Shown here: positions 1-64,000 of the stretch, one piece after another
How the letters are laid out: each line of letters begins with the position of its first letter
Numbering within the stretch: the stretch's first letter is position 1
From: Bacillota bacterium
Lineage (GTDB): Bacteria; Armatimonadota; HRBIN16
Direction: 5' to 3'
Length of the DNA stretch: 64,000 bases
NCBI GenBank assembly: GCA_023511455.1
Contig: JAIMBJ010000003.1
Span: 185,093 to 249,092, forward strand
Position numbers and translations under genes: made by a program
Notes under the pieces: generated by a model
Database searches by the model: none
Told to the model about the DNA's origin: nothing
Seen by the model: only the letters and a program-made list of their open reading frames with translations

Positions 1-303
1 GTTGTTGTCGCGCAGAATCCATGTGAGTGCGACGTTGAACTCCGTCACCGAACCGGGCGCGCCGCGGTCGATCCAGATGCCCTGCTTCTGCCAGTGAATC
101 AGGTCGTCCGAGAACGCCAGCCCCGTGCGGTAGCCGATGCCGTCGAAGCCCACAAAGCTCATGGCAAAGCGGCTGCCATACCGAAAGACGAACGGCACAT
201 CGACCCCGTGGCTGTCGAACTGGCCCGCGCGAAACGAAGGCTCCAGCACCAGCCTGGGATACTTATACGGCGTGCGCAGTCGGGCGAGTATTGCGTCGTT
301 CAC
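1..303 (-). CDS. Glycoside hydrolase family 130-like (DUF377 beta-propeller, mannoside phosphorylase family), N-terminal part; the gene runs off the window start
   Basis: Minus-strand translation reads ...FDSHGVDVPFVFRYGSRFAMSFVGFDGIGYRTGLAFSDDLIHWQKQGIWIDRG. This fits the GH130 N-terminal pattern (FNPA-like strand, then S.IGLA.S.DG.HW). A GTG start at 303 overlaps the upstream TGA stop as GTGA. Confidence 0.45.
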   Translation of the reverse strand, partial: MNDAILARLRTPYKYPRLVLEPSFRAGQFDSHGVDVPFVFRYGSRFAMSFVGFDGIGYRTGLAFSDDLIHWQKQGIWIDRGAPGSVTEFNVALTWILRDNN

Positions 304-1031
304 AGGTAAGTCACCCTCCCTCGGTATCGCTGCAGCAGTCTGGCATTATGCACATCGCCGCCGTCCAGGTTCGCGCTCAGGAAGACGGGCGGCTCGATGC
401 CGCGCTCTTGCAGCAGGGCGACCGTCTGCGCCACCAGCGCGTTCAGCATCGCCGCGCCGATAACCGTGGAAGTGGGAGACACCTTCTGCCTCATTCCGGG
501 GATTTCCGCCACCGCATCGCCAATCACGCCGCAGTTGTCCAGCACGATGTCCGCCACCTCAAACAGCCGTTTCGTGCCCGCGCGTGGCGTCACCGACTTC
601 GAATAGGTCAGCGATGTCAGGGCAATCACCGTCGCCCCTTTGTCGCGTCCGTACTGTGCCACCTCCACTGCCACCGCGTTGCGTCCGGACACCGAATGCA
701 CTATCAGCACGTCGCCTGCCTCAATCGGTATCTCGTTCATGAAAATCTGCGCATAACCCGAATGCCGCTCCAGATGGGAGGTCATGGTGATAGGGCGCAC
801 ATCGCAGGTCAACCCAGGCGGCAGGATAGGGGAGATGCACGCCAGACCGCCTGCGCGGTAGAACAGCTCCTGCGCCAGAATGCCCGCGTGTGTCGCGCCG
901 AAGACGTAGATGAGACGGTCATTGGCAATGGCATCCGCCATCGCCTGTGCGGCACGCTGCAGGTTTCCCATCTGCGTGCGCTCCACTTCGTCCAGCTGCT
1001 GTCGTACGGCGTCAAAATAGGCTTTAATCAT
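300..1031 (-). CDS. SIS (sugar isomerase) domain protein, UPF0309 family
   Basis: 243 aa. An SIS-type phosphosugar-binding fold is indicated by VFGATHAG...VLIVHSVSGRNAVAVE. It is about 40% identical to the adjacent paralog. Confidence 0.7.
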   Translation of the reverse strand: MIKAYFDAVRQQLDEVERTQMGNLQRAAQAMADAIANDRLIYVFGATHAGILAQELFYRAGGLACISPILPPGLTCDVRPITMTSHLERHSGYAQIFMNEIPIEAGDVLIVHSVSGRNAVAVEVAQYGRDKGATVIALTSLTYSKSVTPRAGTKRLFEVADIVLDNCGVIGDAVAEIPGMRQKVSPTSTVIGAAMLNALVAQTVALLQERGIEPPVFLSANLDGGDVHNARLLQRYRGRVTYL

Positions 1032-1034
1032 CGC

Positions 1035-1784
1035 TCAGTACCCCTTGCGGATGTAGTCGTCCAACGTCTGTTTGTAGATTTCAGGTCCGTCGGGCAGGTT
1101 GATGCTCTTGAACACGGTGGGCTGTAGACCGCGCTTCAGCATCTCTTCCACGATGCCCGCCACCATCGCCCACATCACCATCGCCGCGCCGATGCCCGAA
1201 GCGGGGCAGATTTTGCGGTCCAGCCCCTCCACCTCCAGCATGGCGTCGCCGTAGTCCGCGCCGTTGTCGATCACCAGGTCTACCACCTCGAACAGCCGCT
1301 TGCCCGACGGATGCACCGACTGCAGCTGCGAGGAGTAGCGCAGCGACGTGATGCCGATGGTGGTTAATCCGTGGTCCTTCGCCTGTATCGCCAGCTCCAC
1401 GGGTATTGTCTGCTTGCCCGACACCGTGCCGATAATCAGCACGTCGCCCGCCTTCGCGTGGCTGCGCTTCAGCGCGGCGGAAACAATCAGCGCGTCGGTT
1501 TCAAAGCCGCCTTTGCCCGTCTCGCCCTGCGCCTGACGAAACTGGTTCGGGTTCTCTACGGACAGGCTGAAGTTCAGCGGGGACATCGCCGCCAGTCCGC
1601 CCACGCGGTTGATGAGCTCGCGCGAGACCAGATGCCCGGTGTCGTAGATGTGAATCACGCCCTGCCGGGATAGACAGTCGGCACACAGTTTCGCCGCGCG
1701 ACGGATTGCCTCTCCTTGCGAACGGGCGATGTCCGCAATCAGCTGCTGGTATGCCTCAAATGCTCGGTGAACCAGGTCGTTCAT
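1035..1784 (-). CDS. SIS domain protein, UPF0309 family (tandem paralog)
   Basis: 249 aa, with the same architecture (IYDTGHLVS...LIIGTVSGKQTIPVE). There is a 4-bp ATGA overlap with the upstream dehydrogenase gene. Confidence 0.7.
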   Translation of the reverse strand: MNDLVHRAFEAYQQLIADIARSQGEAIRRAAKLCADCLSRQGVIHIYDTGHLVSRELINRVGGLAAMSPLNFSLSVENPNQFRQAQGETGKGGFETDALIVSAALKRSHAKAGDVLIIGTVSGKQTIPVELAIQAKDHGLTTIGITSLRYSSQLQSVHPSGKRLFEVVDLVIDNGADYGDAMLEVEGLDRKICPASGIGAAMVMWAMVAGIVEEMLKRGLQPTVFKSINLPDGPEIYKQTLDDYIRKGY

Positions 1785-2674
1785 GGTGTTTCCTCCTTGA
1801 TTTCGATTCCCGCCAGACTCTCCAGCACCTTCACCACCGCCGAGTAGTCTTCGTCCGCGTAGCCCTGTTGCATGGCGGCGACAAACAGCTCGCGGGTAAG
1901 GGCGTTCATGGGCAGCGGGGTGTTGGTCTCCCGCGCCGCCTCTTCCGCCAGCGTCAGGTCTTTCAGCAGATGGCGCACGAAGAAGTTGGCGCGGAAGTTG
2001 CGCTCTAGCAAAGCTTTGCCTTTGGTGGAATACATCGGCGCGCCGAGATTGGATTTGGACAGGATGTCAATCAGCATCGCAGGAGACACGCCTCCCTTTG
2101 CCGCGAATAGCAACGACTGCCCCAGCCCTACCATCATGTGCGCAATCAGCATGTTGCACGCCAGCTTGGTGGTGGTAGCTTGCTCGGCGGTCGGGAAGTG
2201 CCAGATTTTGTCCGAGAAGGCACGCCATGCTGGTTCACAGCGTGCGACGTTCTCCTGTGCGCCACCTCCAAACACCAGAAGGGTGCCTTCCAGTATCTGC
2301 TTCCTGCCGCCGAGCACCGGCGCCTGCACGAACCGCCTGCCCGCCTGGCGATAGGTCTGTGCCATGTGGCGCGTCCATGCGACCGACACCGTGCTCATAT
2401 CGCAATGCACGCTATCTGACGGCAGCGCACTCAGCACCCCGCACTCCCCGAAGGTAATCTGCTCTACCGCGGCGGGGTCGGTGACAATGGAAATCACCAC
2501 CTCGCTGTGCGCAGCCGCGGTGGCTGGGGTATCCGCCCATTGCGCTCCCTGCGCCAGCAACGGTTCCGCCTTCTCGCGGGTGCGGTTGTATACGAACACC
2601 TCATGTCCGGTGGCGAGTAGCCGCTCGGCAATCGCCCCACCCATGATGCCCAGTCCAATCACTCCAACTCGCAT
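1781..2674 (-). CDS. NAD(P)-dependent oxidoreductase, 3-hydroxyisobutyrate/6-phosphogluconate dehydrogenase family
   Basis: N-terminal Rossmann motif MRVGVIGLGIMGGAIA. Length 297 aa. A GAGGAGG RBS precedes the ATG. Confidence 0.75.
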   Translation of the reverse strand: MRVGVIGLGIMGGAIAERLLATGHEVFVYNRTREKAEPLLAQGAQWADTPATAAAHSEVVISIVTDPAAVEQITFGECGVLSALPSDSVHCDMSTVSVAWTRHMAQTYRQAGRRFVQAPVLGGRKQILEGTLLVFGGGAQENVARCEPAWRAFSDKIWHFPTAEQATTTKLACNMLIAHMMVGLGQSLLFAAKGGVSPAMLIDILSKSNLGAPMYSTKGKALLERNFRANFFVRHLLKDLTLAEEAARETNTPLPMNALTRELFVAAMQQGYADEDYSAVVKVLESLAGIEIKEETP

Positions 2675-2684
2675 GGAATCCTCC

Positions 2685-4487
2685 TCACTGCGCAGGTCTT
2701 TTGATTTGCAATGGCGTGACGCCTTTCGCCTCTGGGGCGGTGATGGTCATCAGGCATTCGCTCGCAGGTACGCTGGCATCCCATGCCACAGTGAACCGGG
2801 CTGCGCCGGTCGCGTCGGTGGTCGCGCTGTCCTGCTCAGGCACCGCACCTTTTGCCTGCAGTCGCACCAAAACCCCTGCACACGGGTTGCCTGCCTGGTC
2901 GGTCACACGCACGACCAGGTCAAACCGCTCCAATCCAGCAGGCACCTGAGCCGGTTGCACCAGCACGATGCGCGCCGGGTCGCCAGGCAGCACTGTGACC
3001 TCCGCCTGCAACAGGCGGTCGTCGGGCAACAGCACGCTGACCGTGCCTTTACCTGCCTTGAACGCGGTGAACCGCCCGTTCTGGTCGACGAAGCCGATGC
3101 CCCCTGTGGTGCCGTAAAGCAGATGATAGGGGTTGAACCGCGCCGCCTGTGCCTGCGGGCGCACGGTAAACTGCACGCTCTCTCCAGAACGCAGGGTGGC
3201 AGAAGTCGGTTCCAGCTGCATCTCCACCTCCGCTGCGGTCGGGCGGGGTGCGTAGACCACCACCGCATTCGCCACAGGACGCTGTTTGCCTTCGGAAGGG
3301 CTGTTCAGCACCAGTCCACCGCGCACCGCCAGCGTTGTGGAACCGCCGCCGTCCAGATTGATAGCATCCGTTGCGCCCAGCTGCTTCATCAGCTGTGCCA
3401 GCTCATACAGGGTCATGCCACCCGACATCGGCTGCCGTCCGTCTACGGTTACCAGCAACAGTTTGCCCTGCGCGGTGACGCCCACTGCCGTGCGCGGGTG
3501 GCGCCTGTCCGAAAAACCGGTCTGAAAGCCCTGCTGCGGCGCGTCGATGAGTATCTCCCCATTGCGCACCAGCCACGGACCGCCGCCCACCGCCATCGTT
3601 GCCTGCGCCCAGTAGTCCACACCATTTTGCCGTTCAAAGCCGCCGCGCGACGCCAGGCGAGTAGTCTGTCTTGCTTTCTGCGGCACCAGCGCGACGATGT
3701 TGTCGGTCGCCGCAATGCCAAAGTGGAATGTGAGCATGGTTCCGTCCGGCAATCCCTTGACGCGCTCTGCCACACTGCCCGTCGCCACCAGCAACGCTCC
3801 ATCGGGGGGTACCGGCACTGGCGACGTTGCCTGCACCATCTCGCCGAGCCGGGCGCGGATCTGTTTGCCCAGTACGGGCACGCCGTCCACTTCGCGCAGG
3901 ACCCGAACAACCGCGCCGTTGGGCACGGGGTAGGCATCGCCCCAGCGCGGCATTACCAGCAGGCACTCATTCGCCTGAATGGCGCGATTCAGCCCGTTCA
4001 AGGGTATCGGCTCACCGTTTTCTGGGGTCATCTGCCCGTTCCAGCGCGGCGCACCAAATAGCACCACGCCGTCCCCCGTCAAGCCGAAGACCGAACGGTC
4101 AGAGCCGGGTTCGCTGACCAGCTCGCCCCCCTGAATGTGCAGGTTCAGCGGGTCGCCTGTCCAGGGGAAGAAATCGGCGTTCACCCCTGCCAGCGCGCCC
4201 AGCCGTTGCACGGTCTCGCTGACAATCTCCCGTCCCTGATAGGGTTCAGGGCGATACACCTTCCCCGTGCCCACCTCGGCTTCCACGCGCACGGCTGGGT
4301 TGCGCAGGTCTACTTCCAACACGTTCACGATTTGCGGGCTGTTATAAAAAGGCTGCACATACTGCTTCAGCACCACGCCCCTGCCGAGCAGCTTGACCGC
4401 CGTCTGCGCCTGCAGCGGCGACAGGATGAGCAGAAACAGGTACAGTGCAAGCCATCGAGCAGTCAAACGTGTAACCACTTGGTTCAA
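2685..4487 (-). CDS. Secreted phosphodiester glycosidase (NAGPA/DUF2233) family protein
   Basis: The NAGPA-like core is indicated by GGGPWLVRNGEILID, DFFPWTG and a GGGSTTLAV motif. The signal peptide is LTARWLALYLFLLILSPLQAQ. The start is assigned to TTG at 4487 with a GGGAGGA RBS 6 nt upstream. The tracker ORF extends to 4715 but that would put 76 aa ahead of the signal peptide. Confidence 0.6.
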   Translation of the reverse strand: MNQVVTRLTARWLALYLFLLILSPLQAQTAVKLLGRGVVLKQYVQPFYNSPQIVNVLEVDLRNPAVRVEAEVGTGKVYRPEPYQGREIVSETVQRLGALAGVNADFFPWTGDPLNLHIQGGELVSEPGSDRSVFGLTGDGVVLFGAPRWNGQMTPENGEPIPLNGLNRAIQANECLLVMPRWGDAYPVPNGAVVRVLREVDGVPVLGKQIRARLGEMVQATSPVPVPPDGALLVATGSVAERVKGLPDGTMLTFHFGIAATDNIVALVPQKARQTTRLASRGGFERQNGVDYWAQATMAVGGGPWLVRNGEILIDAPQQGFQTGFSDRRHPRTAVGVTAQGKLLLVTVDGRQPMSGGMTLYELAQLMKQLGATDAINLDGGGSTTLAVRGGLVLNSPSEGKQRPVANAVVVYAPRPTAAEVEMQLEPTSATLRSGESVQFTVRPQAQAARFNPYHLLYGTTGGIGFVDQNGRFTAFKAGKGTVSVLLPDDRLLQAEVTVLPGDPARIVLVQPAQVPAGLERFDLVVRVTDQAGNPCAGVLVRLQAKGAVPEQDSATTDATGAARFTVAWDASVPASECLMTITAPEAKGVTPLQIKRPAQ

Positions 4488-4675
4488 CTTCGTCCTCCCG
4501 CAACCACTGGGAACTGTGCAGATTCGTTCGGTACAGAGGCTGGTAAAACCTGCTAGGGGAGATGGATGCGCTCCCTGCACTGCACGTGGAGGCGTGCACG
4601 AGGGTTTGCCTCCAGAGGTTTTCCAAGCCCCTGTGGTTGCCCCATTTCCGTGGTACGTGCAAACGGCGTGGTAGA

Positions 4676-4694
4676 GGCAACCACAAGTGTTGCC
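4676..4694. repeat. Palindromic hairpin motif GGCAACCACAAG(T/G)GTTGCC, copy 1 (copy 2 at 30965..30983)
   Basis: The two sites match at 18 of 19 positions. Copy 1 lies in the 240-bp spacer between the glgP stop and the glycosidase start and is embedded in further stem-forming sequence (cctgtggttgcccc upstream is complementary). Confidence 0.45.
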
Positions 4695-4727
4695 CCGATT
4701 TGACAGCGCAGACACGGGGGTCAGCCC

Positions 4728-7193
4728 CTACGTCTTGCTGACCGGTTTGATGTACCAGATGTCGCGGGCGTATTCCTGCACAGTGCGGTCGCTGGAGAAC
4801 TTGCCGATGCGGGCGACGTTCAGGATGGCTTTGCGCGTCCACAGTTCTGGCTGCAGGTACTCCTGAGCCGCTCGTTCCTGCATCTCGATGTACGAAGGCA
4901 GGTCGGCAAGGTGGAAGTAGTAATCGCCGTGATGCACCAGGCTGTCGAATATCCAGCGGAACAGTCCGGGCTCATGCGGGCAGAACAGGTCGGTGCGGAA
5001 GGTGTCCATCACGCGCTGAATGATGGGGTTCGACTCGTAGAGCGCACGTGGGTCGTAGCTGCCTTCCCGCCGCATCTCTCGGATTTGTTCGGCGGTATGC
5101 CCGAAGATATAGATGTTCTCCTTGCCGACTTCCTCCATGATTTCGATGTTCGCGCCGTCCAGCGTGCCGATGGTCAGCGCGCCGTTCATGGCAAACTTCA
5201 TGCAACCGGTTCCCGAGGCTTCCATGCCAGCGGTGGAGATTTGCTCGCTCAGGTCGGCAGCGGGGATAATCACCTCCGCCAGTGACACGCGGTAATCCGG
5301 CAGGAACACCACCCGCAGGTAATCTCTCGCGCGGTGGTCGTGGTTTATCACCGTTGCCACATTGTTGATGAGTTTGATGATGTTCTTGGCGGCCCAGTAG
5401 CCGGGCGCGGCTTTACCCCCGAAGATGAAGGTACGCGGTACCGTGGGATACCGCTGCTCCTCAATGATTCCCAGATACAGATGAATGATGTGCAGCACGT
5501 TGAGCAACTGCCGTTTATACTCATGGATGCGCTTGACCTGCACGTCGAACAGGCTGTCCGCTGGCACAGACGCTCCTGTGGTCTCACGGATAAGGTGAGC
5601 CAGACGCAGTTTGTTCAGCTGTTTGATTTCTCGAAACTGCTGTTGAAAAGCCGCGTCATCCGCAAAGCGCTCCAGTGAGCGCAACCGCTTCAGGTCGGTG
5701 ATCCACCTGTTACCGATGGTGTTATCGATGAGCTGGCTCAATCGCGGGTTTGCCAGCTTCAGCCAGCGGCGTGGGGTGACGCCGTTGGTCTTGCTGTTGA
5801 ACTTGTGCGGGAACAGGTCGTAAAAATCGGGCACCAGCGAAGTGGTAATCAGCTGGCTGTGCAGTTTCGACACGCCGTTGACCGAGTGGCTGCCGATAAT
5901 GGCGAGATGCGCCATCCGCACCTGTTGCTGTTCGCCTTCTTCGATGATGGACACACGGCGCAACCTTTCGTTGTCGCCCGGGTAGAGCCACATGACGTGC
6001 TCGAGAAAACGGCGGTTGATTTCATAGATAATCTGCAGGTGGCGGGGAAGCAGCTTCTCGAACAGGGCAACAGGCCATTTTTCCAGCGCTTCCGGCATCA
6101 GCGTGTGGTTGGTATAGCCGAAGGTCTGTTCGGTAATCTGCCATGCATGTTCCCACGGCAGGTGGTTCTCGTCCACCAAGATGCGCATCAGCTCGGCGAT
6201 GGCTAATGCGGGGTGGGTATCGTTGAGCTGTATCGCCGCCTTGTGCGGAAACTGGTCAAAGGTGTCGTGTTGCTGCGTGTAGCGGCGCACGACGTCGCGC
6301 AGGGCACAGGCTACCAGGAAGTACTCCTGCGTTAATCGCAGTTCCTTTCCCGCCGCTACCGAGTCGGAGGGGTAGAGCACTTTGGAGATAGTCTCGGAGG
6401 CGATTTTCTGCTCCACCGCGCTGATATAGTCGCCACTGTTAAATATCTGCATATCGAACTCATGGTACGAGCGTGCCGAGAAAAGGCGCAGTACATTGAC
6501 TGTCTTTCCGCCATATCCCACGATGGGCATATCGTAAGGCACGCCCACAATCAGCTTCCAGTCCACCCAAAGGGGCTGGTAGTGACCGTTCCTGTCTACA
6601 GTGTGCTCGATGCGCCCATAGATGGGGATAAAGAAACGCTCCTCGAAACGCTCGATCAGCCACGGTGACATGCCTCGAAGCCATTTATCAGGCTTCTCAT
6701 GCTGATAACCGTGATGGATTTCCTGCTTGAAGATGCCGTACTCATAGTTGATGCCGTAGCCGTAGCCCGGCATTCCCAGCGTCGCCAGCGAGTCGAGGAA
6801 GCAGGCAGCGAGCCTGCCCAGCCCACCGTTGCCCAGGGCGGCGTCGCTCTCGGTCTCCTCGATCTCGTCGAGGTCAATTCCCTGCTGTAGGAGCGCGTCG
6901 CGGAAGAGGTCATACAACCCCAGATTGATCAGGTTGTTGGTGAGCGAACGCCCAATAAGATACTCCAGCGACAGGTAATAGAGCCGTTTGACATCCTTCT
7001 GCTGGTACCGCCTCTCGGTTTCAATCATTCGGTCGATGATACAGTTGCGCAATGCCAGCGCCACGGCGGTGAACGTTTCATGTTTGGAAAGCCCCTCGCC
7101 AGTTTTGCCCAGCGAGTAGCGCACATGCCAGCATAGCGACTGCAAAACATCCGAGGTGCTCTTGAAAGTCTGCACCAGTTCATCACACGTCAT
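4728..7193 (-). CDS. glgP: Glycogen/alpha-glucan phosphorylase
   Basis: 821 aa. The pyridoxal-phosphate site EASGTGCMKFAMNGALTIGTLDGANIEI is present, with GT35 family similarity throughout. Confidence 0.9.
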   Translation of the reverse strand: MTCDELVQTFKSTSDVLQSLCWHVRYSLGKTGEGLSKHETFTAVALALRNCIIDRMIETERRYQQKDVKRLYYLSLEYLIGRSLTNNLINLGLYDLFRDALLQQGIDLDEIEETESDAALGNGGLGRLAACFLDSLATLGMPGYGYGINYEYGIFKQEIHHGYQHEKPDKWLRGMSPWLIERFEERFFIPIYGRIEHTVDRNGHYQPLWVDWKLIVGVPYDMPIVGYGGKTVNVLRLFSARSYHEFDMQIFNSGDYISAVEQKIASETISKVLYPSDSVAAGKELRLTQEYFLVACALRDVVRRYTQQHDTFDQFPHKAAIQLNDTHPALAIAELMRILVDENHLPWEHAWQITEQTFGYTNHTLMPEALEKWPVALFEKLLPRHLQIIYEINRRFLEHVMWLYPGDNERLRRVSIIEEGEQQQVRMAHLAIIGSHSVNGVSKLHSQLITTSLVPDFYDLFPHKFNSKTNGVTPRRWLKLANPRLSQLIDNTIGNRWITDLKRLRSLERFADDAAFQQQFREIKQLNKLRLAHLIRETTGASVPADSLFDVQVKRIHEYKRQLLNVLHIIHLYLGIIEEQRYPTVPRTFIFGGKAAPGYWAAKNIIKLINNVATVINHDHRARDYLRVVFLPDYRVSLAEVIIPAADLSEQISTAGMEASGTGCMKFAMNGALTIGTLDGANIEIMEEVGKENIYIFGHTAEQIREMRREGSYDPRALYESNPIIQRVMDTFRTDLFCPHEPGLFRWIFDSLVHHGDYYFHLADLPSYIEMQERAAQEYLQPELWTRKAILNVARIGKFSSDRTVQEYARDIWYIKPVSKT

Positions 7194-7205
7194 CTTACAT
7201 TCCTC

Positions 7206-7967
7206 TCATGAAGTCTTGTGAAGCAGGCTGAAAATCGCCCGCATCGTTTTCGGTGGTGCGGTCAGAATCGGTTCGCGCAGGGCAGCCCCACTCAGCAAGT
7301 GCTGCAGGTGCCACTCTGCCCCAGACAGGTAGCGTGTCTCGCAGCCAGCCTCATGGCAAAGAAGCAGTCCCGCTGCGAGGTCGTACAGCTTACCCAGCGA
7401 GATGGCTCCTCGCACTCGTCCGGCGGCAGTCCACGCCAGCTTCACCACCGCACTGCCGAAACAGCGGGGTCTGCCTGGCATGATGCTGAGCAGGTGTGCG
7501 CTGACTGCATCGCTGGCGTAACAGATGACGTCTTCGGAGGTGAACTCCTCGCTGTCTACCGCCGTGATGCGTTTCCCGTTGAGATAGGCGCCGCCTCCTG
7601 CCTCTGCCCAGTAAAGCTCATCCAGAACGGGCAGAAAGATGACGCCGAGTCGGCAGGTCTCTTCCTCCACCAGCGCCACCGATACGCCCCACAGCGGAAT
7701 GCCGAACACAAAGTTGCTGGTACCGTCGATGGGGTCGATCGCCCACAGCAGACGGGCGTGGCGGTTGGTGAAGCCTTCCTCCTCCCCGAAAAAGCCCGCT
7801 TCAGGCAGGAGGCGGGCAAGGTGTTCACGCAGGTAGCCTTCCACTGCCCGGTCTGCACTGGTGACGAAAGAGTCGTCGCTTTTGGTTTCCAGCGTGAAGT
7901 CATCCGCCAGTCGTCGCGCCAGCTGACCTGCTTCCACCACCAGATTCTTCAGGTCATCGATTAACAT
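7206..7967 (-). CDS. Inositol monophosphatase family protein (SuhB/ImpA-like)
   Basis: WAIDPIDGTSNFVFGIPLWGVSVAL metal-binding motif. 253 aa. Confidence 0.8.
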   Translation of the reverse strand: MLIDDLKNLVVEAGQLARRLADDFTLETKSDDSFVTSADRAVEGYLREHLARLLPEAGFFGEEEGFTNRHARLLWAIDPIDGTSNFVFGIPLWGVSVALVEEETCRLGVIFLPVLDELYWAEAGGGAYLNGKRITAVDSEEFTSEDVICYASDAVSAHLLSIMPGRPRCFGSAVVKLAWTAAGRVRGAISLGKLYDLAAGLLLCHEAGCETRYLSGAEWHLQHLLSGAALREPILTAPPKTMRAIFSLLHKTS

Positions 7968-8025
7968 GATGCGTTGCTCTCGTGGTGTACCTCCTGAAAG
8001 ATTATCGGCAACGGAGCCTCTGCCG

Positions 8026-8958
8026 TTATGGTTGTGCCAGCACCTGCGACAGGGTCTCCTGCAGCGCCTGTGCGGAGCGACGTAGCCCTTGCAGCTCCTC
8101 TTCGGTCAGCTTCATCTCAATCTGCTGTATCATCCCTCGCCGCCCAACAATGGTGGGCACACTGAGGCACACGTCGCTGATGCCGTAAAGACCCGTCTGC
8201 AGGGTGGAAACGGGCAAAATCTGCCTGGTATCCAGCAGAATGGCGTGCACTACCTCGCGAATAGCCAGTCCCACGGCATAGCCCGCACCGCCTTTGAGGC
8301 GAATGACTTCCGCGCCGCTCTTTTTGGTGAATTCGAAAATCTCCTGTACCTTCGCGGGGTCATAGCCCGGCAGGCTTTGCAGCGGCACGCCATTTGCCGT
8401 CGCGCTGGACCAAACAGGCACCATGCTGTCGCCATGCTCGCCAAGAATGAGCACCTTCAGGTCGGTTGCTGCCACGCCGAAGTACTCCGCCAACAGGGAA
8501 CGGAAGCGGGCAGTGTCCAGCACCGTGCCCAGACCAATGACCTGATGCGGCGGCAGGGTAAACTCCTTCACTGCCAGATACGTCAGGATGTCTACCGGAT
8601 TAGACACTACCAGTAGCACAGTGTGTTCCGAAAGCCTGACCTGCCGCAGGTCGCTTAAGATACTGCGGAACAGCGACACGTTGCGGTTGATCAGGTCGAG
8701 GCGGCTCTCGTCGGGTTTGCGTCGCAACCCGGCGGTGATGATGACAATGTCTGACCCTTCGGCAGCGTCGGTGCCGCCTGCGGTGATGATTTGCGGGGCG
8801 GACAGCGAGGCCCCGTGACGCAGGTCTAATGCCTCTCCCTCAGCCAATTCGCGGGCGACGTCGATAACCACCAGTTCTTTCACAATCCCACCCATCTGCA
8901 GAGCGTAAAGGGTGTTGGAGCCGACTCGCCCGCCGCCTCCAATCACACTGACTTTCAT
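8026..8958 (-). CDS. mdh: L-lactate/malate dehydrogenase family protein, probably LDH-like malate dehydrogenase
   Basis: MKVSVIGGGGRVGS Rossmann motif. Substrate-loop GLRRKPDESRLDL has Arg at the LDH Gln102 position, which favours MDH. A GGGAGG RBS is present. Confidence 0.65.
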   Translation of the reverse strand: MKVSVIGGGGRVGSNTLYALQMGGIVKELVVIDVARELAEGEALDLRHGASLSAPQIITAGGTDAAEGSDIVIITAGLRRKPDESRLDLINRNVSLFRSILSDLRQVRLSEHTVLLVVSNPVDILTYLAVKEFTLPPHQVIGLGTVLDTARFRSLLAEYFGVAATDLKVLILGEHGDSMVPVWSSATANGVPLQSLPGYDPAKVQEIFEFTKKSGAEVIRLKGGAGYAVGLAIREVVHAILLDTRQILPVSTLQTGLYGISDVCLSVPTIVGRRGMIQQIEMKLTEEELQGLRRSAQALQETLSQVLAQP

Positions 8959-8989
8959 GGTAAACCTCCCTCTCCTCGTCGAGTTGTCA

Positions 8990-10441
8990 TCACAGGATAT
9001 AGCGGCTCAAATCCTCGCTGCGCAGCACGTCTGCCAGCCGCTCGCGCACATATTCAGCGGTGATGGTGACCGTTTGTCCAGCCAGTTCGCTGGCGCGGAA
9101 GGAGATGTCCTCCAGCACACGCTCCATCACCGTGTGCAATCGGCGTGCGCCGATGTTCTCGCTGGTGCTGTTCACCTGCGCGGCGATGGCGGCGATTTCA
9201 CGGATAGCGTCGTCAGTAAACTCCAGTTCCACTCCCTCTGTTGCCAGCAGGGCTTTGTACTGTTTCACCAGGGCGTTCTGCGGCTCGGTCAGGATGCGCA
9301 CGAAATCCTGCTCGCTCAGGCTGTCGAGTTCCACACGGATGGGCAGACGTCCCTGAAGCTCGGGGATGAGGTCACTGGGTTTGGAGACATGGAACGCTCC
9401 TGCGGCAATGAACAGGATATGGTTCGTGCGCACCGCGCCAAACTTGGTCATCACCGTCGAGCCTTCGATGATGGGCAGCAGGTCACGCTGTACCCCTTCG
9501 CGCGACACGTCGGGACCGTAGCCCTGCTCGCGTCCGGCGATTTTATCCAGTTCATCGATGAAGATAATACCGCTCTCCTCCGCACGGCGGATGGCTTCGC
9601 TCACGACCTGCTCACGGTCAATGAGCTCGCGGGCAGCCTCCTGCGTCAGTATCTGCTTTGCCTCGCGGATGGTTACCTTGGTGGTGCGCCTCCGTCCACC
9701 CATCATCCCGCGCAGCATATCGGGCAGGTCCAGACCCATCTCTTCCATGCCCTGCGGACCGAACACCTGCACAAACGGCATAGGCGGGCCGGACTGCTCC
9801 ACCTCTATCTCTATCTTTTCATCGTCCATCGTGCCGCTGCGCACCCGTTCCATCAGCTTCTCACGCATCCGGCGTTCGCGCTCGCGCCGCTCCTTTGCCG
9901 CCAGGGACGTGTCCTCCTCTTCCTCCTTATACTCCTCCTCGTAGAGCGCACGGAACAGACGTTCGAATGGAGTTCCGGACTGGACACTGCGTCGCGAGCG
10001 GCGAGGCATGAGCCTGTCCACGATTCGTTCGATGGCTATCTCTTCCGCACGGGCACGCACCTCTTCTATCTTTTCGCTCTCCACCATCCGTACAGCCGTC
10101 TGGACGAGGTCGCGTATCATCGAGTCCACATCCCGCCCGACGTACCCCACCTCGGTGAACTTGGTGGCTTCTACCTTCAGGAACGGAGCCTTGACCAGCT
10201 GGGCGATGCGCCTCGCGATTTCCGTCTTACCAACGCCGGTAGGACCAATCATCAGGATGTTTTTGGGGATAACCTCTTCGCGCAGGTCCTCAGACAGGCG
10301 TTTGCGCCGATAGCGGTTGCGCAGGGCGATGGCAACGGCGCGTTTTGCCTTCTGTTGCCCGATGATGTATTTGTCCAGTTCCTCCACAATCCGCTGGGGC
10401 GTCAAATCCTCTTCCATGTTGAACTCCTCCACGATGTTCAT
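8990..10441 (-). CDS. hslU: ATP-dependent protease ATPase subunit HslU
   Basis: 483 aa. Walker [14 protein letters not shown] and the typical HslU N-terminus [17 protein letters not shown]. Confidence 0.9.
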
Positions 10442-10971
10442 TCGATGCTCTCACACTGTACTTTGTCGTTGGTATAGATGCACAGCTCCGCCGCAATGCG
10501 CATGGATTCCAGTGCGATTTCCTTTGCGGACAGAGAGGTGTGCCGCATCAGTGCACGTGCTGCAGCTGCAGCGTACGCCCCTCCACTGCCGATAGCCAGC
10601 ACGTGATCATCGGGTTCAATCACGTTGCCATCACCCGAAATGAGCAGCAGGTCGTCGCGGTCTGCGACAATCATCATGGCTTCCAGGCGGCGCAGGATTC
10701 GGTCGGTGCGCCACTCTTTCGCAAACTCCACCGCCGCCCGGCGCAGGTTGCCATTCGTGGCTTCCAGCTTGGCTTCGAAGCGGTCTGCCAGTGCCTGCGC
10801 GTCGGCGACTGCCCCGGCGAATCCAGCCAGTACGCGGTCGTGATACATGCGGCGGATTTTACGCGCGGTATGTTTCAACACGGTCTGGTCGTAAGTTACC
10901 TGTCCGTCGGCGGCGACGGCTACCTGCCCATTGCGCCGAACGGCGATGACGGTGGTATGATGCCAGGTCAT
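10438..10971 (-). CDS. hslV: ATP-dependent protease subunit HslV
   Basis: 177 aa. The N-terminal [10 protein letters not shown] provides the catalytic Thr after Met removal. There is a 4-bp overlap with hslU. Confidence 0.9.
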
Positions 10972-11085
10972 TCCGCTACTCCTGCGGTGAGTTTCCCTCC
11001 TTTAGTATAGCATATTACAGGGGGTGAATGTGACCTCCGGGTACGAAACCCTCGTCGCACGCAAGGAGATTAACCCGCGTTGGGG

Positions 11086-11113
11086 GGAGGGTCACGAGGG
11101 AGCGTGACCCTCC
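11086..11113 (-). terminator. Perfect 11-bp GC-rich hairpin (GGAGGGTCACG-agggag-CGTGACCCTCC) just after the URO-D gene and ahead of hslVU
   Basis: The stem is read directly from the sequence. No U-tract follows, so it may be a terminator or an RNA-processing element in a high-GC genome. Confidence 0.4.
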
Positions 11114-11119
11114 AGACCG

Positions 11120-12259
11120 CTATCTGTGCAGCGTTGCTTTCACCTCTTCCCAGTTCGGTGGGTCGGGAATACCAAACATCTTGCGCTTCGTCTCCAGATA
11201 GAACAGGTAGTTCTCGTAAGTGACGTCGGGCGGGCATCGATGGTCTACGTGCGGGATGTATCCGCCCTCTTCTACGAGGGGTTTCAAGCGTTCCAGTTCT
11301 CTGACAATCGCCTCTTTGCCCGCTATGAGTTGCGTCTTGTCCACACCACCCATCAAAAGCACCGACTTGCCGAACTTCTTCCGAATCAACACGGGGTCAG
11401 AACCGCCCCGCACTTCCAGTGGAAACATCACGTTCACCCCGCCCGCCAGCCAGTGCTCCACCAGCTGCAGGATGTTACCGTCGCAGTCCACATACACGAT
11501 GTCGATACCGAAGCGTTCGCGGAGAGCGTCCGTGATGCGTTTGTAGCGGGGCGTCATCCACTGGCGGAACAGTTTCGGCGAGATGATGGGCCCCTTGTTG
11601 AACGCCATATCCTCCCAGAACGAGGCGTAGTCCAGTTCGACATCGGCGGGGATTTTGTGGATAGCGGTCAATGCCATCTGCGTGAGATGCTCCATTATCT
11701 CTTCCACGAGGTCGGGCTGGTCTACACAGGCATAAGAGACCCCCTCAAAACCCATCCAGTCGCGAATCCAGCCAAACAGGCTTCCGCAGTACACCCCCAG
11801 AGGATAGTCGCGGTTTGCCACTGATTGCTTCCACTGCTCCCAGTCGGCAGGATAGCGACGCGGGTCATCGGGGTCCAGGCGTTTTTTGAACTCCAGCCAG
11901 TCCTCCCGGCTTTTGATGGGGAACTCGAGGTAGTGGGGGATGGTGGATGTGCCGTCCTTGTACACGATGCTTTTCACGCCTGTCCCGTCGATCTGGAGGC
12001 GGTATCGGTCGGTCTCTTCGAGCACTTTGGCTTCGAAGGGCGGTATCAATCCCAGGTTGATCGGCACGCCTGCGCGCGGTGCGAAACCGAAGAACTGATT
12101 GGCCTTCCACTCTTCGTCCACCCATTCAGGCAATCCCTGTTTGTGCCACTCGGCGTATGTCTCCGTCCAGTAACCGAACTCCTCATCGGGCACGTGGTCT
12201 ACTGGCTCGTAGTGAAAGGTCCTCAGCCAGCGTTCGCGATGCGTTAAAGTTTCTCCCAT
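11120..12259 (-). CDS. Uroporphyrinogen decarboxylase (URO-D) family protein, MtaA/CmuA-like methyltransferase fold
   Basis: 379 aa. URO-D-like TIM-barrel similarity (…VYVDCDGNILQLVEHWLAGGVNVMFPLE…HVDHRCPPDV). Confidence 0.65.
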   Translation of the reverse strand: MGETLTHRERWLRTFHYEPVDHVPDEEFGYWTETYAEWHKQGLPEWVDEEWKANQFFGFAPRAGVPINLGLIPPFEAKVLEETDRYRLQIDGTGVKSIVYKDGTSTIPHYLEFPIKSREDWLEFKKRLDPDDPRRYPADWEQWKQSVANRDYPLGVYCGSLFGWIRDWMGFEGVSYACVDQPDLVEEIMEHLTQMALTAIHKIPADVELDYASFWEDMAFNKGPIISPKLFRQWMTPRYKRITDALRERFGIDIVYVDCDGNILQLVEHWLAGGVNVMFPLEVRGGSDPVLIRKKFGKSVLLMGGVDKTQLIAGKEAIVRELERLKPLVEEGGYIPHVDHRCPPDVTYENYLFYLETKRKMFGIPDPPNWEEVKATLHR

Positions 12260-12372
12260 CGGCTATGGTCTCCCTAAGGCACGTTGGTGTGAATCATTTC
12301 TGGAAGGATGTAGGCAAGTCCTGCGGAAGGGTGTTCTTGGCTCACTCGAAGGTTCGCCCTCCAAATGAGGAA

Positions 12373-13587
12373 TCAACGCCATCTGTAAGGCGAGGCTTCC
12401 ACTGGGCTGTAAACTCGTCCTCCGGATGAAGCAGCTTTGCGTCGCAAACGACCAACCTCTTCCGCGATGACCTCCGCCGCGAAATCTACCTCGTCTGGCG
12501 TGTTGCCCCTACCCAGACTGAGGCGAACGGTGCTCATCGCCTTCGCTTCGTCCATCCCCAGCGCAAGCAGCACGTGCGACGGCTCAATAGACCCCGCACT
12601 GCATGCCGCCCCTGCGGAGGCAGCAACCCCACGCCGATCCAGAGCGATCAAGAGGCTCTCTGCCGAGATACCCTCAAAGGTCACGCTGAGGATGCCCGGA
12701 TGGCACTGCTGAGGGTGTCCATTCACCCGTATATCCGGCACCAAATCCTGCAGGCGTGTGCGCAGCCTATCGCGCAGTGCCCTGACCTTTTGCCATGCCG
12801 TCGCGTACCGGGTACGGCTCAGCTCCACTGCCCTGGCGAAACCAGCAATGCCGGGCACGTTCTCCGTGCCCGCACGCAGTTCGCGCTCCTGCGCTCCACC
12901 TACCAGAAGAGGCGCAATCTTGACCCCTCCACGGATATACAGTGCCCCAACGCCTTTCGGACCGTATAACTTGTGCGCTGAAACGGAGAGCATGTCCACG
13001 CCCAATTTCTCCACATCTATCTCCAGCAATCCAAAGGTTTGCACCGCGTCACAGTGCAGCCACACCCCCGCCTCGCGGCAGATGGCGGCGATTTCGCGGA
13101 TGGGCTGCAGGGTGCCGATTTCGTTGTTCGCGTGCATGACGCTGACCAGCCATGTCTCCTCACGCAGCGCATGACGCAGGTCATCGGGGTTCACCATACC
13201 CGTCGTGTCCACTGGCAGATAGGTGACGTCCCAACCGTCCTGCTGCAGTCGCTGGCAGGCGTGCAGTACCGCATGGTGTTCAATGGCAGTGGTGATGAGA
13301 TGCCTTTTATGTGGAGGAGCCACCCGCGCGGCCCCGAAAATCGCCATGTTGTTCGACTCGGTGCCGCCAGACGTGAAGAAAACCTCCGCGTCAAGACAGC
13401 CCAGAGCCTGCGACACGGTCGCCCGTGCCTCATCCAGCAGGTCGCGCGCCTTACGCCCGAACAGGTGCAGGCTGGAGGCGTTGCCCCAGCACTCCGCCAT
13501 TGCCTGTGCGACAGTTTCGCGCACTTCGGGGTCTATCGGTGTAGTCGCAGCGTGGTCTAAGTATACTGTTCGCATCTGCTTCACCAT
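12373..13587 (-). CDS. Cysteine desulfurase (NifS/IscS family)
   Basis: YLDHAATTP N-terminus, SAHKLYGPKGVGALY PLP-lysine region and catalytic Cys in GAACSAGS. Confidence 0.85.
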   Translation of the reverse strand: MVKQMRTVYLDHAATTPIDPEVRETVAQAMAECWGNASSLHLFGRKARDLLDEARATVSQALGCLDAEVFFTSGGTESNNMAIFGAARVAPPHKRHLITTAIEHHAVLHACQRLQQDGWDVTYLPVDTTGMVNPDDLRHALREETWLVSVMHANNEIGTLQPIREIAAICREAGVWLHCDAVQTFGLLEIDVEKLGVDMLSVSAHKLYGPKGVGALYIRGGVKIAPLLVGGAQERELRAGTENVPGIAGFARAVELSRTRYATAWQKVRALRDRLRTRLQDLVPDIRVNGHPQQCHPGILSVTFEGISAESLLIALDRRGVAASAGAACSAGSIEPSHVLLALGMDEAKAMSTVRLSLGRGNTPDEVDFAAEVIAEEVGRLRRKAASSGGRVYSPVEASPYRWR

Positions 13588-13667
13588 GCCGATTATACCC
13601 GTACGGCAGGAAATCGCCGACGCAGGCGCGAAGCGAAAGATGTGCTGCCGGAAGGAGGAGCGGACTC

Positions 13668-14486
13668 ATGGATATCGGTGTCATCAACAGCCTGACCAAC
13701 GGAGGCAGGTGTTTCGACCACGTCGCGCAGTTCGGGCTCAAAGTGTGCCAGCTTGCCTGCTGGGATACTTCCCTCGCCACGCGCGAGGTGGCGCAGGTGG
13801 TGGTAGAAGAATCGGCGAAGACCGGCGTAAGAGTGTGCGCGGTGTGGGCGGGCTGGAGCGGTCCCGCCGAATGGAACTTCACCCGCGGACCGATTACCCT
13901 GGGACTGGTGCCTCGCGAGTACAGGGCGCAACGGGTGGAGGAGCTGAAGCGATGGGCGGATTTTGCCTCGTGGATTGGTGCCCCTGCTATCATCACGCAC
14001 TGCGGCTTCATCCCCGAGAATATGACCGACCCCGAATACCCGCCGGTGGTGGACGCCATCTGTGGAGTGGCGCAGTATTGCCAGCAGCAGGGCATCGGCT
14101 TCTGGTTTGAGACGGGACAGGAGACGCCCGTGGTGTTGCTGCGTACCATCCAGCGCGTGGGTACCGACAATCTGGGCATCAATTTAGACCCCGCGAACCT
14201 GATTCTGTACGGCAAAGGCAACCCCATCGATGCGCTGGATGTGATTGGCAGGTGGGTGCGTAACGTGCATGTGAAGGACGGGCTGTACCCGACGGATGGC
14301 GACCATCTTGGACACGAGGTTCCTGTCGGGCAGGGGAAGGTGCGCTTTCCGGAGTTTCTCAGGCGTCTCAAGGAGATTGGCTTCGACGGCGAACTCATCA
14401 TCGAGCGCGAAATCAGCGGTGAGCAACAGATTCGCGACATACGTCAGGCGGTGAGCGACCTGCAGAGATGGCTGGCAGAGATTTGA
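13668..14486 (+). CDS. Sugar phosphate isomerase/epimerase (xylose isomerase-like TIM barrel)
   Basis: 272 aa. The fold is indicated by AIITHCGF...GIGFWFETGQE...HVKD. A GGAGGAG RBS is present. Confidence 0.7.
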   Translation: MDIGVINSLTNGGRCFDHVAQFGLKVCQLACWDTSLATREVAQVVVEESAKTGVRVCAVWAGWSGPAEWNFTRGPITLGLVPREYRAQRVEELKRWADFASWIGAPAIITHCGFIPENMTDPEYPPVVDAICGVAQYCQQQGIGFWFETGQETPVVLLRTIQRVGTDNLGINLDPANLILYGKGNPIDALDVIGRWVRNVHVKDGLYPTDGDHLGHEVPVGQGKVRFPEFLRRLKEIGFDGELIIEREISGEQQIRDIRQAVSDLQRWLAEI

Positions 14487-14532
14487 AACTATCTTTGCCA
14501 GAGACGTGTTCGAAGCTGTTCTGTGGTAAGCT

Positions 14533-14862
14533 ATGGATATAGACAAGATTAGACAATGTGTCCGTGAGTCACGTTATCTCTATAGTCAGCATGCGGAACA
14601 CAGACGCAAAACAGAGGGGCTTACCTTTGAGCAGATTGAGGAAGCTCTGCTTAGTGGTCAGATTATAGAGGACTACGCGGATACTGGTCGCGGTGAGAGC
14701 TGCCTCATTGTTGGCTTCAGTGGGTCTGTTGCCATCCATGCTGTATGCGGCCGGCGCGGAGACAAGGTTGTGATTATCACGGTCTATGTTCCGCGACCAC
14801 CGAAGTTCGTGGACCCGTGGACTCGAGGGAGTGTGTCTAGCGATGAACCAGAAAAAGTGTAA
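14533..14862 (+). CDS. DUF4258-family toxin-like protein
   Basis: 109 aa. It matches the DUF4258 pattern (…SQHAEHRRKTEGLTFEQIEEALLSGQIIEDY…VIITVYVP). Local GC is about 50% against about 65% in the flanks. Confidence 0.65.
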   Translation: MDIDKIRQCVRESRYLYSQHAEHRRKTEGLTFEQIEEALLSGQIIEDYADTGRGESCLIVGFSGSVAIHAVCGRRGDKVVIITVYVPRPPKFVDPWTRGSVSSDEPEKV

Positions 14863-15094
14863 CTTCTGTGGTAGCATCCGTTACGAAAACAGACGGATTG
14901 AATACCTATACAGTCATGAGGGCAAGTATTTACTTGTACCGGACATGCCTGTCGAAGTATGCCTCGAGTGTGGCATGATTTACTACGACGCCGCGGTACT
15001 GAAGGAGGTGGAACGGCGATTCTTTGCCATCCTCTCGGGCGTCGAAAAACCAGATCGGACTATCGAGGTGCCGGAAAAAGCTATTGCTTCTTAG
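14843..15094 (+). CDS. YgiT-type zinc-ribbon (MqsA N-terminal-like) antitoxin
   Basis: MNQKKCNFCGS…CLECGM gives a CxxC…CxxC zinc ribbon. The start overlaps the toxin 3' end by 20 nt. DUF4258 is the known partner of this domain. Confidence 0.6.
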   Translation: MNQKKCNFCGSIRYENRRIEYLYSHEGKYLLVPDMPVEVCLECGMIYYDAAVLKEVERRFFAILSGVEKPDRTIEVPEKAIAS

Positions 15095-15136
15095 GGGAAT
15101 TGTCTCAGTACGTCCTTTTACGGGAGGTCTATCTAC

Positions 15137-16579
15137 ATGATGAAAGACCTGGTGCTTCTGGCGATTGACACGGCAACGGCGAAGGGGGCAAGCTATGCCG
15201 ATGCGCGCGTGGTGCAGTATCGACGGCAATACATCGCCTGCGAGGACCAGCGCGTGAGCCAGCTGGTGGACAGCGAAGACTGGGGCATCGGCGTGCGGGT
15301 GATTGCCGACGGCGCATGGGGCTTTGCGGGCACCTCGGTGCTCACGCCGGAGGAGGTTCAGCGTGTGGCGGCGGAGGCGGTCGCCATCGCCAAAGCCAGC
15401 GCATCCGCGCGACGCAAGCCGGTGCAGCTCGCGCCCGAGCCGGTGCATCAGATAAGCTTCCGCTCGGCGTGCGAGGTAGACCCGTTCCATGTGCCGGTGG
15501 ATACGAAAGTGGGCTTGCTGTTGCAAATCAACGCGGCGCTGCTCAAGCACGCCGGAATCAAGAAGGCAACCAGCTACCTGCTGTTCAAGCGGGAGGAGCG
15601 CGTCTTCGCCAGTACCGAAGGCTCGCTGATGGATAGCATCATCTACACCACCGCCGCGAGCTACACCGCGACCGCCGTCGGGGAAGGGGACGCCCGCAGC
15701 CGCACCTACGCCCCTCCGCCCATGACGGAGGGCTACGAGAACATCAACGCGGAGGACCTGCTCGGCAACACGGAGCGCGTCGCCCAACAGGCGCTGGAAC
15801 ACCTGAAAGCACCTGAAGTGGACGACATGGTCACCGACCTGGTGCTGGACCCCCTGAATCTTGCGCTGACCATGCACGAGTCGGTCGGGCATCCGACGGA
15901 GCTGGATCGTGCGCTGGGCTATGAGGAGTCACTGGCGGGACGCAGCTTCGCCACCCCCGACAAGCTGCACACGTTGCAGTACGGCTCGCCCATCGTGAAC
16001 TTCGTGGCGGACAACACGCTGCCCGGCGGCTTAGCCACTCAAGGATTTGACGACGATGGCGTGGAGTGCCAGCGATGGTATGTCGTGAAGGACGGTATCT
16101 TCTGCGGTTACAGCACCAGCCGAGAGGTGGCGGCGGAAATCGGCATGCCGCGCAGCACCGGCTCCACCCGCGCGGACAGCTGGGGAAGCATCCCCATCGT
16201 GCGCCAGCCGAACCTGAGCTTGATGCCGGGTAAAGAGCCTCTCAGCCCCGAGGATCTGATTGCAGACACGAAGGACGGCATCTATATCGAGGGCATGGGC
16301 AGCTTCTCCATCGACCAGATGCGCCAGAACTTCCAGTTCGGGGGAGACGCCTTCTGGCGAATCAAAAACGGCAAGCTGGTGCACATGCTGAAAAACGTCA
16401 CCTACCACAGCATCACCGAGAAGTTTTGGAACTCGTGCGATGCCATCTGCGACGAGCGGTTCTGGGTGCCGAATGGCGTGTTGAACTGCGGCAAAGGCGA
16501 CCCGATGCAGATTGCGCAGATGACACACGGCGCGGCAACCGCTCGCTTCCGGCAGGTACAGGTACGAAGAGCAAGGTAA
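15137..16579 (+). CDS. tldD: TldD/PmbA family metalloprotease (solo copy)
   Basis: 480 aa. HESVGHPTE zinc-binding motif and GGDAFWRIKNG C-terminal region. Confidence 0.85.
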   Translation: MMKDLVLLAIDTATAKGASYADARVVQYRRQYIACEDQRVSQLVDSEDWGIGVRVIADGAWGFAGTSVLTPEEVQRVAAEAVAIAKASASARRKPVQLAPEPVHQISFRSACEVDPFHVPVDTKVGLLLQINAALLKHAGIKKATSYLLFKREERVFASTEGSLMDSIIYTTAASYTATAVGEGDARSRTYAPPPMTEGYENINAEDLLGNTERVAQQALEHLKAPEVDDMVTDLVLDPLNLALTMHESVGHPTELDRALGYEESLAGRSFATPDKLHTLQYGSPIVNFVADNTLPGGLATQGFDDDGVECQRWYVVKDGIFCGYSTSREVAAEIGMPRSTGSTRADSWGSIPIVRQPNLSLMPGKEPLSPEDLIADTKDGIYIEGMGSFSIDQMRQNFQFGGDAFWRIKNGKLVHMLKNVTYHSITEKFWNSCDAICDERFWVPNGVLNCGKGDPMQIAQMTHGAATARFRQVQVRRAR

Positions 16580-16582
16580 ACG

Positions 16583-16978
16583 CTAGGGAGTTAATAGACG
16601 CACGAAGCCTTCCTGCTCGAAATGGCGGTCGGTTGTCAGCGCCTCCTGCACTCCCTGCAGGCGCATCACCACGAAACTCACCGCATCGCACAATGAGTAG
16701 GTCTTGTCGGGACGATTATCGAGGAAGTTGACTGCGACGCGGTGCAGTTCGCGGTCTACCCACACAACCTGCACCATGTCGCTCTCGATCAGGTCCCGCA
16801 CGAAGGCTATTGCCTTGCCCCGGTCCAATCCACGCACATGACAGAGCGGGATGAACTCCGCAAGTACGTAATTATGGGTTACCCGTCTTACGGCGTTCTC
16901 AAAGAGAACTACCGCATCGTGGTGCTGCGGTTCGTCGCGATGGTGATAACACAACAGCCCCGACGTATCGAGAAACAC
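16583..16978 (-). CDS. vapC: PIN-domain ribonuclease toxin VapC
   Basis: MFLDTSGLL start with acidic residues typical of the PIN fold. 131 aa. Confidence 0.7.
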   Translation of the reverse strand: MFLDTSGLLCYHHRDEPQHHDAVVLFENAVRRVTHNYVLAEFIPLCHVRGLDRGKAIAFVRDLIESDMVQVVWVDRELHRVAVNFLDNRPDKTYSLCDAVSFVVMRLQGVQEALTTDRHFEQEGFVRLLTP

Positions 16979-17262
16979 TAACGCGCCTCCTCATGTGTAC
17001 TCGCATATTCACGTCCCAGATCGGCGTCGATGCACTCATTGTGCGCACCCGTTGGTCTGCCGAGACTTTGCGCTCCAGCATGACGCATTAGCCGCTCCAT
17101 CGCGGCGCGGCGTTCCTCCTCGCTCAGCACGGGCTGGGGACGCGGGCCGTATTTTAACAGAAACTCCATCACGCACTGCTCCACCGTGCGTCCGGTGAGC
17201 GCCGCCTCCCGCTCGCACGCCGCATAGACCTCATCGGGCACCTGAATCGTGAGTGTCTTCAT
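16978..17262 (-). CDS. vapB: Ribbon-helix-helix antitoxin (VapB/CopG-like)
   Basis: MKTLTIQVPDEVYAACEREAALTGRTVEQCVMEFL is an RHH pattern. A GGAGGTG RBS is present and there is a 1-bp overlap with vapC. The internal start is chosen over the longer tracker ORF. Confidence 0.55.
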   Translation of the reverse strand: MKTLTIQVPDEVYAACEREAALTGRTVEQCVMEFLLKYGPRPQPVLSEEERRAAMERLMRHAGAQSLGRPTGAHNECIDADLGREYASTHEEAR

Positions 17263-17305
17263 CCCTTTCACCTCCCCGCTGTCAGGATACTTTTGGAACG
17301 CTGGT

Positions 17306-18352
17306 TTATTCGTCCCCCGTCGCGCCAAAGTTGCGTACGAGGATGCCGAAGTCAAAGAGGGTCACCTCCTCGTCTCCGTCCAGGTCCGCATCGGGGTTCC
17401 AGTTGCCATCGCCCGGCACCGAACCGAACGCCGCCACCAGCGCGCCGAAGTCGAAGAGGGTCACTTCGTTATCGCCGTCGATATCGCCGTTGGTCAGGGT
17501 AAAGTCCACTGTAGCGTCGCCGGCGATGGAGACGTTTGCCACGGTCTGGCGCAGCCAGTGCGATGCCTTTGCCGACACGTCGAACGTCCCACGCAGCAGG
17601 GTCTGGAAAGAGTATCTGCCTTCGTCGTCCAGATTCACCGCGTGCGTCTCCAGCGGGTCGGTGGAGCCGGGATTGCGCACCTCGATGGTAACCGGCACTA
17701 AAGTCCTGTCGCCAGCGTATTCTTGCAGGGTCACTGTTCCGCTGATTCGGGCGGTTGACCTTCCTTCGATGGTAAACGCCAGGTCCTGTTCGGTCAGCCA
17801 GCCTCCGCCGACAGGGTTGCCCCCGAATCCCCAGCCGCCGCCGGGGTTGTGCAGGTAGAAAGGCTCGCCCTGCGTGGGACTGGTGCGCAGCCAGAACCAT
17901 TGCCCGCCCGGCTCGAAGGGACGGCGTACCCACGCGCTGAGGTAGTAAGTGCCCGGCGGCAGGTAGAAGCCGTTGAGGTCAAACACGAGGTTCGCCCGCC
18001 GACGCAGTGGAGGCTCCCCCGGCTCCAGCACCACCTCACTGCCGACGGCAACCACATCCAGCACGTCCACATGCGGCGCGGGCGAGATGGAAAGATAAAC
18101 GCCGAGATTGTAGCGCGTATCGCCCTGTTCGCTGCCGTACACCGTCACGCGATCGATCCACCAGCCCGGTTCGGGCACGGTGAAGTCGTCAAACAGCCAC
18201 ACCGAGTAGATACGGTAGTCCGTGTCGGTGAACTCCTGCGCGGGGCTACCCCGACTCACGCCATCCCACGGCTGGTCCCACAGCACATCGGCGCGAAGCG
18301 CGGGCGCGCTCCACACCAGCGCTGCCAGTACTGCAAGTGCAAACCGTTTCAT
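17306..18352 (-). CDS. Secreted protein with two C-terminal dockerin-type (EF-hand-like) repeats
   Basis: Signal peptide MKRFALAVLAALVWSAPALRA. The repeats are DIDGDNEVTLFDFGALVAAFG and DLDGDEEVTLFDFGILVRNFG (DxDGDxxVxxxD plus helix). An AGGAGGA RBS is present. Confidence 0.6.
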   Translation of the reverse strand: MKRFALAVLAALVWSAPALRADVLWDQPWDGVSRGSPAQEFTDTDYRIYSVWLFDDFTVPEPGWWIDRVTVYGSEQGDTRYNLGVYLSISPAPHVDVLDVVAVGSEVVLEPGEPPLRRRANLVFDLNGFYLPPGTYYLSAWVRRPFEPGGQWFWLRTSPTQGEPFYLHNPGGGWGFGGNPVGGGWLTEQDLAFTIEGRSTARISGTVTLQEYAGDRTLVPVTIEVRNPGSTDPLETHAVNLDDEGRYSFQTLLRGTFDVSAKASHWLRQTVANVSIAGDATVDFTLTNGDIDGDNEVTLFDFGALVAAFGSVPGDGNWNPDADLDGDEEVTLFDFGILVRNFGATGDE

Positions 18353-18380
18353 CCTTCCTTCCTCCTTTCAGCAGGCTATG

Positions 18381-20024
18381 TTATGGCTTAATGGAATCGA
18401 AATATCGCTTTACCGGCTGTCTGTACTCCGGCGGCACCGTTTCGCGTTGCAGTGCGCTCTCCGCCGCCCGCCGGTACTGGAGATACACCTCATAGCTGGG
18501 TACGCCACTGGAGACGGCATCGGGTGCTCCTCGTGTGACGAAAGCAGGCTGTTCGCCCGTTCCGGTGACAACACCCGGCACGTGTGTGGGCTTGCCCTCT
18601 TTCACGTTCAGGCGTGCCGTGTCCTTATCCTGTTGGGCGCGATACTCCAGCTTCTCCATTTTGGGACCGGCATGAGGGGCTCCTGGCCCGCCGCCGAACC
18701 GCTTCTCATAGGAGTTCTGCGCAACGGGCACACTGCCCAACTCCGACTTCAGCATCGCCAGCATCGCCGCCATCTCCGCCCACTGGCGTGCGTCTAATGC
18801 ACAAGCTCCAGCCTGTTGGCACGAACGGCACGCCTTGCCCATACACTGCTTTGCCTTTTCCAAATCGTCCAGGCGAAGATGTTTCAACGCCTCCAGCAGG
18901 TCTTTGGAAGCGGCGTCGAGGTTCGTGTCTTTTAAGGCTTTCGCCAGCTCGCGCAGCAGCTCTTCCAGCTTCTTGCGCTCCTCAGGCGAAAGACTGTTCC
19001 ACTGCTGGGCTATCTGCTGCAGTAGCTCGCCCAGCTTTTGGGCATCCTGCTGGGACAGCGCCAGTGCCATCTGCATCGCCATCTCGCTGGCGAATGGAGT
19101 GGTGGTTTTGTTCATAGCAGCGTTTTGCACAGAGGCAGGGGCGTTTTGCTCACCCTTCTGTTTCAGGGCAGCGGTTTGCAGACGTGCCCCCAACTCGCGC
19201 TCCAGTTTCGCCTGCTGGATTTGCTGTTGCACGCTGCGGGCGCTAAGAAACTCGTCGCGGGCTCGCTCCATGGGTTTGCCCGAGTGAGCTTGCGCCAGCC
19301 TGCGCTGTTGTTCTTCCGCCTCGCGTTGCAGGCGCGACATCTTGACCATCGCCTCGCGCTTGCTGAGCCGGGCGCGCTTCATCTGCTTGCTCAGCGCATC
19401 CAGCTGCGCGGCGAGCCTGCGCATTTTCTCCCTGTCCTGACCTGTCGCCTGCTTGCGCCACTCCTGAGCCAGTTGCTCGGCGCGTTCGCCCGCGGAGCGC
19501 AACGCCTGCTTCTCCTGACGGGTCTGCGGTGATTGAAACCATGCAAGGTCTGGTGCAAACCACAGGAACACGGCGACGGCCGTCATCGTCAGGGCAACCC
19601 AGAAGGTGCGAGGTAGGGGAATCCGCGCCAGTCGGCGGACGTCCAGGGTTTGGGCGCAATTCTCCGCATCCTGCAGTTGCAGCTGTTCCATTTCCTGCTG
19701 CAAGCCGCGCTGCGACAGCCATTGCGCAGTGGTGAGGCGTTCCTGCGTGTTCGCCTGCCGATCCAGCCACCGCGCGACCTGCTGTTGGTCTACCCGTCGC
19801 GTCGCGCCGTAGAGTAGTCCCGCGGCTGCGAGAGCCGCAACTGCGCTTGCAGGAACCCAGAGGCTAATGTCCCAGCGCATTGCCCACGATAGCGCAAGCA
19901 GGATACTGGCTAAGCCAGCGCCCAACAGCCATCCGAGGCACAGTGCGCGCAGTAGATAACCCACCTTCGCGCGGCGCGCCGTGCGTGAAAGCACCGATTG
20001 CAGCGTCGCGGTTGTGTCCGTCAA
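18381..20024 (-). CDS. Membrane-anchored coiled-coil protein, Gln/Ala/Glu/Arg-rich (hypothetical)
   Basis: TTG start. There are two N-terminal TM segments and a third hydrophobic segment, then long heptad-like Q/E/K/R stretches. No recognisable catalytic motif. Confidence 0.45.
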   Translation of the reverse strand: MTDTTATLQSVLSRTARRAKVGYLLRALCLGWLLGAGLASILLALSWAMRWDISLWVPASAVAALAAAGLLYGATRRVDQQQVARWLDRQANTQERLTTAQWLSQRGLQQEMEQLQLQDAENCAQTLDVRRLARIPLPRTFWVALTMTAVAVFLWFAPDLAWFQSPQTRQEKQALRSAGERAEQLAQEWRKQATGQDREKMRRLAAQLDALSKQMKRARLSKREAMVKMSRLQREAEEQQRRLAQAHSGKPMERARDEFLSARSVQQQIQQAKLERELGARLQTAALKQKGEQNAPASVQNAAMNKTTTPFASEMAMQMALALSQQDAQKLGELLQQIAQQWNSLSPEERKKLEELLRELAKALKDTNLDAASKDLLEALKHLRLDDLEKAKQCMGKACRSCQQAGACALDARQWAEMAAMLAMLKSELGSVPVAQNSYEKRFGGGPGAPHAGPKMEKLEYRAQQDKDTARLNVKEGKPTHVPGVVTGTGEQPAFVTRGAPDAVSSGVPSYEVYLQYRRAAESALQRETVPPEYRQPVKRYFDSIKP

Positions 20025-20111
20025 ACGGTATCGCCCCTTTCCCGTATGCTGGATTCAGTTTACATCTTGATAGGGAAGGAATGCAAGATGAGAGAGTGTG
20101 TTTTTGTCCTC

Positions 20112-21164
20112 TTATGCGAGCACGCGATACCGCAATAATCTTGCGATGCCCGGCAGCTCGCTGGCGCTGTATCGCGTTTTCTTCAGATACGCCTGCAGCA
20201 CGTCGCGATACATCGCCTGCGCCAGCGGCTTCGGCAACACACGGCACAACGCCAGCCACATCCCACCCGAGAAGGGCATGTATTCGCTGCCATCTTCTCG
20301 ACCCGAAACCTCGCCCGCGTAGGAGCCATCCTCACGCCGTACCTTGAGCAGCCACGTGTTGGCAAAGCGTTCCGCATCTGAACGGTTAAAGACGATGCCT
20401 TCCGCCACACACCGCACGGCGAAGTCTACGTTCAGGGCGGCGTGGGAGATGTCTTCGCTACCGCGCGCTTCGCCGTTCAGTTTATACCAGTATGCCCAGT
20501 CGTACACTCGCGGGTCGTCGGAGCGCAGGCGGTTGCGGAAAAAGCGGGCCAGCCGTTCTGCCTGCTCACGATAGCGTGGGTTGCCTGTTGCCCGCCACAT
20601 CTCGAGCAGCACGCTGCCCATCGCGTTCTGCTGGTTCAGCGGCAGAGCGTCATTGAATCGGGGACTGTAGTAGTATCCTTCGCCAGACCCTGGTCCGTTG
20701 CGCCAGTAAGGCTGTGTATCGCGGATGCACTCTTCGATGCGTTCCCGATACGCCTGCGCTGTCGCGCCAAACTCGCGGCGCAAGAACGGGTCGCGGTTCA
20801 CCAAACGCACGAACTCCGCCGGCGCCATGGTAATCATGCCCGTATGTACTATCCACACGTGCCATTCGCCCCTGGAGTATCTGGTGGAACCCCATCCTGC
20901 CAGCGGTTTGCCCGCGTGAACGTCGGCAACGCCCCGCACGTCGTCGCGGTTCTGCAACACGCGGTCGAAATGCTCTACCAGTTTGCGCAGGTAGAGACGG
21001 TCTCGCGTGGCGCGATACATCTCCATGTAAGCGAGTAAGATGTACGACTCTCCCCATGCCAGTTCACCGTTCTCGTTGAGCGACTCGGAGTAGCCTTTAC
21101 CGTTGTGGATGGCGTGGTCGCTTTCGTCAAACAGCTCGCGCAGCCTTCGTGCGTCTATGCCCAT
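20112..21164 (-). CDS. (alpha/alpha)6-barrel glycoside hydrolase or polysaccharide lyase-like protein (family uncertain)
   Basis: 350 aa. Trp/Tyr-rich repeats are typical of six-hairpin glycosidases. The start is set at ATG 21164, which has a GGAGG RBS 6 nt upstream. Confidence 0.35.
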   Translation of the reverse strand: MGIDARRLRELFDESDHAIHNGKGYSESLNENGELAWGESYILLAYMEMYRATRDRLYLRKLVEHFDRVLQNRDDVRGVADVHAGKPLAGWGSTRYSRGEWHVWIVHTGMITMAPAEFVRLVNRDPFLRREFGATAQAYRERIEECIRDTQPYWRNGPGSGEGYYYSPRFNDALPLNQQNAMGSVLLEMWRATGNPRYREQAERLARFFRNRLRSDDPRVYDWAYWYKLNGEARGSEDISHAALNVDFAVRCVAEGIVFNRSDAERFANTWLLKVRREDGSYAGEVSGREDGSEYMPFSGGMWLALCRVLPKPLAQAMYRDVLQAYLKKTRYSASELPGIARLLRYRVLA

Positions 21165-21269
21165 CCTTTGCCTCCTGCCTGTTTTCGCCAGTATAGCAGT
21201 CCAAAAGGCGGACGTCAACGAGAGGAATACTCTTGTATTTCACAGAAAATGTAGGTAGGGGTTACGCAT

Positions 21270-21440
21270 TTGAAAGACTTTTGTGAAGCTCGTGATATAA
21301 AGCGACATTCTCTGTCATTCTGAGCGAAGCGAAGAATCGCTGTTACGGCTCTGAGATGCTTCGCTGGCGCCCAGCATGACGGGACAATGTTTCCAGGGTC
21401 GCTGAAAAAGCATGGTCTGCTACGTGTTCATCGCAAGTGC
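21270..21440. repeat. Intergenic repeat element, copy A (copy B at 54560..54720)
   Basis: It shares aaagcg.cat…tcattct(g/a)agcg(a/c)agcgaagaatc … tcgctg…gctgaaaaagcatg…ttcatc…gcgt.actcctg with copy B at roughly 75% identity over about 150 nt. An internal inverted repeat is agcgaag/cttcgct. Confidence 0.45.
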
Positions 21441-21489
21441 GTAACTCCTGGCCGGATTCCGATGATAGGTACGCGACGAGAGGTGCAGC

Positions 21490-22608
21490 ATGACCCATAA
21501 AGAGCGACTGCTGGCGGTGTTCCGGGGCGAGCGTCCTGACGTGATGCCCTGGTATGCCGACCTGACCTACTGGTATAACGCGGAGATGATAAAGGGCACC
21601 CTGCCGGAGAAATACCGCGGGGACGGCGTGGTGCAACTCTATAAAGACCTGAACACGGGCGCGCACGAGCACCTGCTCAACTGCCCCTGGCGCGCGCAAT
21701 ACGAGGATGTGCAGGTAAAGGTAGAGGAAGAGCGCGACGCCGATGGTAAACCCGTTCGCACACGCACCACATGGGTGACGCCGGTGGGGACTATCTCGCA
21801 GGTGCAGGAGTTTGAGCCGAACTCCTACTGCTGGGCATACCGGGAGTATCCCGTGAAGACGCCCAACGACCTGAAGGTGCTGCGCTTCATCTTCCAGCAC
21901 ACCCATCTGACGCCCGATTACACCGAGCAGCACCGTATCATCGACCTGTTTGGCGACTGGGGTGTAGCAGCTTCGATGCCCAACCGTACCCCGATGGCGA
22001 ACCTGTTTGTCATCTGGATGGGGGTTACCAATGCGGTTTACGCCCTTGCAGACGCGCCGGAGGAGATAGAGGAGACCATTGAGGTGATGTCTGCTGCTGA
22101 GGACCAGATGTACGAGATTATCTGCAACGCGCCTGCGCCGCTGGTGTACTTCCCCGATAACATCACGGGGGAGGTGGTCAGCCCTCGCATCTTCCAGAAG
22201 TACTACGCGCCCTACTACCGCAAGCGCGCGGAGCAGCTGCACCGGGCGGGCAAATATATCTTCGTGCATATCGACGGCACTTTCAAGAACCTGCTGCCAT
22301 ACGTGGGACCGACGGGAGTAGACTGCGCGCAGTCGCTGACACCTGCGCCCGTAGGGGATGTGCCGCTGGAGGACTTCCGCCAGCTGGCGGGACCTGACCT
22401 GATTTTGTGGGGGGGAGTACCTGCTGCCTACTTCAGCCCGCTGTATAGCGAGCAGACCCTGCGCGACATCGTGCTGAAAGCGATACGACTGTACAAAGCC
22501 GACCCGCGTTTCATGCTGTGCGTGTGCGACCAGGTGCCACCCGATGGCATTATCGAGCGGGTGCGCCTGGTGAGCAACCTGGTGGAAGAGTACGGGCGCA
22601 TTGAGTGA
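21490..22608 (+). CDS. Uroporphyrinogen decarboxylase (URO-D) family protein, second paralog
   Basis: 372 aa. URO-D-like fold (…HIDGTFKNLLPYVGPTGVDCAQSLTPAP…). Confidence 0.65.
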   Translation: MTHKERLLAVFRGERPDVMPWYADLTYWYNAEMIKGTLPEKYRGDGVVQLYKDLNTGAHEHLLNCPWRAQYEDVQVKVEEERDADGKPVRTRTTWVTPVGTISQVQEFEPNSYCWAYREYPVKTPNDLKVLRFIFQHTHLTPDYTEQHRIIDLFGDWGVAASMPNRTPMANLFVIWMGVTNAVYALADAPEEIEETIEVMSAAEDQMYEIICNAPAPLVYFPDNITGEVVSPRIFQKYYAPYYRKRAEQLHRAGKYIFVHIDGTFKNLLPYVGPTGVDCAQSLTPAPVGDVPLEDFRQLAGPDLILWGGVPAAYFSPLYSEQTLRDIVLKAIRLYKADPRFMLCVCDQVPPDGIIERVRLVSNLVEEYGRIE

Positions 22609-22611
22609 GCG

Positions 22612-23661
22612 TCACGCCGCGAGCAACTCCACCACCTTGTGCGCAATCTGGGGCAGGGGAAGCACGAACTCCGCCCCGCCGAGATGGATTGCCTCGCGCG
22701 GCATCCCGAAGACCACGCAGGTCTCTTCGTCCTGAGCAATGGTATGCGCCCCGGCGTCGCGCAGCTTTTTCAGACCACGTGCCCCATCCGCGCCCATGCC
22801 GGTCAGCAGCACGGCGACCGTCGCCGCACCGCTTGCCTGCAGCACCGAGTCGAACAGCGCATCCACCGACGGGCGGTGGCGATTGACAGGTTCGGTCTGC
22901 ACCACTCTGGCGCGGAACTGCGAGCCGTTGGTGGTTACCTGTAAGTGATAGTCGCCGGGAGCCACATAAGCGTGCCCCGACTGAAGGGTATCGCCGTCTT
23001 CCGCTTCTTTGACGCGCACGGTGCACAGTTTGTCCAGCCGCTCGGCGAAGGAGCGGGTAAACACCGGAGGCATGTGTTGCACGATGACAATAGGCGGAAC
23101 CTCCACAGGCAAGCCCTGCAGCACCTGCCGGATGGCTTCGGGACCTCCCGTCGATGCGCCGATGGCAATCAAACGGCTTGCCGCAGTGCCCCGCTGCGCA
23201 GGCGTCCTGGCTAGCGGTATCGGCGTGACGTGCGCAGCTGAGGGACGCACGCGGGCGCGCGCCGCCGCCTTTACCTTAGACGTTATTTCATGCGATAACG
23301 CTGCCATGCCGGTGAAGACGCTTTGCGTCGGCTTGGCAATGAAGTCCACCGCGCCCAGTTCCAGCGCCTTTAACGTGACCTCGCTGCCCTCGCGTGTGAG
23401 TGTGGAAATCATCACCACCGGCATGGGGTGCGAGCGCATGAGCTTCTGCAGGAAGGTGATGCCATCCATGCGCGGCATCTCCACATCCAGCGTCAGCACA
23501 TCGGGTTTCAGCTGCACAATTTTATCATAGCCTTCAATGGGGTCGCTGGCAGTGCCGACGACCTCTATCTCTCCATCCCGCGCGAAAATATCCTTCAGTA
23601 ATTGACGGATGACCACCGAGTCGTCGATAATCAAAACCCGCACCGGGCGATGCTCATCCAT
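22612..23661 (-). CDS. cheB: Chemotaxis response regulator protein-glutamate methylesterase CheB (orphan)
   Basis: N-terminal receiver domain (VLIIDDSVVIRQLL…LDVEMPRMDG) and C-terminal methylesterase domain (IAIGASTGGPEA…). An AGGAGGA RBS is present. No other che genes are in the window. Confidence 0.85.
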   Translation of the reverse strand: MDEHRPVRVLIIDDSVVIRQLLKDIFARDGEIEVVGTASDPIEGYDKIVQLKPDVLTLDVEMPRMDGITFLQKLMRSHPMPVVMISTLTREGSEVTLKALELGAVDFIAKPTQSVFTGMAALSHEITSKVKAAARARVRPSAAHVTPIPLARTPAQRGTAASRLIAIGASTGGPEAIRQVLQGLPVEVPPIVIVQHMPPVFTRSFAERLDKLCTVRVKEAEDGDTLQSGHAYVAPGDYHLQVTTNGSQFRARVVQTEPVNRHRPSVDALFDSVLQASGAATVAVLLTGMGADGARGLKKLRDAGAHTIAQDEETCVVFGMPREAIHLGGAEFVLPLPQIAHKVVELLAA

Positions 23662-23813
23662 AGACGTTTCCTCCTGAGGGTGTTTACCGTCGAGAATTAT
23701 CGGCAGTGAGGCAGGTCAGGGTGAAGGGGGAAATAGGGTGCGGCGACTGATAGACCGTTCCTTAAAGATTTTGCATCTGGAGGTGCGTCGAGAGTGAGGC
23801 ATCGTGGTACGCT

Positions 23814-24644
23814 TCAAAAACCGAAAGCCAGATTGTCCAGAATGTATTTTGCCCGCGCCTCGCCAACCTCCTGATAGATTTCCAGCAGCTCTTCGTACAC
23901 ACCTTCTGTGCCCACCAGACTCCAGAACTCGTTGCCAATGAGTACTGCATCATCAAAAGGCATATAGTTTCTGGCGTATGTCCAGCGGTACTCTTCCCGA
24001 GTGCTTCCGTATGGATTGTATGCCATTGCGAAGTATGCAGATACCTGCGGAGCACGGTTCCCTGTCAGCAGATGTATTCGCAGTAGCCTCTGGGTAACCT
24101 CGAGGCATTGTCCCTTATTCGGCATCGGTGATTTAATTTCAAAGAACATTTGTGATCCGTCGTGCCGCTGCACCCACAGGTCGGCGACAACCTGCAGAGG
24201 TATCAGGTCATCCTGACGCTGTGACGCCAGTACGGTGTCCACCATGCCGTCCATCCGTGGTCGTTCTGAGGAAGCGTGTTCGAAAAGGCCTACCTGCTGC
24301 TCTATGGCTTGCAGGGAAGACTGGCTCACCTTGCCCTTGACGCGATGCCCCCGGCGTGCGTCCTTGTGAAATTGTAAAGCAATAAGACGAGCGCACTCCT
24401 CGAAAGTGGAGCCAAGTCGTGTGCTGAAACTGCGCTCAAACGCGCTGAGGCGTATGAGTTCGGCAGGTATGATCGCCTGATGAAACGGCTTCAATCTTCC
24501 CTCTGCCGACTGTTGTCTCAGATACTCGCGTACTGCTATCGAGGACGGCAGGAGTCGCTGCCGAGTCTCGTCCACCACATTAGTGATGAACGCCTCTAAG
24601 TAGCCCTGTATCCGGGCACGGGTTGTATCAGTGAGGACAGCCAT
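23814..24644 (-). CDS. Putative type II restriction endonuclease (family not recognised)
   Basis: 276 aa. It starts 3 nt after the stop of the upstream DNA methyltransferase (TAAcagATG). GC is about 50% against about 65% in the flanks. It matches no housekeeping family I recognise. Confidence 0.4.
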   Translation of the reverse strand: MAVLTDTTRARIQGYLEAFITNVVDETRQRLLPSSIAVREYLRQQSAEGRLKPFHQAIIPAELIRLSAFERSFSTRLGSTFEECARLIALQFHKDARRGHRVKGKVSQSSLQAIEQQVGLFEHASSERPRMDGMVDTVLASQRQDDLIPLQVVADLWVQRHDGSQMFFEIKSPMPNKGQCLEVTQRLLRIHLLTGNRAPQVSAYFAMAYNPYGSTREEYRWTYARNYMPFDDAVLIGNEFWSLVGTEGVYEELLEIYQEVGEARAKYILDNLAFGF

Positions 24645-24647
24645 CTG

Positions 24648-25856
24648 TTATGGGCTACGCCAGATAAAGATGGACTCGTAGAACTCGCTGGAGCGCCTTC
24701 CTGTTCGGCGGTTCACGTGCCGATGTAACACCGCTTCTACTCGCACCCCGACCATCTCCGCAATGCGACCATAAAGGTTATGTCGATCGTTTGCCACCAC
24801 AACGAGCGGCGCTCCTGATGGGGTACATTTTAGGATGCGCTGAAAAACCGTTGCGATATCCTGAACGTACTGCTGCCTTGCCTTTTCGGACGCCCCGTTT
24901 GCCGCGGCGCCAATCTCGCAGTCGCGCAGGTCGCGCAGCCCGAGCAGGTGATAGGCATAGGCGTGCTGTTCATGATAGTCAATCAATCCCACATAGGGGG
25001 GACTGGTAATTACTCCGTCTACAGGAGGAAACTGTGCCGTACGGCTATCCGCGTGGGAGATGACCACTTCCGCATCGGTGCGTACCAGGGCGTATTGCCG
25101 AACACGGTGGATCGTATCGATACTATACCGTTTGAGAAACTTAAAGGCTTCGAGGGTGGGCTCACAGACGCGACGATGCTTGTGACACCAGTAGGGAGCC
25201 GTCACTGGCTGCTTCGGAAAGTCCAGGTCATAATGCGTGGTGAGCCTTGCGGAGCGTGCTGAGCGCGACAGAATAACGTATAACAAATCTTTATATTCAT
25301 AGTCGCCCTGCTTTACAATATCACGATAGGTTAACAGCTCACGAAGTGCCTGCGGGGCGTACCACCGTTGGAGGTATTCACTGGTGGAAAACCCGTCCGT
25401 GTCGTAGATAGTGTCCTGCTGTTCCATCATCAAGGAAAGCTGGGTTGCATCCTGGGAACATGTTCGGCGATGTACTTTCTCGAGCACGTCCAGCACTTCC
25501 TTTTGCATCTGTTCGAGATGGTATCGGGTGGTTTTTGCCCGGCAGAGCATGACATTAAACGCGGAAACGTCGTAACCAACAGCATGGATACCCAGCTCAT
25601 TCGCCTGCACGAGAGTGGTACCCGAGCCGCAAAAAGGGTCCATCACAGTTTGTCCCGCACGGAAGAACTTCCGCAGAAACACTTCCACCAGCTGGGGGAT
25701 AAACTTTCCCAGATAGGGATGCAAGCGGTGCACGTGCTTGGTGCGGAGATGCTCCGGCAGGTCGCGTTCCCGCCAGTTCAAGTTGAGTGTTTCCAGCGGG
25801 GTTTCTGGCGTTACCGTCTCCGGACGAGTTGGCTCCGTATCCATCTGATGAATCAC
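24648..25856 (-). CDS. DNA amino-methyltransferase (N6-adenine or N4-cytosine, alpha class)
   Basis: AdoMet motif I DPFCGSGTT near the N-terminus and catalytic motif IV SPPY near the C-terminus. The order I-TRD-IV indicates alpha class. GC is low. Confidence 0.8.
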   Translation of the reverse strand: MIHQMDTEPTRPETVTPETPLETLNLNWRERDLPEHLRTKHVHRLHPYLGKFIPQLVEVFLRKFFRAGQTVMDPFCGSGTTLVQANELGIHAVGYDVSAFNVMLCRAKTTRYHLEQMQKEVLDVLEKVHRRTCSQDATQLSLMMEQQDTIYDTDGFSTSEYLQRWYAPQALRELLTYRDIVKQGDYEYKDLLYVILSRSARSARLTTHYDLDFPKQPVTAPYWCHKHRRVCEPTLEAFKFLKRYSIDTIHRVRQYALVRTDAEVVISHADSRTAQFPPVDGVITSPPYVGLIDYHEQHAYAYHLLGLRDLRDCEIGAAANGASEKARQQYVQDIATVFQRILKCTPSGAPLVVVANDRHNLYGRIAEMVGVRVEAVLHRHVNRRTGRRSSEFYESIFIWRSP

Positions 25857-26081
25857 GCTTTAGTTTCTCCTCGTTGGCAAAAACTTCTCCTTCCTCTGAT
25901 ATTGTAACACACGAGGGTTCACCGTAACGCACACCAAGTTCTTCCGCCATCCACACACCGAGTAGAGCAGCATGGTTCGGCAGCGAACGCCTTCCTCTGG
26001 CTTCTGGTGCGTCATACGGGCTCGACCGTTTGTGCTGACGACGCTCGCCCGGGTCAGGTAGACATGCGTCACGGCTAATAC

Positions 26082-26186
26082 TTACGAGTTCCGCTCGATG
26101 GTACTGCACGCGAACTGTGAGAACGGTCCGCTGGTACACTTGCCGCAGGCGAGGGCGGTAGTCTCGAAAATGGTTTCGGTCATCAT
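26082..26186 (-). CDS. Speculative 34-aa Cys-containing small ORF (MMTETIFETTALACGKCTSGPFSQFACSTIERNS)
   Basis: Found by hand translation of the 400-bp gap downstream of the PqqD-like gene. It is co-directional with the operon. There is no convincing RBS, so it may be a chance ORF. Confidence 0.15.
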   Translation of the reverse strand: MMTETIFETTALACGKCTSGPFSQFACSTIERNS

Positions 26187-26256
26187 CTGCGGTTTTTGAT
26201 AAGCTTTGCGCGCTTTTCGGGAAGGCTGCTCTGTCTGTTTGCCATGCTGTTCCATG

Positions 26257-26604
26257 CTAGGTCACCCCCATTGCTTCTATTTCGTCTTCTGAGGTTGGGC
26301 GGTCCGACAGGAAAGCGATGCCCTTTTCGACCATTTCTTGCGCAAATGCCAGTACGTCGGGTAATGCCTCTTCGGGCGCGATTTCGTATGTTTGGCTCAG
26401 CTCCTGCGTGATCTGCCTCAGCGTGCGGCTGCCGTCCGCCATGCGCCAAATTTCGGTAGCCACCTCGTTCAGGTTGTGCAGCTCGCGCTCCTGCGGTGAG
26501 ATGACCACTGCCTCTCCCTCGATGATACGCCACGCCAGAAACGGCGAGCGCACCAGGTAGTGCTCTGGCGTCACATTCGGTGTCGTCTCTGCCTGCGGCT
26601 CCAT
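26257..26604 (-). CDS. PqqD-family protein (RiPP recognition element-like peptide-binding domain)
   Basis: TPEHYLVRSPFLAWRIIEGEAVVISPQERELHNLNEVATEIWRMADGSRTLRQITQELSQTYEIAPEEALPDVLAFAQEMVEKGIAFL matches the PqqD/RRE pattern (…LN.tg..iW.l.DG.rt..eI…dv..f…L). The start is assigned to MEPQAE. The longer tracker ORF is a GC-driven extension. Confidence 0.6.
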   Translation of the reverse strand: MEPQAETTPNVTPEHYLVRSPFLAWRIIEGEAVVISPQERELHNLNEVATEIWRMADGSRTLRQITQELSQTYEIAPEEALPDVLAFAQEMVEKGIAFLSDRPTSEDEIEAMGVT

Positions 26605-27035
26605 CTCCACACCTTTCGCAATCCGTGCATCACCTGGGGCATCCGTGTCTGCAGCAGTCCATAGAGCCACCATTTCCCACTGTACGGCGAGAACCGCTTG
26701 TTGCCTCGCCATACCGTGCGCACCGAACCCAGAACCTGTTCGCGCAGTACCTTTTCTTCGTCCTGCAGGGTGTCGCCGCGCAGGGTGATATGCCCGTTCT
26801 CTACGGACACCACGCGGTGGCAGCGCACTCCCCAGGGCGTGTTGACAAGTACAATCATGCCCGGCTTTATCTCCAGCGAAGGCGTAATTTCCAGCACATC
26901 CCCTCCCTGAACCACGGGCGACATGCTTTCGCCCTGTGCCTTCAGCCATACGGTTTCGCCTGTCTGGAGACGTGCTATCAGCTGAACGGTCTCCTCGCTC
27001 AACGGGCGGAATTCGGTTTCCGAGCCTTTCGCCAT
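26571..27035 (-). CDS. Soluble S24/S26-family serine peptidase (LexA/signal-peptidase-I-like fold)
   Basis: AQGESMSPVVQGGDVLEI…KPGMIVLVNTPWGVRCHRVVSVENGHITLRGDTL shows the Ser/Lys-dyad fold. There is no TM helix. Its 3' end overlaps the PqqD start. Confidence 0.55.
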   Translation of the reverse strand: MAKGSETEFRPLSEETVQLIARLQTGETVWLKAQGESMSPVVQGGDVLEITPSLEIKPGMIVLVNTPWGVRCHRVVSVENGHITLRGDTLQDEEKVLREQVLGSVRTVWRGNKRFSPYSGKWWLYGLLQTRMPQVMHGLRKVWRWSRRQRRHRM

Positions 27036-28210
27036 TGCCACATCGCCTCGCTTAACGGCACAATCTGTGCGCCGGGGTAGTAGGCTTGACAAATCTCCTC
27101 CGCTTTCTGTCCTGATTGGGCTCTCCCCGCCGCCCCCCACTGGCACAACCCATAGCCATGTCCTGAGCCACTGCCTTCGAAAACGATGGTGTTACCCTTG
27201 TCGATCCGCACGCTGAACAGGGTAGACGGCAGCAATAACCGACTGCGCAGTCGGGTGCCGCTAACATCCCGCGTTTGCTCGCCGCAGCGAATGCGCAGCG
27301 TGACCACCCGTCCGCTTGCGTCGGTTTGCGCGATTTGCACGTCTGCTTCACTGTTCGGCATGTCCTGCAAAGAATCCTTCTCACCCGCCGCCTGCCATAC
27401 CTCCAGAAAGGTAAAAATTAGCGACCAGTAGTGCCCCGGATTGGCAAGACAGTAGTCTCTGCCCGAACTGTCGCGGTCGGGCGGGGGAGTACTGACACCG
27501 TTGGCGGGGGCAGGCTGTCCGCCACAGTCGGCAGTGTAAACACCGTCTACTGAAGACCCGTCCTTGACCAGGATAAGACCCGCGCTATTCTGCACCGCCA
27601 GCGTCGTGCTTTCTTTCTCGGCGGTAACGCCTCCGTAGACCTGACAGTGTGTGCTATCGCACACGTCTGCCCCGTCCGCTTCGTGCTTGTGACGGTTGCG
27701 TACGGTCCAGCTGCGTGCGGCAATAGCCTGCGCTTTTAACGCCTCTGACGGAAAGCTGGAAGGCATTTCCAGTGGAACAACGCCCAGCAGGTAATCCTCC
27801 AGTGGCAGTGTATTCACCACCTGCAGTTTGCCTTTACGTACGCGCAGAGTCAGTTTGCCCCGGTAGCTGCTTCCGGATTTGTCCTGTGCTCTGGAAAGGC
27901 TCAACGGCGCGTCACCTTCTATAGTCCACTCCTCCGCCTGCAGGCTTTTGTCCCTTAAGCGCAGGGTCACCAGTGTCGCGTCGCATTCTACTCTGACCGT
28001 TTCTCCTGCAGCCATGCGATGCGGTGCTCCTGCGCCGGTGATGCGCCATTCTGATTGGCTGGTGATGTACAGGGGGGTGCTTTGCCAGCGTGTCAGCCAC
28101 ACGCGCACCGGGGGATTGAAGGGTTGCTGCGCCTGCAACGCCGGGCAAAGGAGAAAAAAGAGTAAGTAAAGCGTTGACAGGAGGAACCACTTGCAGTAAG
28201 GGTGTTTCAT
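26999..28210 (-). CDS. SpoIID/LytB domain protein (secreted)
   Basis: Signal peptide MKHPYCKWFLLSTLYLLFFLLCPALQA. SpoIID hallmark ALKAQAIAARSW and CDSTHCQVYGG. There is an ATGA overlap with the upstream acetyltransferase gene. Confidence 0.75.
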   Translation of the reverse strand: MKHPYCKWFLLSTLYLLFFLLCPALQAQQPFNPPVRVWLTRWQSTPLYITSQSEWRITGAGAPHRMAAGETVRVECDATLVTLRLRDKSLQAEEWTIEGDAPLSLSRAQDKSGSSYRGKLTLRVRKGKLQVVNTLPLEDYLLGVVPLEMPSSFPSEALKAQAIAARSWTVRNRHKHEADGADVCDSTHCQVYGGVTAEKESTTLAVQNSAGLILVKDGSSVDGVYTADCGGQPAPANGVSTPPPDRDSSGRDYCLANPGHYWSLIFTFLEVWQAAGEKDSLQDMPNSEADVQIAQTDASGRVVTLRIRCGEQTRDVSGTRLRSRLLLPSTLFSVRIDKGNTIVFEGSGSGHGYGLCQWGAAGRAQSGQKAEEICQAYYPGAQIVPLSEAMWQWRKARKPNSAR

Positions 28211-29010
28211 CGTTGCCAGCTCCGTGAGAACCGTTCGCGTGCCCTGTCGGTAAGCAGCCACAGCGGGTCCTTTTGCAGGACAGGCAGTAACACCTCCCGC
28301 ATCGCTCTCGCGTCAATCAACCGGCACAAAGCGTTACCCACCATTTCCTCCCGCATCGCGCCAGCCTCACGCAGTGGTTCATCCACCTTCGTGAAGTCGC
28401 GTTCCCAGCCCCACAGGTGCAGGCGGTTGCGCACCGCGATTTCGCGACCCTCCGCGTCTATGACAATGCCGTCCGTCCATTCGTCCTGCAGGTGGTATGG
28501 CACCTCTGCCAGCTCTTCCAGCGCGTGCAGGCTGGTATTGCTTTGCTGAGTGCAACCCAGTAAAAGGATGTACCCGCCGCTGTCCATCAGCTTCACATAC
28601 GGGCTGCCCTCGCCGCAGGGGGTCTGGCAATGTTCGTGTCCTTGCGTATAAAAGTCGGCACGTGCGCCCAGTGCGGTTACGGAGTGGGTGGGATGCAGAC
28701 TGCGCCGGACGCCCTCGCGACGGCGGAAAGCTTCGGGGATGATTCCAATCCATTTGGGGCAGGGGGTGCGGCGCACGTCCATACGCGGCGGGTTCTGGGG
28801 GGAATCCTGTGGTGAGCCGTTGAGTGCTGGCATCAGTATCGTGCCAGCGGGTGATACCGCCGCAAGCAGAGCATCGATGACGGTGTCCGCACCGCCTTCC
28901 ACCCAGCCGATGCTGCTAAGCGAGGAGTGAACGAGCACATCCATCCCGCGCGGCAGGCCGAGACGGCGCAGCTCCTGCGTGAGGGTCTCTTTGTCGATGC
29001 CTATTTGCAT
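28207..29010 (-). CDS. Aminoglycoside N3-acetyltransferase (AAC(3)) family protein
   Basis: VLVHSSLSSIGWVEGGADTVIDALL is the AAC(3) signature. The start is set at MQIGIDK, about 22 aa before VHSSL, as in characterised AAC(3) enzymes. Confidence 0.7.
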   Translation of the reverse strand: MQIGIDKETLTQELRRLGLPRGMDVLVHSSLSSIGWVEGGADTVIDALLAAVSPAGTILMPALNGSPQDSPQNPPRMDVRRTPCPKWIGIIPEAFRRREGVRRSLHPTHSVTALGARADFYTQGHEHCQTPCGEGSPYVKLMDSGGYILLLGCTQQSNTSLHALEELAEVPYHLQDEWTDGIVIDAEGREIAVRNRLHLWGWERDFTKVDEPLREAGAMREEMVGNALCRLIDARAMREVLLPVLQKDPLWLLTDRARERFSRSWQR

Positions 29011-29113
29011 CCGATACTCCTTGTATGCGTCTTGCAGCTCACCGACTGCAACTTCGACGTTGGGTAGGGCTGAGCCTGCAAAGGTTTTGTCAGAAGCATG
29101 CCGAAGCAGTGGC

Positions 29114-30103
29114 TCAGGCGATAGCATGGCTCATCGGCTCGCGATTCCCGCTTTCCTGCCCCTCAACTAATGGACGGTGCTCCGGCTGTTGAATTATCGT
29201 CCGACCATCTTCCAGCCGCAGCCAGGTTCGGAAGTCGCGCACGCCTTCTTGCAGTTCAATGACTCTGGCACCGCACGGGAACCCCTCTTTGCCATAACCG
29301 CCGTAGCCGCTGCATCTGCCGTAGCAAAGGCGGATGCCGTACAGTGTGCCCCAGAAGTCGTTGATATGGTCATGCCCGACGAACGTACCAATGACCTCAC
29401 CCACCTCATGCAGTGCAGCAAAGAACCCCGTGTTGATTTTGGGGGCGCAGACGTCCTCGTGTTTCTGTCCGTAGCAGACCTGCGTGCGCCATACCTCATC
29501 ATATTCGGGCAGCGGAATGTGAAAGAAGGCAAGCGCAGGAACACGCAATCGCTCCTCGTCGGTGATGCTCCATCGCCTGCGCACCTGCCGGGCAGTGCGT
29601 TCGTACCATGCAATCTGGTCACGGGTAATCCAGCCCCACCCGCCGATGTCGGTGGTGGCGTAACTGCTGGAATCGATGCCCCACAGGAACGCGGCAGGAC
29701 GCTCGCCTTTGCGGTTCATCACGGGCAGGACGTAATTGCCAACGCCTGTGATGTTTCGCGGACCGCGTTTGCCCACAAAGTGGGCACAGCTCTCCATCAC
29801 CCGCCAGAGTTCTTCGCGGCGCAGAGTGCTTTCGTCGTCGTGGTTGCCCATCACTGCTGTCCACGATAACCCCCTCTCCTCGATGGGGTGTACCAGTTGT
29901 CGCATTCCTCTATCGGCATCTTTGCAATCGGCTCCACCCAGCATGTCACCCGTCAGGAATACCAGGTCGGGTTGTTCGCTGTCCAGCACCGTTTCCATGA
30001 GCTGGCGTGTGAGGCGATCGCGCTCGTCGAAGTTTGTCCAGTGAGTATCGGTCAACTGTACGATTTTGAAGGTTTCTGTTCGGAAACGCAACGGCTCGGG
30101 CAT
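29114..30103 (-). CDS. Calcineurin-like metallophosphoesterase
   Basis: LTDTHW…LVFLTGDM…GNHD motifs. A GGAGGAG RBS lies 5 nt before the chosen ATG. Confidence 0.75.
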   Translation of the reverse strand: MPEPLRFRTETFKIVQLTDTHWTNFDERDRLTRQLMETVLDSEQPDLVFLTGDMLGGADCKDADRGMRQLVHPIEERGLSWTAVMGNHDDESTLRREELWRVMESCAHFVGKRGPRNITGVGNYVLPVMNRKGERPAAFLWGIDSSSYATTDIGGWGWITRDQIAWYERTARQVRRRWSITDEERLRVPALAFFHIPLPEYDEVWRTQVCYGQKHEDVCAPKINTGFFAALHEVGEVIGTFVGHDHINDFWGTLYGIRLCYGRCSGYGGYGKEGFPCGARVIELQEGVRDFRTWLRLEDGRTIIQQPEHRPLVEGQESGNREPMSHAIA

Positions 30104-30198
30104 CTTTGCTCCTCCATGTGAACCTGCTTTCCACCACATACGTCTTCCGTCTTCATTTTCCTGCAGGAACCGGACGGTGTGCATGAGAAAGGGATGTC

Positions 30199-30918
30199 AT
30201 GGGCAAGCCTAATTTCTGGCATAAGACCATTCATGTCGCGCTGGTATGGGCGGCAGCGCAGGTGAGTCTCTTCTTTGTGCTTACGCGGCATTCCCCCCGA
30301 GACAACGCGGTGGCGATGATGGCAGGTGGTCTGTTCCTGCTGTGGTGTGTGCTGGGTGGATGGCTGATGTGGCGATATCGGCATCGATTCGCCGCTCTCG
30401 TACAGCGGTGGCGCTGGCGATGGCAGGTGAAATTCGTATTGCTATGCACCCTGTTTGCGCTGGTGGAGGAGGCGGTTACCACCAGCATGACCAACCTCGC
30501 GCCGGTGTTTGGGGTGCGCATTGGTGAAGCGTATATCACCGCTTCCACCAACTATCTGGACGTGGTGCTGGGGCACAGTGTGGTGGTGTTTGTGCCGATG
30601 TTTGTGTGCTGGGCGTGGATGTTGTCGCGCTGGGCGTTCGCGCCGAGGCAGGTCATGGTGCTGTTTGGCTGCACCGGCACGCTGGCGGAGGCGGGTTCTT
30701 TCGGCTGGCACAACCTGCTGGGATGGGGGTTCTGGTTAATGGTGTATGGTCTGATGGTCTATCTGCCCGCGTGTGCGGTGAAGGTGCATAGGGGTAGCCA
30801 GCCTCCGCGCTGGAAGCACTGCGTGATGGCGGTGCTGTTGCCGTTCCTGTTCGCCGCGCCGGTGGCAGGCATCGTGGGCTGGCTGCATCCGGTGAAGGTG
30901 CATTTTGCGGTGCAATAA
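30199..30918 (+). CDS. Polytopic membrane protein (hypothetical)
   Basis: 239 aa with about six hydrophobic helices. Family not recognised. Confidence 0.45.
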   Translation: MGKPNFWHKTIHVALVWAAAQVSLFFVLTRHSPRDNAVAMMAGGLFLLWCVLGGWLMWRYRHRFAALVQRWRWRWQVKFVLLCTLFALVEEAVTTSMTNLAPVFGVRIGEAYITASTNYLDVVLGHSVVVFVPMFVCWAWMLSRWAFAPRQVMVLFGCTGTLAEAGSFGWHNLLGWGFWLMVYGLMVYLPACAVKVHRGSQPPRWKHCVMAVLLPFLFAAPVAGIVGWLHPVKVHFAVQ

Positions 30919-30964
30919 AAGCTAGCTACGCATGGGTAGGTCTCGTGCCTGCCCACAGTGAAAG

Positions 30965-30983
30965 GGCAACCACAAGGGTTGCC
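30965..30983. repeat. Palindromic hairpin motif GGCAACC-acaag-GGTTGCC, copy 2
   Basis: Perfect 7-bp stem with a 5-nt loop, 45 nt after the membrane-protein stop and convergent with tRNA-Leu. It matches 18 of 19 positions of the motif at 4676..4694. Confidence 0.45.
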
Positions 30984-31148
30984 GCTGCGGGGCGTCTTGC
31001 CTGCCACGTGCATCGCATTGCCCTTTGCAGCGGAGAACCCAATGCGCTGGGCATCCGATCGAGAAAATCCCTTTGCCATCGCACCAGGACCGGAGGGCGC
31101 ATGGGAGTTATGACCGAAGCGGACGACGGGGCGGAATCATAAAAAAAC

Positions 31149-31235
31149 TGGTGCCGACGGGGGGACTCGAACCCCCAAGCCCGTTCGGGCACTAGACCCT
31201 GAACCTAGCGTGTTTACCAATTTCACCACGTCGGC
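31149..31235 (-). tRNA. tRNA-Leu (anticodon CAG), long variable arm
   Basis: The minus strand reads GCCGACGTGGTGAAATTGGTAAACACGCTAGGTTCAGGGTCTAGTGCCCGAACGGGCTTGGGGGTTCGAGTCCCCCCGTCGGCACCA. It has a 7-bp acceptor stem, D-arm, anticodon loop TTCAGGG, class-II variable arm, TTCGAGT T-loop and encoded CCA. Confidence 0.85.
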
Positions 31236-31296
31236 AACCATTCTATATATACAGCTTTTGCCCTGCGTTTGTCAAGGGGTGTGGCGCATAGTCCGC

Positions 31297-32322
31297 TTAT
31301 GAATGCGAATGCAATCCTAACCCATCGTGCATATGCTGCTGCACGCGGTGGTATTTTTCTCCAGAGTGGCTGATGGGGTCTACATGGATAGTAACACTGC
31401 GCAGATACGGCAGGTCGTGCTGGAGCTGGTGCCGGACTTCTACCGCAATCGCATGTCCTTCGGCAACCGAGAGGTCAGAACTAACCGCCAGGTTGACTTC
31501 GGCATGTAGTTGGTGTCCTAACCAGCGCGCCCGCACATCTGTTACGTCCTTCACTCCTCGTACGTGTAAAGCCGCGTGCCAGATTTCATCGATCACTTCG
31601 GGGGCGACACCGTCCAGCAAGCGAGTGAAAACGGCTTTACCCGAATCCCACACGATGCGCCCGATGACAGCGGTGATAACCAGTCCAACGATAGGATCGG
31701 CGATGGGGTACCCCAGCCACACCCCTATTGCGCCGAGCAACACCCCTAAGCTGGTTAAGCCGTCGGTTCGGGCATGATATCCATCGGCTACCAGCGCAAC
31801 GCTGTTGATGCGCCTGCCCACCCAAATGCGGTAGATGGCGACGAACTCGTTGCCAACGAAGCCGAGTAGCGAAGCGACCACCACAGCCCAAGGATTCTCG
31901 ATAGGCTTGGGATGTAGAAGGCGGTCAACTGATTGGTAGCCAGCAACAACGCCGCTGAGCAAAATGGTTAGAACGATGATAACACCCGCAACGTCTTCCA
32001 CGCGCCCATAGCCGTAGGAGAAACGACGAGATGGCGGACGCCGCGCTAGGGAAAATGCAACCCACAGAGGAATGGCGGTGGCCGCGTCGCCGAAGTTATG
32101 TATCGTATCGGCAAGCAGGGCGACACTGCCCGACAAGAAAACGACGACCATCTGGAACAAAGCAGTTACTCCCAGTGCAACCAGCGACCACTGCACAGCC
32201 CGGATGCCCTGCGCAGTGGTAAACAGCACGGGGTCTATCGCGCCGTGTGCATGCTGGTGTGTATGCCCGTGCATATGTTCATGCCTGTCGGATTGGCAGT
32301 GCGCGTGCCCTTGATCGGACAT
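31297..32322 (-). CDS. Cation diffusion facilitator (CDF) family metal efflux transporter
   Basis: His-rich N-terminus (HMHGHTHQHAHG), six TM helices, HxxxD metal-site motifs (ADTIHNFGD) and a C-terminal cytoplasmic domain. Confidence 0.85.
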   Translation of the reverse strand: MSDQGHAHCQSDRHEHMHGHTHQHAHGAIDPVLFTTAQGIRAVQWSLVALGVTALFQMVVVFLSGSVALLADTIHNFGDAATAIPLWVAFSLARRPPSRRFSYGYGRVEDVAGVIIVLTILLSGVVAGYQSVDRLLHPKPIENPWAVVVASLLGFVGNEFVAIYRIWVGRRINSVALVADGYHARTDGLTSLGVLLGAIGVWLGYPIADPIVGLVITAVIGRIVWDSGKAVFTRLLDGVAPEVIDEIWHAALHVRGVKDVTDVRARWLGHQLHAEVNLAVSSDLSVAEGHAIAVEVRHQLQHDLPYLRSVTIHVDPISHSGEKYHRVQQHMHDGLGLHSHS

Positions 32323-32406
32323 CGTTCTCCGCCCACAAAGCCGTCAACACTGATAGGAGTATACCATTACCAAATATTGTTTTCAATGGCTAGAACCAGG
32401 CCAGTA

Positions 32407-32428
32407 AAAGGTAACTTAAAGGTAACTT
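32407..32428. repeat. Tandem 11-mer (AAAGGTAACTT x2) in the CDF-transporter upstream region
   Basis: Exact direct repeat about 85-105 nt upstream of the CDF start, abutting the stop of the histidinol-phosphatase gene. The flanking sequence ccattac…ttcaatgg is partially palindromic. Confidence 0.4.
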
Positions 32429-33317
32429 ATTCCAGCGGTACCTCGTGCCGACTCAGGCTGTCCCCTTCGCGCGTGAGCACCGTCAGGGCTCGCACACCCT
32501 GTTCCAACAAGTACGCTCGCGCCTGCTCGAGTCCGAAACCGACCTGTTCCACGCGGTGGCTGTCGTCGCCCAAACAGAAGCCGATGCCCATCTGCTGCGC
32601 CAGCTGCACCAGCCACGGGGCGGGGTAGGGTTCGCTCAGCCCTTTGCGGTAGCCTGCAGTATTTATCTCCACGATGCCGCCTGTAGCGCGCACCGCCTGC
32701 AGAGCCTCTTCCGCCGCCCGTCGCACCGCCTCGGTTTCCTTTAAGCCGAAGTGCCGGCCGTGCAGCTTAATCAGGTCGAGGTGCGCCACCACCTCCGGCT
32801 GCAGGGCAGTAACCATCTCCGCCACCGTCTGATAGTAGCGTACCGCCAGCGGCTCCACACCGCCGCAGGCGTCGATGGCTTTCTGAAAGTCCTCCACGCT
32901 GCCGTCGATGGAGATTTCGTTCACGTAATGCACTGAGCCGACGATGTACTCGAAGGCATAGCGCCGACGGTAGTCCTGCATCAGCGAGACGTAAGAGGCG
33001 GCGGGTACGACCTCGATCTCAAACCCGCGCAGCACGACAAGACGGTCGGCGAACTCTTCCACCAGTGCAGGCAGGGTCTTCGCGTAGCGTTCAAAGTCGG
33101 CGAGCAGTTTGGGCACGTCCCAGCCCAGCGCGATTTCGTTTGGATATAAAAGGCGTTCTTCCACGCGCGGGGCGTGTTCGGTGACGCCGAAGGTATGGTA
33201 GCCTGCGGCGACCGCCGCCTCCAGCATCTCACGGAGGGAGGAGTAGGCATGGTCGCAATACTCGCGGCTGTGCCCTCCGTGCAGCGAAACCTTCCAGCGT
33301 GCTGCGTCTACCGGCAT
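32427..33317 (-). CDS. PHP-family histidinol-phosphatase-like protein
   Basis: SLHGGHSREYCDHAYSSLREM…FGVTEHAP matches the PHP-domain His/Asp metal motifs. The start is set at MPVDAARWK, which abuts the upstream gene. Confidence 0.6.
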   Translation of the reverse strand: MPVDAARWKVSLHGGHSREYCDHAYSSLREMLEAAVAAGYHTFGVTEHAPRVEERLLYPNEIALGWDVPKLLADFERYAKTLPALVEEFADRLVVLRGFEIEVVPAASYVSLMQDYRRRYAFEYIVGSVHYVNEISIDGSVEDFQKAIDACGGVEPLAVRYYQTVAEMVTALQPEVVAHLDLIKLHGRHFGLKETEAVRRAAEEALQAVRATGGIVEINTAGYRKGLSEPYPAPWLVQLAQQMGIGFCLGDDSHRVEQVGFGLEQARAYLLEQGVRALTVLTREGDSLSRHEVPLE

Positions 33318-34177
33318 AGCTCCTGCCACAGCGCACGGTAGTAGCGCATGAAGCGCTCCGTATCCGCCACACTGCTCGTCTCCAGCCCCGGTATCTCGGC
33401 GAGGGTGTATCGGTCGTAGCCGATACCCTGGAGCAGGCTGAACAGCTCGCGCCATGGATAGCTGCTGGTCAGCTCGGTGATGTGACAGGAGCGGATGTAC
33501 TGTTTCAACAGGTCGAAACTCTGCCGTACACTGCGGTCTTTCACATCGGTGGGGTTGGAGTTCCACGTGATGCCCACGCTGGGATGCCCACAGTGTTGCA
33601 TGATACGGGCGATGTTGGGTGGCTCCTGTGTACCCTGACCATGCACCTCCAGCCAGATTTCCACGCCGTTGTCCGCACCAGCCTTACCGCACTCGATGAG
33701 TGCCTTGCCGATTTGCTCCAGCGTTTTCTCCACCGGCACGCCTTCGGGCAGGGCATTCGGACGAACCTTCACCCCTTTCGCACCGACATCCCGTGCCAGT
33801 TCGCAGAAGCGTTTACAGGTCTCAATGTTCTCGCGCACGACGGCGGGGTCTGGAGAGTGGAACTCACACACCGTGCCCAGCCCCCACAGTACGATGCCCG
33901 AATCCTCGAATAGTCGGCGCACCTCTTTGCGCCGGTCGGCATCGATATCGGGTTCCACACCGTGCGCATGGGTGGTACGCAACTCAACGGCGGCGAAACC
34001 GGTGGCTTTGCACCGCGCCAGGATGGTGGGCACGTCCCATGCCCGCGCCAGGTTGTAGGTCACCAGCCCCAGCTTGAAGGCAGGTGGGCGTGGCGCAGGT
34101 TGTGGTGCAGAACCGGAAGCAAACGCGGCGGCTCCAAACATCATCATGCTCCCCTGAATGAATTCGCGTCGATTCAT
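33308..34177 (-). CDS. Tat-secreted sugar phosphate isomerase/epimerase (xylose isomerase-like TIM barrel)
   Basis: Twin-arginine signal MNRREFIQGSMMMFGAAAFASG, then the AP-endonuclease-2/xylose-isomerase-like fold. Confidence 0.65.
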   Translation of the reverse strand: MNRREFIQGSMMMFGAAAFASGSAPQPAPRPPAFKLGLVTYNLARAWDVPTILARCKATGFAAVELRTTHAHGVEPDIDADRRKEVRRLFEDSGIVLWGLGTVCEFHSPDPAVVRENIETCKRFCELARDVGAKGVKVRPNALPEGVPVEKTLEQIGKALIECGKAGADNGVEIWLEVHGQGTQEPPNIARIMQHCGHPSVGITWNSNPTDVKDRSVRQSFDLLKQYIRSCHITELTSSYPWRELFSLLQGIGYDRYTLAEIPGLETSSVADTERFMRYYRALWQELCR

Positions 34178-34265
34178 GGTGGCTTCTCGCAGTGCGTACG
34201 TGTTATGATTCTATGGGGTCTAATTGGCGGGGCTGGAGGTAGACTCCTGCCGGAGGGGGAGCGAG

Positions 34266-34769
34266 ATGGAAGAACATTTTGCCCTCTTTCATGAGGAGCA
34301 ACGGTTCACGCAGTGGTGGGTCTGGCTGATTATACTGGTGGGGATAGCGCCTGCGTGGTACATCTGGTGGAAGCAGCTGCTATTGCGTCGGGTGTCGGGG
34401 TCAGACCCTGTATCTGAGTGGACGGCGTGGATAGTTTGGCTGGGGGCTGGCGTGCTGCTGCCGGTGTTCCTTGCTTCCATGCGGTTGGTGACTCAGGTCA
34501 GGCACGATGGCATATACCTTCGCTTTATTCCCTTCCATTGGCGCTGGGTGAGGATAGAGCCCGAGCGCATCAAGGGGGTACAGGCGCGCACCTATAGCCC
34601 GCTGCTGGAGTATGGCGGCTGGGGCATTCGTTACGGCGCGCGTGGGAAGGCGTATACCATATCAGGCAATCAGGGTGTAGAGCTGGAGTTTGCGAACGGT
34701 AGAACCCTGCTCATCGGCTCGCAACGGGCAGAGGAGCTGGCGGAAGCGATACGCGGCATATTAGCATGA
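34266..34769 (+). CDS. Hypothetical membrane protein (two TM helices, Trp-rich)
   Basis: MEEHFALF start with a GGAGGGGGA RBS. No family recognised. Confidence 0.35.
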   Translation: MEEHFALFHEEQRFTQWWVWLIILVGIAPAWYIWWKQLLLRRVSGSDPVSEWTAWIVWLGAGVLLPVFLASMRLVTQVRHDGIYLRFIPFHWRWVRIEPERIKGVQARTYSPLLEYGGWGIRYGARGKAYTISGNQGVELEFANGRTLLIGSQRAEELAEAIRGILA

Positions 34770-34818
34770 AAGCGCCGGTGGGGTGAACCGGCGCTTCGTT
34801 TTCAGGGATGAGAGCCGC

Positions 34819-35022
34819 TTATAGTGCAATGACGTTTGCGGCTTGTGGACCTTTCGCGCCTTCCACGATTTCAAACTGCACGCGCTGTCCCTCGGTGAGG
34901 GTCTTGTGCCCGCGCATCTGGATCGCCGTGTAGTGCACGAACACGTCCTTGTCGCTGTCATCTGGCTTAATGAAGCCGTAGCCCTTGGCGTCATTAAACC
35001 ATTTCACGGTACCGGTTTGCAT
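34819..35022 (-). CDS. cspA: Cold-shock protein (CspA family)
   Basis: [22 protein letters not shown]…VFVHYTAI carries RNP1/RNP2 motifs. AGGAGGA RBS. Confidence 0.9.
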
Positions 35023-35190
35023 TGCAACTTCCTCCTATCTCGTACCTCGCCCGGTGCTACGCTTTCCCAACCTCAATGGCGCGGGCGCGAACACGGGCAA
35101 AACCTGCGGCTGGTGCCGCATGACTTCCATCCTGTAGTTACTGCAAGAATCGTGCCAGAATCCTGCTTTTTGGGACTTTCTGCGCGAAAA
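35023..35190 (-). promoter_or_regulatory. Long 5' leader of the cold-shock gene
   Basis: About 170 nt non-coding stretch between the pheA stop and the csp start. This is typical of thermoregulated csp mRNAs. No sequence-level motif was verified. Confidence 0.3.
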
Positions 35191-35204
35191 AACCGTACGT
35201 CGTG

Positions 35205-36272
35205 CTACTCCGCCTCCGGATAAGAGCCCAGCACGGTCACATAAAGGCTTCTCTCTCGCAGCGCCGTCAGCGCCTTGGCGACGGGGGCATCCCTGATGTG
35301 TCCCTGAACGTCCACATAGAAGATATACTCGCCCGGCACAAGTTTGGTCGGGCGACTCTCGATCATGGTCATGTTCACGTTGTACATCTCGAACGCCGCC
35401 ATCGCACGGAACAGCGCGCCCGGGCGGTTGTGTACCGAGAACAGTAGCGAGGTTTTATCTTTACCGGTCGGCTCGGGCTCATTGTAGCCGATAATCAGGA
35501 ATCGGGTGCGGTTATGCGGGTTGTCTTCAATGTGTTCGCAGATGATGGGCACGTCATACATCTGCGCCGCAAGGGCGTTGGTGACCGCCGCGGATTCGGG
35601 GTCCTCTTTCGCCATCTCTGCCGCGCGAGCGGTGGTGGAGACTTCGACGATTTCAATGCCGGGTAAGTGCTGGCGCAGCCATTGTTTGCACTGCTCGCGG
35701 GGCTGTGCGCCTGTGTACACCCGCTTCACGTTCTCCAGAGTGGTGAGCGATACCAGATAGTAGGCAATAGGCACGTACAGCTCCGAACAGATTTTCAGGT
35801 TGGTGTGCACGAACTGATCTAAAGTTTCGGGGATGACGCCGGCCGTGGAGTTTTCCACCGGCACCACACCATAGTCCGCGCTCGAACGTTCCACCTCGTG
35901 GAAAACGTCCTGAATGGAGTCTACCGGCACGAACTCGCAGCTGGTGCCGAACTTGGTAACGCCTGCCTGGTGGCTGAAGGTGCCCGGTGGTCCCCAGTAA
36001 GCGATGACCAGAGGCTTCTCCAGAGCGCGCGCCGCGGAGATAATCTCCCGGAAGATGGCGCGCAGTTGCTGGTTGGAAAGCGGTCCCCTGTTGATCTGGC
36101 TCAGGCGACGGTATATCTGCTGTTCCCGTTCGGGCGTGAAGAACTGCGTGCGCGAGCGCATCTTCATCTTGCCAATCTGCTGTGCCAGCTCCGCCCGTCG
36201 GTTCAGCAGCTGCAGGATTTGCTCGTCTATCTGGTCAATCTCTTTACGGAGGTCGTGCAAAGTCACAGACAC
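35205..36272 (-). CDS. pheA: Bifunctional chorismate mutase / prephenate dehydratase (P-protein)
   Basis: N-terminal chorismate-mutase helix (LRKEIDQIDEQILQLLNRRAELAQQIGKMK), PDT domain (IAYWGPPGTFSHQA, TRF) and C-terminal ACT domain. Confidence 0.85.
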   Translation of the reverse strand: MSVTLHDLRKEIDQIDEQILQLLNRRAELAQQIGKMKMRSRTQFFTPEREQQIYRRLSQINRGPLSNQQLRAIFREIISAARALEKPLVIAYWGPPGTFSHQAGVTKFGTSCEFVPVDSIQDVFHEVERSSADYGVVPVENSTAGVIPETLDQFVHTNLKICSELYVPIAYYLVSLTTLENVKRVYTGAQPREQCKQWLRQHLPGIEIVEVSTTARAAEMAKEDPESAAVTNALAAQMYDVPIICEHIEDNPHNRTRFLIIGYNEPEPTGKDKTSLLFSVHNRPGALFRAMAAFEMYNVNMTMIESRPTKLVPGEYIFYVDVQGHIRDAPVAKALTALRERSLYVTVLGSYPEAE

Positions 36273-36352
36273 ATCACCCCTGCGCGGATGTTTTGTTGGG
36301 GCAGATTTCGGTTTAAGGCTGCGCTAATCCTGCCTGAAGGAGGACTGAGCAG

Positions 36353-37186
36353 ATGCAAAGGGGATGGTTCGCAAGGCGAAGCCCGGCGGAAAGGGTGGCG
36401 ATGGATGAGATGAACGATGCGTGGGTGAAATGCAACGGGTGTCAGCAGATTCTGTTTGCCCGCGACTTCGAAAGGAACCTGAAGGTTTGTCCGCGCTGCG
36501 GACATCACCATCGGCTTTCTGCTCGCGAGCGCATCGCACTGCTGGCAGACCCGGACAGTTTTGTGGAGCGGGACGCCGAGGTGGTTTCCGCCGACCCGCT
36601 GGGCTTCCCCGAATATGCGGACAAACTGAGCAAAGGCAGGGCAAACTCGGGACTGCCGGAAGCGATGGTCAGTGGAACCTGCACGCTGTCGGGCATTCCG
36701 ATTGTGCTGGCAGTGGCGGACTTCGCCTTCATGGGCGGCAGTATGGGCAGCGCGGTGGGTGAAAAAGTAGCACGGGCGATGGAATACGCCCTGGAACAGC
36801 GGCTTCCGATAGTGACCTGCTCCACATCTGGCGGGGCGCGGATGCAGGAAGGCTTGCTCTCGCTGATGCAGATGGCGAAGACCTGCGCAGCCGCGGCGCG
36901 ACTGCATGAGGCGGGAATACCCTTTGTCAGTGTGCTGACCGACCCCACGATGGCAGGGGTGCTGGCAAGCTACGCTTCGGTGGGCGATGTGGTCATCGCC
37001 GAGCCGGGCGCGCTCATCGGGTTCGCCGGGCAAAGGGTGGCGCAACAGGCGCAAGTGGTGAAACCGCCGCCCAACTTCCAGACGGCGGAGTTCCAGCTGG
37101 AGCATGGCATGGTGGACATCGTGGTGCCGCGCAAGGAGCTGAAACACACGCTTCACAGGGTGCTTCGTTTTTTCACAGGGGGGTAG
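36353..37186 (+). CDS. accD: Acetyl-CoA carboxylase carboxyltransferase beta subunit
   Basis: Zn-ribbon CNGCQQ…CPRCGHH and the carboxyltransferase domain. Confidence 0.9.
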   Translation: MQRGWFARRSPAERVAMDEMNDAWVKCNGCQQILFARDFERNLKVCPRCGHHHRLSARERIALLADPDSFVERDAEVVSADPLGFPEYADKLSKGRANSGLPEAMVSGTCTLSGIPIVLAVADFAFMGGSMGSAVGEKVARAMEYALEQRLPIVTCSTSGGARMQEGLLSLMQMAKTCAAAARLHEAGIPFVSVLTDPTMAGVLASYASVGDVVIAEPGALIGFAGQRVAQQAQVVKPPPNFQTAEFQLEHGMVDIVVPRKELKHTLHRVLRFFTGG

Positions 37187-37191
37187 AAGAG

Positions 37192-38154
37192 GTGCGAACG
37201 GTTCTGGACTTCGAAAAGCCAATCGCCGAGCTGGACGCCAACATCGAGGCACTGAAGCGCATCACGGCGGAGCAGGGGATCGACAAAAGCGAGGAGATTG
37301 CCGCGCTCGAGCGAGACCGCGAGCGGCTGCTGCGAGAGATATTTCACAACCTGACGCCCTGGGACCGCACTTTGCTGGCACGCCATCCGCAGCGACCCTA
37401 CACGCTGGACTATATCCGGGTGATTTTCGACGACTTCATCGAGCTGCACGGCGACCGGCAGTTCGGCGATGACGGTGCCATCATCGGGGGCATGGCATGG
37501 CTCAACGAGAAACCGGTGATGGTGATCGGACAGCAGAAGGGGCGCGACCTCAAGGAGCGTCAGCGACGTAACTTCGGCATGGCGAAGCCGGAGGGCTATC
37601 GGAAAGCGCTTCGGTTGATGCATCTGGCGGAAAAGTTCGGGCGGCCGGTGATTACTTTTGTGGACACCCCCGCTGCAGACCCGGGAGTGGAATCGGAGAG
37701 CCGGGGCATCAGCGAAGCCATCGCTCGCAACCTGCGCGAGATGATTGCCCTGAAAGTGCCCATCGTGTCGGTGGTCATCGGGGAGGGGGGTAGCGGCGGC
37801 GCGCTGGGCATTGCCGTTGCAGACCGCGTGTTGATGCAGGAATACGCTATCTACTCGGTCATCCCGCCCGAGGGCTGCGCGGCCATTCTGTGGCGCGACC
37901 CCAAGCGTGCTCCTGAGGCGGCAGAGGCATTGAAGCTCACCGCTCACGATGCGCTGCGCTTTGGCGTGGTGGACGAGGTGATTGAAGAGCCGCTGGGCGG
38001 GGCACATCGCGACCCGCTGGCGGCGGCACAGATTGTGAAGGAGGCGTTGCTCAGGCATTTGCCGCCACTGCAGAAGATGGCGGTGAGCAAACTGCGCGAA
38101 AGCCGTTACGAGCGGTATCGTAACCTGGGCGTTTGGCAAAGCGCTCTGGAGTAG
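37192..38154 (+). CDS. accA: Acetyl-CoA carboxylase carboxyltransferase alpha subunit
   Basis: VITFVDTPAADPG…VIGEGGSGGALG signature, immediately downstream of accD. Confidence 0.9.
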   Translation: MRTVLDFEKPIAELDANIEALKRITAEQGIDKSEEIAALERDRERLLREIFHNLTPWDRTLLARHPQRPYTLDYIRVIFDDFIELHGDRQFGDDGAIIGGMAWLNEKPVMVIGQQKGRDLKERQRRNFGMAKPEGYRKALRLMHLAEKFGRPVITFVDTPAADPGVESESRGISEAIARNLREMIALKVPIVSVVIGEGGSGGALGIAVADRVLMQEYAIYSVIPPEGCAAILWRDPKRAPEAAEALKLTAHDALRFGVVDEVIEEPLGGAHRDPLAAAQIVKEALLRHLPPLQKMAVSKLRESRYERYRNLGVWQSALE

Positions 38155-38203
38155 CAAAAGAGCCGACGGCAACACCGTCGGCTCCACCTTCTGTTAACCT
38201 TCT

Positions 38204-38461
38204 CTACGTGTGCATCGCCTGAATCTGCGACCATAAGTTCTGGATACGCACATAGCAAGCGACATGTCCGTCACAGCTCGCAGGCAGAACGTCCTCTTTC
38301 TCTAACCGTATTACCCTGTCACTGCCTACCTGCCTGTACACGCCTGGAGCAACGCGCTCTCCCGCGAGGAAGAGCTCTTCTACAAACTGGTCGTTTTCCG
38401 GTCGCTGCCACATTGCTGGTGTCCCCCCTCGAATACAGTCACGTTGCAGCATGACCAGCAT
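38204..38461 (-). CDS. Small hypothetical protein (85 aa)
   Basis: ORF only. No family recognised. Confidence 0.25.
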   Translation of the reverse strand: MLVMLQRDCIRGGTPAMWQRPENDQFVEELFLAGERVAPGVYRQVGSDRVIRLEKEDVLPASCDGHVACYVRIQNLWSQIQAMHT

Positions 38462-38630
38462 CTGGGAACGCGCTGCATGACTGTTCCCATGTTTCGTCTG
38501 CAGTTGGTCCCTTTCTGCGCGAACCGGAAAGCAACCAAAAACAGCAAGCGCAGAACGCCTGTGCGTTCCTGCTACCCGACTACGTATGGTATTGTAACAA
38601 ACTTTGGTGTGAAAGTCAACTGTTCCACGC

Positions 38631-38675
38631 AGATTTTCAAAAAAATCTTACGAAACTCGTAATCTGGCGATTACG
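38631..38675 (-). terminator. Candidate rho-independent terminator at the end of the glycoside-hydrolase operon
   Basis: The hairpin CGTAATC-gcca-GATTACG overlaps the TAA stop. A T7 run and an A/T hairpin (AGATTTT/AAAATCT) follow on the minus strand. Confidence 0.45.
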
Positions 38676-39873
38676 CTTTTGTCCAAACAGGCATGTTCGC
38701 GGTCGCGGCGTTGCCCGCAGGGTCGTATACGTACACGAACAGGCGGTACTTCCCTGCCGACTCCGGTAGCTGCACGACCGCGCGGTAACCTTCAGAAGAC
38801 AGTATCGCGCCATCTATCGGCTGCACCGGCTCTTCGCGGTCACCGCCGACGTTGGGGTTGTCTGCCACATCTGGACGCAGTTCCCAGCGAATGGTCAGGG
38901 TGTCGCCATCAGGGTCATCTGCCTGCACCGTAGCGTGCACCTGTGCGCCCGCGTCAAGGATGGCGTACACACTCTGTCGGGTATTTTGATGCTCTACCCA
39001 CAGGTTCTGGATGCGTGGGCAGCGGTTCGGGGGATACGAACCGCTCCAGAAATACTGCATCACCTCCACCGCTTCGGTAGGACTGCCGTCCTCCAGAAAC
39101 ATCCCGTACCACGTGTGCGTTTTCTCGTGATGGAAGCTCCAGTGAAACACGTATGCCCCCAGACATTGGGGACGATTCAAAACGGCGTGCTGGTAGGCGC
39201 GGCGGTAGAACTCCGCCTTGTGGGTGCTGCTATCCTCAATCGGCATTCCCCATGGCGTCTTGATAACCTGCCAGTGCCCACGCGGACCGAATTCGGTAAC
39301 CACATACGGACGCGACCAGCGCAGCTGGCGCAGGTCTTCGGGCAGGGTCAGCATATCCTGATAGGCGTTGATGCCGATAGCATCCAGTGCGGGACACAGC
39401 TCGTCTATCTCCCATAACAGATGCCGGTAATCGCAGCCAACGGGCGTAATAACGGGATGCTTGCCGTCCACCTCGTGAATCATCTGCGCTGCTTCGTTAA
39501 CCGCCTGCCACAGCGGAACGCGCTGTTCGGGTGTTGTCCATATCTCCAGCTCGTTGCCGATAGCCCACATCAGCAGGGCAGGGTGGTCTCTGAACCGCTG
39601 TACCGTCTGGCGCAGGTCGTCCAGCTGTCTGGCGACAGCGGTGCGGTCGGTGTAATCGAACCCCCAGCGCGGCTTGCCAAAGGGCAGGTTCGCCAGCACC
39701 GTCAGCCCAAGCGCATATGCTTGATCCAGGTCGTTCACGCTGGCACGGATGGAGTTGCCTCCTGCCTGTGCCAGCCGCTCCAGAAAACGGTTTCCCACTG
39801 CGCCCTTGATGAAGAACTCCTCCCCGTGGCGCAGAAGGGTGTAGCCGTGCGGTGTTTTCTGTATGGTGGTCAT
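38671..39873 (-). CDS. Clan GH-A (TIM-barrel) glycoside hydrolase, GH2/GH5-like
   Basis: MWAIGNELE (acid/base NE) and VVTEFG (nucleophile E) in the expected order. The start MTTIQK gives an ATGA overlap with the upstream GH78 gene. Confidence 0.5.
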   Translation of the reverse strand: MTTIQKTPHGYTLLRHGEEFFIKGAVGNRFLERLAQAGGNSIRASVNDLDQAYALGLTVLANLPFGKPRWGFDYTDRTAVARQLDDLRQTVQRFRDHPALLMWAIGNELEIWTTPEQRVPLWQAVNEAAQMIHEVDGKHPVITPVGCDYRHLLWEIDELCPALDAIGINAYQDMLTLPEDLRQLRWSRPYVVTEFGPRGHWQVIKTPWGMPIEDSSTHKAEFYRRAYQHAVLNRPQCLGAYVFHWSFHHEKTHTWYGMFLEDGSPTEAVEVMQYFWSGSYPPNRCPRIQNLWVEHQNTRQSVYAILDAGAQVHATVQADDPDGDTLTIRWELRPDVADNPNVGGDREEPVQPIDGAILSSEGYRAVVQLPESAGKYRLFVYVYDPAGNAATANMPVWTKA

Positions 39874-42290
39874 CTGCCTCCGCCTCCTGTCGGAACCTCG
39901 TGCCCACTGTAGCCCTCCGGTACAGGCGTGCGGGTCTCTCCAGCCACCAGCGTGCCAGTGACTCCTTCCGGCAGGAGCACTTCCACCTGCAGAGTCTTGC
40001 CATCGCGCTGGCAACGCACGGAGATTTCGCCGCGCGGATGCACCAGCCTGCCCTCCGCCCGGGTCAGATGACCCAGCTGCGGCTCAATCGTTACCTGTGC
40101 GAAGCTGGGCGCGGCGGGGCGGATGCCCAGAAGGCTGGCGTAGAAGTGAAAGACTGGATGCGCCCCCCACGCATGGCAGTCCGAGCGTGTGGGTTCGGGC
40201 GATTCGATGGTGGTCTTGAGGCCGTTTTGGGTCAGCCGGTACCACTCGTCCAGGCGTTGCAGAATCAGGTCCGGGCGTTTCAGCACGCGCAGGGTCTCGA
40301 ACAGGTAATGCGAGAAGTAGATGGTGGTCTTTGCCAGGTTGTTCGATTGTGTCAGCGTCTGGGCGAGACGCGCCTGTCGCTCCGGCGGCAGGCAGCCGCT
40401 CAGGATGGCAAGGCATTGTGTGTGCTCCGAGAAGTGCTGGTGCGACAGGTCATCCGCGAACAGCCCCCGCTGCTCGTTCCAGAACGCGTTGACAGCCACT
40501 TCTGCCAGCCGGTCGCGCAGGCGTAGGGCGCGTTGTGCCAGTTCCGGCTCGCCGACCATGTTTTCCAGTTGCGCCCACAGGTTGAGCGTGTAGACCAGAT
40601 GCCAGTGGTGCACGCCGGAGATTCCTTCGGTAGCCGGCGGGATGCCGTTGCGCCAGCTGCCTACCCAGTCGGCGTAGTTCCAGCCGTCGAGGCAGCGGAA
40701 CAGTCCCTCCTGGCTGAGATGCGCGAGATGCGCTTCCATCACACTGCGCACGCCGGGCATCCTTTCCCGCACGAAGCGCAGGTCATCACGCCACATCGCG
40801 TAGTCGAACACCATTGCCACCCACCACAGCGAGAAGGGCGGGATGACCTGCTCCCAGCGGGATGGATAGCGCGACTGCGTGATGCCGATGTTAATGCGCG
40901 ACGAGTCGAACATCAGCAGCGCCTTGCGCGGCAGGCGGTCATCGCGGGTGAGGGCGTAGGTCACCAGCACCTGCAGGCGCGTGTCGCCCACGTACATCAG
41001 CTGCTCGAAGAAGGGACAGTCCATATACGTCTCGTGGGCGCACATCTGCCAGGCACGTACACTGACGCGGGTGATGGGGGCGATACGCGGGTCGTCGGCA
41101 GTGAAGGTGCTTTCCGGTTCCATCGGGTAGCGTGTTTCCAGAAAGCGCAGGCTATCGATGGTCAAAGGCTCGTCCGCCGTGCGCACCACCACCTCCACAT
41201 AACGTCCTGCCCGCCACCAGTGACTGTCGAACCGTCGTCCTCTGCCGCCATCGGTGACGAAGGTATCTCCGAAGCCATCCTTCAGGTGCCATACCATGCA
41301 GAAATACTTGCCGTCGATCTCGTCGCGGTTGCCCTTGACGCTGCCGCGCGGGTCTTCATACAACGCCTCCTGCCAGTGGATGCGCACCGACGCTCCTTTA
41401 CCCCCGCTCAGCACCACCTCCGGATAGGCGCACACGTAGTCCTGCAGGTCGATGATCACCCGTCGCGCCGACTGCGGAGCGATGGTGAGAGCCGACTTTC
41501 CCTCCAGCAGGTGCTGCCAGCCCTCCGCCTCCCCGGCGAGATGTTCGGACAAGCGGATGGGGATTTGGGCGGTGCTGTCGGATTCGAGTTTTGCCACGAA
41601 ACGCACCCGGGCGTTCTGCCATGCGCGCTCCATCATTGGAGGCAGGGTGGCGGGTTGCAGCACGTGTTCGGGCAGGCGGTCGCCGCGATGCATGGAGATG
41701 GCGGGCTGCAACGCCCGGGCGGGCAACCATCCCTCGCCTTCGCCGCGCTCGAAGCCCCATTCCACCAGATTGCCGTCCACGTGTAACGTCGCGCCGGTGA
41801 ACCAGCCGCCAAACGCCGAGAAGGGGTTGAAGCCCCGCAACCGCTTCACCTCCCACCCGGCAACACCGGTTGCGAGCGCGTTGTCCCATTCGGGCTGCTG
41901 TGGGCAAAGCACGAAGCCCTGCGGGCGCAGGGTCATCTGGGCAATGGGAGCGAGCTCCCCCAACACCCACACCCGCGCTACCAGCACATGCTCGCCACGG
42001 GTGAGCGGCAGGTCGTAAGTCTCGAAGAACCAGTGATGACGGTCGCCGCGCTCGGGTCCCCTGCCGATGCGCTCACCGTCCAGATACAGCTCGTAGCGTT
42101 CATCGGCGGAGACGTGTATGCGTACCGTCTCCTCACGTTCCGCGCGGAAGCGGTTGCGGAAGGCGAGCACGTATGGCGGTTCAGGCGGTTCGGGATGGGC
42201 TATCCAGCGGGCTCGCCAGATGCCTCTCTCGTCCCAAGGGCGGTCTTTGGTCTGCTCCGCGAAGGGATATGCCTCAATAGAAACGCGCAT
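39870..42290 (-). CDS. Alpha-L-rhamnosidase-like glycoside hydrolase (GH78 family)
   Basis: 806 aa. ETYMDCPFFEQLMYVGDTRLQ corresponds to the conserved GH78 catalytic-domain segment. The N-terminal region is a beta-sandwich. Confidence 0.6.
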   Translation of the reverse strand: MRVSIEAYPFAEQTKDRPWDERGIWRARWIAHPEPPEPPYVLAFRNRFRAEREETVRIHVSADERYELYLDGERIGRGPERGDRHHWFFETYDLPLTRGEHVLVARVWVLGELAPIAQMTLRPQGFVLCPQQPEWDNALATGVAGWEVKRLRGFNPFSAFGGWFTGATLHVDGNLVEWGFERGEGEGWLPARALQPAISMHRGDRLPEHVLQPATLPPMMERAWQNARVRFVAKLESDSTAQIPIRLSEHLAGEAEGWQHLLEGKSALTIAPQSARRVIIDLQDYVCAYPEVVLSGGKGASVRIHWQEALYEDPRGSVKGNRDEIDGKYFCMVWHLKDGFGDTFVTDGGRGRRFDSHWWRAGRYVEVVVRTADEPLTIDSLRFLETRYPMEPESTFTADDPRIAPITRVSVRAWQMCAHETYMDCPFFEQLMYVGDTRLQVLVTYALTRDDRLPRKALLMFDSSRINIGITQSRYPSRWEQVIPPFSLWWVAMVFDYAMWRDDLRFVRERMPGVRSVMEAHLAHLSQEGLFRCLDGWNYADWVGSWRNGIPPATEGISGVHHWHLVYTLNLWAQLENMVGEPELAQRALRLRDRLAEVAVNAFWNEQRGLFADDLSHQHFSEHTQCLAILSGCLPPERQARLAQTLTQSNNLAKTTIYFSHYLFETLRVLKRPDLILQRLDEWYRLTQNGLKTTIESPEPTRSDCHAWGAHPVFHFYASLLGIRPAAPSFAQVTIEPQLGHLTRAEGRLVHPRGEISVRCQRDGKTLQVEVLLPEGVTGTLVAGETRTPVPEGYSGHEVPTGGGGR

Positions 42291-42306
42291 GGCTGTCTCC
42301 TCACCC

Positions 42307-43428
42307 TCAATCCTTCACCGGTGTGATTTTAACCACTACCACATCGTGCGGGTCCACGGGTGCGCCGAAGAAGCGGGTGTACACGCCATAGTCCTCGCCG
42401 GTGATGACGTTCTGCACGCGGCAGGGGCGACGGTCATGAAGACCCAGCGACTCCCAGGGCGCGGTAATCACCCGTCGCCAATCCTTGTGGCGGTTGAACA
42501 GCCCCACAGCGATGGAACCGTCCGCCAGCGGTTTCATCCACGTCTCAAAGTGTTCCCACTCCTGTCCCACGCGGAAGCCCTGCCGCCCGAGCGGGTCCTG
42601 ATTGATAGCAATCAACCCCTTGTGGGTCAGCAGCTGGTGGGTGAAGGTGTTCATGTGGCGCACATCGCACCCAATCATCAGCGGCGCGGCAAGCAGGCAC
42701 CACAATGCAAAGTGTACGCGGTACTCGCTATCGGTACAGCCGCCCCGCGCCACGTTGCCCTTGCCGTACATGCCGACAACCAGCATGTCAGGGTCGTTCC
42801 AGTGGTCGGGACCGGCGTACGCCTCCAGACCGTTCTGGCTAAAGCCGATTTGCTCGATACTCTCCCACGAGTCGTTAATGTCGCCCGTGGTGCGCCACAT
42901 GTGCCCGCCAACGCTGGCGCCCCACTTCCACGGCTCGTTAGTGCCCCACTCGCACAGGCTGAAAACGATAGGGCGTCCGGTGGCACGCAAAGCCTGTCCC
43001 ATGCGCCGGTACAGCGAGGGCCCATCCACGCCTGCGGGCTTGTAGCAGAAGTCGTATTTCAAGAAGTCCACGCCCCACTCGGCGAAGGTCTGCGCATCGA
43101 TCTCCTCATAGCCGTAGCTGGCAGGTTTGCCCGCGCAGGTGTGCGTGCCAGCGCACGAGTAGATGCCGAACTTCAGTCCCTTACTGTGCACGTAGTCCGC
43201 CAGCGCCTTCATGCCGCCGGGGAACTTTTTGGGGTCGGGGACAAGGCGTCCTTTTTCATCACGCTCATCTGCTTCCCAGAGGTCGTCAATCACCACGTAG
43301 GTATAACCCGCTTCCTTTAAGCCCGCTTCCACGAAGGTATCGGCGACCTGCCGAATCAGCTCCTCGTGGATATCTGCACCAAAGGTATTCCAGCTATTCC
43401 ATCCCATTGGGGGTGTCGGTGCAAGCAT
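42307..43428 (-). CDS. Alpha-galactosidase (GH27 family)
   Basis: PMGWNSWN start, YVVIDDLW and YDFCY motifs typical of GH27. Confidence 0.8.
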   Translation of the reverse strand: MLAPTPPMGWNSWNTFGADIHEELIRQVADTFVEAGLKEAGYTYVVIDDLWEADERDEKGRLVPDPKKFPGGMKALADYVHSKGLKFGIYSCAGTHTCAGKPASYGYEEIDAQTFAEWGVDFLKYDFCYKPAGVDGPSLYRRMGQALRATGRPIVFSLCEWGTNEPWKWGASVGGHMWRTTGDINDSWESIEQIGFSQNGLEAYAGPDHWNDPDMLVVGMYGKGNVARGGCTDSEYRVHFALWCLLAAPLMIGCDVRHMNTFTHQLLTHKGLIAINQDPLGRQGFRVGQEWEHFETWMKPLADGSIAVGLFNRHKDWRRVITAPWESLGLHDRRPCRVQNVITGEDYGVYTRFFGAPVDPHDVVVVKITPVKD

Positions 43429-43613
43429 CGTTTCTTCTCCTCGTTGCCACAGGATTATTGGTTGAGTTTGGTTTCGAAGCGGAATAGCGGATTACCTGCA
43501 TCGAGAGTTGCTGAGGCGATCTTGTAGCGGGTGAACCTCTGATTGTCTGGCGGCTCGGCGGTAGCCTTACGCTATAAGGCACACGGCACGAACTCCATAG
43601 CGGAATCTATGAC

Positions 43614-44768
43614 TCAGGTTGCCTGACGGACATCGTGGGCAGTGCGCTTGCCCCATAGCTGCCGCGCGGCACCGAGCGGATTGCATGCGCTGACCACGTA
43701 GCTCTCCAGCTGCCGGTACTCGGGGTGGACGCACTCGTACACTCCGTTCTGCTGGAAATCCGCTATCAGTTCGTCAAAGGTGCGCACCGCCAGCTGCGGA
43801 TTCACAGGGTGTATCGCCTGCATGACCCAGCCGGAGGCGGTCGCCCAGTACGCGCCGTTTTGATAGCGGTCGCGCGGCACGGGGATGAGCAGTCGCTCCC
43901 AGTATTCACCACGATACAGGTGGCGCACCTGCCCTTTCCACATGTAATCTGCGTAGCGGTGCACCAGCGTCTGTTGCACCGTGCTTTTGCGTTTGCCCAG
44001 CGGGAAACCCACCGCGAGGGCGTAAGCATTGCCCCAGATATCCACCTGCCTGCAATCTACGCTGGCGGCAAGGAATGCGCCTGACCTCTCGTCCCAGAGC
44101 CGGTTCAGGTTCTGTTCGATACGCCGGGCGCGCTGAAGATACTCGTCTTCGCGACGCCTTTCGCCCAACTGCCGATGCCATCGCGCCATACGCCGGCACG
44201 CGGTCCAGTACAGCAGCGATTCCATCAGCAGCTCACCGGTCTTGCGTACCGTATCGGTGAAGCCGTAGGGCGAGTGGGGCTTCTCCGGGTTATTGAACAC
44301 CAGCCCCTGCGGACTGCGAGGGACCCAATCCATACCTCTGTCCAGCGGAGGCGACCACTCGGCGAACAGCGCTTTACGTCTGGCTGTTGTGGCGCGCTGC
44401 AGAGCAACATCGGCGGCGATTACCAGAAACATGGGGTTATCCAGATTAGGCTCGCCGAGGGAGTTCTCTTCGGGTCCAGCCACATACACCGCCACGCCAT
44501 CCGGGCGCACGCGGTCGGGTACTGCGCCGTCCTCCCGCTGCCCTTTGATCAGGTAGCGGATGCAGGCTTCGACATGCCCGATGGGCATCAGGTCAGCAGT
44601 GTGCTCCACCATGTAGGCGAAGTCGCGCGTCCACAGCGCGGCGTAGTTGCCCCGACCATCGGGGGTGTACAGCACCGTGCCGTCCCGCGCCGTAACCTGG
44701 CATCCCTGCAGGAGCTTGCGGGCGGTCTCGGTCAGGTAGTGTATTTTCTCAATGAGTTCGTCGGTCAT
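43614..44768 (-). CDS. (alpha/alpha)6-barrel glycoside hydrolase-like protein (GH63/GDE-like; family uncertain)
   Basis: 384 aa. Aromatic-rich six-hairpin pattern. First gene of the GH operon. Confidence 0.4.
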   Translation of the reverse strand: MTDELIEKIHYLTETARKLLQGCQVTARDGTVLYTPDGRGNYAALWTRDFAYMVEHTADLMPIGHVEACIRYLIKGQREDGAVPDRVRPDGVAVYVAGPEENSLGEPNLDNPMFLVIAADVALQRATTARRKALFAEWSPPLDRGMDWVPRSPQGLVFNNPEKPHSPYGFTDTVRKTGELLMESLLYWTACRRMARWHRQLGERRREDEYLQRARRIEQNLNRLWDERSGAFLAASVDCRQVDIWGNAYALAVGFPLGKRKSTVQQTLVHRYADYMWKGQVRHLYRGEYWERLLIPVPRDRYQNGAYWATASGWVMQAIHPVNPQLAVRTFDELIADFQQNGVYECVHPEYRQLESYVVSACNPLGAARQLWGKRTAHDVRQAT

Positions 44769-44920
44769 TTGTCGGCTCGCGACAGGAAGTTTGCACCCTC
44801 TGCGAAACGCGGCGGCGTTTTGCCACGATGGAAGAGAGTGACATCCATTCCCTTCTCCAGAAGCTGGCGCGTCATCGCCGTGCTGATGAGCCCCGTCCCA
44901 CTGATGAGGAGGATTCTCAT
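44765..44920 (-). pseudogene. Truncated N-terminal fragment of an NAD-dependent epimerase/dehydratase (52 aa)
   Basis: MRILLISGTGLISTAMTRQLLEKGMDVTLFHRG… is a Rossmann GxGxxG N-terminus that stops after 52 codons. Its stop overlaps the GH start as ATGA. Confidence 0.35.
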
Positions 44921-45118
44921 GGAGAAAGGTTCTCCGGTTTCCCTATTGCATAGAGAAATTGCATAAATCTCGAAATTTTGAATAACTTATGTAATTCTGT
45001 CGTGAACGACCTCAAAGTCCTGATACAAGATATTGACTATCTTCCGAAACATTACCCTGTATGTTGTGTCCTATTTGCAGTAGACTCAGTAACAACCCGC
45101 TTGTCGATGTCGGGCATA

Positions 45119-46872
45119 TTAACATATTCTTCGCTCATCATCACGTTGTTTACATAATTCCCAGCGTGCGCCTCGTCCCCGTTTTCCCTCTACGGGGCGT
45201 ATTATCCCTTCTCGCCGCATCTCCTGGAGCAGGTTCATGATGAAGTTGCGTTTCTGGTCATTGTTGAGAACCTCCGAGAGTTTATCCATCAAAAGGTTTT
45301 CAATGTCCATTCGCGTTGCGACTCCAAACTGCACCAGATATTCCTGCACTAATCGCATGTAGTGCTTTTTGTCAAGCCTGCGCCGCTTGATATAATCTGC
45401 GCGCGTCTCAGTGGCTGCGGCTATACTGGCGGACACGAAAAGGTTCGGTCGCCGCCCTTCTATTAGTCTCTTTTTCTTCAGCATTTGGAATTCGTCGTCC
45501 GTGAGGGGCTTACCTTTCTGAACCTTGTCGAGGGCGATAACCTCCCAAAGGCTTAAATCGGTTCGCTCTATTAGCAGGCGGGTGTATCGCTCGTCCAGTA
45601 CCCTGCCAAAGATGCGCACCGAGACGCGCTCTGGCTGGCTCAAGTCGTAATCGGGCATGGGGAAAAACCGCTCACGTTGCTTGTTAAATATGCGCTTTAT
45701 TCCGCTTCCTATAGTATAGTATCGATCATATTGAAGTTCACCATCGCTTCGGCAAGCACGCGATTGCGATAGACGCTGGGTGGTGCATCTTGGCGAATGA
45801 CAGCCTCTACGCTACCAGGCAGGAAACTACCCATGTTTGTAACGAGCAGGCTATCAGGCAACTCTACGATGTTGATGTGTCCCCCTTTCGTATAGTCCTG
45901 ATGGGCGATGGCGTTATGCAATACCTCGCGGATAACCCACGGGTCATACTGCGTGAACTCTGTTGGAAAAAGAGTAGAATCAGGCAGGTAACGGTAGGTA
46001 ACGTTCCGGATCTTGGCAAAAACTTTGTCCACGGCGAGCAGAATCGGTGGTTCGAAATGGGCGAAGTCCTGTTCTATACCCCGATCATCGCGCAAGATCC
46101 AGGAAATTCGTACCGCGGCAGGAGTCAAATGAGTTACGGATTCTGGCTTGCCTAACAGGATAATCGCTGCCCGAGTGACCCTACCATCATGCAGGACTTT
46201 TGCTTTGTGAAGAAAGGTCTCGTCACTCCATTGCGATGCTTCCGATAGCAGGTGCTGGTTTCTCCTTAGATACTGTTTGCGCGCGAAAGCGATCGCTTCC
46301 GTATCGAGGTCTTGCACAGAGGCAGAGGGACATTTTTCAGCTGACCAATCCTCGTACGTCGCGGAGCGCCGAATCTGATCGATTTGGTCCAGTCTGAGTG
46401 GCTCAAGTCGGTCATGCGAACGTCCATAGGCTATCCCGTCCCATGTCGTGGGAGTGCCGGGAATAGCAGGTGGTATCTCGAACATCAACACGCGCTTGCC
46501 GTCTACAAGTATATCGTGGATGTGTCGAAATGTCAGTCGGTGGTTCGTGTGTTGTGCAATCTGTTGCTTACGCTTCTCAAGCCCTGGCGGTTGATGGCAG
46601 TAGCCTGTACCCACCACCTGTCTTGGAGGGGTGTTGGTTACGCCGAAAATAAGCCACCCGGCGTCAACACCGTGCAAGCGCGCGGCATTGCTGAGTGCAG
46701 AAAAGTATCTACCCAGTTCGTTAAAGTCGAAATCGTTCTTTGCCTCTTTGAATTCTAACCATTCTGTTTCGAATGGCAGCGCTATAAGCTCTAACAGCTT
46801 CTCTTTCACCTTCCTCGCCTCTCTGTCTGTATCGCATTTTGGGTTCGGATTTGTTAGGACTCGTGATTTCAC
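45119..46872 (-). pseudogene. Schlafen/AlbA_2 plus HATPase_c_4 (RecG-C-terminal-like) transcriptional-regulator gene, frameshifted
   Basis: The two ORFs 45709..46872 and 45119..45658 are halves of one protein. The conserved MIDTIGSGIKRIFNKQRERFFPMPDYD junction is broken by a 5-bp tandem duplication (plus-strand atagt x2 at about 45711..45720). GC is about 50%. Confidence 0.6.
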
Positions 46873-47909
46873 GTCCGCAATCGGTACTGCTCCAGATGAA
46901 TCGTTGCGTCCTTCTCCGCCGATTCGTAACTGGCGAACACCAGCTCCATCGTTCTCAGGTTATCCTCGGCGTGGGTTTCGGGCAGGGTACCTGTCTGCAA
47001 GGCGTGCAGCAGATTGGCGTTGCAGGGTACGATACTGGAGTGCACCACATCGTACGCAGGGTCTGCCCAGCTATAACGGGGTGGGGGAACGCGACGCGAC
47101 AGGGTGCCCTCGGCGGTAGTAACCCGGAGCCAGTAGTCCGTAGCGAGCTCCAGAGAACCCTTCTCGCCCTCGACAAAGAGGAAGGTCTGGGGAAACCGCT
47201 CGTGTTCGGTGCGGCTGGCGTAGCTCATCTCGCAGACGACGGTGGTGCCTTCCCCCATACGCATCATCACCGTCGCCACGTCCTCGCCTCGAATGGTGGG
47301 GTTCACTCGCCGAATCTGGCAGTACAGGTTCTCCGCCTCGCCAAAGAGGAAGCGTGCGGTATCCAGAATGTGGCTGCCGATGTCGGTGAGGATGAACTGT
47401 TCCAGTTCGCGCAGGAAGGGCTGGTTGTCGAAGACGGGGAAGCTGTTGCTGAACGTCACCCGGGCGCGAAACGGCATGCCAATCACGCCGCTGTCCAGCA
47501 CCTTTTTCGCCTCGCGGATGGGCGTCTGCCATCGCCAGTTTTCGTGGATGAAGAAGGGCACCCCTGCCTGTTTGCACGTTTCCACCATCTGCCGCGCGGT
47601 TGGCAAACCGGGCGCCATTGGCTTCTGGCAGATGACCGCCTTGCGGTATTTCGCTGCGAGGGAAACGAACTGGGCGTGGGTGTTGACGTCGGTGATGATG
47701 TCGAAGAAGTCTGTCTGTTCGTTCTGCAGCAGTCGCTCGGCGTCATCATAAACGGCAGGCACACCGAACTGAGCCGCCAGCGCTTCGGCTTTGGAACGGG
47801 TGCGGTTGTATAGCGCCACGCACTCCACGCCCTGCAGCTCCTTCCAGCCCGCCAGCTGGTATCGTGACCAGAAACCGGTGCCGAAAATGGCAAATCGCAA
47901 CGTGCGCAT
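46869..47909 (-). CDS. Gfo/Idh/MocA family oxidoreductase
   Basis: FAIFGTGFWSRYQL N-terminal Rossmann motif. 346 aa. Confidence 0.8.
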   Translation of the reverse strand: MRTLRFAIFGTGFWSRYQLAGWKELQGVECVALYNRTRSKAEALAAQFGVPAVYDDAERLLQNEQTDFFDIITDVNTHAQFVSLAAKYRKAVICQKPMAPGLPTARQMVETCKQAGVPFFIHENWRWQTPIREAKKVLDSGVIGMPFRARVTFSNSFPVFDNQPFLRELEQFILTDIGSHILDTARFLFGEAENLYCQIRRVNPTIRGEDVATVMMRMGEGTTVVCEMSYASRTEHERFPQTFLFVEGEKGSLELATDYWLRVTTAEGTLSRRVPPPRYSWADPAYDVVHSSIVPCNANLLHALQTGTLPETHAEDNLRTMELVFASYESAEKDATIHLEQYRLRT

Positions 47910-48104
47910 CGACTCACCCCCCCTGCACGAGTTTACGATGCGGGCGGTGGGATCTCCTTTCTACCGACCGCGCGCAGTGGGGTATCGGGCATCGGGTGTA
48001 GCCAGCTGTGGCACAGTGAAAGAGTCACAGCACGCTTCCACTGCCTCGCTACACTACGCTCCTTCCATACGATTGGTGCAACGCTACCTTTGCTCAAATC
48101 AAAA

Positions 48105-50252
48105 TCATGCCGCGCGTTTGGCGTCGCTTGCCGTCCAACGGTGTAGTGTTGACTGGAGCACGTCCAACGTGAGCGGCTTGCTCATGTAATCGTCCATGCC
48201 TGCAGCGAGGCACTGGTCGCGATCGGACTGCATCGCGTTAGCTATGAGCGCAATCACAATCTGATGTCTGCCCGTCTGTTGTTCCGCTTGGCGCAGCAGG
48301 CGCGTGGCGGTTAGACCGTCCATCACAGGCATTTGCATATCCATCAGCACAATGTCGTAGGATGCATTCTCCAACTTGTCCAACGCCTGCCGACCGTCCT
48401 GCGCCAGTTCTACAACGCAGCCCAGCTTCTGAAGCAGGGGAATCGCCACCTTCTGGTTCACAGGGTTGTCTTCCACGAGCAGTACTCGAACACCGTGTAA
48501 GGTTGGGCTGCTTTCGGCAGAGCCTACCTGCTGAGCATCCATTCGCTCGGGTGCGCTCTCTTGCAAAAGGAGGAGCGGCACTTCGAACCAGAAACGACTT
48601 CCCTGATCAGGTTGGCTCTCGACCCCGATGCGACCGCCCATCAGTTCTACCAGACGCTTGCAGATGGCTAACCCCAGACCTGTGCCCCCGTATTGGCGCG
48701 TAATGCAGCCATTGGCTTGTATGAAGGCATCAAAAATATCCGCTTGCCTCTCAGGCGGGATGCCCACCCCTGTATCCTGAACCTCGAAACAGAGCCAAAC
48801 TGTTTCTCCATCGCCGTTTTCGAGGCGCGTCGCCCGAAGGACAACCTCTCCGCTCGCGGTGAACTTGATGGCGTTGCCGACCAAGTTCAGCAGGATTTGG
48901 CGCAGGCGCAGTGGGTCGCCAGCGATCCTTTGGGGAAGTGACCAATCCGACTCGGAGCGTAGCGTTAGCCCTTTCGACTGCGCCGTGGGACCCATCATAG
49001 ACACCACCTCCTCCACCAGCGTGGCAGGCACAAAGGGCAGCGTCTCCAGCACCATCCGCCCCGCCTCGATCTTGGAGAAGTCCAAAAGGTCGTTGATAAT
49101 CTCCAGCAGAGCCTTAGCACTGAGTGTGATAGTGTTGAGCAGATCGCGCTGCTCGTCGTTGATGGACGTCGACGCCAGCAGGTCTGCTGCTGCGATGACG
49201 CCGTTTAGCGGAGTGCGAATCTCGTGACTCATCTTCGCGAGGAACTCCGATTTCGCTTGCGCCAGTTTCTGTGCCTGACGCTGCGCCGTCTCTTGCAGTA
49301 CCGTCAGCCCAATCATGGAGGAGATAGATTCCATCTCCTCGTAAAAGTCGGCACTCGGGGCACCAACCAACAGCATCCGGAGCGTGCCGACAGCTTGCGC
49401 CTGCGCCTGCATCGGGAATTCTAACATGTGCTTTGCTCTCGATTCAGGGTCGCCTGCACAGACGGCGAGTGAGTCGTCGCCGCATTTGACAGATAACTCC
49501 ACAAAAGCAATATGTTTGCTATGCGCCTGCCAAAGAAACTGTACAGTCTCTTGCAGGCGTGTCTCGAACGGTTTCTGCTGAGATAGTTGCTGGCTGATGA
49601 AGAGGCGTCGTTCTACTGCGTGGCGCACCGAATCGGAATGGCGATGCAAGCGCACGGCGTTCTGAAATAAGAGTAGTACCAGCACCAGCAAGCCCACACT
49701 GACCCAGCTTGCCCATGCGAGGTGCAAGTTCTCACGCTCAGCTAACGCCGCTTCCGCACGAACAGCTTGCTTCAAGGAGCGGTTGAGTTTCTCGCTCAAC
49801 AGGCTCGCCTCGTGTAAGAAGTTATTCTGGCTAAAGGTTTCGACATCAGCGCGGATCGCGCGCACCATATGCCGCTTGACCTCCAACCACTGCGTGTGGG
49901 CGTCGTTGAGATGCCGTTGTGCCTCGGCGGCGCGCAGCGGCGGCACATACTCTACCGTGCCTGCTTTGACCCAACCGCCGTGTTGCAGCACCGCATACAG
50001 TTGCTCCACCAGAACTGCCTGGGCATCTGCCTCGTCCTTCGCCCGCAGACAAGTTTTCCAGTCCTTGAGCACCAGCGCGGACATGGTCTGCAGCGAATGA
50101 TACTCAAACCTGTGCGTGCGGGATTGCAGTGTGAGCAGCAGTTCCATCTGACGCGACCGTTTGTGCGTCAGCGATTGCCAACACATGAACCCCGTCGCCA
50201 CCGCCGCCAGTGCAGCAATCGCGTAATTTGCCTTGTAGAACCGTCGTGTCAT
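48105..50252 (-). CDS. Hybrid sensor histidine kinase / response regulator
   Basis: N-terminal TM sensor region, HisKA (SHEIRTPLNGV), HATPase_c (GTGLGLAI) and C-terminal receiver domain (VLLVEDNPVNQ…DIVLMDMQMPVMDG). Confidence 0.85.
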   Translation of the reverse strand: MTRRFYKANYAIAALAAVATGFMCWQSLTHKRSRQMELLLTLQSRTHRFEYHSLQTMSALVLKDWKTCLRAKDEADAQAVLVEQLYAVLQHGGWVKAGTVEYVPPLRAAEAQRHLNDAHTQWLEVKRHMVRAIRADVETFSQNNFLHEASLLSEKLNRSLKQAVRAEAALAERENLHLAWASWVSVGLLVLVLLLFQNAVRLHRHSDSVRHAVERRLFISQQLSQQKPFETRLQETVQFLWQAHSKHIAFVELSVKCGDDSLAVCAGDPESRAKHMLEFPMQAQAQAVGTLRMLLVGAPSADFYEEMESISSMIGLTVLQETAQRQAQKLAQAKSEFLAKMSHEIRTPLNGVIAAADLLASTSINDEQRDLLNTITLSAKALLEIINDLLDFSKIEAGRMVLETLPFVPATLVEEVVSMMGPTAQSKGLTLRSESDWSLPQRIAGDPLRLRQILLNLVGNAIKFTASGEVVLRATRLENGDGETVWLCFEVQDTGVGIPPERQADIFDAFIQANGCITRQYGGTGLGLAICKRLVELMGGRIGVESQPDQGSRFWFEVPLLLLQESAPERMDAQQVGSAESSPTLHGVRVLLVEDNPVNQKVAIPLLQKLGCVVELAQDGRQALDKLENASYDIVLMDMQMPVMDGLTATRLLRQAEQQTGRHQIVIALIANAMQSDRDQCLAAGMDDYMSKPLTLDVLQSTLHRWTASDAKRAA

Positions 50253-51202
50253 CGTTGCAGTCCCATGCATCCGGTGCTACGCGCAAGTTCTAAGGCTTCT
50301 CGGATGCTGTCATAGAGCCGGTCGTCGGCAGTCTCGAACCGCAACAGGCGCGCCTCTCGCAGAATAGCCCTGCCTGTAGGCGTCGTGTGCATCTCTAGCA
50401 GGGCGCGTTGCACGACCTCGAACCGTTTCGGATCCATCTTCCGCGACGCCACGACAGGCACAATACCCGCAGGGCCCAGCGAGTGGATAACACGCAACTT
50501 GCGGGCGTACTCGCTGCCGCGAAAACGCTCGAAGTCCAGCACCAGCGAGTCGACCGCCGACACATCCGCCGCGCCTGTCGCAACAGCACGTATCGACTCC
50601 TCATGCGACCCGGTGCGGATAATTTTGCCCAGGTGACCCTTTTCCAACCCCTTCCGAATCAGGAACGCGCGCGGCAGGTTGTAGCCCGAGTTAGAAAGCT
50701 CGTCGTTGTATGCCCAGACGCGCCCCTTCAGCTCCTCTATGCACCGATAGGGGCTATCCGCACGCACGATGACATCCGAGTAGTAGATGGGTCTGCCCTT
50801 GTAGCGCGGTTCCAACGGGATAGGCACTGCCATCAGGCGGGTTGGGGGCTGAGGCAACTCGCGTGACAGGACATACGGCAGTCCGCATACGCACGCGATA
50901 TCGATGTCGCCCGTCGTGAGCATCGCATCTACGGTTCGGTAAGAAAAGCCACTCACCAGTTTGATAGAGTAGCCTGTTTCCTGCTCCAAATAGCGCACCA
51001 GTTTCTCGTACACGCCGACGCCTGCATCCGAGATAAACGCTGCCGTGACAGCGAGCCGGATGGTTGGCTGGGTGGGGTCGTTAGACGTAGGTTCGTTGGC
51101 AAGCGACACGAAAGCGGTGCCGACTGGCGGCTGACAGTGGCACCCTGTCAGTAGCAGTGCCGCCGCTACGCCGATTGTCAGACATGCCCGCATGCTTTTC
51201 AT
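50249..51202 (-). CDS. PhnD/SsuA-like periplasmic substrate-binding lipoprotein, co-transcribed with the hybrid kinase
   Basis: Lipobox signal MKSMRACLTIGVAAALLLTGC. Phosphonate-binding-protein-like fold. There is a 4-bp overlap with the kinase start. Confidence 0.6.
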   Translation of the reverse strand: MKSMRACLTIGVAAALLLTGCHCQPPVGTAFVSLANEPTSNDPTQPTIRLAVTAAFISDAGVGVYEKLVRYLEQETGYSIKLVSGFSYRTVDAMLTTGDIDIACVCGLPYVLSRELPQPPTRLMAVPIPLEPRYKGRPIYYSDVIVRADSPYRCIEELKGRVWAYNDELSNSGYNLPRAFLIRKGLEKGHLGKIIRTGSHEESIRAVATGAADVSAVDSLVLDFERFRGSEYARKLRVIHSLGPAGIVPVVASRKMDPKRFEVVQRALLEMHTTPTGRAILREARLLRFETADDRLYDSIREALELARSTGCMGLQR

Positions 51203-51454
51203 ACCTAAATTGTTCCACAAAAAGAGGCGTTCGTCTAGATAAACAAGGCGGTAGCAAGATGCGGGGAGCTCATTCAGGCGGTCGCAAGCACTGACATGCA
51301 GTTTAGCCGTTCTTAAAAGTCGCGGGACGCTTCCAGCGGCTCCCCATACAATCTATCTCCAGACACGCCTTCAGCAACTCAGCACCTCCTCGCTGCTTCC
51401 GCGCCTGTGCATCGCGGGGTATACTATTATCATCAACAACCGGAGGAAGCGTGG

Positions 51455-51709
51455 ATGTGTCTGGCGATACCGGGGCAGATATTGAGTATCGAGGGCGATG
51501 ACGCGCTCACCCGCACAGGCAAGGTGAGCTTTGGTGGCATCGTGAAGGACGTGAATCTCGCCTACGTGCCTGAGGCCAAGGTAGGCGATTACGTGATAGT
51601 GCATGTCGGCTTCGCCATCAGTGTGGTGGATGAGAAGGAAGCGCAGGAGGTATTCGAGTACCTGCGCCAGATGGAGGAGCTGGGCGAACTTCAGGAGCAA
51701 CCCACATGA
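51455..51709 (+). CDS. hypC: Hydrogenase maturation factor HypC
   Basis: [10 protein letters not shown]-terminus (essential Cys2). A GGAGGAAG RBS is present, with a tatact -10-like hexamer upstream. Confidence 0.8.
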
Positions 51710-52794
51710 GGTTCATCGAGGAATATCGCGATGCGGACGCAGCCCGGCGCTTCGCGGACGCCATCCGCAAGACTGTTACGCGCCCGTGGACGGTGATGGA
51801 GGTATGCGGGGGACAAACGCACGCCATCATGAAGTTCGGCATCGATGAGCTTCTACCCCCGCAGGTGACCTTGCTACACGGTCCGGGCTGTCCGGTGTGC
51901 GTAACGCCGGTGGAGCTGATTGACAAAGCGGTGGAGCTGGCGTCGCGTCCGGAGGTCATCTTCTGCTCCTTTGGCGACATGTTGCGCGTGCCGGGCACGA
52001 AGGGCGATTTGCTGTCCGCGAAAGCGGCAGGCGGAGACGTGCGCATCGTCTACTCGCCGATGGATGCCCTGCAGCTCGCGCTGAAGAATCCCGACAGGCA
52101 GGTGGTCTTTTTCGCGGTCGGTTTCGAGACCACTGCACCTGCCAATGCGATGGCGGTGTATCAGGCGAAGCGGCTGGGCGTGAAAAACTTCTCCATCCTT
52201 GTCTCCCATGTGCTGGTTCCACCCGCGATTGAGGCGATACTGAACGCCCCCAACAACCGCGTGCAGGGCTTTCTGGCGGCAGGGCACGTCTGCACGGTGA
52301 TGGGCTACACGGAATATGAACCTATCGCGAAGAAGTACCATGTGCCCATCGTGGTGACGGGCTTCGAGCCGCTGGACATCCTGCAGGGCATCTACATGTG
52401 CGTCAAGCAGCTGGAAGAGGGCAGGGCAGAGGTAGAGAACCAGTATGCCCGTTCGGTGCGGCGCGAGGGCAACCGCCCGGCGCAGGAGCTGGTCCGCGAG
52501 GTGTTTGAAGTGGTACCCCGCAAGTGGCGCGGCATCGGCGAAATCCCGCAGAGCGGACTGGGCTTGCGTGAGCCGTACCGGGAGTTCGACGCCGAGCGGC
52601 GGTTTGTGCTGGAGACTGGCAGCGTGGAAGAAGCCTCCGAGTGCATCAGCGGGCTGATACTGCAAGGGGCAAAGAAGCCCACCGACTGCCCCGCGTTTGG
52701 CACGAAGTGTACACCGGAACACCCGCTGGGCGCGACGATGGTCTCCTCCGAAGGGGCGTGCGCGGCGTACTTCAAGTATCGGCGACGGGGCTAG
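51706..52794 (+). CDS. hypD: Hydrogenase maturation factor HypD
   Basis: GPGCPVCV and CGGQTH motifs with a C-terminal Fe-S cluster Cys array. ATGA overlap with hypC. Confidence 0.9.
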
Positions 52795-54509
52795 GCGGCG
52801 CGCTGGTGGCGTAGCTCACACTCTGCCCGCAGTTGCTGCAGGCAGTCGAGCATCTGTTCGCAGGCATGGTCGAACTGCCGCAAGTCTGCAGTGCCTTCTC
52901 CAAGAAGGCGATGCATCGTTTCGTGGGATTCCAGTAGTTGTCGGAAGGCGTCTATCTGTCCGTAGAGCGGCTCGCCTACTATCTGCTGCCAGAGATGAAG
53001 CCGACAGGGCGCGCTGCTGCACACCTGCTTGCCACCTCCGTGAAGGGCGCGTCGGCGTGTTTGCAGCACATCGTACATGAGCTGAGCGAACACCTGTTGT
53101 TCTGCAAAGCCGCCCGGGTCTCCAAGAACCTGCCGCAGGCGCGAAAGCCACTCCTCCTCCGACAGCGTATTCACACGGATTGCCTCGTGCGCCGCGTGGG
53201 TGACGCGGTTGCGCCCCGCACGTTTTGAGAGATACAGTGCCTGATCTGCCTCCTCGATAAGGGTATCCGGGTTCACGGTATGTTGGTCGAGAGTCGACAC
53301 GCCGAGGCTGGCAGTGATTTGTCGGTAACAGCACGGGATTTCGGAAATGCGCTGGCGTATCTGCTCGGCAAAGTCCAGCGATTCATGTACATCGCTGCCT
53401 GGCAACAGCACGACAAACTCTTCGCCTCCGTAGCGCGCCGCGCACCGCAGGTTGTCTTCGAACTGACGCAACGTGTTGGCGACCATACGCAGCACCTCAT
53501 CACCCGCCTGATGCCCGAACGTGTCGTTGAACTGCTTAAAGTGGTCGACATCCAGCAGCACCACAGACAGGGGCTGCTCGCGTCGCAGCGCATAGAAAAA
53601 CTCGCGCCCCAGCCTGTCGCGGAAGCTGCGGTGGTTAATCAGCCCTGTCAAGCCGTCGGTGTGGGCGATGCGCTCCAGGCGGGCGTTGGCTTCCGCCAAA
53701 CGCGCAGTAATCTGCTGCAACTGGTCGTTTTGTGCTTCCAGTTCGTCGCGCTGCGCCTCGATGAGCTGCTCCTGGGCTTTGCGCTCGGTGATGTCGATGT
53801 TGGCGCTAATCGCACCAACGACCTGTCCTTCGGTGTCAATCAGCGGGAAGGTGCTGCACAGCACCCATCTGGTCTCTCCTTCTTTCGTTCTATCCTGCCA
53901 CTCGATGTTTCGAAACGCCTCACCGCCAAACACACGGGCGATGACTGCTCGGGTAGCTTCCACATCTTCTGGACGGCAGAAGGTCTCGTAGATGGTCTTG
54001 CCGATGATCTCCTGCGCGGTGAAACCGTACAGGTTCTGTGCCTCCTGATTCCACTTGCGGATGACACCGTCGCGGTCGTAGGTGAAACAGGCAACGGGCA
54101 TCCCCTCGAACAACTGCTCGAAGTAGCGTTTCAGCTGTTCCTGTTGGCGCAGTGCCTGATGCAGGTGTTCCGTGCGTTCCCGCACCAGTCCCTCGAGGTG
54201 TTGGCTATAGTGCAGGATTTGCGCTGTCGTCCGCTGTGCCAGCCAGAGAGTCAACAGCACAAACACGCTCCCGAACAGAAACACAAAAGCCACAATGGAG
54301 TGGAGCCAGACGGTATGGTGCGTAATAATCGCCCACAGACTGAACAGATAACCAATGAGGAAGAAGAACATGAGCGCCAGCAACACCTTCAGCACGGTGC
54401 AATAGCCCGCCTGCTGCACGGCGTGACGCATGCTCCACGCGCGGCGGATGCCGAGCCACATAATAGCAGCACCGAGGGAGATGGCAATGGCGTCGATGGT
54501 GTCTTTCAC
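52791..54509 (-). CDS. Membrane PAS-GGDEF diguanylate cyclase
   Basis: N-terminal TM segments, a PAS domain and a GGDEF domain with active-site GGEEF and RxxD I-site. The 3' end overlaps the hypD stop convergently. Confidence 0.85.
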
Positions 54510-54559
54510 GGTTGCTCACACTGTGTTTCTCTAATTGTGGTATGTAGTCAAGAGACTCT

Positions 54560-54720
54560 TCATGAGTTTGCGTTACAAAGCGTCATCAATTATCATTCTA
54601 AGCGCAGCGAAGAATCTCAGACACCCTTCGCTAACGCTCAGCTTCACAGGGAATTGTCGCTGTGGTTGCTGAAAAAGCATGACCCGCTACCTATTCATCT
54701 CACACGGCGTGACTCCTGTT
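54560..54720. repeat. Intergenic repeat element, copy B (copy A at 21270..21440)
   Basis: See copy A. It sits in the divergent spacer between the GGDEF gene and hypE. Confidence 0.45.
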
Positions 54721-54897
54721 CAATATGGATTATAGGCTTAACTGCCGAAATGTTTAGAGGGCGCCAATTAGAACTGGTGAGTAGACTGGGCAGATGCGTC
54801 ACGGCGTCTGTTCCTCTGCGGCAACGACCCGTTGCAGGACGAACTCACTGTCACCCCGTATTATTCACAGTAACAAAGGGCTAGCGGTTCAGGCGTG

Positions 54898-55959
54898 ATG
54901 GAAGAAAAAGGCATGGAGACATTGACGTTGTCCTGCCCCATCCCCATCCAGCAATATCCGACAGTGGTGATGGCACACGGGGGAGGCGGCAGGCTGATGC
55001 ATCAGCTGATTGAGAAGATGTTTGTCGCCACTTTCGGGGGCGGGGCGTTGCAGGCACGCCACGATAGCACACTCCTGGAGTTGCCCCGCGCGCGTTTGGC
55101 GTTCACGACCGACTCGTACGTGGTGCGTCCCCTCTTCTTTCCGGGCGGCGACATCGGCAAACTGGCGGTGTACGGCACGGTGAACGATTTGGCGATGAGC
55201 GGCGCGCGCCCCCTGTATCTCAGCCTGGGCATGATTCTGGAAGAGGGTCTGCCGATGGAGACGCTGTGGCAGGTGGTGGTGTCGATCCAGCAAGCAGCGC
55301 AGGCGGCGCGCGTGCAGATTGTCTCGGGCGACACGAAGGTGGTGGACCGGGGCAAAGGCGACGGTGTCTTTCTGAACACATCGGGCGTGGGCGTCATCGA
55401 ACATGACCTGACGATTGCGCCACAATCGGTGCGGGTGGGCGACGCGCTGGTGCTGAGCGGCGATATCGGCAGGCATGGCATCGCGGTGATGGCGGTGCGC
55501 GAGGGACTGCAGTTCGAGAGCCAGATTGAGAGCGACTGCGCGCCGCTGGCGGAACCGGTGCTGGCGTTGATTGCGGAAGGCATTGAGGTACACTGTTTGC
55601 GGGACCTGACGCGCGGCGGGCTGGCAAGCGCGGTGGTGGAAATCGCGGAATCGGCGGGAGTAGGGATTCAACTGGAGGAGGCGCGTATCCCTGTGCGCGA
55701 GGACGTGCGCGGCGCGTGCGAGATACTGGGCTTTGACCCTCTGTATGTGGCAAACGAGGGGCGGTTTGTGGCGTTCGTGCCCGCTGCGCAGGCAGAGAAG
55801 ACGGTGGAAGTGCTGCGCCGCTTCGCCGTCAGCGCGACCGCCGACGTCGTTGGAGAGGTAACCGCCTCGCCGGAGGGCACGGTGGTGCTGAAAAGTGTCA
55901 TCGGCACCTCGCGGGTGGTGGACATGCTCAGCGGCGAGCAGCTGCCGAGGATATGTTGA
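54898..55959 (+). CDS. hypE: Hydrogenase maturation factor HypE
   Basis: AHGGGG N-terminal motif, AIR-synthase-like fold and C-terminal PRIC (Cys). The start is uncertain among the GTG at 54895 and the ATGs at 54898 and 54913. Confidence 0.85.
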
Positions 55960-55972
55960 GGTGGTTTCGCTC

Positions 55973-56149
55973 ATGAGCGCAGAAACGACAGAAATCGTTC
56001 GCAGGTGCAAGACCCTTCTTGTGCAGCACTATGGCGCGCGGTTTGGAGGACTGGTATTGTATGGCTCGACGGCGCGCGGTCAGGCAAGCACTGGCAGCGA
56101 TATCGCCGTGCTGGTGTTCATCATCGAAATGCCAAAAGAGAAGGTGTAA
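55973..56149 (+). CDS. Truncated minimal nucleotidyltransferase (MNT) domain protein (59 aa)
   Basis: LVLYGSTARGQASTGSDIAV gives the GS…(D/E)xD nucleotidyltransferase motif. The ORF stops about 40 aa short of typical MntA length and is convergent with the HEPN gene. Confidence 0.4.
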   Translation: MSAETTEIVRRCKTLLVQHYGARFGGLVLYGSTARGQASTGSDIAVLVFIIEMPKEKV

Positions 56150-56156
56150 TCTTGTC

Positions 56157-56564
56157 TTATCCTTCCCCCTCCAAGTAATTCTCCACCAGCGGGCGTACCG
56201 CCTCGATAAAACGCTCCGCCTGGTGCAGGGCATCCTCGGCATCTTCACTGGTCAGAAAAGCATCTGCCGAATAGTCGGCGCTCATGCGGTCGTCCAACCT
56301 CCGTGTAAACAAGCGTCCCACTTCGTTCGGGAGCTTGCCCGTTCGGATGAAGTACAGTCCCAACATAGTTCGTACACCCTCATGGGTTCTGGGCTCTGCT
56401 CCTTCGGTCAATAGCAACGCGCGCGCCGCCCACAGCGTTGCATAATAGGCGACCGAAATGGCTTCCTCGTAAAAGCCTTGTTCGAACAACATATGTGCCG
56501 CTCTCAGGCGTTCGGCGCTTTTGTCCCAGAAGGTTCGAACGCGCTGCCGTAAGATTTGCTCCAC
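56157..56564 (-). CDS. HEPN domain protein
   Basis: Four-helix pattern FYEEAISVAYYATLWAARALL…. It lies downstream of and overlaps the MNT gene. The canonical Rx4-6H motif is not evident (RMSADY). Confidence 0.6.
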   Translation of the reverse strand: MEQILRQRVRTFWDKSAERLRAAHMLFEQGFYEEAISVAYYATLWAARALLLTEGAEPRTHEGVRTMLGLYFIRTGKLPNEVGRLFTRRLDDRMSADYSADAFLTSEDAEDALHQAERFIEAVRPLVENYLEGEG

Positions 56565-56902
56565 AGCAGGTATCCCTCCTCTTCGGCGTCTCGAAGTACC
56601 CCTTCGCCGCGCTGCAGGGCAAACTCGTACTGCGCACGAGTGCGGATGAGCAGAGAAATCGCCCGCATCGTTTCTAACTCCACTTCCTGCACTGCCTCAT
56701 ACAGCCGCTCTACGGTCTCTTTGTCTTTTTCCGGTAGCACCACCAGCAGGTCGTAGTCCGAATCGGGGCGGTGGTCACCGCGCGCCCGGGAGCCATACAG
56801 CACTACCATCTCTGGCGCAGGCGATAGCTGCTGCGCCCGCTCGATAAACATGCGTAAGGCGCGGTCTTTCTGCAAGCGGGGTGGGAGTGGACGCATGTTC
56901 AT
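56504..56902 (-). CDS. Minimal nucleotidyltransferase (MNT/MntA-like) protein
   Basis: VVLYGSRARGDHRPDSDYDLLVV nucleotidyltransferase signature. It forms the classical MNT-HEPN pair with the downstream gene. Confidence 0.7.
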   Translation of the reverse strand: MNMRPLPPRLQKDRALRMFIERAQQLSPAPEMVVLYGSRARGDHRPDSDYDLLVVLPEKDKETVERLYEAVQEVELETMRAISLLIRTRAQYEFALQRGEGVLRDAEEEGYLLWSKSYGSAFEPSGTKAPNA

Positions 56903-56994
56903 GGCTTCATTGTACCATACACCGTCTGGCTTGACCACGCGCCTGAAAACGCGATAAAATAACAGCAAAACGGGTGAGTGAAGGAAATAGACAC

Positions 56995-58014
56995 ATGAGT
57001 TCAGGATACCACGTGGCTATTGCAGGAGCGACTGGTGCTGTGGGCACGGAGTTCCTGCGCGTGCTCGAGAGACATGACTTTCCCATCGCTTCCCTGCGGC
57101 TGCTGGCGAGTGAGCGGTCGGAGGGAAAGCGTATCCGTTTCGCGGGCGAGGATCTGGTGGTGCAGCGCCTCACAGAAAACGCCTTCGAAGGGGTACAAAT
57201 AGCCTTCTTTTCGGCGGGCGCGTCGCGCAGCAGGCAGTTCGCGCCGGCGGCGGTAAGGGCAGGCGCGGTGGTGATAGACAACTCCTCCGCGTTCCGCATG
57301 GACCCACAGGTGCCGCTGGTGGTTCCGGAGATTAACATCGACGATGCCCAGCACCATCAGGGCATCATCGCCAACCCCAACTGTTCCACCATCATCATGC
57401 TGATGGCGGTCGCGCCGTTGCATCGGCGGTGGCGGGCGAAGCGCGTGGTGGTCAGCACCTATCAGGCGGCGAGCGGTGCAGGTGCGCAGGCAATGCAGGA
57501 ACTTTTAGACCAGACGGCAGCCGTCCTTGAGGGGAAAGAGGTGACCCCGCGCGTGCTGCCGCACCAGATTGCGTTCAACCTCTTCAGCCACAACTCGGCA
57601 GTGAACGAGTACGGCTACAATGAAGAGGAGTGGAAGATGATTCACGAGAGCCGCAAAATCCTGCACGAGCCGGGGTTAGCCATCACCGCCACCTGCGTAC
57701 GTGTACCCGTTCTGCGGGCGCATTCGGAGAGCATCAATATCGAGTTTGCAGAGCGGCGCCCCAGCGTGGAAGAGGCACGGCAGGCACTGGCGGAGTTTCC
57801 CGGGGTCAAACTGGTGGACGACCGCGAGCGCAACCACTTCCCGATGCCCATCGAAGCCACTGACCGCGAGGAGGTACTGGTGGGGCGTATTCGTGAGGAT
57901 GTTTCCAACCCGATGGCGCTGGATTTGTTCGTCAGCGGTGACCAGCTGCTGAAAGGAGCGGCTTTGAACGCCGTGCAAATCGCCGAGGCGATGATCACCA
58001 GAAGATGGCTGTAA
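56995..58014 (+). CDS. asd: Aspartate-semialdehyde dehydrogenase
   Basis: VAIAGATGAVG N-terminus, catalytic Cys (NPNCST) and His region. Confidence 0.9.
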   Translation: MSSGYHVAIAGATGAVGTEFLRVLERHDFPIASLRLLASERSEGKRIRFAGEDLVVQRLTENAFEGVQIAFFSAGASRSRQFAPAAVRAGAVVIDNSSAFRMDPQVPLVVPEINIDDAQHHQGIIANPNCSTIIMLMAVAPLHRRWRAKRVVVSTYQAASGAGAQAMQELLDQTAAVLEGKEVTPRVLPHQIAFNLFSHNSAVNEYGYNEEEWKMIHESRKILHEPGLAITATCVRVPVLRAHSESINIEFAERRPSVEEARQALAEFPGVKLVDDRERNHFPMPIEATDREEVLVGRIREDVSNPMALDLFVSGDQLLKGAALNAVQIAEAMITRRWL

Positions 58015-58030
58015 TAGACAGGAGGAAACG

Positions 58031-58918
58031 ATGCAGGTCAACTGGGGACCGGTGGTGACCGCGATGGTCACGCCATTTAACGAGAATTTGGAAGTCAATT
58101 ACGACGCCGCGCAGGCACTGGCAGAGCTGCTGGTGCAGACCGGTTCTACGGGGCTGGTGGTCAGCGGTACGACGGGCGAGTCGCCGACCCTGACGCACGA
58201 GGAGAAAGTCACCCTGTTCCGCAAGGTGAAAGAGGCGGTGGGCAACCGTGCGGCGGTTCTGGCAGGCACCGGAACCTATGACACCGAAGAGTCGGTACGG
58301 CTGAGTCAGGAGGCGGAGCGAGCGGGGGTAGACGGGCTGCTGCTCGTCGCGCCATACTACAACCGTCCGTCGCAAGAGGGGCTGTATCAGCACTTCAAGA
58401 CCATCGCGCACGCCGTCGACCTGCCCGTGATGATTTACAACATTCCGGGGCGCACCGGCGTGAACGTGGAGCCGGGCACACTGCTTCGGCTGGCGGAGAT
58501 TACCAACGTCGTGGCGGTCAAAGAAGCCAGCGGTAATCTCAACCAGATGTCGGAAATCTGTGCTGGCGCGCCGGACGGGTTCCTGGTGTATAGCGGCGAC
58601 GACTCGCTAACGTTACCGCTGCTGGCGGTCGGCGGTGTGGGCGTGGTGAGTGTGGCATCGCATGTGGTAGGGCGCGACATCCGCCGTATGTGTGAGGCGT
58701 TCTTCGCCGGGAAGGTGCAGGAAGCCACCAAGTTGCATCACCGGATGCTGCCGCTGTTCAAGGCGTTGTTCTGCACCACGAACCCGGTTCCGGTGAAGGC
58801 GGCGCTGAATATGCTGGGGGCCACCGTGGGCGGTGTGCGCCTGCCGCTGGTGGAAGCGAACGACAAAGAAAAGGAGATTGTCCGCAAAGCACTCAGAGAC
58901 TACGGGTTACTGCAGTGA
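58031..58918 (+). CDS. dapA: 4-hydroxy-tetrahydrodipicolinate synthase
   Basis: TAMVTPF…GTTGES…Schiff-base Lys region (VAVKEASG). Confidence 0.9.
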   Translation: MQVNWGPVVTAMVTPFNENLEVNYDAAQALAELLVQTGSTGLVVSGTTGESPTLTHEEKVTLFRKVKEAVGNRAAVLAGTGTYDTEESVRLSQEAERAGVDGLLLVAPYYNRPSQEGLYQHFKTIAHAVDLPVMIYNIPGRTGVNVEPGTLLRLAEITNVVAVKEASGNLNQMSEICAGAPDGFLVYSGDDSLTLPLLAVGGVGVVSVASHVVGRDIRRMCEAFFAGKVQEATKLHHRMLPLFKALFCTTNPVPVKAALNMLGATVGGVRLPLVEANDKEKEIVRKALRDYGLLQ

Positions 58919-60597
58919 ACGACGACACTTTTCCCTATGAAGAGAGCATCGCGCTGATCCCGCTGGGGGGCACGGGTGAAATCGGCAAGAACCTCACCGT
59001 CGTGCAGTTCGGCGGGGAGATACTGGTGGTGGATTGCGGACTGGCGTTCCCATTCGACGACGTGTACGGGGTGGACATCGTCATCCCCGACATCACCTAC
59101 CTGCGCGAGAATGCCGACAGGGTACGGGGCATCGTACTCACTCATGGGCATGAAGACCATGTCGGTGCATTGCCCTATGTGCTTGCGGAAATGAATGTGC
59201 CTGTATGGGGTACGTGCTTAACCCTGGGGCTGGTGCGCGCCAAACTGAGTGAGCGGCTCCCACTTTCCCAGCTGGATTTGCGCGAATACGCGCCCGGAGA
59301 CCGTATCCCGATAGGTCCTTTTTATGTGGAACCGGTGCGGGTGACCCATAGCATCCCCGAAACGGTTGCGCTGAATATCGAGACACCGATAGGGCGTATG
59401 GTTTTCGTGAGCGACTTCAAGATCGACCACACGCCGATTGATGAGTGGCGTTTCGATGCCGCGCGGTTCGGGCAGCTGGGCGAGGAGGGGGTATTAGCCC
59501 TCGTTTCCGACAGCACCAACGCCGAGAAACCGGGGGTAACGCCTTCCGAGCGCGTGGTGGGCGCAGCATATGACCGCATCTTCCGCGAGGCGCCGGGGCG
59601 CATCATCGTCACCATGTTCGCCTCCAACATCCACCGGATGCAGCAGGTGCTGGATACCGCTGCACGCTACGGCAAGAAAGTGGCAGTGCTGGGGCGCAGT
59701 ATGCAGCAGAACCTGGACATCGCCATCGAAATGGGCTATGTGTGGCTGCCGCCGGACACACTCATCCGCACCGACCAGATTGGTCAATACGAGGGGCGAC
59801 AGCTGGTCATTCTGGCGACAGGCGCACAGGGAGAACCTCTCTCCGCTTTGACGCGCATCTCGCGCGACGAGTATAAGGCGGTGCAGATTGAGCCGGGCGA
59901 TACCGTCATCCTCTCCGCCACCCCGATACCGGGCAACGAAAGCCTCGTGTGGCGCACGGTGAACCGTCTGATTCGCAAGGGGGCGAACGTCATCTATCCG
60001 CCGATGCAACCTGTACATGTTTCGGGGCACGCCTATCAGGAAGAGCTGAAGATGATGCTGGCGCTGGTGCGTCCGAAGTATGTCATCCCCATGCACGGCG
60101 AGCCTCGAATGGCGGTACAATATGCGCGGATGGCGCGGGAAATGCATATCCCCGCAGAGAATATCTTCCTGATGGATTTGGGAGATACCCTCTACCTGCA
60201 CCCCGAGGGCGCGAAGTTCGGTGAAAAGGTTCCAGTAGGCAGGGTGCTGGTGGATAGCGGCGGCAACAGCGGCATCAGTGACGTCGTGCTGCGCGACCGC
60301 AAGCATCTGGCGCAGGACGGACTGGTGCTGGTGGTGGTGAGCATCGATAAGGAGACCGGCGAGATACTGGCTGGTCCCGACGTGACCATCCGCGGAATGG
60401 CGGTGAGTGAAGAGGAAGAGCCGCAGTTCGTCGAATACTTACGGCAGCAGGTGCTGTCCGAACTGCAAGAGCTGGACATTTCAGAGGTGACTGACTGGGA
60501 TGCGGTTCGCGCCGATGTGCGCAGTACAGTCACGCGGGCGGTCAAGCAGCGGCTGAAGCGTCGCCCCGTGGTCATACCGGTAGTGATGGAGATTTAG
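58915..60597 (+). CDS. rnj: Ribonuclease J
   Basis: Metallo-beta-lactamase HGHEDHVGALP, beta-CASP and the RNase J C-terminal domain. 4-bp overlap with dapA. Confidence 0.9.
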   Translation: MNDDTFPYEESIALIPLGGTGEIGKNLTVVQFGGEILVVDCGLAFPFDDVYGVDIVIPDITYLRENADRVRGIVLTHGHEDHVGALPYVLAEMNVPVWGTCLTLGLVRAKLSERLPLSQLDLREYAPGDRIPIGPFYVEPVRVTHSIPETVALNIETPIGRMVFVSDFKIDHTPIDEWRFDAARFGQLGEEGVLALVSDSTNAEKPGVTPSERVVGAAYDRIFREAPGRIIVTMFASNIHRMQQVLDTAARYGKKVAVLGRSMQQNLDIAIEMGYVWLPPDTLIRTDQIGQYEGRQLVILATGAQGEPLSALTRISRDEYKAVQIEPGDTVILSATPIPGNESLVWRTVNRLIRKGANVIYPPMQPVHVSGHAYQEELKMMLALVRPKYVIPMHGEPRMAVQYARMAREMHIPAENIFLMDLGDTLYLHPEGAKFGEKVPVGRVLVDSGGNSGISDVVLRDRKHLAQDGLVLVVVSIDKETGEILAGPDVTIRGMAVSEEEEPQFVEYLRQQVLSELQELDISEVTDWDAVRADVRSTVTRAVKQRLKRRPVVIPVVMEI

Positions 60598-60631
60598 CGG
60601 CGCCTCCGGTCAGACCCGAAGGAGGGCTATC

Positions 60632-61237
60632 ATGAGGGAGCCATCGGTCAAACGTGCGTTGGTGCTGGCGATACTGGGCGCGGTGCTTATCGCTGGAGCG
60701 TTGTTACTGCGTCAGACAGGCATGCTACGCAGCGCACAGTCACGTGCCAACGAGGAATTCGCCCTGAGTGAGCGAGCACACCACGAAGGCGAGCACGAAG
60801 CCGCCATGCGCCACATGCAGAATGCGGTGAAGCTGGACCCGCACTTTGTGGAAGCGCGGGAAGGGCTGGCGGCGATGTACGAGCAGTTTCGCGGAATGGA
60901 TGCCGCCATCGCGGAGTACGAGCGCGCCATCAAAGAGGACCCGCAGAATGAGGCACGCTACTGTTACCGGATTGCACAAATCTACTTTGTGCACCGCCAA
61001 TGGGAGCCTGCATTGCAGTGGTTACGCCGTTCAGACAACCTTGCGCCGAGCGACTTTCATGTGCAGCGGATGATCGGGTTCTGTCTGGAACGGCAGGGCA
61101 AATGGAAGGAGGCAGAACAACACTGGAGCGCGGTGCTCCGCCAGAACAGCAACGACCCGAACGTGCAGCGCGCCCTGGCACGAGTGCGCAGACACATGAA
61201 CAGCAAGCAATCCACAGAAAGCGGCAAGGGAGGGTAG
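60632..61237 (+). CDS. Tetratricopeptide-repeat protein with N-terminal TM anchor
   Basis: Repeated A/Y/W-containing 34-aa helical repeats (…AIAEYERAIKEDPQNEARYCYRIAQIYF…). Confidence 0.55.
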   Translation: MREPSVKRALVLAILGAVLIAGALLLRQTGMLRSAQSRANEEFALSERAHHEGEHEAAMRHMQNAVKLDPHFVEAREGLAAMYEQFRGMDAAIAEYERAIKEDPQNEARYCYRIAQIYFVHRQWEPALQWLRRSDNLAPSDFHVQRMIGFCLERQGKWKEAEQHWSAVLRQNSNDPNVQRALARVRRHMNSKQSTESGKGG

Positions 61238-61240
61238 GCG

Positions 61241-61720
61241 GTGTTTCGGAACTATCGCGACATCTTGAGACAGATGGAGATGGAAATGCAAAGGCTATCT
61301 GACGAAGCCCTGCTCAGCGTGTTTGGACCGCTGGGCACGGCGGAGCGGTTCTGGCAACCGGCAGCCGACATTTGTGAAACCGAAGAGGCGCTGGTGGTGA
61401 AAGCGGAAATCGCCGGTGTTCAGCCCGAAAAAATCAACGTCTCGCTATCCGCCGATAACAGGGTGCTGGTTATCTCGGGCATCAGGGCAGAAGATGAGGA
61501 AGAACGTCGCGCTCGCGTGCGGTGTTATCAACTGGAAATCTACTACGGTCCGTTTGAACGCCACATCACGTTGCCGCCCGATATACCCATCGACCGCGAC
61601 AATATCTCTGCTACCTATCGTAACGGTGTGTTGACAGTGCGTCTTCCCAAGAGCATCCAGGAAGAAACACCGGCTATCCGACGTATTCCCATCACCGAAA
61701 GCGAGCGGGAGAGTGAATAG
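61241..61720 (+). CDS. Hsp20/alpha-crystallin family small heat-shock protein
   Basis: Alpha-crystallin domain (…VKAEIAGV…GVLTVRLPK). Confidence 0.85.
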   Translation: MFRNYRDILRQMEMEMQRLSDEALLSVFGPLGTAERFWQPAADICETEEALVVKAEIAGVQPEKINVSLSADNRVLVISGIRAEDEEERRARVRCYQLEIYYGPFERHITLPPDIPIDRDNISATYRNGVLTVRLPKSIQEETPAIRRIPITESERESE

Positions 61721-61744
61721 CGGAGGGAAAGCGAGGGAGGCAAT

Positions 61745-64000
61745 ATGGCAGACGTAGAGACCCCAGTCACGCCGGGCAGCGATAACGAGAAGGACCTGCG
61801 GATGGAAATCCCGGAAGTGCTGAACCTCCTACCACTTCGGGATACGGTGGTGTTTCCGGTGCTTATCGTGCCCATCGCTGTAGGCAGAGAGAGCTCCATC
61901 AAACTCATCGACGACTCGGTGGTGGGAGGCAACCGGATTATCGGTGTGGTGGCGATGAAAGACCCCACCGTCGAGAACCCCACGCTGGATGATGTGTATC
62001 GGGTGGGCACGGCGGTGGTCATCCGCATGATGGGCAAAATGCCGGATGGCATCCGCCTGATTGCTCAGGGCATCAGCCGTATTGAGATACTGGAGGCAGT
62101 GCAGAGGCAACCCTACCTGCGCGTGCGGGTGCGCGTGGTACAGGAGCCGACACAAATCAGCGAGGAAGACAGCCTGGAGATTGAGGCACTGCGCCGGAAC
62201 ATCGCCGCCGCTTTCCAGAAGGTGGTGCAGCTGTCGCCGAACCTTCCTGACGAGCTGGAGGGCATCGCACTCAACGTCACCGAGCCTCATGTACTGACCG
62301 ACCTGGTCGCGGCGCATTTGCCTGTCTCTATCGCTGACAAGCAGAAGATTCTGGAGACCTTTGACCTTAAGGAGCGAATGCGCCTGTTGCTGCAGATGCT
62401 GGTGCGAGAAGTGGAAGTGCTGGAGCTGGGCAGCAAGCTGCAGTCGGAGGTGCATTCGGAGCTCAGCAAGACACAGCGCGAGTACTACCTGCGTGAACAG
62501 CTCAAAGCCATCCAGCGCGAGCTGGGCGAGATGGACGAGAACATGGCGCAGATCGAGGAGCTGCGCCAGAAGATTACCGAAGCCAAGATGCCTCCCGAGG
62601 CGGAGAAAGAGGCTCTGCGCGAGCTGGACAGGCTGTCGCGTATCCCCTCTGCTTCGCCCGAATACACCGTCGCGCGCACATACATCGAGACCATGGTCGC
62701 GCTGCCCTGGAGCATCTCCACCGAGGACAATCTGGACATCTCGCAGGTGCGACAGGTGCTGGACGAAGACCACTACGGGCTGGAGAAGGTCAAGGAGCGT
62801 ATTCTGGAGTATCTCGCGGTGCGCAAGTTCAAGACCGAAGGCACCATGCGCCAGCCAATCCTGTGTCTGGTGGGTCCGCCGGGCGTGGGGAAGACCAGTT
62901 TAGGTCGCTCAATTGCTCGTGCGCTGGGCAGGAAGTTCGTGCGTATCTCACTGGGCGGCATCCGCGATGAGGCGGAGATTCGTGGACACCGTCGCACCTA
63001 CATCGGTGCACTGCCCGGACAGATTATTCAGGGTATCCGACGGGCAGGCTCCAACAACCCCGTCTTTATGCTGGATGAGATAGACAAGGTAGGGGCGGAC
63101 TTCCGCGGCGACCCGTCCGCTGCGCTTCTGGAAGCACTGGACCCCGAGCAGAACAGCCAGTTCCGCGACCACTATCTGGATGTGCCTTTTGACCTTTCGA
63201 AGGTGCTGTTCATCACCACTGCCAACGTGCTGGATACCATCCTGCCGCCGCTGCGCGACCGTATGGAGGTCATCGAAATCCCCGGTTACACTGAGGATGA
63301 GAAGCTGGAGATTGCGAAGCGCCACCTCATCCCACGCCAGATGCAGGAGCACGGGCTGAACGAGGAAGAGCATATCCAGTGGACAGAGGAGGGCATCCGC
63401 GCCATTATTCGGGGTTACACGCGCGAGGCAGGGGTGCGCAATCTGGAGCGGGAAATCGCCTCCGTGTGCCGCAAGGTGGCGCGCCGCTTTGCGGAAGGGG
63501 AGACCGGGAAGGTGGTGGTAGACGCTGCCAAAGTGGAGGAGTTTCTTGGCGCGCCCCGCTTCGAGTTCGAAGAGATTTCCGAGCGCACCTCGCAGCCCGG
63601 TGTGGCGGTTGGGCTGGTGTGGACGCCCGTCGGTGGGGACATCGTGTTCGTGGAGGCCACGCTGATGCCGGGCAACAAAGGGCTGTTGCTGACCGGCCAG
63701 CTGGGCGACGTGATGCGCGAGTCGGCGCAGACCGCGCTGAGCTACATCCGCAGCCACGCAAAGGAGATGGGCATAGACCCCAGCTTCTTCGAGAAGCATG
63801 ATATTCACATCCACGTACCCGCTGGGGCGATACCGAAGGATGGGCCTTCGGCAGGCATCACGATGGCAACTGCGCTGGCATCACTGCTTACGGGCAGGTG
63901 TGTGAAGCCGCGCGTGGCGATGACAGGAGAGATCACGCTGTCTGGACGGGTGCTGCCGGTCGGTGGCATTAAGGAGAAGGTACTGGCGGCGCACCGTGCA
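61745..64000 (+). CDS. lon: ATP-dependent Lon protease (3' end beyond the window)
   Basis: LON N-domain, Walker [10 protein letters not shown], and a proteolytic domain with catalytic Ser in PKDGPSAG. The open frame continues to the window edge. Confidence 0.9.

Follow-up and report, generated by a model that had tools for sequence, protein, structure and literature searches.

Two diverged copies of a non-coding repeat

We analysed a 64-kb stretch of DNA (the window) which carries two diverged copies of the same repeat, each located in a divergent promoter region. Copy A faces a gene for a URO-D-family protein, and copy B lies in the spacer between a GGDEF gene and hypE. A blastn search, in which the spacer containing copy A was compared with the whole window, aligns positions 21296-21450 with positions 54574-54718 (E=2.2e-12, 107 of 156 positions identical), and the reciprocal blastn search agrees with this match. 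The similarity between the regions at 21.27-21.44 kb and 54.56-54.72 kb, which had been claimed in an earlier note on this DNA, is therefore real. Moreover, all the collinear blocks listed there were found, including tcattct(g/a)agcg(a/c)agcgaagaatc, the agcgaag/cttcgct inverted repeat, gctgaaaaagcatg, ttcatc and actcctg. The identity of about 75% given in the note also holds: it is 69% if one 11-nt gap in the blastn alignment is included, approximately 74% over the ungapped columns and 76% when calculated as the mean column identity of a MAFFT alignment. The length of about 150 nt, however, does not hold, since the full units are longer and measure 193 nt for copy A (21257-21449) and 182 nt for copy B (54537-54718). 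These extents rest on an alignment of the family, on HMM matches and on an empty site in one relative. No third copy was found above noise when the copy-A spacer was used as the blastn query against the 64-kb window.

The GC content of the two copies is 0.50 (copy A) and 0.48 (copy B), and that of their left modules 0.40, compared to 0.596 for the window, in agreement with the AT-rich spacers described before. No ORF is conserved between copies A and B: the only short ORF which the other copies have in common is out of frame in copy B owing to a 1-nt indel. This agrees with the previous statement that neither copy has a convincing ORF.

Table 1. Features of the two copies of the repeat in the window.
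Feature	Position	Strand	Basis or remark
Copy A, left terminal inverted repeat AGGGGTTACGCATTTG	21257-21272	+	pairs with 21434-21449 at 14/16 positions (88%)
Copy A, left module, AT-rich (GC 0.40)	21257-21313	+	nhmmer left-module profile, 21258-21310, E=3e-11
Copy A, forward Ssn-related hairpin motif GTCATTCTGAGCGAAGCGAAGAATC	21314-21338	+	structure-aware scan
Copy A, spacer between the two inverted motifs	21339-21354	+	holds most of the internal stretch GTTACGGCTCTGAGATG (21342-21358), which resembles a terminal inverted repeat
Copy A, inverted Ssn-related motif GTCATGCTGGGCGCCAGCGAAGCATC	21355-21380	-	stem ATGCT/AGCAT, compensatory variant; structure-aware scan
Copy A, right module	21381-21449	+	nhmmer right-module profile, 21353-21449, E=3e-28
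Copy A, right terminal inverted repeat CAAGTGCGTAACTCCT	21434-21449	+	ends the right module
Copy A, about 10 extra bases GGCCGGATTC	21450-21460	+	also absent from the empty site in L076 (alignment)
Copy B, left module	54537-54591	+	nhmmer left-module match, 54537-54588, E=8e-13
Copy B, forward motif ATCATTCTAAGCGCAGCGAAGAATC	54592-54616	+	first base A, conserved G replaced
Copy B, decayed inverted motif GTGAAGCTGAGCGTTAGCGAAGGGTG	54622-54647	-	alignment with L079
Copy B, right module	54648-54718	+	nhmmer right-module match, 54620-54718, E=3e-26

The left terminal repeat of copy A is an exact match to the family pattern AGGRRTKACGCAKYTG. When copy A is compared with the empty site in a relative (L076), the first base of the insertion falls within a few bases of position 21260. 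In the forward motif, the stem ATTCT/AGAAT surrounds a GCGAAGC core, and together the forward and the inverted motif form the long central hairpin of copy A. A second inverted repeat is found inside the unit: positions 21342-21358 are 71% complementary to positions 21429-21445, and a like arrangement is present in a copy from a metagenome (L082). Considering the window and L082 (848-864), this internal stretch is 71-76% complementary to the right end, and the element may be built from a repeated subunit consisting of a terminal-repeat-like sequence plus a hairpin. The extra bases which follow the right terminal repeat have no counterpart in the other copies of the family alignment, and it is uncertain whether they are part of the element.

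In copy B no terminal inverted repeat was detected, and the terminal repeat has decayed. The forward motif of this copy has ATC for GTC, and the G is kept in its orthologue in a relative (L079). At the position of the inverted motif, the same orthologue carries 87 extra bases, which comprise a further forward and a further inverted unit. Judging from this alignment, the decayed inverted motif of copy B looks like a fusion of two inverted units that are still present in the orthologue.

A family with at least four independent insertion sites

The earlier note had left it to a database search whether the repeat has more than two copies, and it does. A search of JGI metagenome contigs, using a pattern derived from the 3' block, recovered four stretches, one of which is the window's own locus A (L083) and another the orthologue of locus B (L081). 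The two others are extra independent copies, termed copy C (L082, 720-956) and copy D (L084). Copies A to D and the orthologue of copy B in L079 were aligned, and profiles of both flanking modules were used for searches. The family has at least four independent insertion sites. Its elements are 182-237 nt in length and have no conserved ORF, and the right modules of the five copies are 74-86% identical. Copy D is truncated at its 5' end: it consists of the right module and the tail of one hairpin unit only, and its left module is missing. The number of hairpin units is two each in copies A and B, four in L079 and three plus a partial one in copy C, and copy D has a fragment only. Every copy, the truncated one included, keeps at least part of the inverted unit that adjoins the right module.

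The terminal inverted repeats are 16 nt long and 88% complementary in copy A, and 17 nt long and 82% complementary in copy C (L082 720-736 and 940-956). Copy C is bracketed by the direct repeat TCTGTT, or ATCTGTT if the end of the element is taken one base earlier, which is a possible target duplication. No target-site duplication is recognisable at copy A, where the empty site was used for the comparison, or at copy B. The check for such duplications suggested in the note thus gives a candidate in one of the three full copies. When the whole unit is folded as single-stranded DNA it pairs from end to end, with the central hairpin in the middle (z=-3.4 for copy A and -3.75 for copy C), and none of 200 shuffled sequences folds as well.

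No autonomous element, no transposase gene and no longer element with the same ends was found in the 96 loci examined, where the terminal-repeat pattern occurs only at the element copies; four later loci were scanned with the module profiles only. PLSDB plasmids gave no blastn match to either copy. A scan of contigs from GTDB representatives, among which the source species is not included, with the pattern GCGAAGAATC-N40-70-GCTGAAAAAGCATG produced two matches, in MAGs of Flammeovirgaceae and Victivallales. Both are located inside coding sequence, show no other similarity to the element and were rejected as chance matches. So far, the family has been seen only in the Armatimonadota-like lineage to which the window belongs.

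On the minus strand of the right end (21416-21449 and 54683-54718), a Shine-Dalgarno-like AGGAG is followed, after 13 nt, by the three-codon ORF ATG AAC ACG TAG (ATG AAT AGG TAG in copy B). Both the site and the mini-ORF are kept in all copies. This conservation is in part due to ascertainment, since part of the sequence lies in the pattern by which the copies were found.

Presence and absence of the element in relatives

We compared both loci with the orthologous sites of relatives. At locus A, a relative whose URO-D-family protein is 96% identical (L076) has kept both flanking genes, but the spacer between them measures 126 nt and the element is absent. In the alignment, the window has about 200 extra bases, extending from approximately 21261 to 21460. 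A further relative with an 85% identical protein (L077) also has no copy of the element at this locus. At locus B the element is present in L079 (HypE 92% identical), together with the 87 extra bases that amount to two more hairpin units. A named Armatimonadota MAG (L080, HypE 86%), in contrast, has a GGDEF-hypE spacer of 124 nt without the element. On these alignments, both window copies are insertion polymorphisms and not a conserved feature of their loci.

A comparison of copy B with the L079 orthologue gives 81% identity for the element, 79.5% for the spacer next to it and 87-89% for the coding flanks. The right module taken separately is 77% identical, which equals the value of the neighbouring spacer DNA. 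Beyond the hairpin cores no constraint is apparent, and the element drifts near-neutrally, like ordinary spacer DNA.

The nearest named relatives of two of the window proteins are from Armatimonadota MAGs. A HypE sequence at NCBI that is 100% identical to the one of the window (P0122) is from a MAG deposited as 'Firmicutes bacterium'. The next-closest named HypE relatives (86-87%; P0132, P0136, P0139 and P0151) are all from Armatimonadota, and the Firmicutes label is probably wrong.

The hairpin motif is related to the repeats of Ssn nucleases

The members of the Ssn family (cd10448) are single-domain GIY-YIG proteins of approximately 94 amino acids that act as site-specific nucleases on single-strand DNA (Chenal et al. 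2025, PMC11893778). Their binding site is an oriented hairpin repeat, and the cut is made a few bases upstream. The Neisseria nuclease is SsnA, for which the catalytic residues Y6, Y17 and E64 were mutated, and the repeat is the NTS, CGTCATTCCCGCGMAVGCGGGAATCYRG, which is present in hundreds of copies per genome (PMC11893778). The GTC of the repeat is the most important part for cleavage and the trailing C for binding, and typically Ssn genes have the repeat on both sides (PMC11893778).

Read in the frame of the NTS, the window units show GTC, a stem that starts with ATTC, a small GC-clamped loop, a complementary stem ending in GAAT, and then C. The general layout of the motif in the element is GTC, a 5-bp stem, the loop GAGCGNAGCGA, the stem again and C. 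Oriented hairpins of this kind are found at 21314-21338 (GTC-ATTCT-loop-AGAAT-C) and, on the minus strand, at 21355-21380 (GTC-ATGCT-loop-AGCAT-C). Among the loci examined, the 5-bp stems vary in a compensatory manner (ATTCT/AGAAT, ATCCT/AGGAT, ACCCT/AGGGT, ATCCC/GGGAT and ATGCT/AGCAT). However, the published search pattern, HGTCWYN(0-2)YYVSBRHN(0-5)WNVSBRGN(0-2)RNCYNB, which accepts two instances of the NTS consensus, rejects both window units. Its sole match in the window (33458-33487, minus strand) is an unrelated sequence. The window units are rejected because their stem is interrupted by G/A mismatches, and therefore we term the motif an Ssn-related-motif variant and not a textbook member.

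The window contains three intact units and one decayed unit, compared to 0.15 expected from simulated sequence. An extra flank of approximately 17 kb from the same contig has no further hairpin units or modules, and in the window plus this flank (about 81 kb in total) there is no Ssn or GIY-YIG gene. Single hairpin units are weak if nearest-neighbour DNA energies are applied.

What the earlier note did not recognise is that the core hairpin belongs to a motif family which is found in many different bacteria and in phage-like contigs. In IMG/VR contigs, exact matches to the 24-nt core TCATTCTRAGCGMAGCGAAGAATC number 84, distributed over 71 stretches and in unrelated contexts; some have an inverted partner at a distance of 20-100 nt and many are single. 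In these virus-classified contigs (L003-L073), the core is often a single unit placed right before a ribosome-binding site and a start codon, as in ...GAATCTCATAAAGAAGGAGAAGAATATGACAAAG of several related contigs, and phage-like examples are found in L012 (5002-5025), L026 (4233-4256), L029 (3834-3857) and L071 (8978-9001). A GIY-YIG gene is near only one of the 84 matches (L062), where the core lies 63 nt upstream of an 89-codon GIY-YIG ORF (PF01541, E=2e-12), after which a pair of inverted units follows. Used as a single query in the viral contigs, the L062 protein found only itself. A PDB sequence search with this nuclease gave nothing, and searching the literature for the motif as a text string gave nothing either.

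At three independent loci (L062, L086 and L088), the identical 25-mer GTCATTCTGAGCGAAGCGAAGAATC precedes a GIY-YIG gene by approximately 55-63 nt. The proteins of L086, L088 and a further locus, L089, are homologues of the L062 protein. In L086, a Verrucomicrobiae MAG, it is located about 55 nt before the start codon, and an inverted copy (1313-1337) overlaps the stop codon. In L088 it also precedes the start codon by about 55 nt, and at the 3' end of the annotated gene only a remnant, GCTCAGAATGAC, is found. At L089, the GIY-YIG gene is preceded by a one-base variant and followed by another stem variant. The hairpin-flanked proteins are approximately 93-111 amino acids in length, and their Tyr7, Tyr17 and Glu64 match Y6, Y17 and E64 of SsnA; their putative assignment to cd10448 is based on this size and on these residues. 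Many of 120 homologues end with ...DSSLRSE, which is the inverted motif read as protein (e.g. P0245 and P0246), because many Ssn-type genes have their stop codon within the inverted hairpin unit. In other frames, the hairpin is read into peptide tails such as FFASLRMT. Due to such hairpin-encoded tails, gene calling over isolated units would be expected to yield ORFs that resemble conserved 'hypothetical proteins'. In two different genomes (L086 1001-2336 and L088 1001-1898), the hairpin-flanked GIY-YIG gene is located just upstream of a convergent RNase E/G gene. This conserved synteny suggests that at this locus the GIY-YIG gene is resident and not freely moving.

A probable mobile mosaic repeat and its alternatives

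The two loci are probably diverged copies of a non-coding insertion element of approximately 190 bp that carries Ssn-related hairpins, in other words a mosaic repeat resembling MITEs and NIMEs. The earlier note had offered three readings, a MITE-like mobile repeat, a small structured RNA and a shared regulatory leader, and only the first of these is supported. It is backed by the absence of the element at the orthologous sites of relatives, the terminal inverted repeats in copies A and C and the direct repeat at copy C. The variable number of internal hairpin units and the two independent metagenome copies support it further.

The element is laid out as a terminal inverted repeat, an AT-rich left module, one or more pairs of oppositely oriented hairpin motifs, a right module and a second terminal inverted repeat. 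When the DNA becomes single-stranded, during replication, repair or DNA uptake, the motifs may fold into hairpins. By analogy to the NTS and SsnA of Neisseria, a cognate Ssn-type GIY-YIG nuclease would bind these hairpins and cut a few bases upstream. Such a nuclease might be encoded elsewhere in the genome, or might once have been encoded there; the approximately 81 kb examined contain no such gene. The element could have spread by transposition or by recombination at the hairpins, as REP/BIME, NIME and MITE sequences do, or alternatively a conventional transposase could have moved it by way of its terminal repeats. The fused inverted unit of copy B and the additional pair of L079 may both have arisen when units recombined with each other. 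If the neighbouring divergent promoters are affected at all, this would be incidental, and nothing suggests that the window copies have a function for the adjacent genes. With three intact units and one decayed unit in approximately 81 kb, the density of the motif is far below that in Neisseria.

The ends of the element are 55-70 nt away from the hairpins, and thus cutting by an Ssn nuclease alone does not explain them. This is the main gap in the mosaic-repeat explanation, and because of it we keep, as a possible although rather unlikely account, an ordinary transposase-driven MITE, in which the hairpin motifs are secondary passengers unrelated to mobility. The distance of the ends from the hairpins fits such a MITE, as do the 16-17-nt terminal repeats of copies A and C, the 6-7-bp direct repeat flanking copy C, the small size, the lack of an ORF, the empty site in a relative and a number of hairpin units that varies independently of the modules. 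However, no copy has entirely lost the inverted unit that adjoins the right module, the loci examined contain neither a transposase gene nor a longer element with these ends, and the duplication is absent at copies A and B. The two explanations overlap and differ only in the enzyme which would move the unit.

It is improbable that there is an autonomous transposon which carries an Ssn-type GIY-YIG gene between these hairpins, and that the unit is its non-autonomous form. If this were true, the insertion polymorphisms would be the first footprint of hairpin-directed, GIY-YIG-driven transposition; an 'IS-like' idea was raised, but not tested, in the Ssn paper (PMC11893778). Ssn-linked hairpin repeats have been described only in 2025, and the present case offers dated events in which a defined unit was gained or lost among close relatives: at 96% protein identity the site is empty in one relative, and at 92% another has two additional hairpin units. 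Moreover, the motif variant is missed by the published search pattern although it flanks Ssn-type genes. For annotation, GTCATTCTGAGCG...GAATC hairpins and ...DSSLRSE tails mark repeat DNA, not genes or RNAs.

We consider it very unlikely that the repeat is a shared cis-regulatory module, i.e. a promoter, operator or leader, for the flanking divergent genes. Both window copies are indeed located in divergent promoter regions, all four independent copies have their right end turned towards a plus-strand gene start, and transcription from a promoter-like minus-strand site (54756-54729) would pass through copy B in the direction of the GGDEF gene. However, the downstream genes are unrelated (a URO-D-family gene, hypE and genes for a membrane protein and for a large protein of unknown family), and the distance to their starts varies from approximately 25 to approximately 180 nt. 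Moreover, the orthologous genes in L076, L077 and L080 lack the element, which drifts like the neighbouring spacer and is no more conserved than it, and no sigma-70-like site is found inside the element. The regulatory leader of the note is thus not supported.

There is likewise very little to be said for a truncated Ssn gene cassette, in which a GIY-YIG gene behind the hairpins would have decayed to its first ten codons. A candidate mini-ORF of the form M-x-x-Y-V-F-I-A-S/T-A-stop is present in the right module (21404-21436); it begins 23 nt past the inverted unit and resembles the N-terminus of the nuclease (KTYHVYMMASA in L062), and at the DNA level TACGTGTTCATCGCAAGTGCG can be compared with TACCATGTCTACATCATGGCAAGTGCA in L088. 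However, a profile of 120 Ssn-type homologues scores nothing there in any copy. The unit adjacent to the gene is forward in real cassettes and inverted here, and all copies stop at one point, a terminal inverted repeat, and not at varied truncation points. Finally, third codon positions show no excess of differences between copies, copy B contains a frameshift and there is no ATG in L079. The null result of the 120-homologue profile and the wrong orientation of the hairpin led us to reject the right module as a remnant of the 5' end of an Ssn gene. The minus-strand ORFs starting with MLFQRPW... and MLFQQPQ... were also discarded, as they are not conserved: their frame differs after the 11-nt indel, and the ATG is missing in L079. 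Their only profile match is the hairpin-encoded DSSLRSE tail (5 bits).

Least likely is a small structured RNA gene, or gene family, transcribed from the spacers: while there is a long hairpin in the sequence, the plus-strand RNA fold of copy B reaches z=-2.0 and the right module is 74-86% identical across four independent copies, the Rfam scan of both spacers returned no family at the gathering score and only noise even at E<=10, and RNAalifold detected only weak structures in the right module, with an unfavourable covariation term and no pair that had changed on both sides on either strand. The RNA folds of the first-aligned stretches of 150 and 145 nt are unremarkable (z -0.6 to -2.0), and no promoter or terminator site, as defined by sigma-70-type and intrinsic-terminator consensus patterns only, is located inside either element. 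Moreover, the divergence of the orthologous copy is that of neutral spacer, orthologues do not agree in their number of hairpin units, and one copy lacks its 5' part.

Comparison with known repeat systems

The motif shares with the NTS and other Ssn-related motifs (PMC11893778) the oriented GTC, the short stem that starts with ATTC, the GC-clamped loop, the complementary stem and the C. Both are intergenic, and in other genomes small single-domain GIY-YIG genes have the identical motif on either side. In the window, however, the stem has 5 bp and is interrupted by tandem G/A mismatches around the GCGAAGC core, the published pattern fails, and there is no Ssn gene near the two copies. Furthermore, the window motifs appear to be low in copy number and are embedded in a larger unit with terminal repeats.

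In NIMEs, dRS3 hairpin repeats flank RS modules of 50-150 bp; they have been described only in Neisseria, where they form long arrays (PMC1797815). As in NIMEs, hairpins of the same family alternate with repeated modules of lower GC content, are located beside and not inside genes, and show the alternating orientation of a mosaic (PMC1797815). The number of units in the array differs as well, between strains in the case of NIMEs and between orthologous sites here. In contrast to NIMEs, the element has one or two hairpin pairs per unit, belongs to a different phylum and has 16-nt terminal inverted repeats.

REP/BIME sequences with their IS200/IS605-like RAYT transposases also are short extragenic hairpins in alternating orientation which are tied to a small, hairpin-flanked nuclease gene, and there too recognition is thought to occur on single-stranded DNA, which makes them a functional analogue. 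However, the nuclease here is of the GIY-YIG type and not an HUH tyrosine transposase, the two motifs are unrelated, and Ssn-related motifs are not known to be mobile. Finally, the element resembles MITEs such as the Correia element in its size of approximately 190 bp, its non-coding nature, its terminal inverted repeats, its overall palindromic fold and its location in promoter regions, as well as in its presence/absence polymorphism and one candidate target duplication. It differs from them in that no parent insertion sequence is known, the duplication is found at one copy only and the core consists of Ssn-type hairpins.

Other features of the window

A good sigma-70-like site (TAAACA, 16 nt, TATAAT) is found on the minus strand at 54729-54756, immediately beyond the right end of copy B and directed towards the GGDEF gene. 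The GGDEF mRNA may start at this site and carry the whole of copy B in a leader of approximately 220 nt. On the other side of copy B, the start of hypE is ambiguous (54895-54997): gene callers place it at approximately 54997 on identical contigs (320 amino acids), and close HypE homologues have 347-353 amino acids, which is consistent with a start near 54895-54913. For the last gene of the window (62948-63814), the look-up gave no record. Rfam matches the window only once, at a tRNA gene whose variable arm is long (31152-31235, minus strand; 54.6 bits). Finally, a gene for a HinfI-type restriction endonuclease is located beside a gene for an N6/N4 DNA methyltransferase at approximately 23814-25856 (L001 12325-14367). 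The two genes are likely a type II restriction-modification pair, approximately 2 kb away from copy A.

Follow-up and report, generated by a model that had tools for sequence, protein, structure and literature searches.

The window, a 64-kb stretch of DNA, carries a block of six minus-strand genes (Table 1), one fewer than the seven ORFs of the original prediction. The domains assigned there (Metallophos, AAC(3)-like, SpoIID, S24/S26-like peptidase, and PqqD) were all borne out by Pfam, the proposed profile-HMM check for PqqD matching PF05402. The AAC(3)-family gene was considered as an aminoglycoside 3-N-acetyltransferase resistance enzyme and rejected, because its product scores below the cutoffs of all NCBIfam resistance models (AAC_3, 137.5 versus 270; AAC_3_IV, 130.5 versus 420) and belongs to the Pfam fold family but to no more specific group. 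Gene calls made independently on identical contigs reproduce the predicted start/stop overlaps: the AAC(3) and SpoIID genes share a 4-nt ATGA, the 3′ end of the SpoIID gene overlaps the start of the peptidase gene by 37 nt, and the peptidase and PqqD genes overlap by 34 nt. The head-to-tail arrangement holds from AAC(3) to PqqD and fails for the phosphoesterase gene, which lies 103 nt from AAC(3) and is parted from the block by 2–4 kb of opposite-strand genes in two related loci (L007 and L009). As predicted, the block ends at a type II R-M pair. This cassette sits between the peptide gene and cheB, where L007, L009, and L011 lack it; L218 carries another R-M pair (HEAT-methylase and CfrBI-type) at the same position. 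The R-M cassette is an insertion. A 34-codon ORF, previously placed in an empty 400-bp gap, turned out to be just the C-terminal stretch of a longer ORF of 57 codons, and the methylase and peptide genes are in fact 225 bp apart.

Table 1 Features of the locus and their coordinates in the window
Feature	Coordinates	Strand	Product	Basis or sequence
Calcineurin-like metallophosphoesterase gene	29114–30103	minus	329 aa	Pfam Metallophos, 39.9 bits
AAC(3)-family gene	28207–29010	minus	267 aa	Pfam Antibiotic_NAT (PF02522), 204 bits
SpoIID/LytB-domain gene	26999–28210	minus	403 aa	Pfam SpoIID, 103 bits; TIGR02669, 182.5 bits (above cutoff)
S24/S26-like peptidase gene	26571–27035	minus	154 aa	Pfam Peptidase_S24, 36.3 bits
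PqqD-family gene (discrete RRE)	26257–26604	minus	115 aa	Pfam PF05402, 62.2 bits
Precursor peptide gene	26082–26255	minus	57 aa	MEQHGKQTEQPSRKARKAYQKPQMMTETIFETTALACGKCTSGPFSQFACSTIERNS
Predicted leader	26160–26255	minus	residues 1–32	RRE-binding motif Y19-x-K21-P22-x-M24; peptidase motif F30-E31-T32
Predicted core	26085–26159	minus	residues 33–57	TALACGKCTSGPFSQFACSTIERNS; Cys37, Cys40, Cys50, C-terminal Ser
N6_N4 methylase, type II R-M cassette	24648–25856	minus		Pfam match
TdeIII-type endonuclease, type II R-M cassette	23814–24644	minus		Pfam match

The PqqD protein is a predicted RRE. Its best NCBIfam matches are ScmD and lasso PqqD, both under cutoff; the best of all, TIGR04248 (ScmD), scores 36.7 bits against an equivalog cutoff of 100. 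HMMER aligns the protein without gaps to LppB (crystal chain 9x8z_B) of the linear polyphosphorylated peptide (LPP) system. Eight of the 14 leader-contact residues of LppB are identical in the window protein, with L45, N46, V48, Y73, E74, D83, F87, and M91 aligning to LppB L32, N33, V35, Y60, E61, D70, F74, and M78, and the conservation of these eight extends to 31 clade members and to the PqqDs of 85 cassettes. As in LPP clusters, the gene for this discrete RRE adjoins a peptidase gene, and D83 and F87 are the equivalents of the Asp that binds the leader Tyr and the Phe that sandwiches the leader Pro.

The adjoining gene is predicted to encode a soluble, archaeal-type (Ser/His) signal-peptidase-I-like leader peptidase. 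Candidate catalytic residues are Ser37 (in GESMSP), His73 (CHRVV), and an acidic residue, either Asp88 (RGD) or Asp92/Glu93. Among 60 homologues, G35, S37, M38, P40, and G87 are invariant and H73, R74, and D88 are at least 90% conserved, with no conserved Lys that could act as general base. The protein has a helix at its N-terminus (residues 14–24) and two C-terminal amphipathic helices; an N-terminal membrane anchor is absent. An AF2 model (pLDDT 92.1), whose best Foldseek matches are LexA, UmuD′, SEC11A/C, SpsB, and SipA, confirms the LexA/signal-peptidase fold. NCBIfam gives weak matches to sigpep_I_arch and the NiSOD protease: the window peptidase reaches 19.3 bits for sigpep_I_arch, below the cutoff of 51.85 that its homologues in other cassettes pass with 58.6 bits. 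Signature residues and modeled fold agree with those of the SipW-like Ser/His/Asp signal peptidase I homologue that serves as leader peptidase in LPP clusters.

The ATG of the 57-codon ORF lies 1 nt past the PqqD stop codon and is preceded by a Shine-Dalgarno-like stretch, GGGGGTGA. The exact 57-aa protein was called on 13 contigs. M24, taken earlier as an internal start, is Ile in several relatives, and the in-frame RKPYRKPQ upstream of it is kept among relatives. Y19, K21, P22, E27, FETTALACGKC, and SGPFSQFAC are invariant across 23 homologue clusters, and the predicted core is 100% conserved within the Armatimonadota clade. Over the last 29 codons, loci differ by 10–17 synonymous and 0 non-synonymous changes. 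The ORF is kept in all orthologous loci, conservation having been proposed as a check on the small ORF. Judged by these codon patterns, the ORF is evidently translated and its product is under purifying selection. Besides the predicted junction after FET, an alternative candidate cut site, A-L-A/C, lies four residues downstream; it fits the AxA of the classical signal-peptidase rule. The peptide is homologous to the precursors of radical-SAM cassettes, and its family (FETxALxCGK...C...S) is without a Pfam or NCBIfam model.

The order SpoIID-peptidase-PqqD-peptide is kept in eight sequence-distinct window-type loci (L001, L007, L009, L011, L021, L075, L218, and the window). Across the wider clade PqqD identity falls to about 64–70%, and the ORFs of the peptidase-PqqD-peptide trio are all intact and of constant length in about 30 homologue clusters. 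The SpoIID gene, whose product begins with a signal-like hydrophobic segment, adjoins and overlaps the peptidase gene in all window-type loci (L001–L003, L007–L012, L021, L075, and L218). It is the sole non-RiPP gene constantly attached to the trio, and only SpoIID-peptidase-PqqD-peptide forms the constant part of the block.

Co-occurrence of the PqqD and peptidase genes, set beforehand as a refuting test, extends well beyond this clade. A PqqD gene lies within two genes of all four distant peptidase homologues (26–33% identity) that were looked up, and three of these loci have an upstream 59–63-aa ORF homologous to the window peptide. A GTDB scan with a DNA pattern for FETxALxCGK returned 120 tiles, mostly from Acidobacteriota and Elusimicrobia, 119 of which hold an in-frame family peptide. 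The peptidase is present in 83 tiles, peptidase and PqqD together in 73, and these two plus a ScmC-like protein and an rSAM/SPASM enzyme in 61; peptidase, PqqD, HprK-like protein, and radical-SAM/SPASM enzyme are the usual company of the peptide in Acidobacteriota and Elusimicrobia. Among 127 family peptides, the Tyr and the Pro are each found in 123 of 125 and the C-terminal Ser in 123 of 127. The family and its processing logic occur in Armatimonadota, Acidobacteriota, Elusimicrobia, Methylomirabilota, Planctomycetes, and a few MAGs labeled Proteobacteria.

The trio of the window stands without such partners. No ScmC/HprK-like ORF was found in the 64-kb window or within ±8–10 kb in the sequence-distinct window-type loci tested, and the HMM for the cassette rSAM/SPASM protein had no match over the same ranges, in line with the original prediction that no radical-SAM enzyme is present. 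The radical-SAM-typical CxxxCxxC motif occurs in no plausible ORF of the window. Neither an NTP-transferase nor an MsbA-like exporter lies within ±8–10 kb of the trio in the gene tables of L001, L007, L009, L011, and L218.

We conclude, with a probability of about 0.8, that the trio is an RRE-dependent leader-peptide processing module, a reduced member of the cassette superfamily joined to the 3′ end of a SpoIID gene. Co-occurrence and ORF conservation uphold the core of the original prediction, a peptide-processing unit in which PqqD joins a soluble protease of signal-peptidase fold and a small ORF with Cys codons. Its remark that this is "not a recognisable RiPP class" has been overtaken: the trio fits the RRE/SpI-type logic of LPP, published in May 2026, and shares homology with the front end of radical-SAM/SPASM cassettes as well. 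The superfamily is large and mostly uncharacterised; the LPP system, which has been studied by experiment, is its Bacillota branch, and its Acidobacteriota and Elusimicrobia members add an HprK/ScmC-like protein and a radical-SAM/SPASM maturase. In the mechanism that we propose, PqqD would bind Y19-Q-K-P22-Q-M24 of the precursor as an added β-strand, with Tyr19 held by Asp83 and Pro22 sandwiched by Val48 and Phe87. PqqD would then present the I-F-E-T32/T33 junction to the soluble Ser37/His73 peptidase, which would cut off the 32-residue leader and release the 25-residue peptide TALACGKCTSGPFSQFACSTIERNS. The trio is presumably co-transcribed with the SpoIID gene, a peptidoglycan-remodeling gene.

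It is a serious possibility, at somewhat under even odds, that genes elsewhere in the genome supply an HprK/ScmC-like protein and a radical-SAM/SPASM maturase, which modify the peptide before local removal of the leader, as in Elusimicrobia; in that case the locus would supply just the processing half of a complete RiPP pathway. Elusimicrobia cassettes with both of these genes encode the same three-Cys core subtype as the window (CGKCxxGPxxQxxC), and the invariance of the core in the clade, with the family-typical C-terminal Ser retained, points the same way. Precursor genes often lie orphaned, far from any cassette (in 33 of 120 tiles, and in 9 of the 27 tiles with a central peptide), and these include same-MAG pairs such as L022 and L035. 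In LPP, moreover, modification comes before efficient cleavage (PMC13381572). This pathway is disfavored by the absence of both enzymes from the ranges searched and by the finding that elsewhere the RRE and peptidase travel with the maturase, not with the precursor alone. It is also possible, at slightly lower odds, that this is a "processing-only" RRE system, in which the 25-residue Cys peptide is otherwise unmodified or merely disulfide-bonded or N-acetylated, no class-defining modifying enzyme exists genome-wide, and the peptide is co-expressed with the SpoIID-type peptidoglycan hydrolase and functionally tied to it. If so, the peptide could, for example, regulate or inhibit, or act as a signal of the cell envelope, and an RRE would have been recruited for propeptide processing outside natural-product chemistry.

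A quite unlikely variant is that the AAC(3)-type enzyme has the released peptide as its substrate and acetylates it at Lys39 or at the new N-terminus, which would make the locus a leader peptidase and N-acetyltransferase system. Of 10 peptidase homologues scanned, a choice from 150 listed that mostly favored unusual lengths, four are fused to a RimI-like GNAT N-acetyltransferase; metagenomes commonly hold proteins of this type, and 38 of the 42 loci that span 4 kb or more lie in PqqD-rSAM-ScmC cassettes. The AAC(3) gene, with its ATGA overlap, lies upstream of the trio in almost every window-type lineage observed (L001, L003, L007, L009, L011, L021, and L075). However, the AAC(3) fold (PF02522) differs from GNAT, the gene has never been seen beside other cassettes, and its position could reflect an older AAC(3)-SpoIID pair. 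It is absent from L218 although SpoIID-peptidase-PqqD-peptide is intact there, and AAC(3) is a frequent but not obligatory neighbor of the trio. Related loci also speak against the six-gene block, from phosphoesterase to peptide, as one peptide-processing or cell-wall module, a view raised as one option in the original prediction that rests on the shared direction and on the overlaps from AAC(3) to PqqD and that we consider improbable: the displacement of the phosphoesterase gene in L007 and L009 largely refutes its inclusion and makes it context only, AAC(3) is missing from L218, and phosphoesterase, AAC(3), and SpoIID never accompany the peptide family outside the clade. That the trio is a decaying, functionless remnant of a full cassette, as the missing maturase and kinase-like genes might imply, is hardly credible given the intact ORFs, the lack of non-synonymous change in the core codons, and the conserved catalytic and leader-binding residues.

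It was not until 2026 that a signal-peptidase-like enzyme was shown to remove a leader under RRE guidance, and this was described as restricted to the LPP clusters of Bacillota. The locus and its relatives extend this RRE/peptidase/leader logic beyond Bacillota and attach it to a large precursor family that belongs to SCM-like radical-SAM cassettes, for which the precursor had reportedly gone unidentified. In Armatimonadota, strong purifying selection maintains a version reduced to recognition and cleavage, which would thus be a natural minimal system for RRE-dependent proteolysis in which one can ask what such a peptide does beside a cell-wall hydrolase.

Four known systems invite comparison with the processing module proposed here. 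The NiSOD protease SodX and SipW (S26) are likewise dedicated small S26-family peptidases that trim the N-terminal extension of one substrate, and the window peptidase weakly matches sod_Ni_protease. Those enzymes have no RRE partner, however, and where they act on a folded protein the window enzyme would act on a small peptide, whose core lacks the HCxxPC Ni-hook. In lasso peptide systems, too, a discrete RRE (B1) recognizes a leader motif of the YxxPxL type and hands the precursor over to a leader peptidase that is a protein of its own (B2), but B2 is a transglutaminase-like cysteine protease whereas the window peptidase has the predicted serine signal-peptidase fold. Neither a B2-type protease nor an Asn-synthetase-like lasso cyclase appears in the gene tables of L001, L007, L009, and L011. 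A lasso peptide cluster was rejected, as the core (TALACGKCTSG) has no Asp/Glu at positions 7–9 under either candidate cut site.

The SynChlorMet (SCM) cassettes (TIGR04248–04251: ScmC, ScmD, ScmE, and ScmF) share several parts with the window. ScmD is the best NCBIfam match of the window PqqD, and homologues of the peptidase, PqqD, and peptide sit with ScmC-like (PF27840, HprK-related) and rSAM/SPASM genes in the 61 tiles described above. In contrast, the window has neither a ScmC-like (PF27840/TIGR04249) nor a radical-SAM/SPASM gene, its order is peptidase-PqqD-peptide rather than peptide-peptidase-ScmC-PqqD-rSAM, and the window proteins and relatives tested all score under the SCM equivalog cutoffs.

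The experimentally studied system is that of the LPP clusters (LppA/LppB/LppS), reported as restricted to Bacillota, in which a SpI-like Ser/His/Asp peptidase cleaves after F-E-T only with a discrete RRE, YxxP is required for RRE binding, and the leader motif YxxPxVLxHQxIxFET is cut after T-1 (Popov et al., Nat Commun 2026, PMC13381572). Here too, a discrete PqqD-type RRE adjoins a SipW/archaeal-type Ser/His(/Asp) signal-peptidase-like protein, and the LppB pocket residues N33, V35, Y60, E61, D70, F74, and M78 recur in PqqD. The precursor motif agrees in part, with YxxPx(V/L/M) followed by (I)xFET. The window leader reads Y19-Q-K-P-Q-M-M-T-E-T-I-F-E-T32, with YxxPx(hydrophobic) and IFET present, HQ absent, and a YxxP-to-FET spacing two residues shorter than in LPP. 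Unlike LPP clusters, the window has no NTP-transferase, no MsbA-like exporter, and no HprK-like kinase to polyphosphorylate core Ser3 (no gene within ±8–10 kb); core position 3 is Leu35 in place of the phospho-acceptor. LPP cores are variable and 35–200 aa long, whereas the window core is a clade-invariant, Cys-containing peptide of 25 aa, encoded in Armatimonadota within a presumed SpoIID operon instead of a capsule locus. With none of the modifying enzymes nearby that it has as partners in other bacteria, the trio is a real, reduced variant of this recently described kind of system.

Within the minus-strand gene block that adjoins a restriction–modification (R-M) pair, three genes encode a peptidase, a PqqD-family RiPP recognition element (RRE) and a 57-aa precursor peptide. 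We assign a probability of roughly 80% to a model in which PqqD binds the leader of the peptide and presents it to the peptidase for cleavage by a Ser37/His73 active site. The ORF listing and profile searches bore out the domain assignments of the original prediction, and gene calls on identical public contigs confirmed the start/stop overlaps it had described (4 nt for AAC(3)/SpoIID, 37 nt for SpoIID/peptidase, and 34 nt for peptidase/PqqD). Because the 3′ end of SpoIID overlaps the peptidase start, SpoIID and the trio are probably co-transcribed. Neither a promoter/terminator scan (no signal exceeding shuffles) nor folding of the peptide–methylase spacer (z = -0.55) was informative, so the operon boundaries are drawn from the overlaps.

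Coordinates of features in the window and at related loci (L-numbers)
Sequence	Feature	Position	Strand	Remark
Window	Metallophos	29114-30103	-	39.9 bits
Window	Antibiotic_NAT/AAC(3)	28207-29010	-	204 bits; under all NCBIfam AAC(3) resistance cutoffs
Window	SpoIID/LytB	26999-28210	-	103 bits; TIGR02669 182.5 bits
Window	Peptidase_S24	26571-27035	-	36.3 bits; weak matches to archaeal-type signal peptidase I and NiSOD protease
Window	PqqD	26257-26604	-	62.2 bits
Window	57-codon ORF (precursor peptide)	26082-26255	-	
Window	N6/N4 methylase	24648-25856	-	adjoins block
Window	TdeIII-type endonuclease	23814-24644	-	R-M partner of N6/N4 methylase
Window	tRNA-Leu(CAG)	31149-31235	-	sole tRNA and sole Rfam match across the 64-kb window
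Window	divergent 239-aa ORF	30199-30918	+	several hydrophobic segments; no Pfam/NCBIfam match; present in L001, not at corresponding position in L011
L218	HEAT-methylase and CfrBI-type R-M pair, plus ADP-ribosylglycohydrolase	10231-12539		
L035	long-subtype precursors	666-1894		
L171	sister-family precursor locus	4504-4752		
L144	sister-family precursor locus	855-1025		
L176	sister-family precursor locus	4537-4707		
L137	sister-family precursor locus	4071-4397		
L153	peptidase–RimI-like GNAT fusion	4177-5118		
L142	peptidase–RimI-like GNAT fusion	2375-3442		
L132	orphan three-Cys peptide gene	1926-2090		
L217	orphan three-Cys peptide gene	962-1123		
L080	orphan three-Cys peptide gene	1414-1719		

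The 34-codon ORF of the original prediction proved to be real coding sequence with the wrong boundaries. It is the C-terminal part of a 57-codon ORF that begins at the ATG of TAG-C-ATG, 1 nt past the PqqD stop codon, and is preceded by GGGGGTGA; the start chosen earlier is an internal Met that is replaced by Ile in several relatives. The identical 57-aa protein is annotated on 13 public contigs, and the peptide has 23 homologue clusters. Residues 1 to ~15 vary among the homologues; little or no variation is seen in R-K-(P/A)-Y-x-K-P-Q-(M/I)-x-(T/S)-E-x-I and FETTALACGKC-x-SGPFSQFAC. In the last 29 codons, loci with PqqD proteins just 70–83% identical show 10–17 codon differences, all of them synonymous, which indicates that the ORF is translated and that strong purifying selection acts on it. 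Rfam contains no RNA family that matches this ORF. Conservation of the small ORF at orthologous loci was upheld, as the peptide gene is constant in all loci of the window type (SpoIID-peptidase-PqqD-peptide).

An exhaustive HMMER search recovered 996 relatives of the peptidase at E<1e-3; one cluster exceeds 50% identity and all others fall at 26–45%. Across 60 aligned homologues, G35, S37, M38, P40, and G87 are invariant, and conservation of H73, R74, and D88 is 90% or higher. Judged from sequence, the signature GxSMxP ... HRV ... RGD is that of a Ser/His, archaeal/ER-type signal peptidase rather than a LexA-type Ser/Lys enzyme. The peptidase sequence yielded only noise against the PDB. Its AF2 model (pLDDT 92.1) combines an N-terminal helix (residues 14–24) with a beta core and, at the C terminus, two helices, and Foldseek matched this model to LexA, UmuD′, human SEC11A/C, SpsB, and SipA. 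The protein has no N-terminal membrane anchor. Co-occurrence of PqqD and peptidase, an expectation of the original prediction, was found in four of four distant peptidase homologues examined, with PqqD lying within two genes. The arrangement is [small ORF]-peptidase-ScmC(PF27840)-PqqD-radical SAM/SPASM in L013, L014, and L016, and PqqD-peptidase-ABC transporter in L015. Clear homology links the small ORFs beside distant peptidases to the window peptide (for example, ...KKKYQKPAFRHERVFETMALACGKVSRVEGQCHFGTRKNS), and the cassette ScmC protein also matches HprK-related kinase models.

We wrote a degenerate DNA pattern encoding FETxALxCGK by hand and ran it against GTDB, with each species represented by a single genome. 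It matched at least 120 GTDB tiles, with ~35 chance matches estimated from its information content; 119 of the 120 tiles listed contain an in-frame family peptide. Hosts among the matches listed are mostly Acidobacteriota/Terriglobia, followed by Elusimicrobia, Armatimonadota, Methylomirabilota, Planctomycetes, and a few MAGs labelled Proteobacteria. Among these 120 tiles, the peptidase is present in 83, peptidase and PqqD in 73, and both together with ScmC-like and radical-SAM (rSAM)/SPASM genes in 61; 33 are without any partner gene, and two only (L021 and L075) have the window architecture. Of 127 family peptides, 110 contain two Cys and 16 contain three. Tyr and Pro are each found in 123/125, Glu(-3) in 118, and the C-terminal Ser in 123/127. 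The three-Cys core CGKCxxGPxxQxxC is common to the window and Elusimicrobia, where three-Cys loci have the order ScmC-PqqD-peptide-peptidase-rSAM. No Pfam or NCBIfam model matches the precursor, and a literature search found no paper describing the family or peptidase/HprK-like/RRE/rSAM cassettes. The FETxALxCGK family is apparently the missing precursor for cassettes resembling the SynChlorMet (SCM) type.

Across the GTDB tiles L017–L136, found mainly in Acidobacteriota/Terriglobia and Elusimicrobia, the precursor consensus is KKPYxKPxFxxExVFETxALxCGK...C....S and the usual gene order is peptide-peptidase-ScmC/HprK-like-PqqD-rSAM/SPASM. A long subtype, FETSALACGKT..PPAGSHH...GVGFGPGGTS..Y.YAGLCGNWVTLAS, has a ~70-aa core (L035, L020, L022, and L046). 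L035 carries three tandem copies upstream of its cassette, and its MAG has a further, unlinked copy on a separate contig (L022). In a sister family found upstream of PqqD-rSAM-ScmC-peptidase cassettes, PY(E/A)xPxxxFxPLKxEERLMxCxK...C...S replaces FETxAL; one such locus, L171, shares assembly GCA_900174565.1, not necessarily an organism, with window-type L009. The rSAM/SPASM and ScmC-like HMMs both match single long first ORFs in L184, L186, L207, and L214, which are apparent maturase-kinase-like fusions. Orphan three-Cys peptide genes with no adjacent peptidase or PqqD occur in other Armatimonadota: the one in L132 lies just upstream of FtsI-MurE, and the one in L217 is flanked by HTH/sigma70_r4 and HAMP-SpoIIE phosphatase genes.

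The proposed mechanism draws on the linear polyphosphorylated peptide (LPP) clusters of Bacillota described by Popov et al. (Nat Commun 2026, PMC13381572). LPP precursors bear YxxPxVLxHQxIxFET, and the peptidase LppS cuts after T-1 only when the RRE LppB is present; cleavage is influenced by F-3, E-2, and T-1, and RRE binding by YxxP (PMC13381572). The window peptide resembles these precursors in Y19-Q-K-P22-Q-M24 ... I-F30-E-T32. We aligned the window PqqD without gaps (HMMER) to LppB crystal chain 9x8z_B and read the alignment against the published contact list (PMC13381572), using a fitted numbering offset of 18 that agrees with 14/14 named residues. Residues L45, N46, V48, Y73, E74, D83, F87, and M91 correspond to LppB L32, N33, V35, Y60, E61, D70, F74, and M78, and five of the other six contact positions carry conservative replacements. 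Conservation of the eight shared residues extends to 31 clade members (for example, Y73 and D83 in 31/31) and, for the most part, to 85 cassette PqqDs. By homology, PqqD would bind the YxKPxM stretch of the leader and offer IFET|T to the Ser37/His73 peptidase, which would then free TALACGKCTSGPFSQFACSTIERNS; ALA|C (AxA) is an alternative to the predicted FET|T site.

HMM profiles derived from the rSAM/SPASM and ScmC-like proteins of cassettes found no match in the 64-kb window or within ±8–10 kb of any window-type locus tested, and gene tables of relatives (L001, L007, L009, L011, and L218; ±8–10 kb) contain no kinase, NTP-transferase, or exporter. Two tentative possibilities, close to each other in probability and each less than even, are that the pathway is split and the peptide is first modified by unlinked maturases, and that it is matured by proteolysis alone. 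Participation of AAC(3) was raised by RimI-like GNAT domains fused to the peptidase in 4/10 homologues scanned, most of which were picked for unusual length. Such fusions are common in metagenomes (L153 and L142 are examples among L137–L216), and, of 42 loci 4 kb or longer, 38 lie inside PqqD-rSAM-ScmC cassettes, which suggests that leader cleavage is coupled to N-acetylation there. However, the fold of the window AAC(3) differs from GNAT and L218 lacks the gene, so acetylation by AAC(3) has a low probability. The selection acting on the peptide argues against the trio being a dead remnant.

In close relatives, which are hot-spring Armatimonadota/Chthonomonadetes MAGs, the order SpoIID-peptidase-PqqD-peptide is constant (L001–L003, L007–L012, L021, L075, and L218), and SpoIID is the sole constant non-RiPP partner of the trio. 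AAC(3) lies upstream of SpoIID in most window-type loci, and in L007 and L009 there are 2–4 kb of genes on the opposite strand between the phosphoesterase and the block. This variable linkage disfavors a functional block of six genes; the whole block as one module was among the possibilities entertained in the original prediction. In L007, L009, and L011 the R-M site is empty and cheB comes immediately after the peptide gene, and L218 has another R-M pair at the same site. The window R-M pair (23814-25856) is an insertion. Type II R-M cassettes have inserted repeatedly into the peptide–cheB spacer (TdeIII-type in the window and CfrBI-type in L218).

Comparison with other known systems led us to reject a lasso peptide (no cyclase, no B2 protease), a sactipeptide/ranthipeptide (SCIFF; no radical-SAM gene at the locus), and a NiSOD hook (HCxxPC motif absent). 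Relatives tested for SCM membership did not reach NCBIfam equivalog cutoffs. Because the maturase, kinase, NTP-transferase, and exporter genes are absent nearby and core position 3 is Leu, whereas LPPs have phospho-Ser, the window locus is neither an LPP cluster nor an SCM-type cassette; it keeps only the recognition and cleavage half. SpI-like peptidases were stated to be previously unknown in RiPP pathways and LPPs to be Bacillota-restricted (PMC13381572), and the RRE-Finder papers are silent on S24/S26 partners. The principle of RRE/signal-peptidase-type leader removal has been known since May 2026, in Bacillota only; the window locus represents a reduced form in another phylum, where the Cys core is invariant and differs from that of LPPs and the module is attached to SpoIID.
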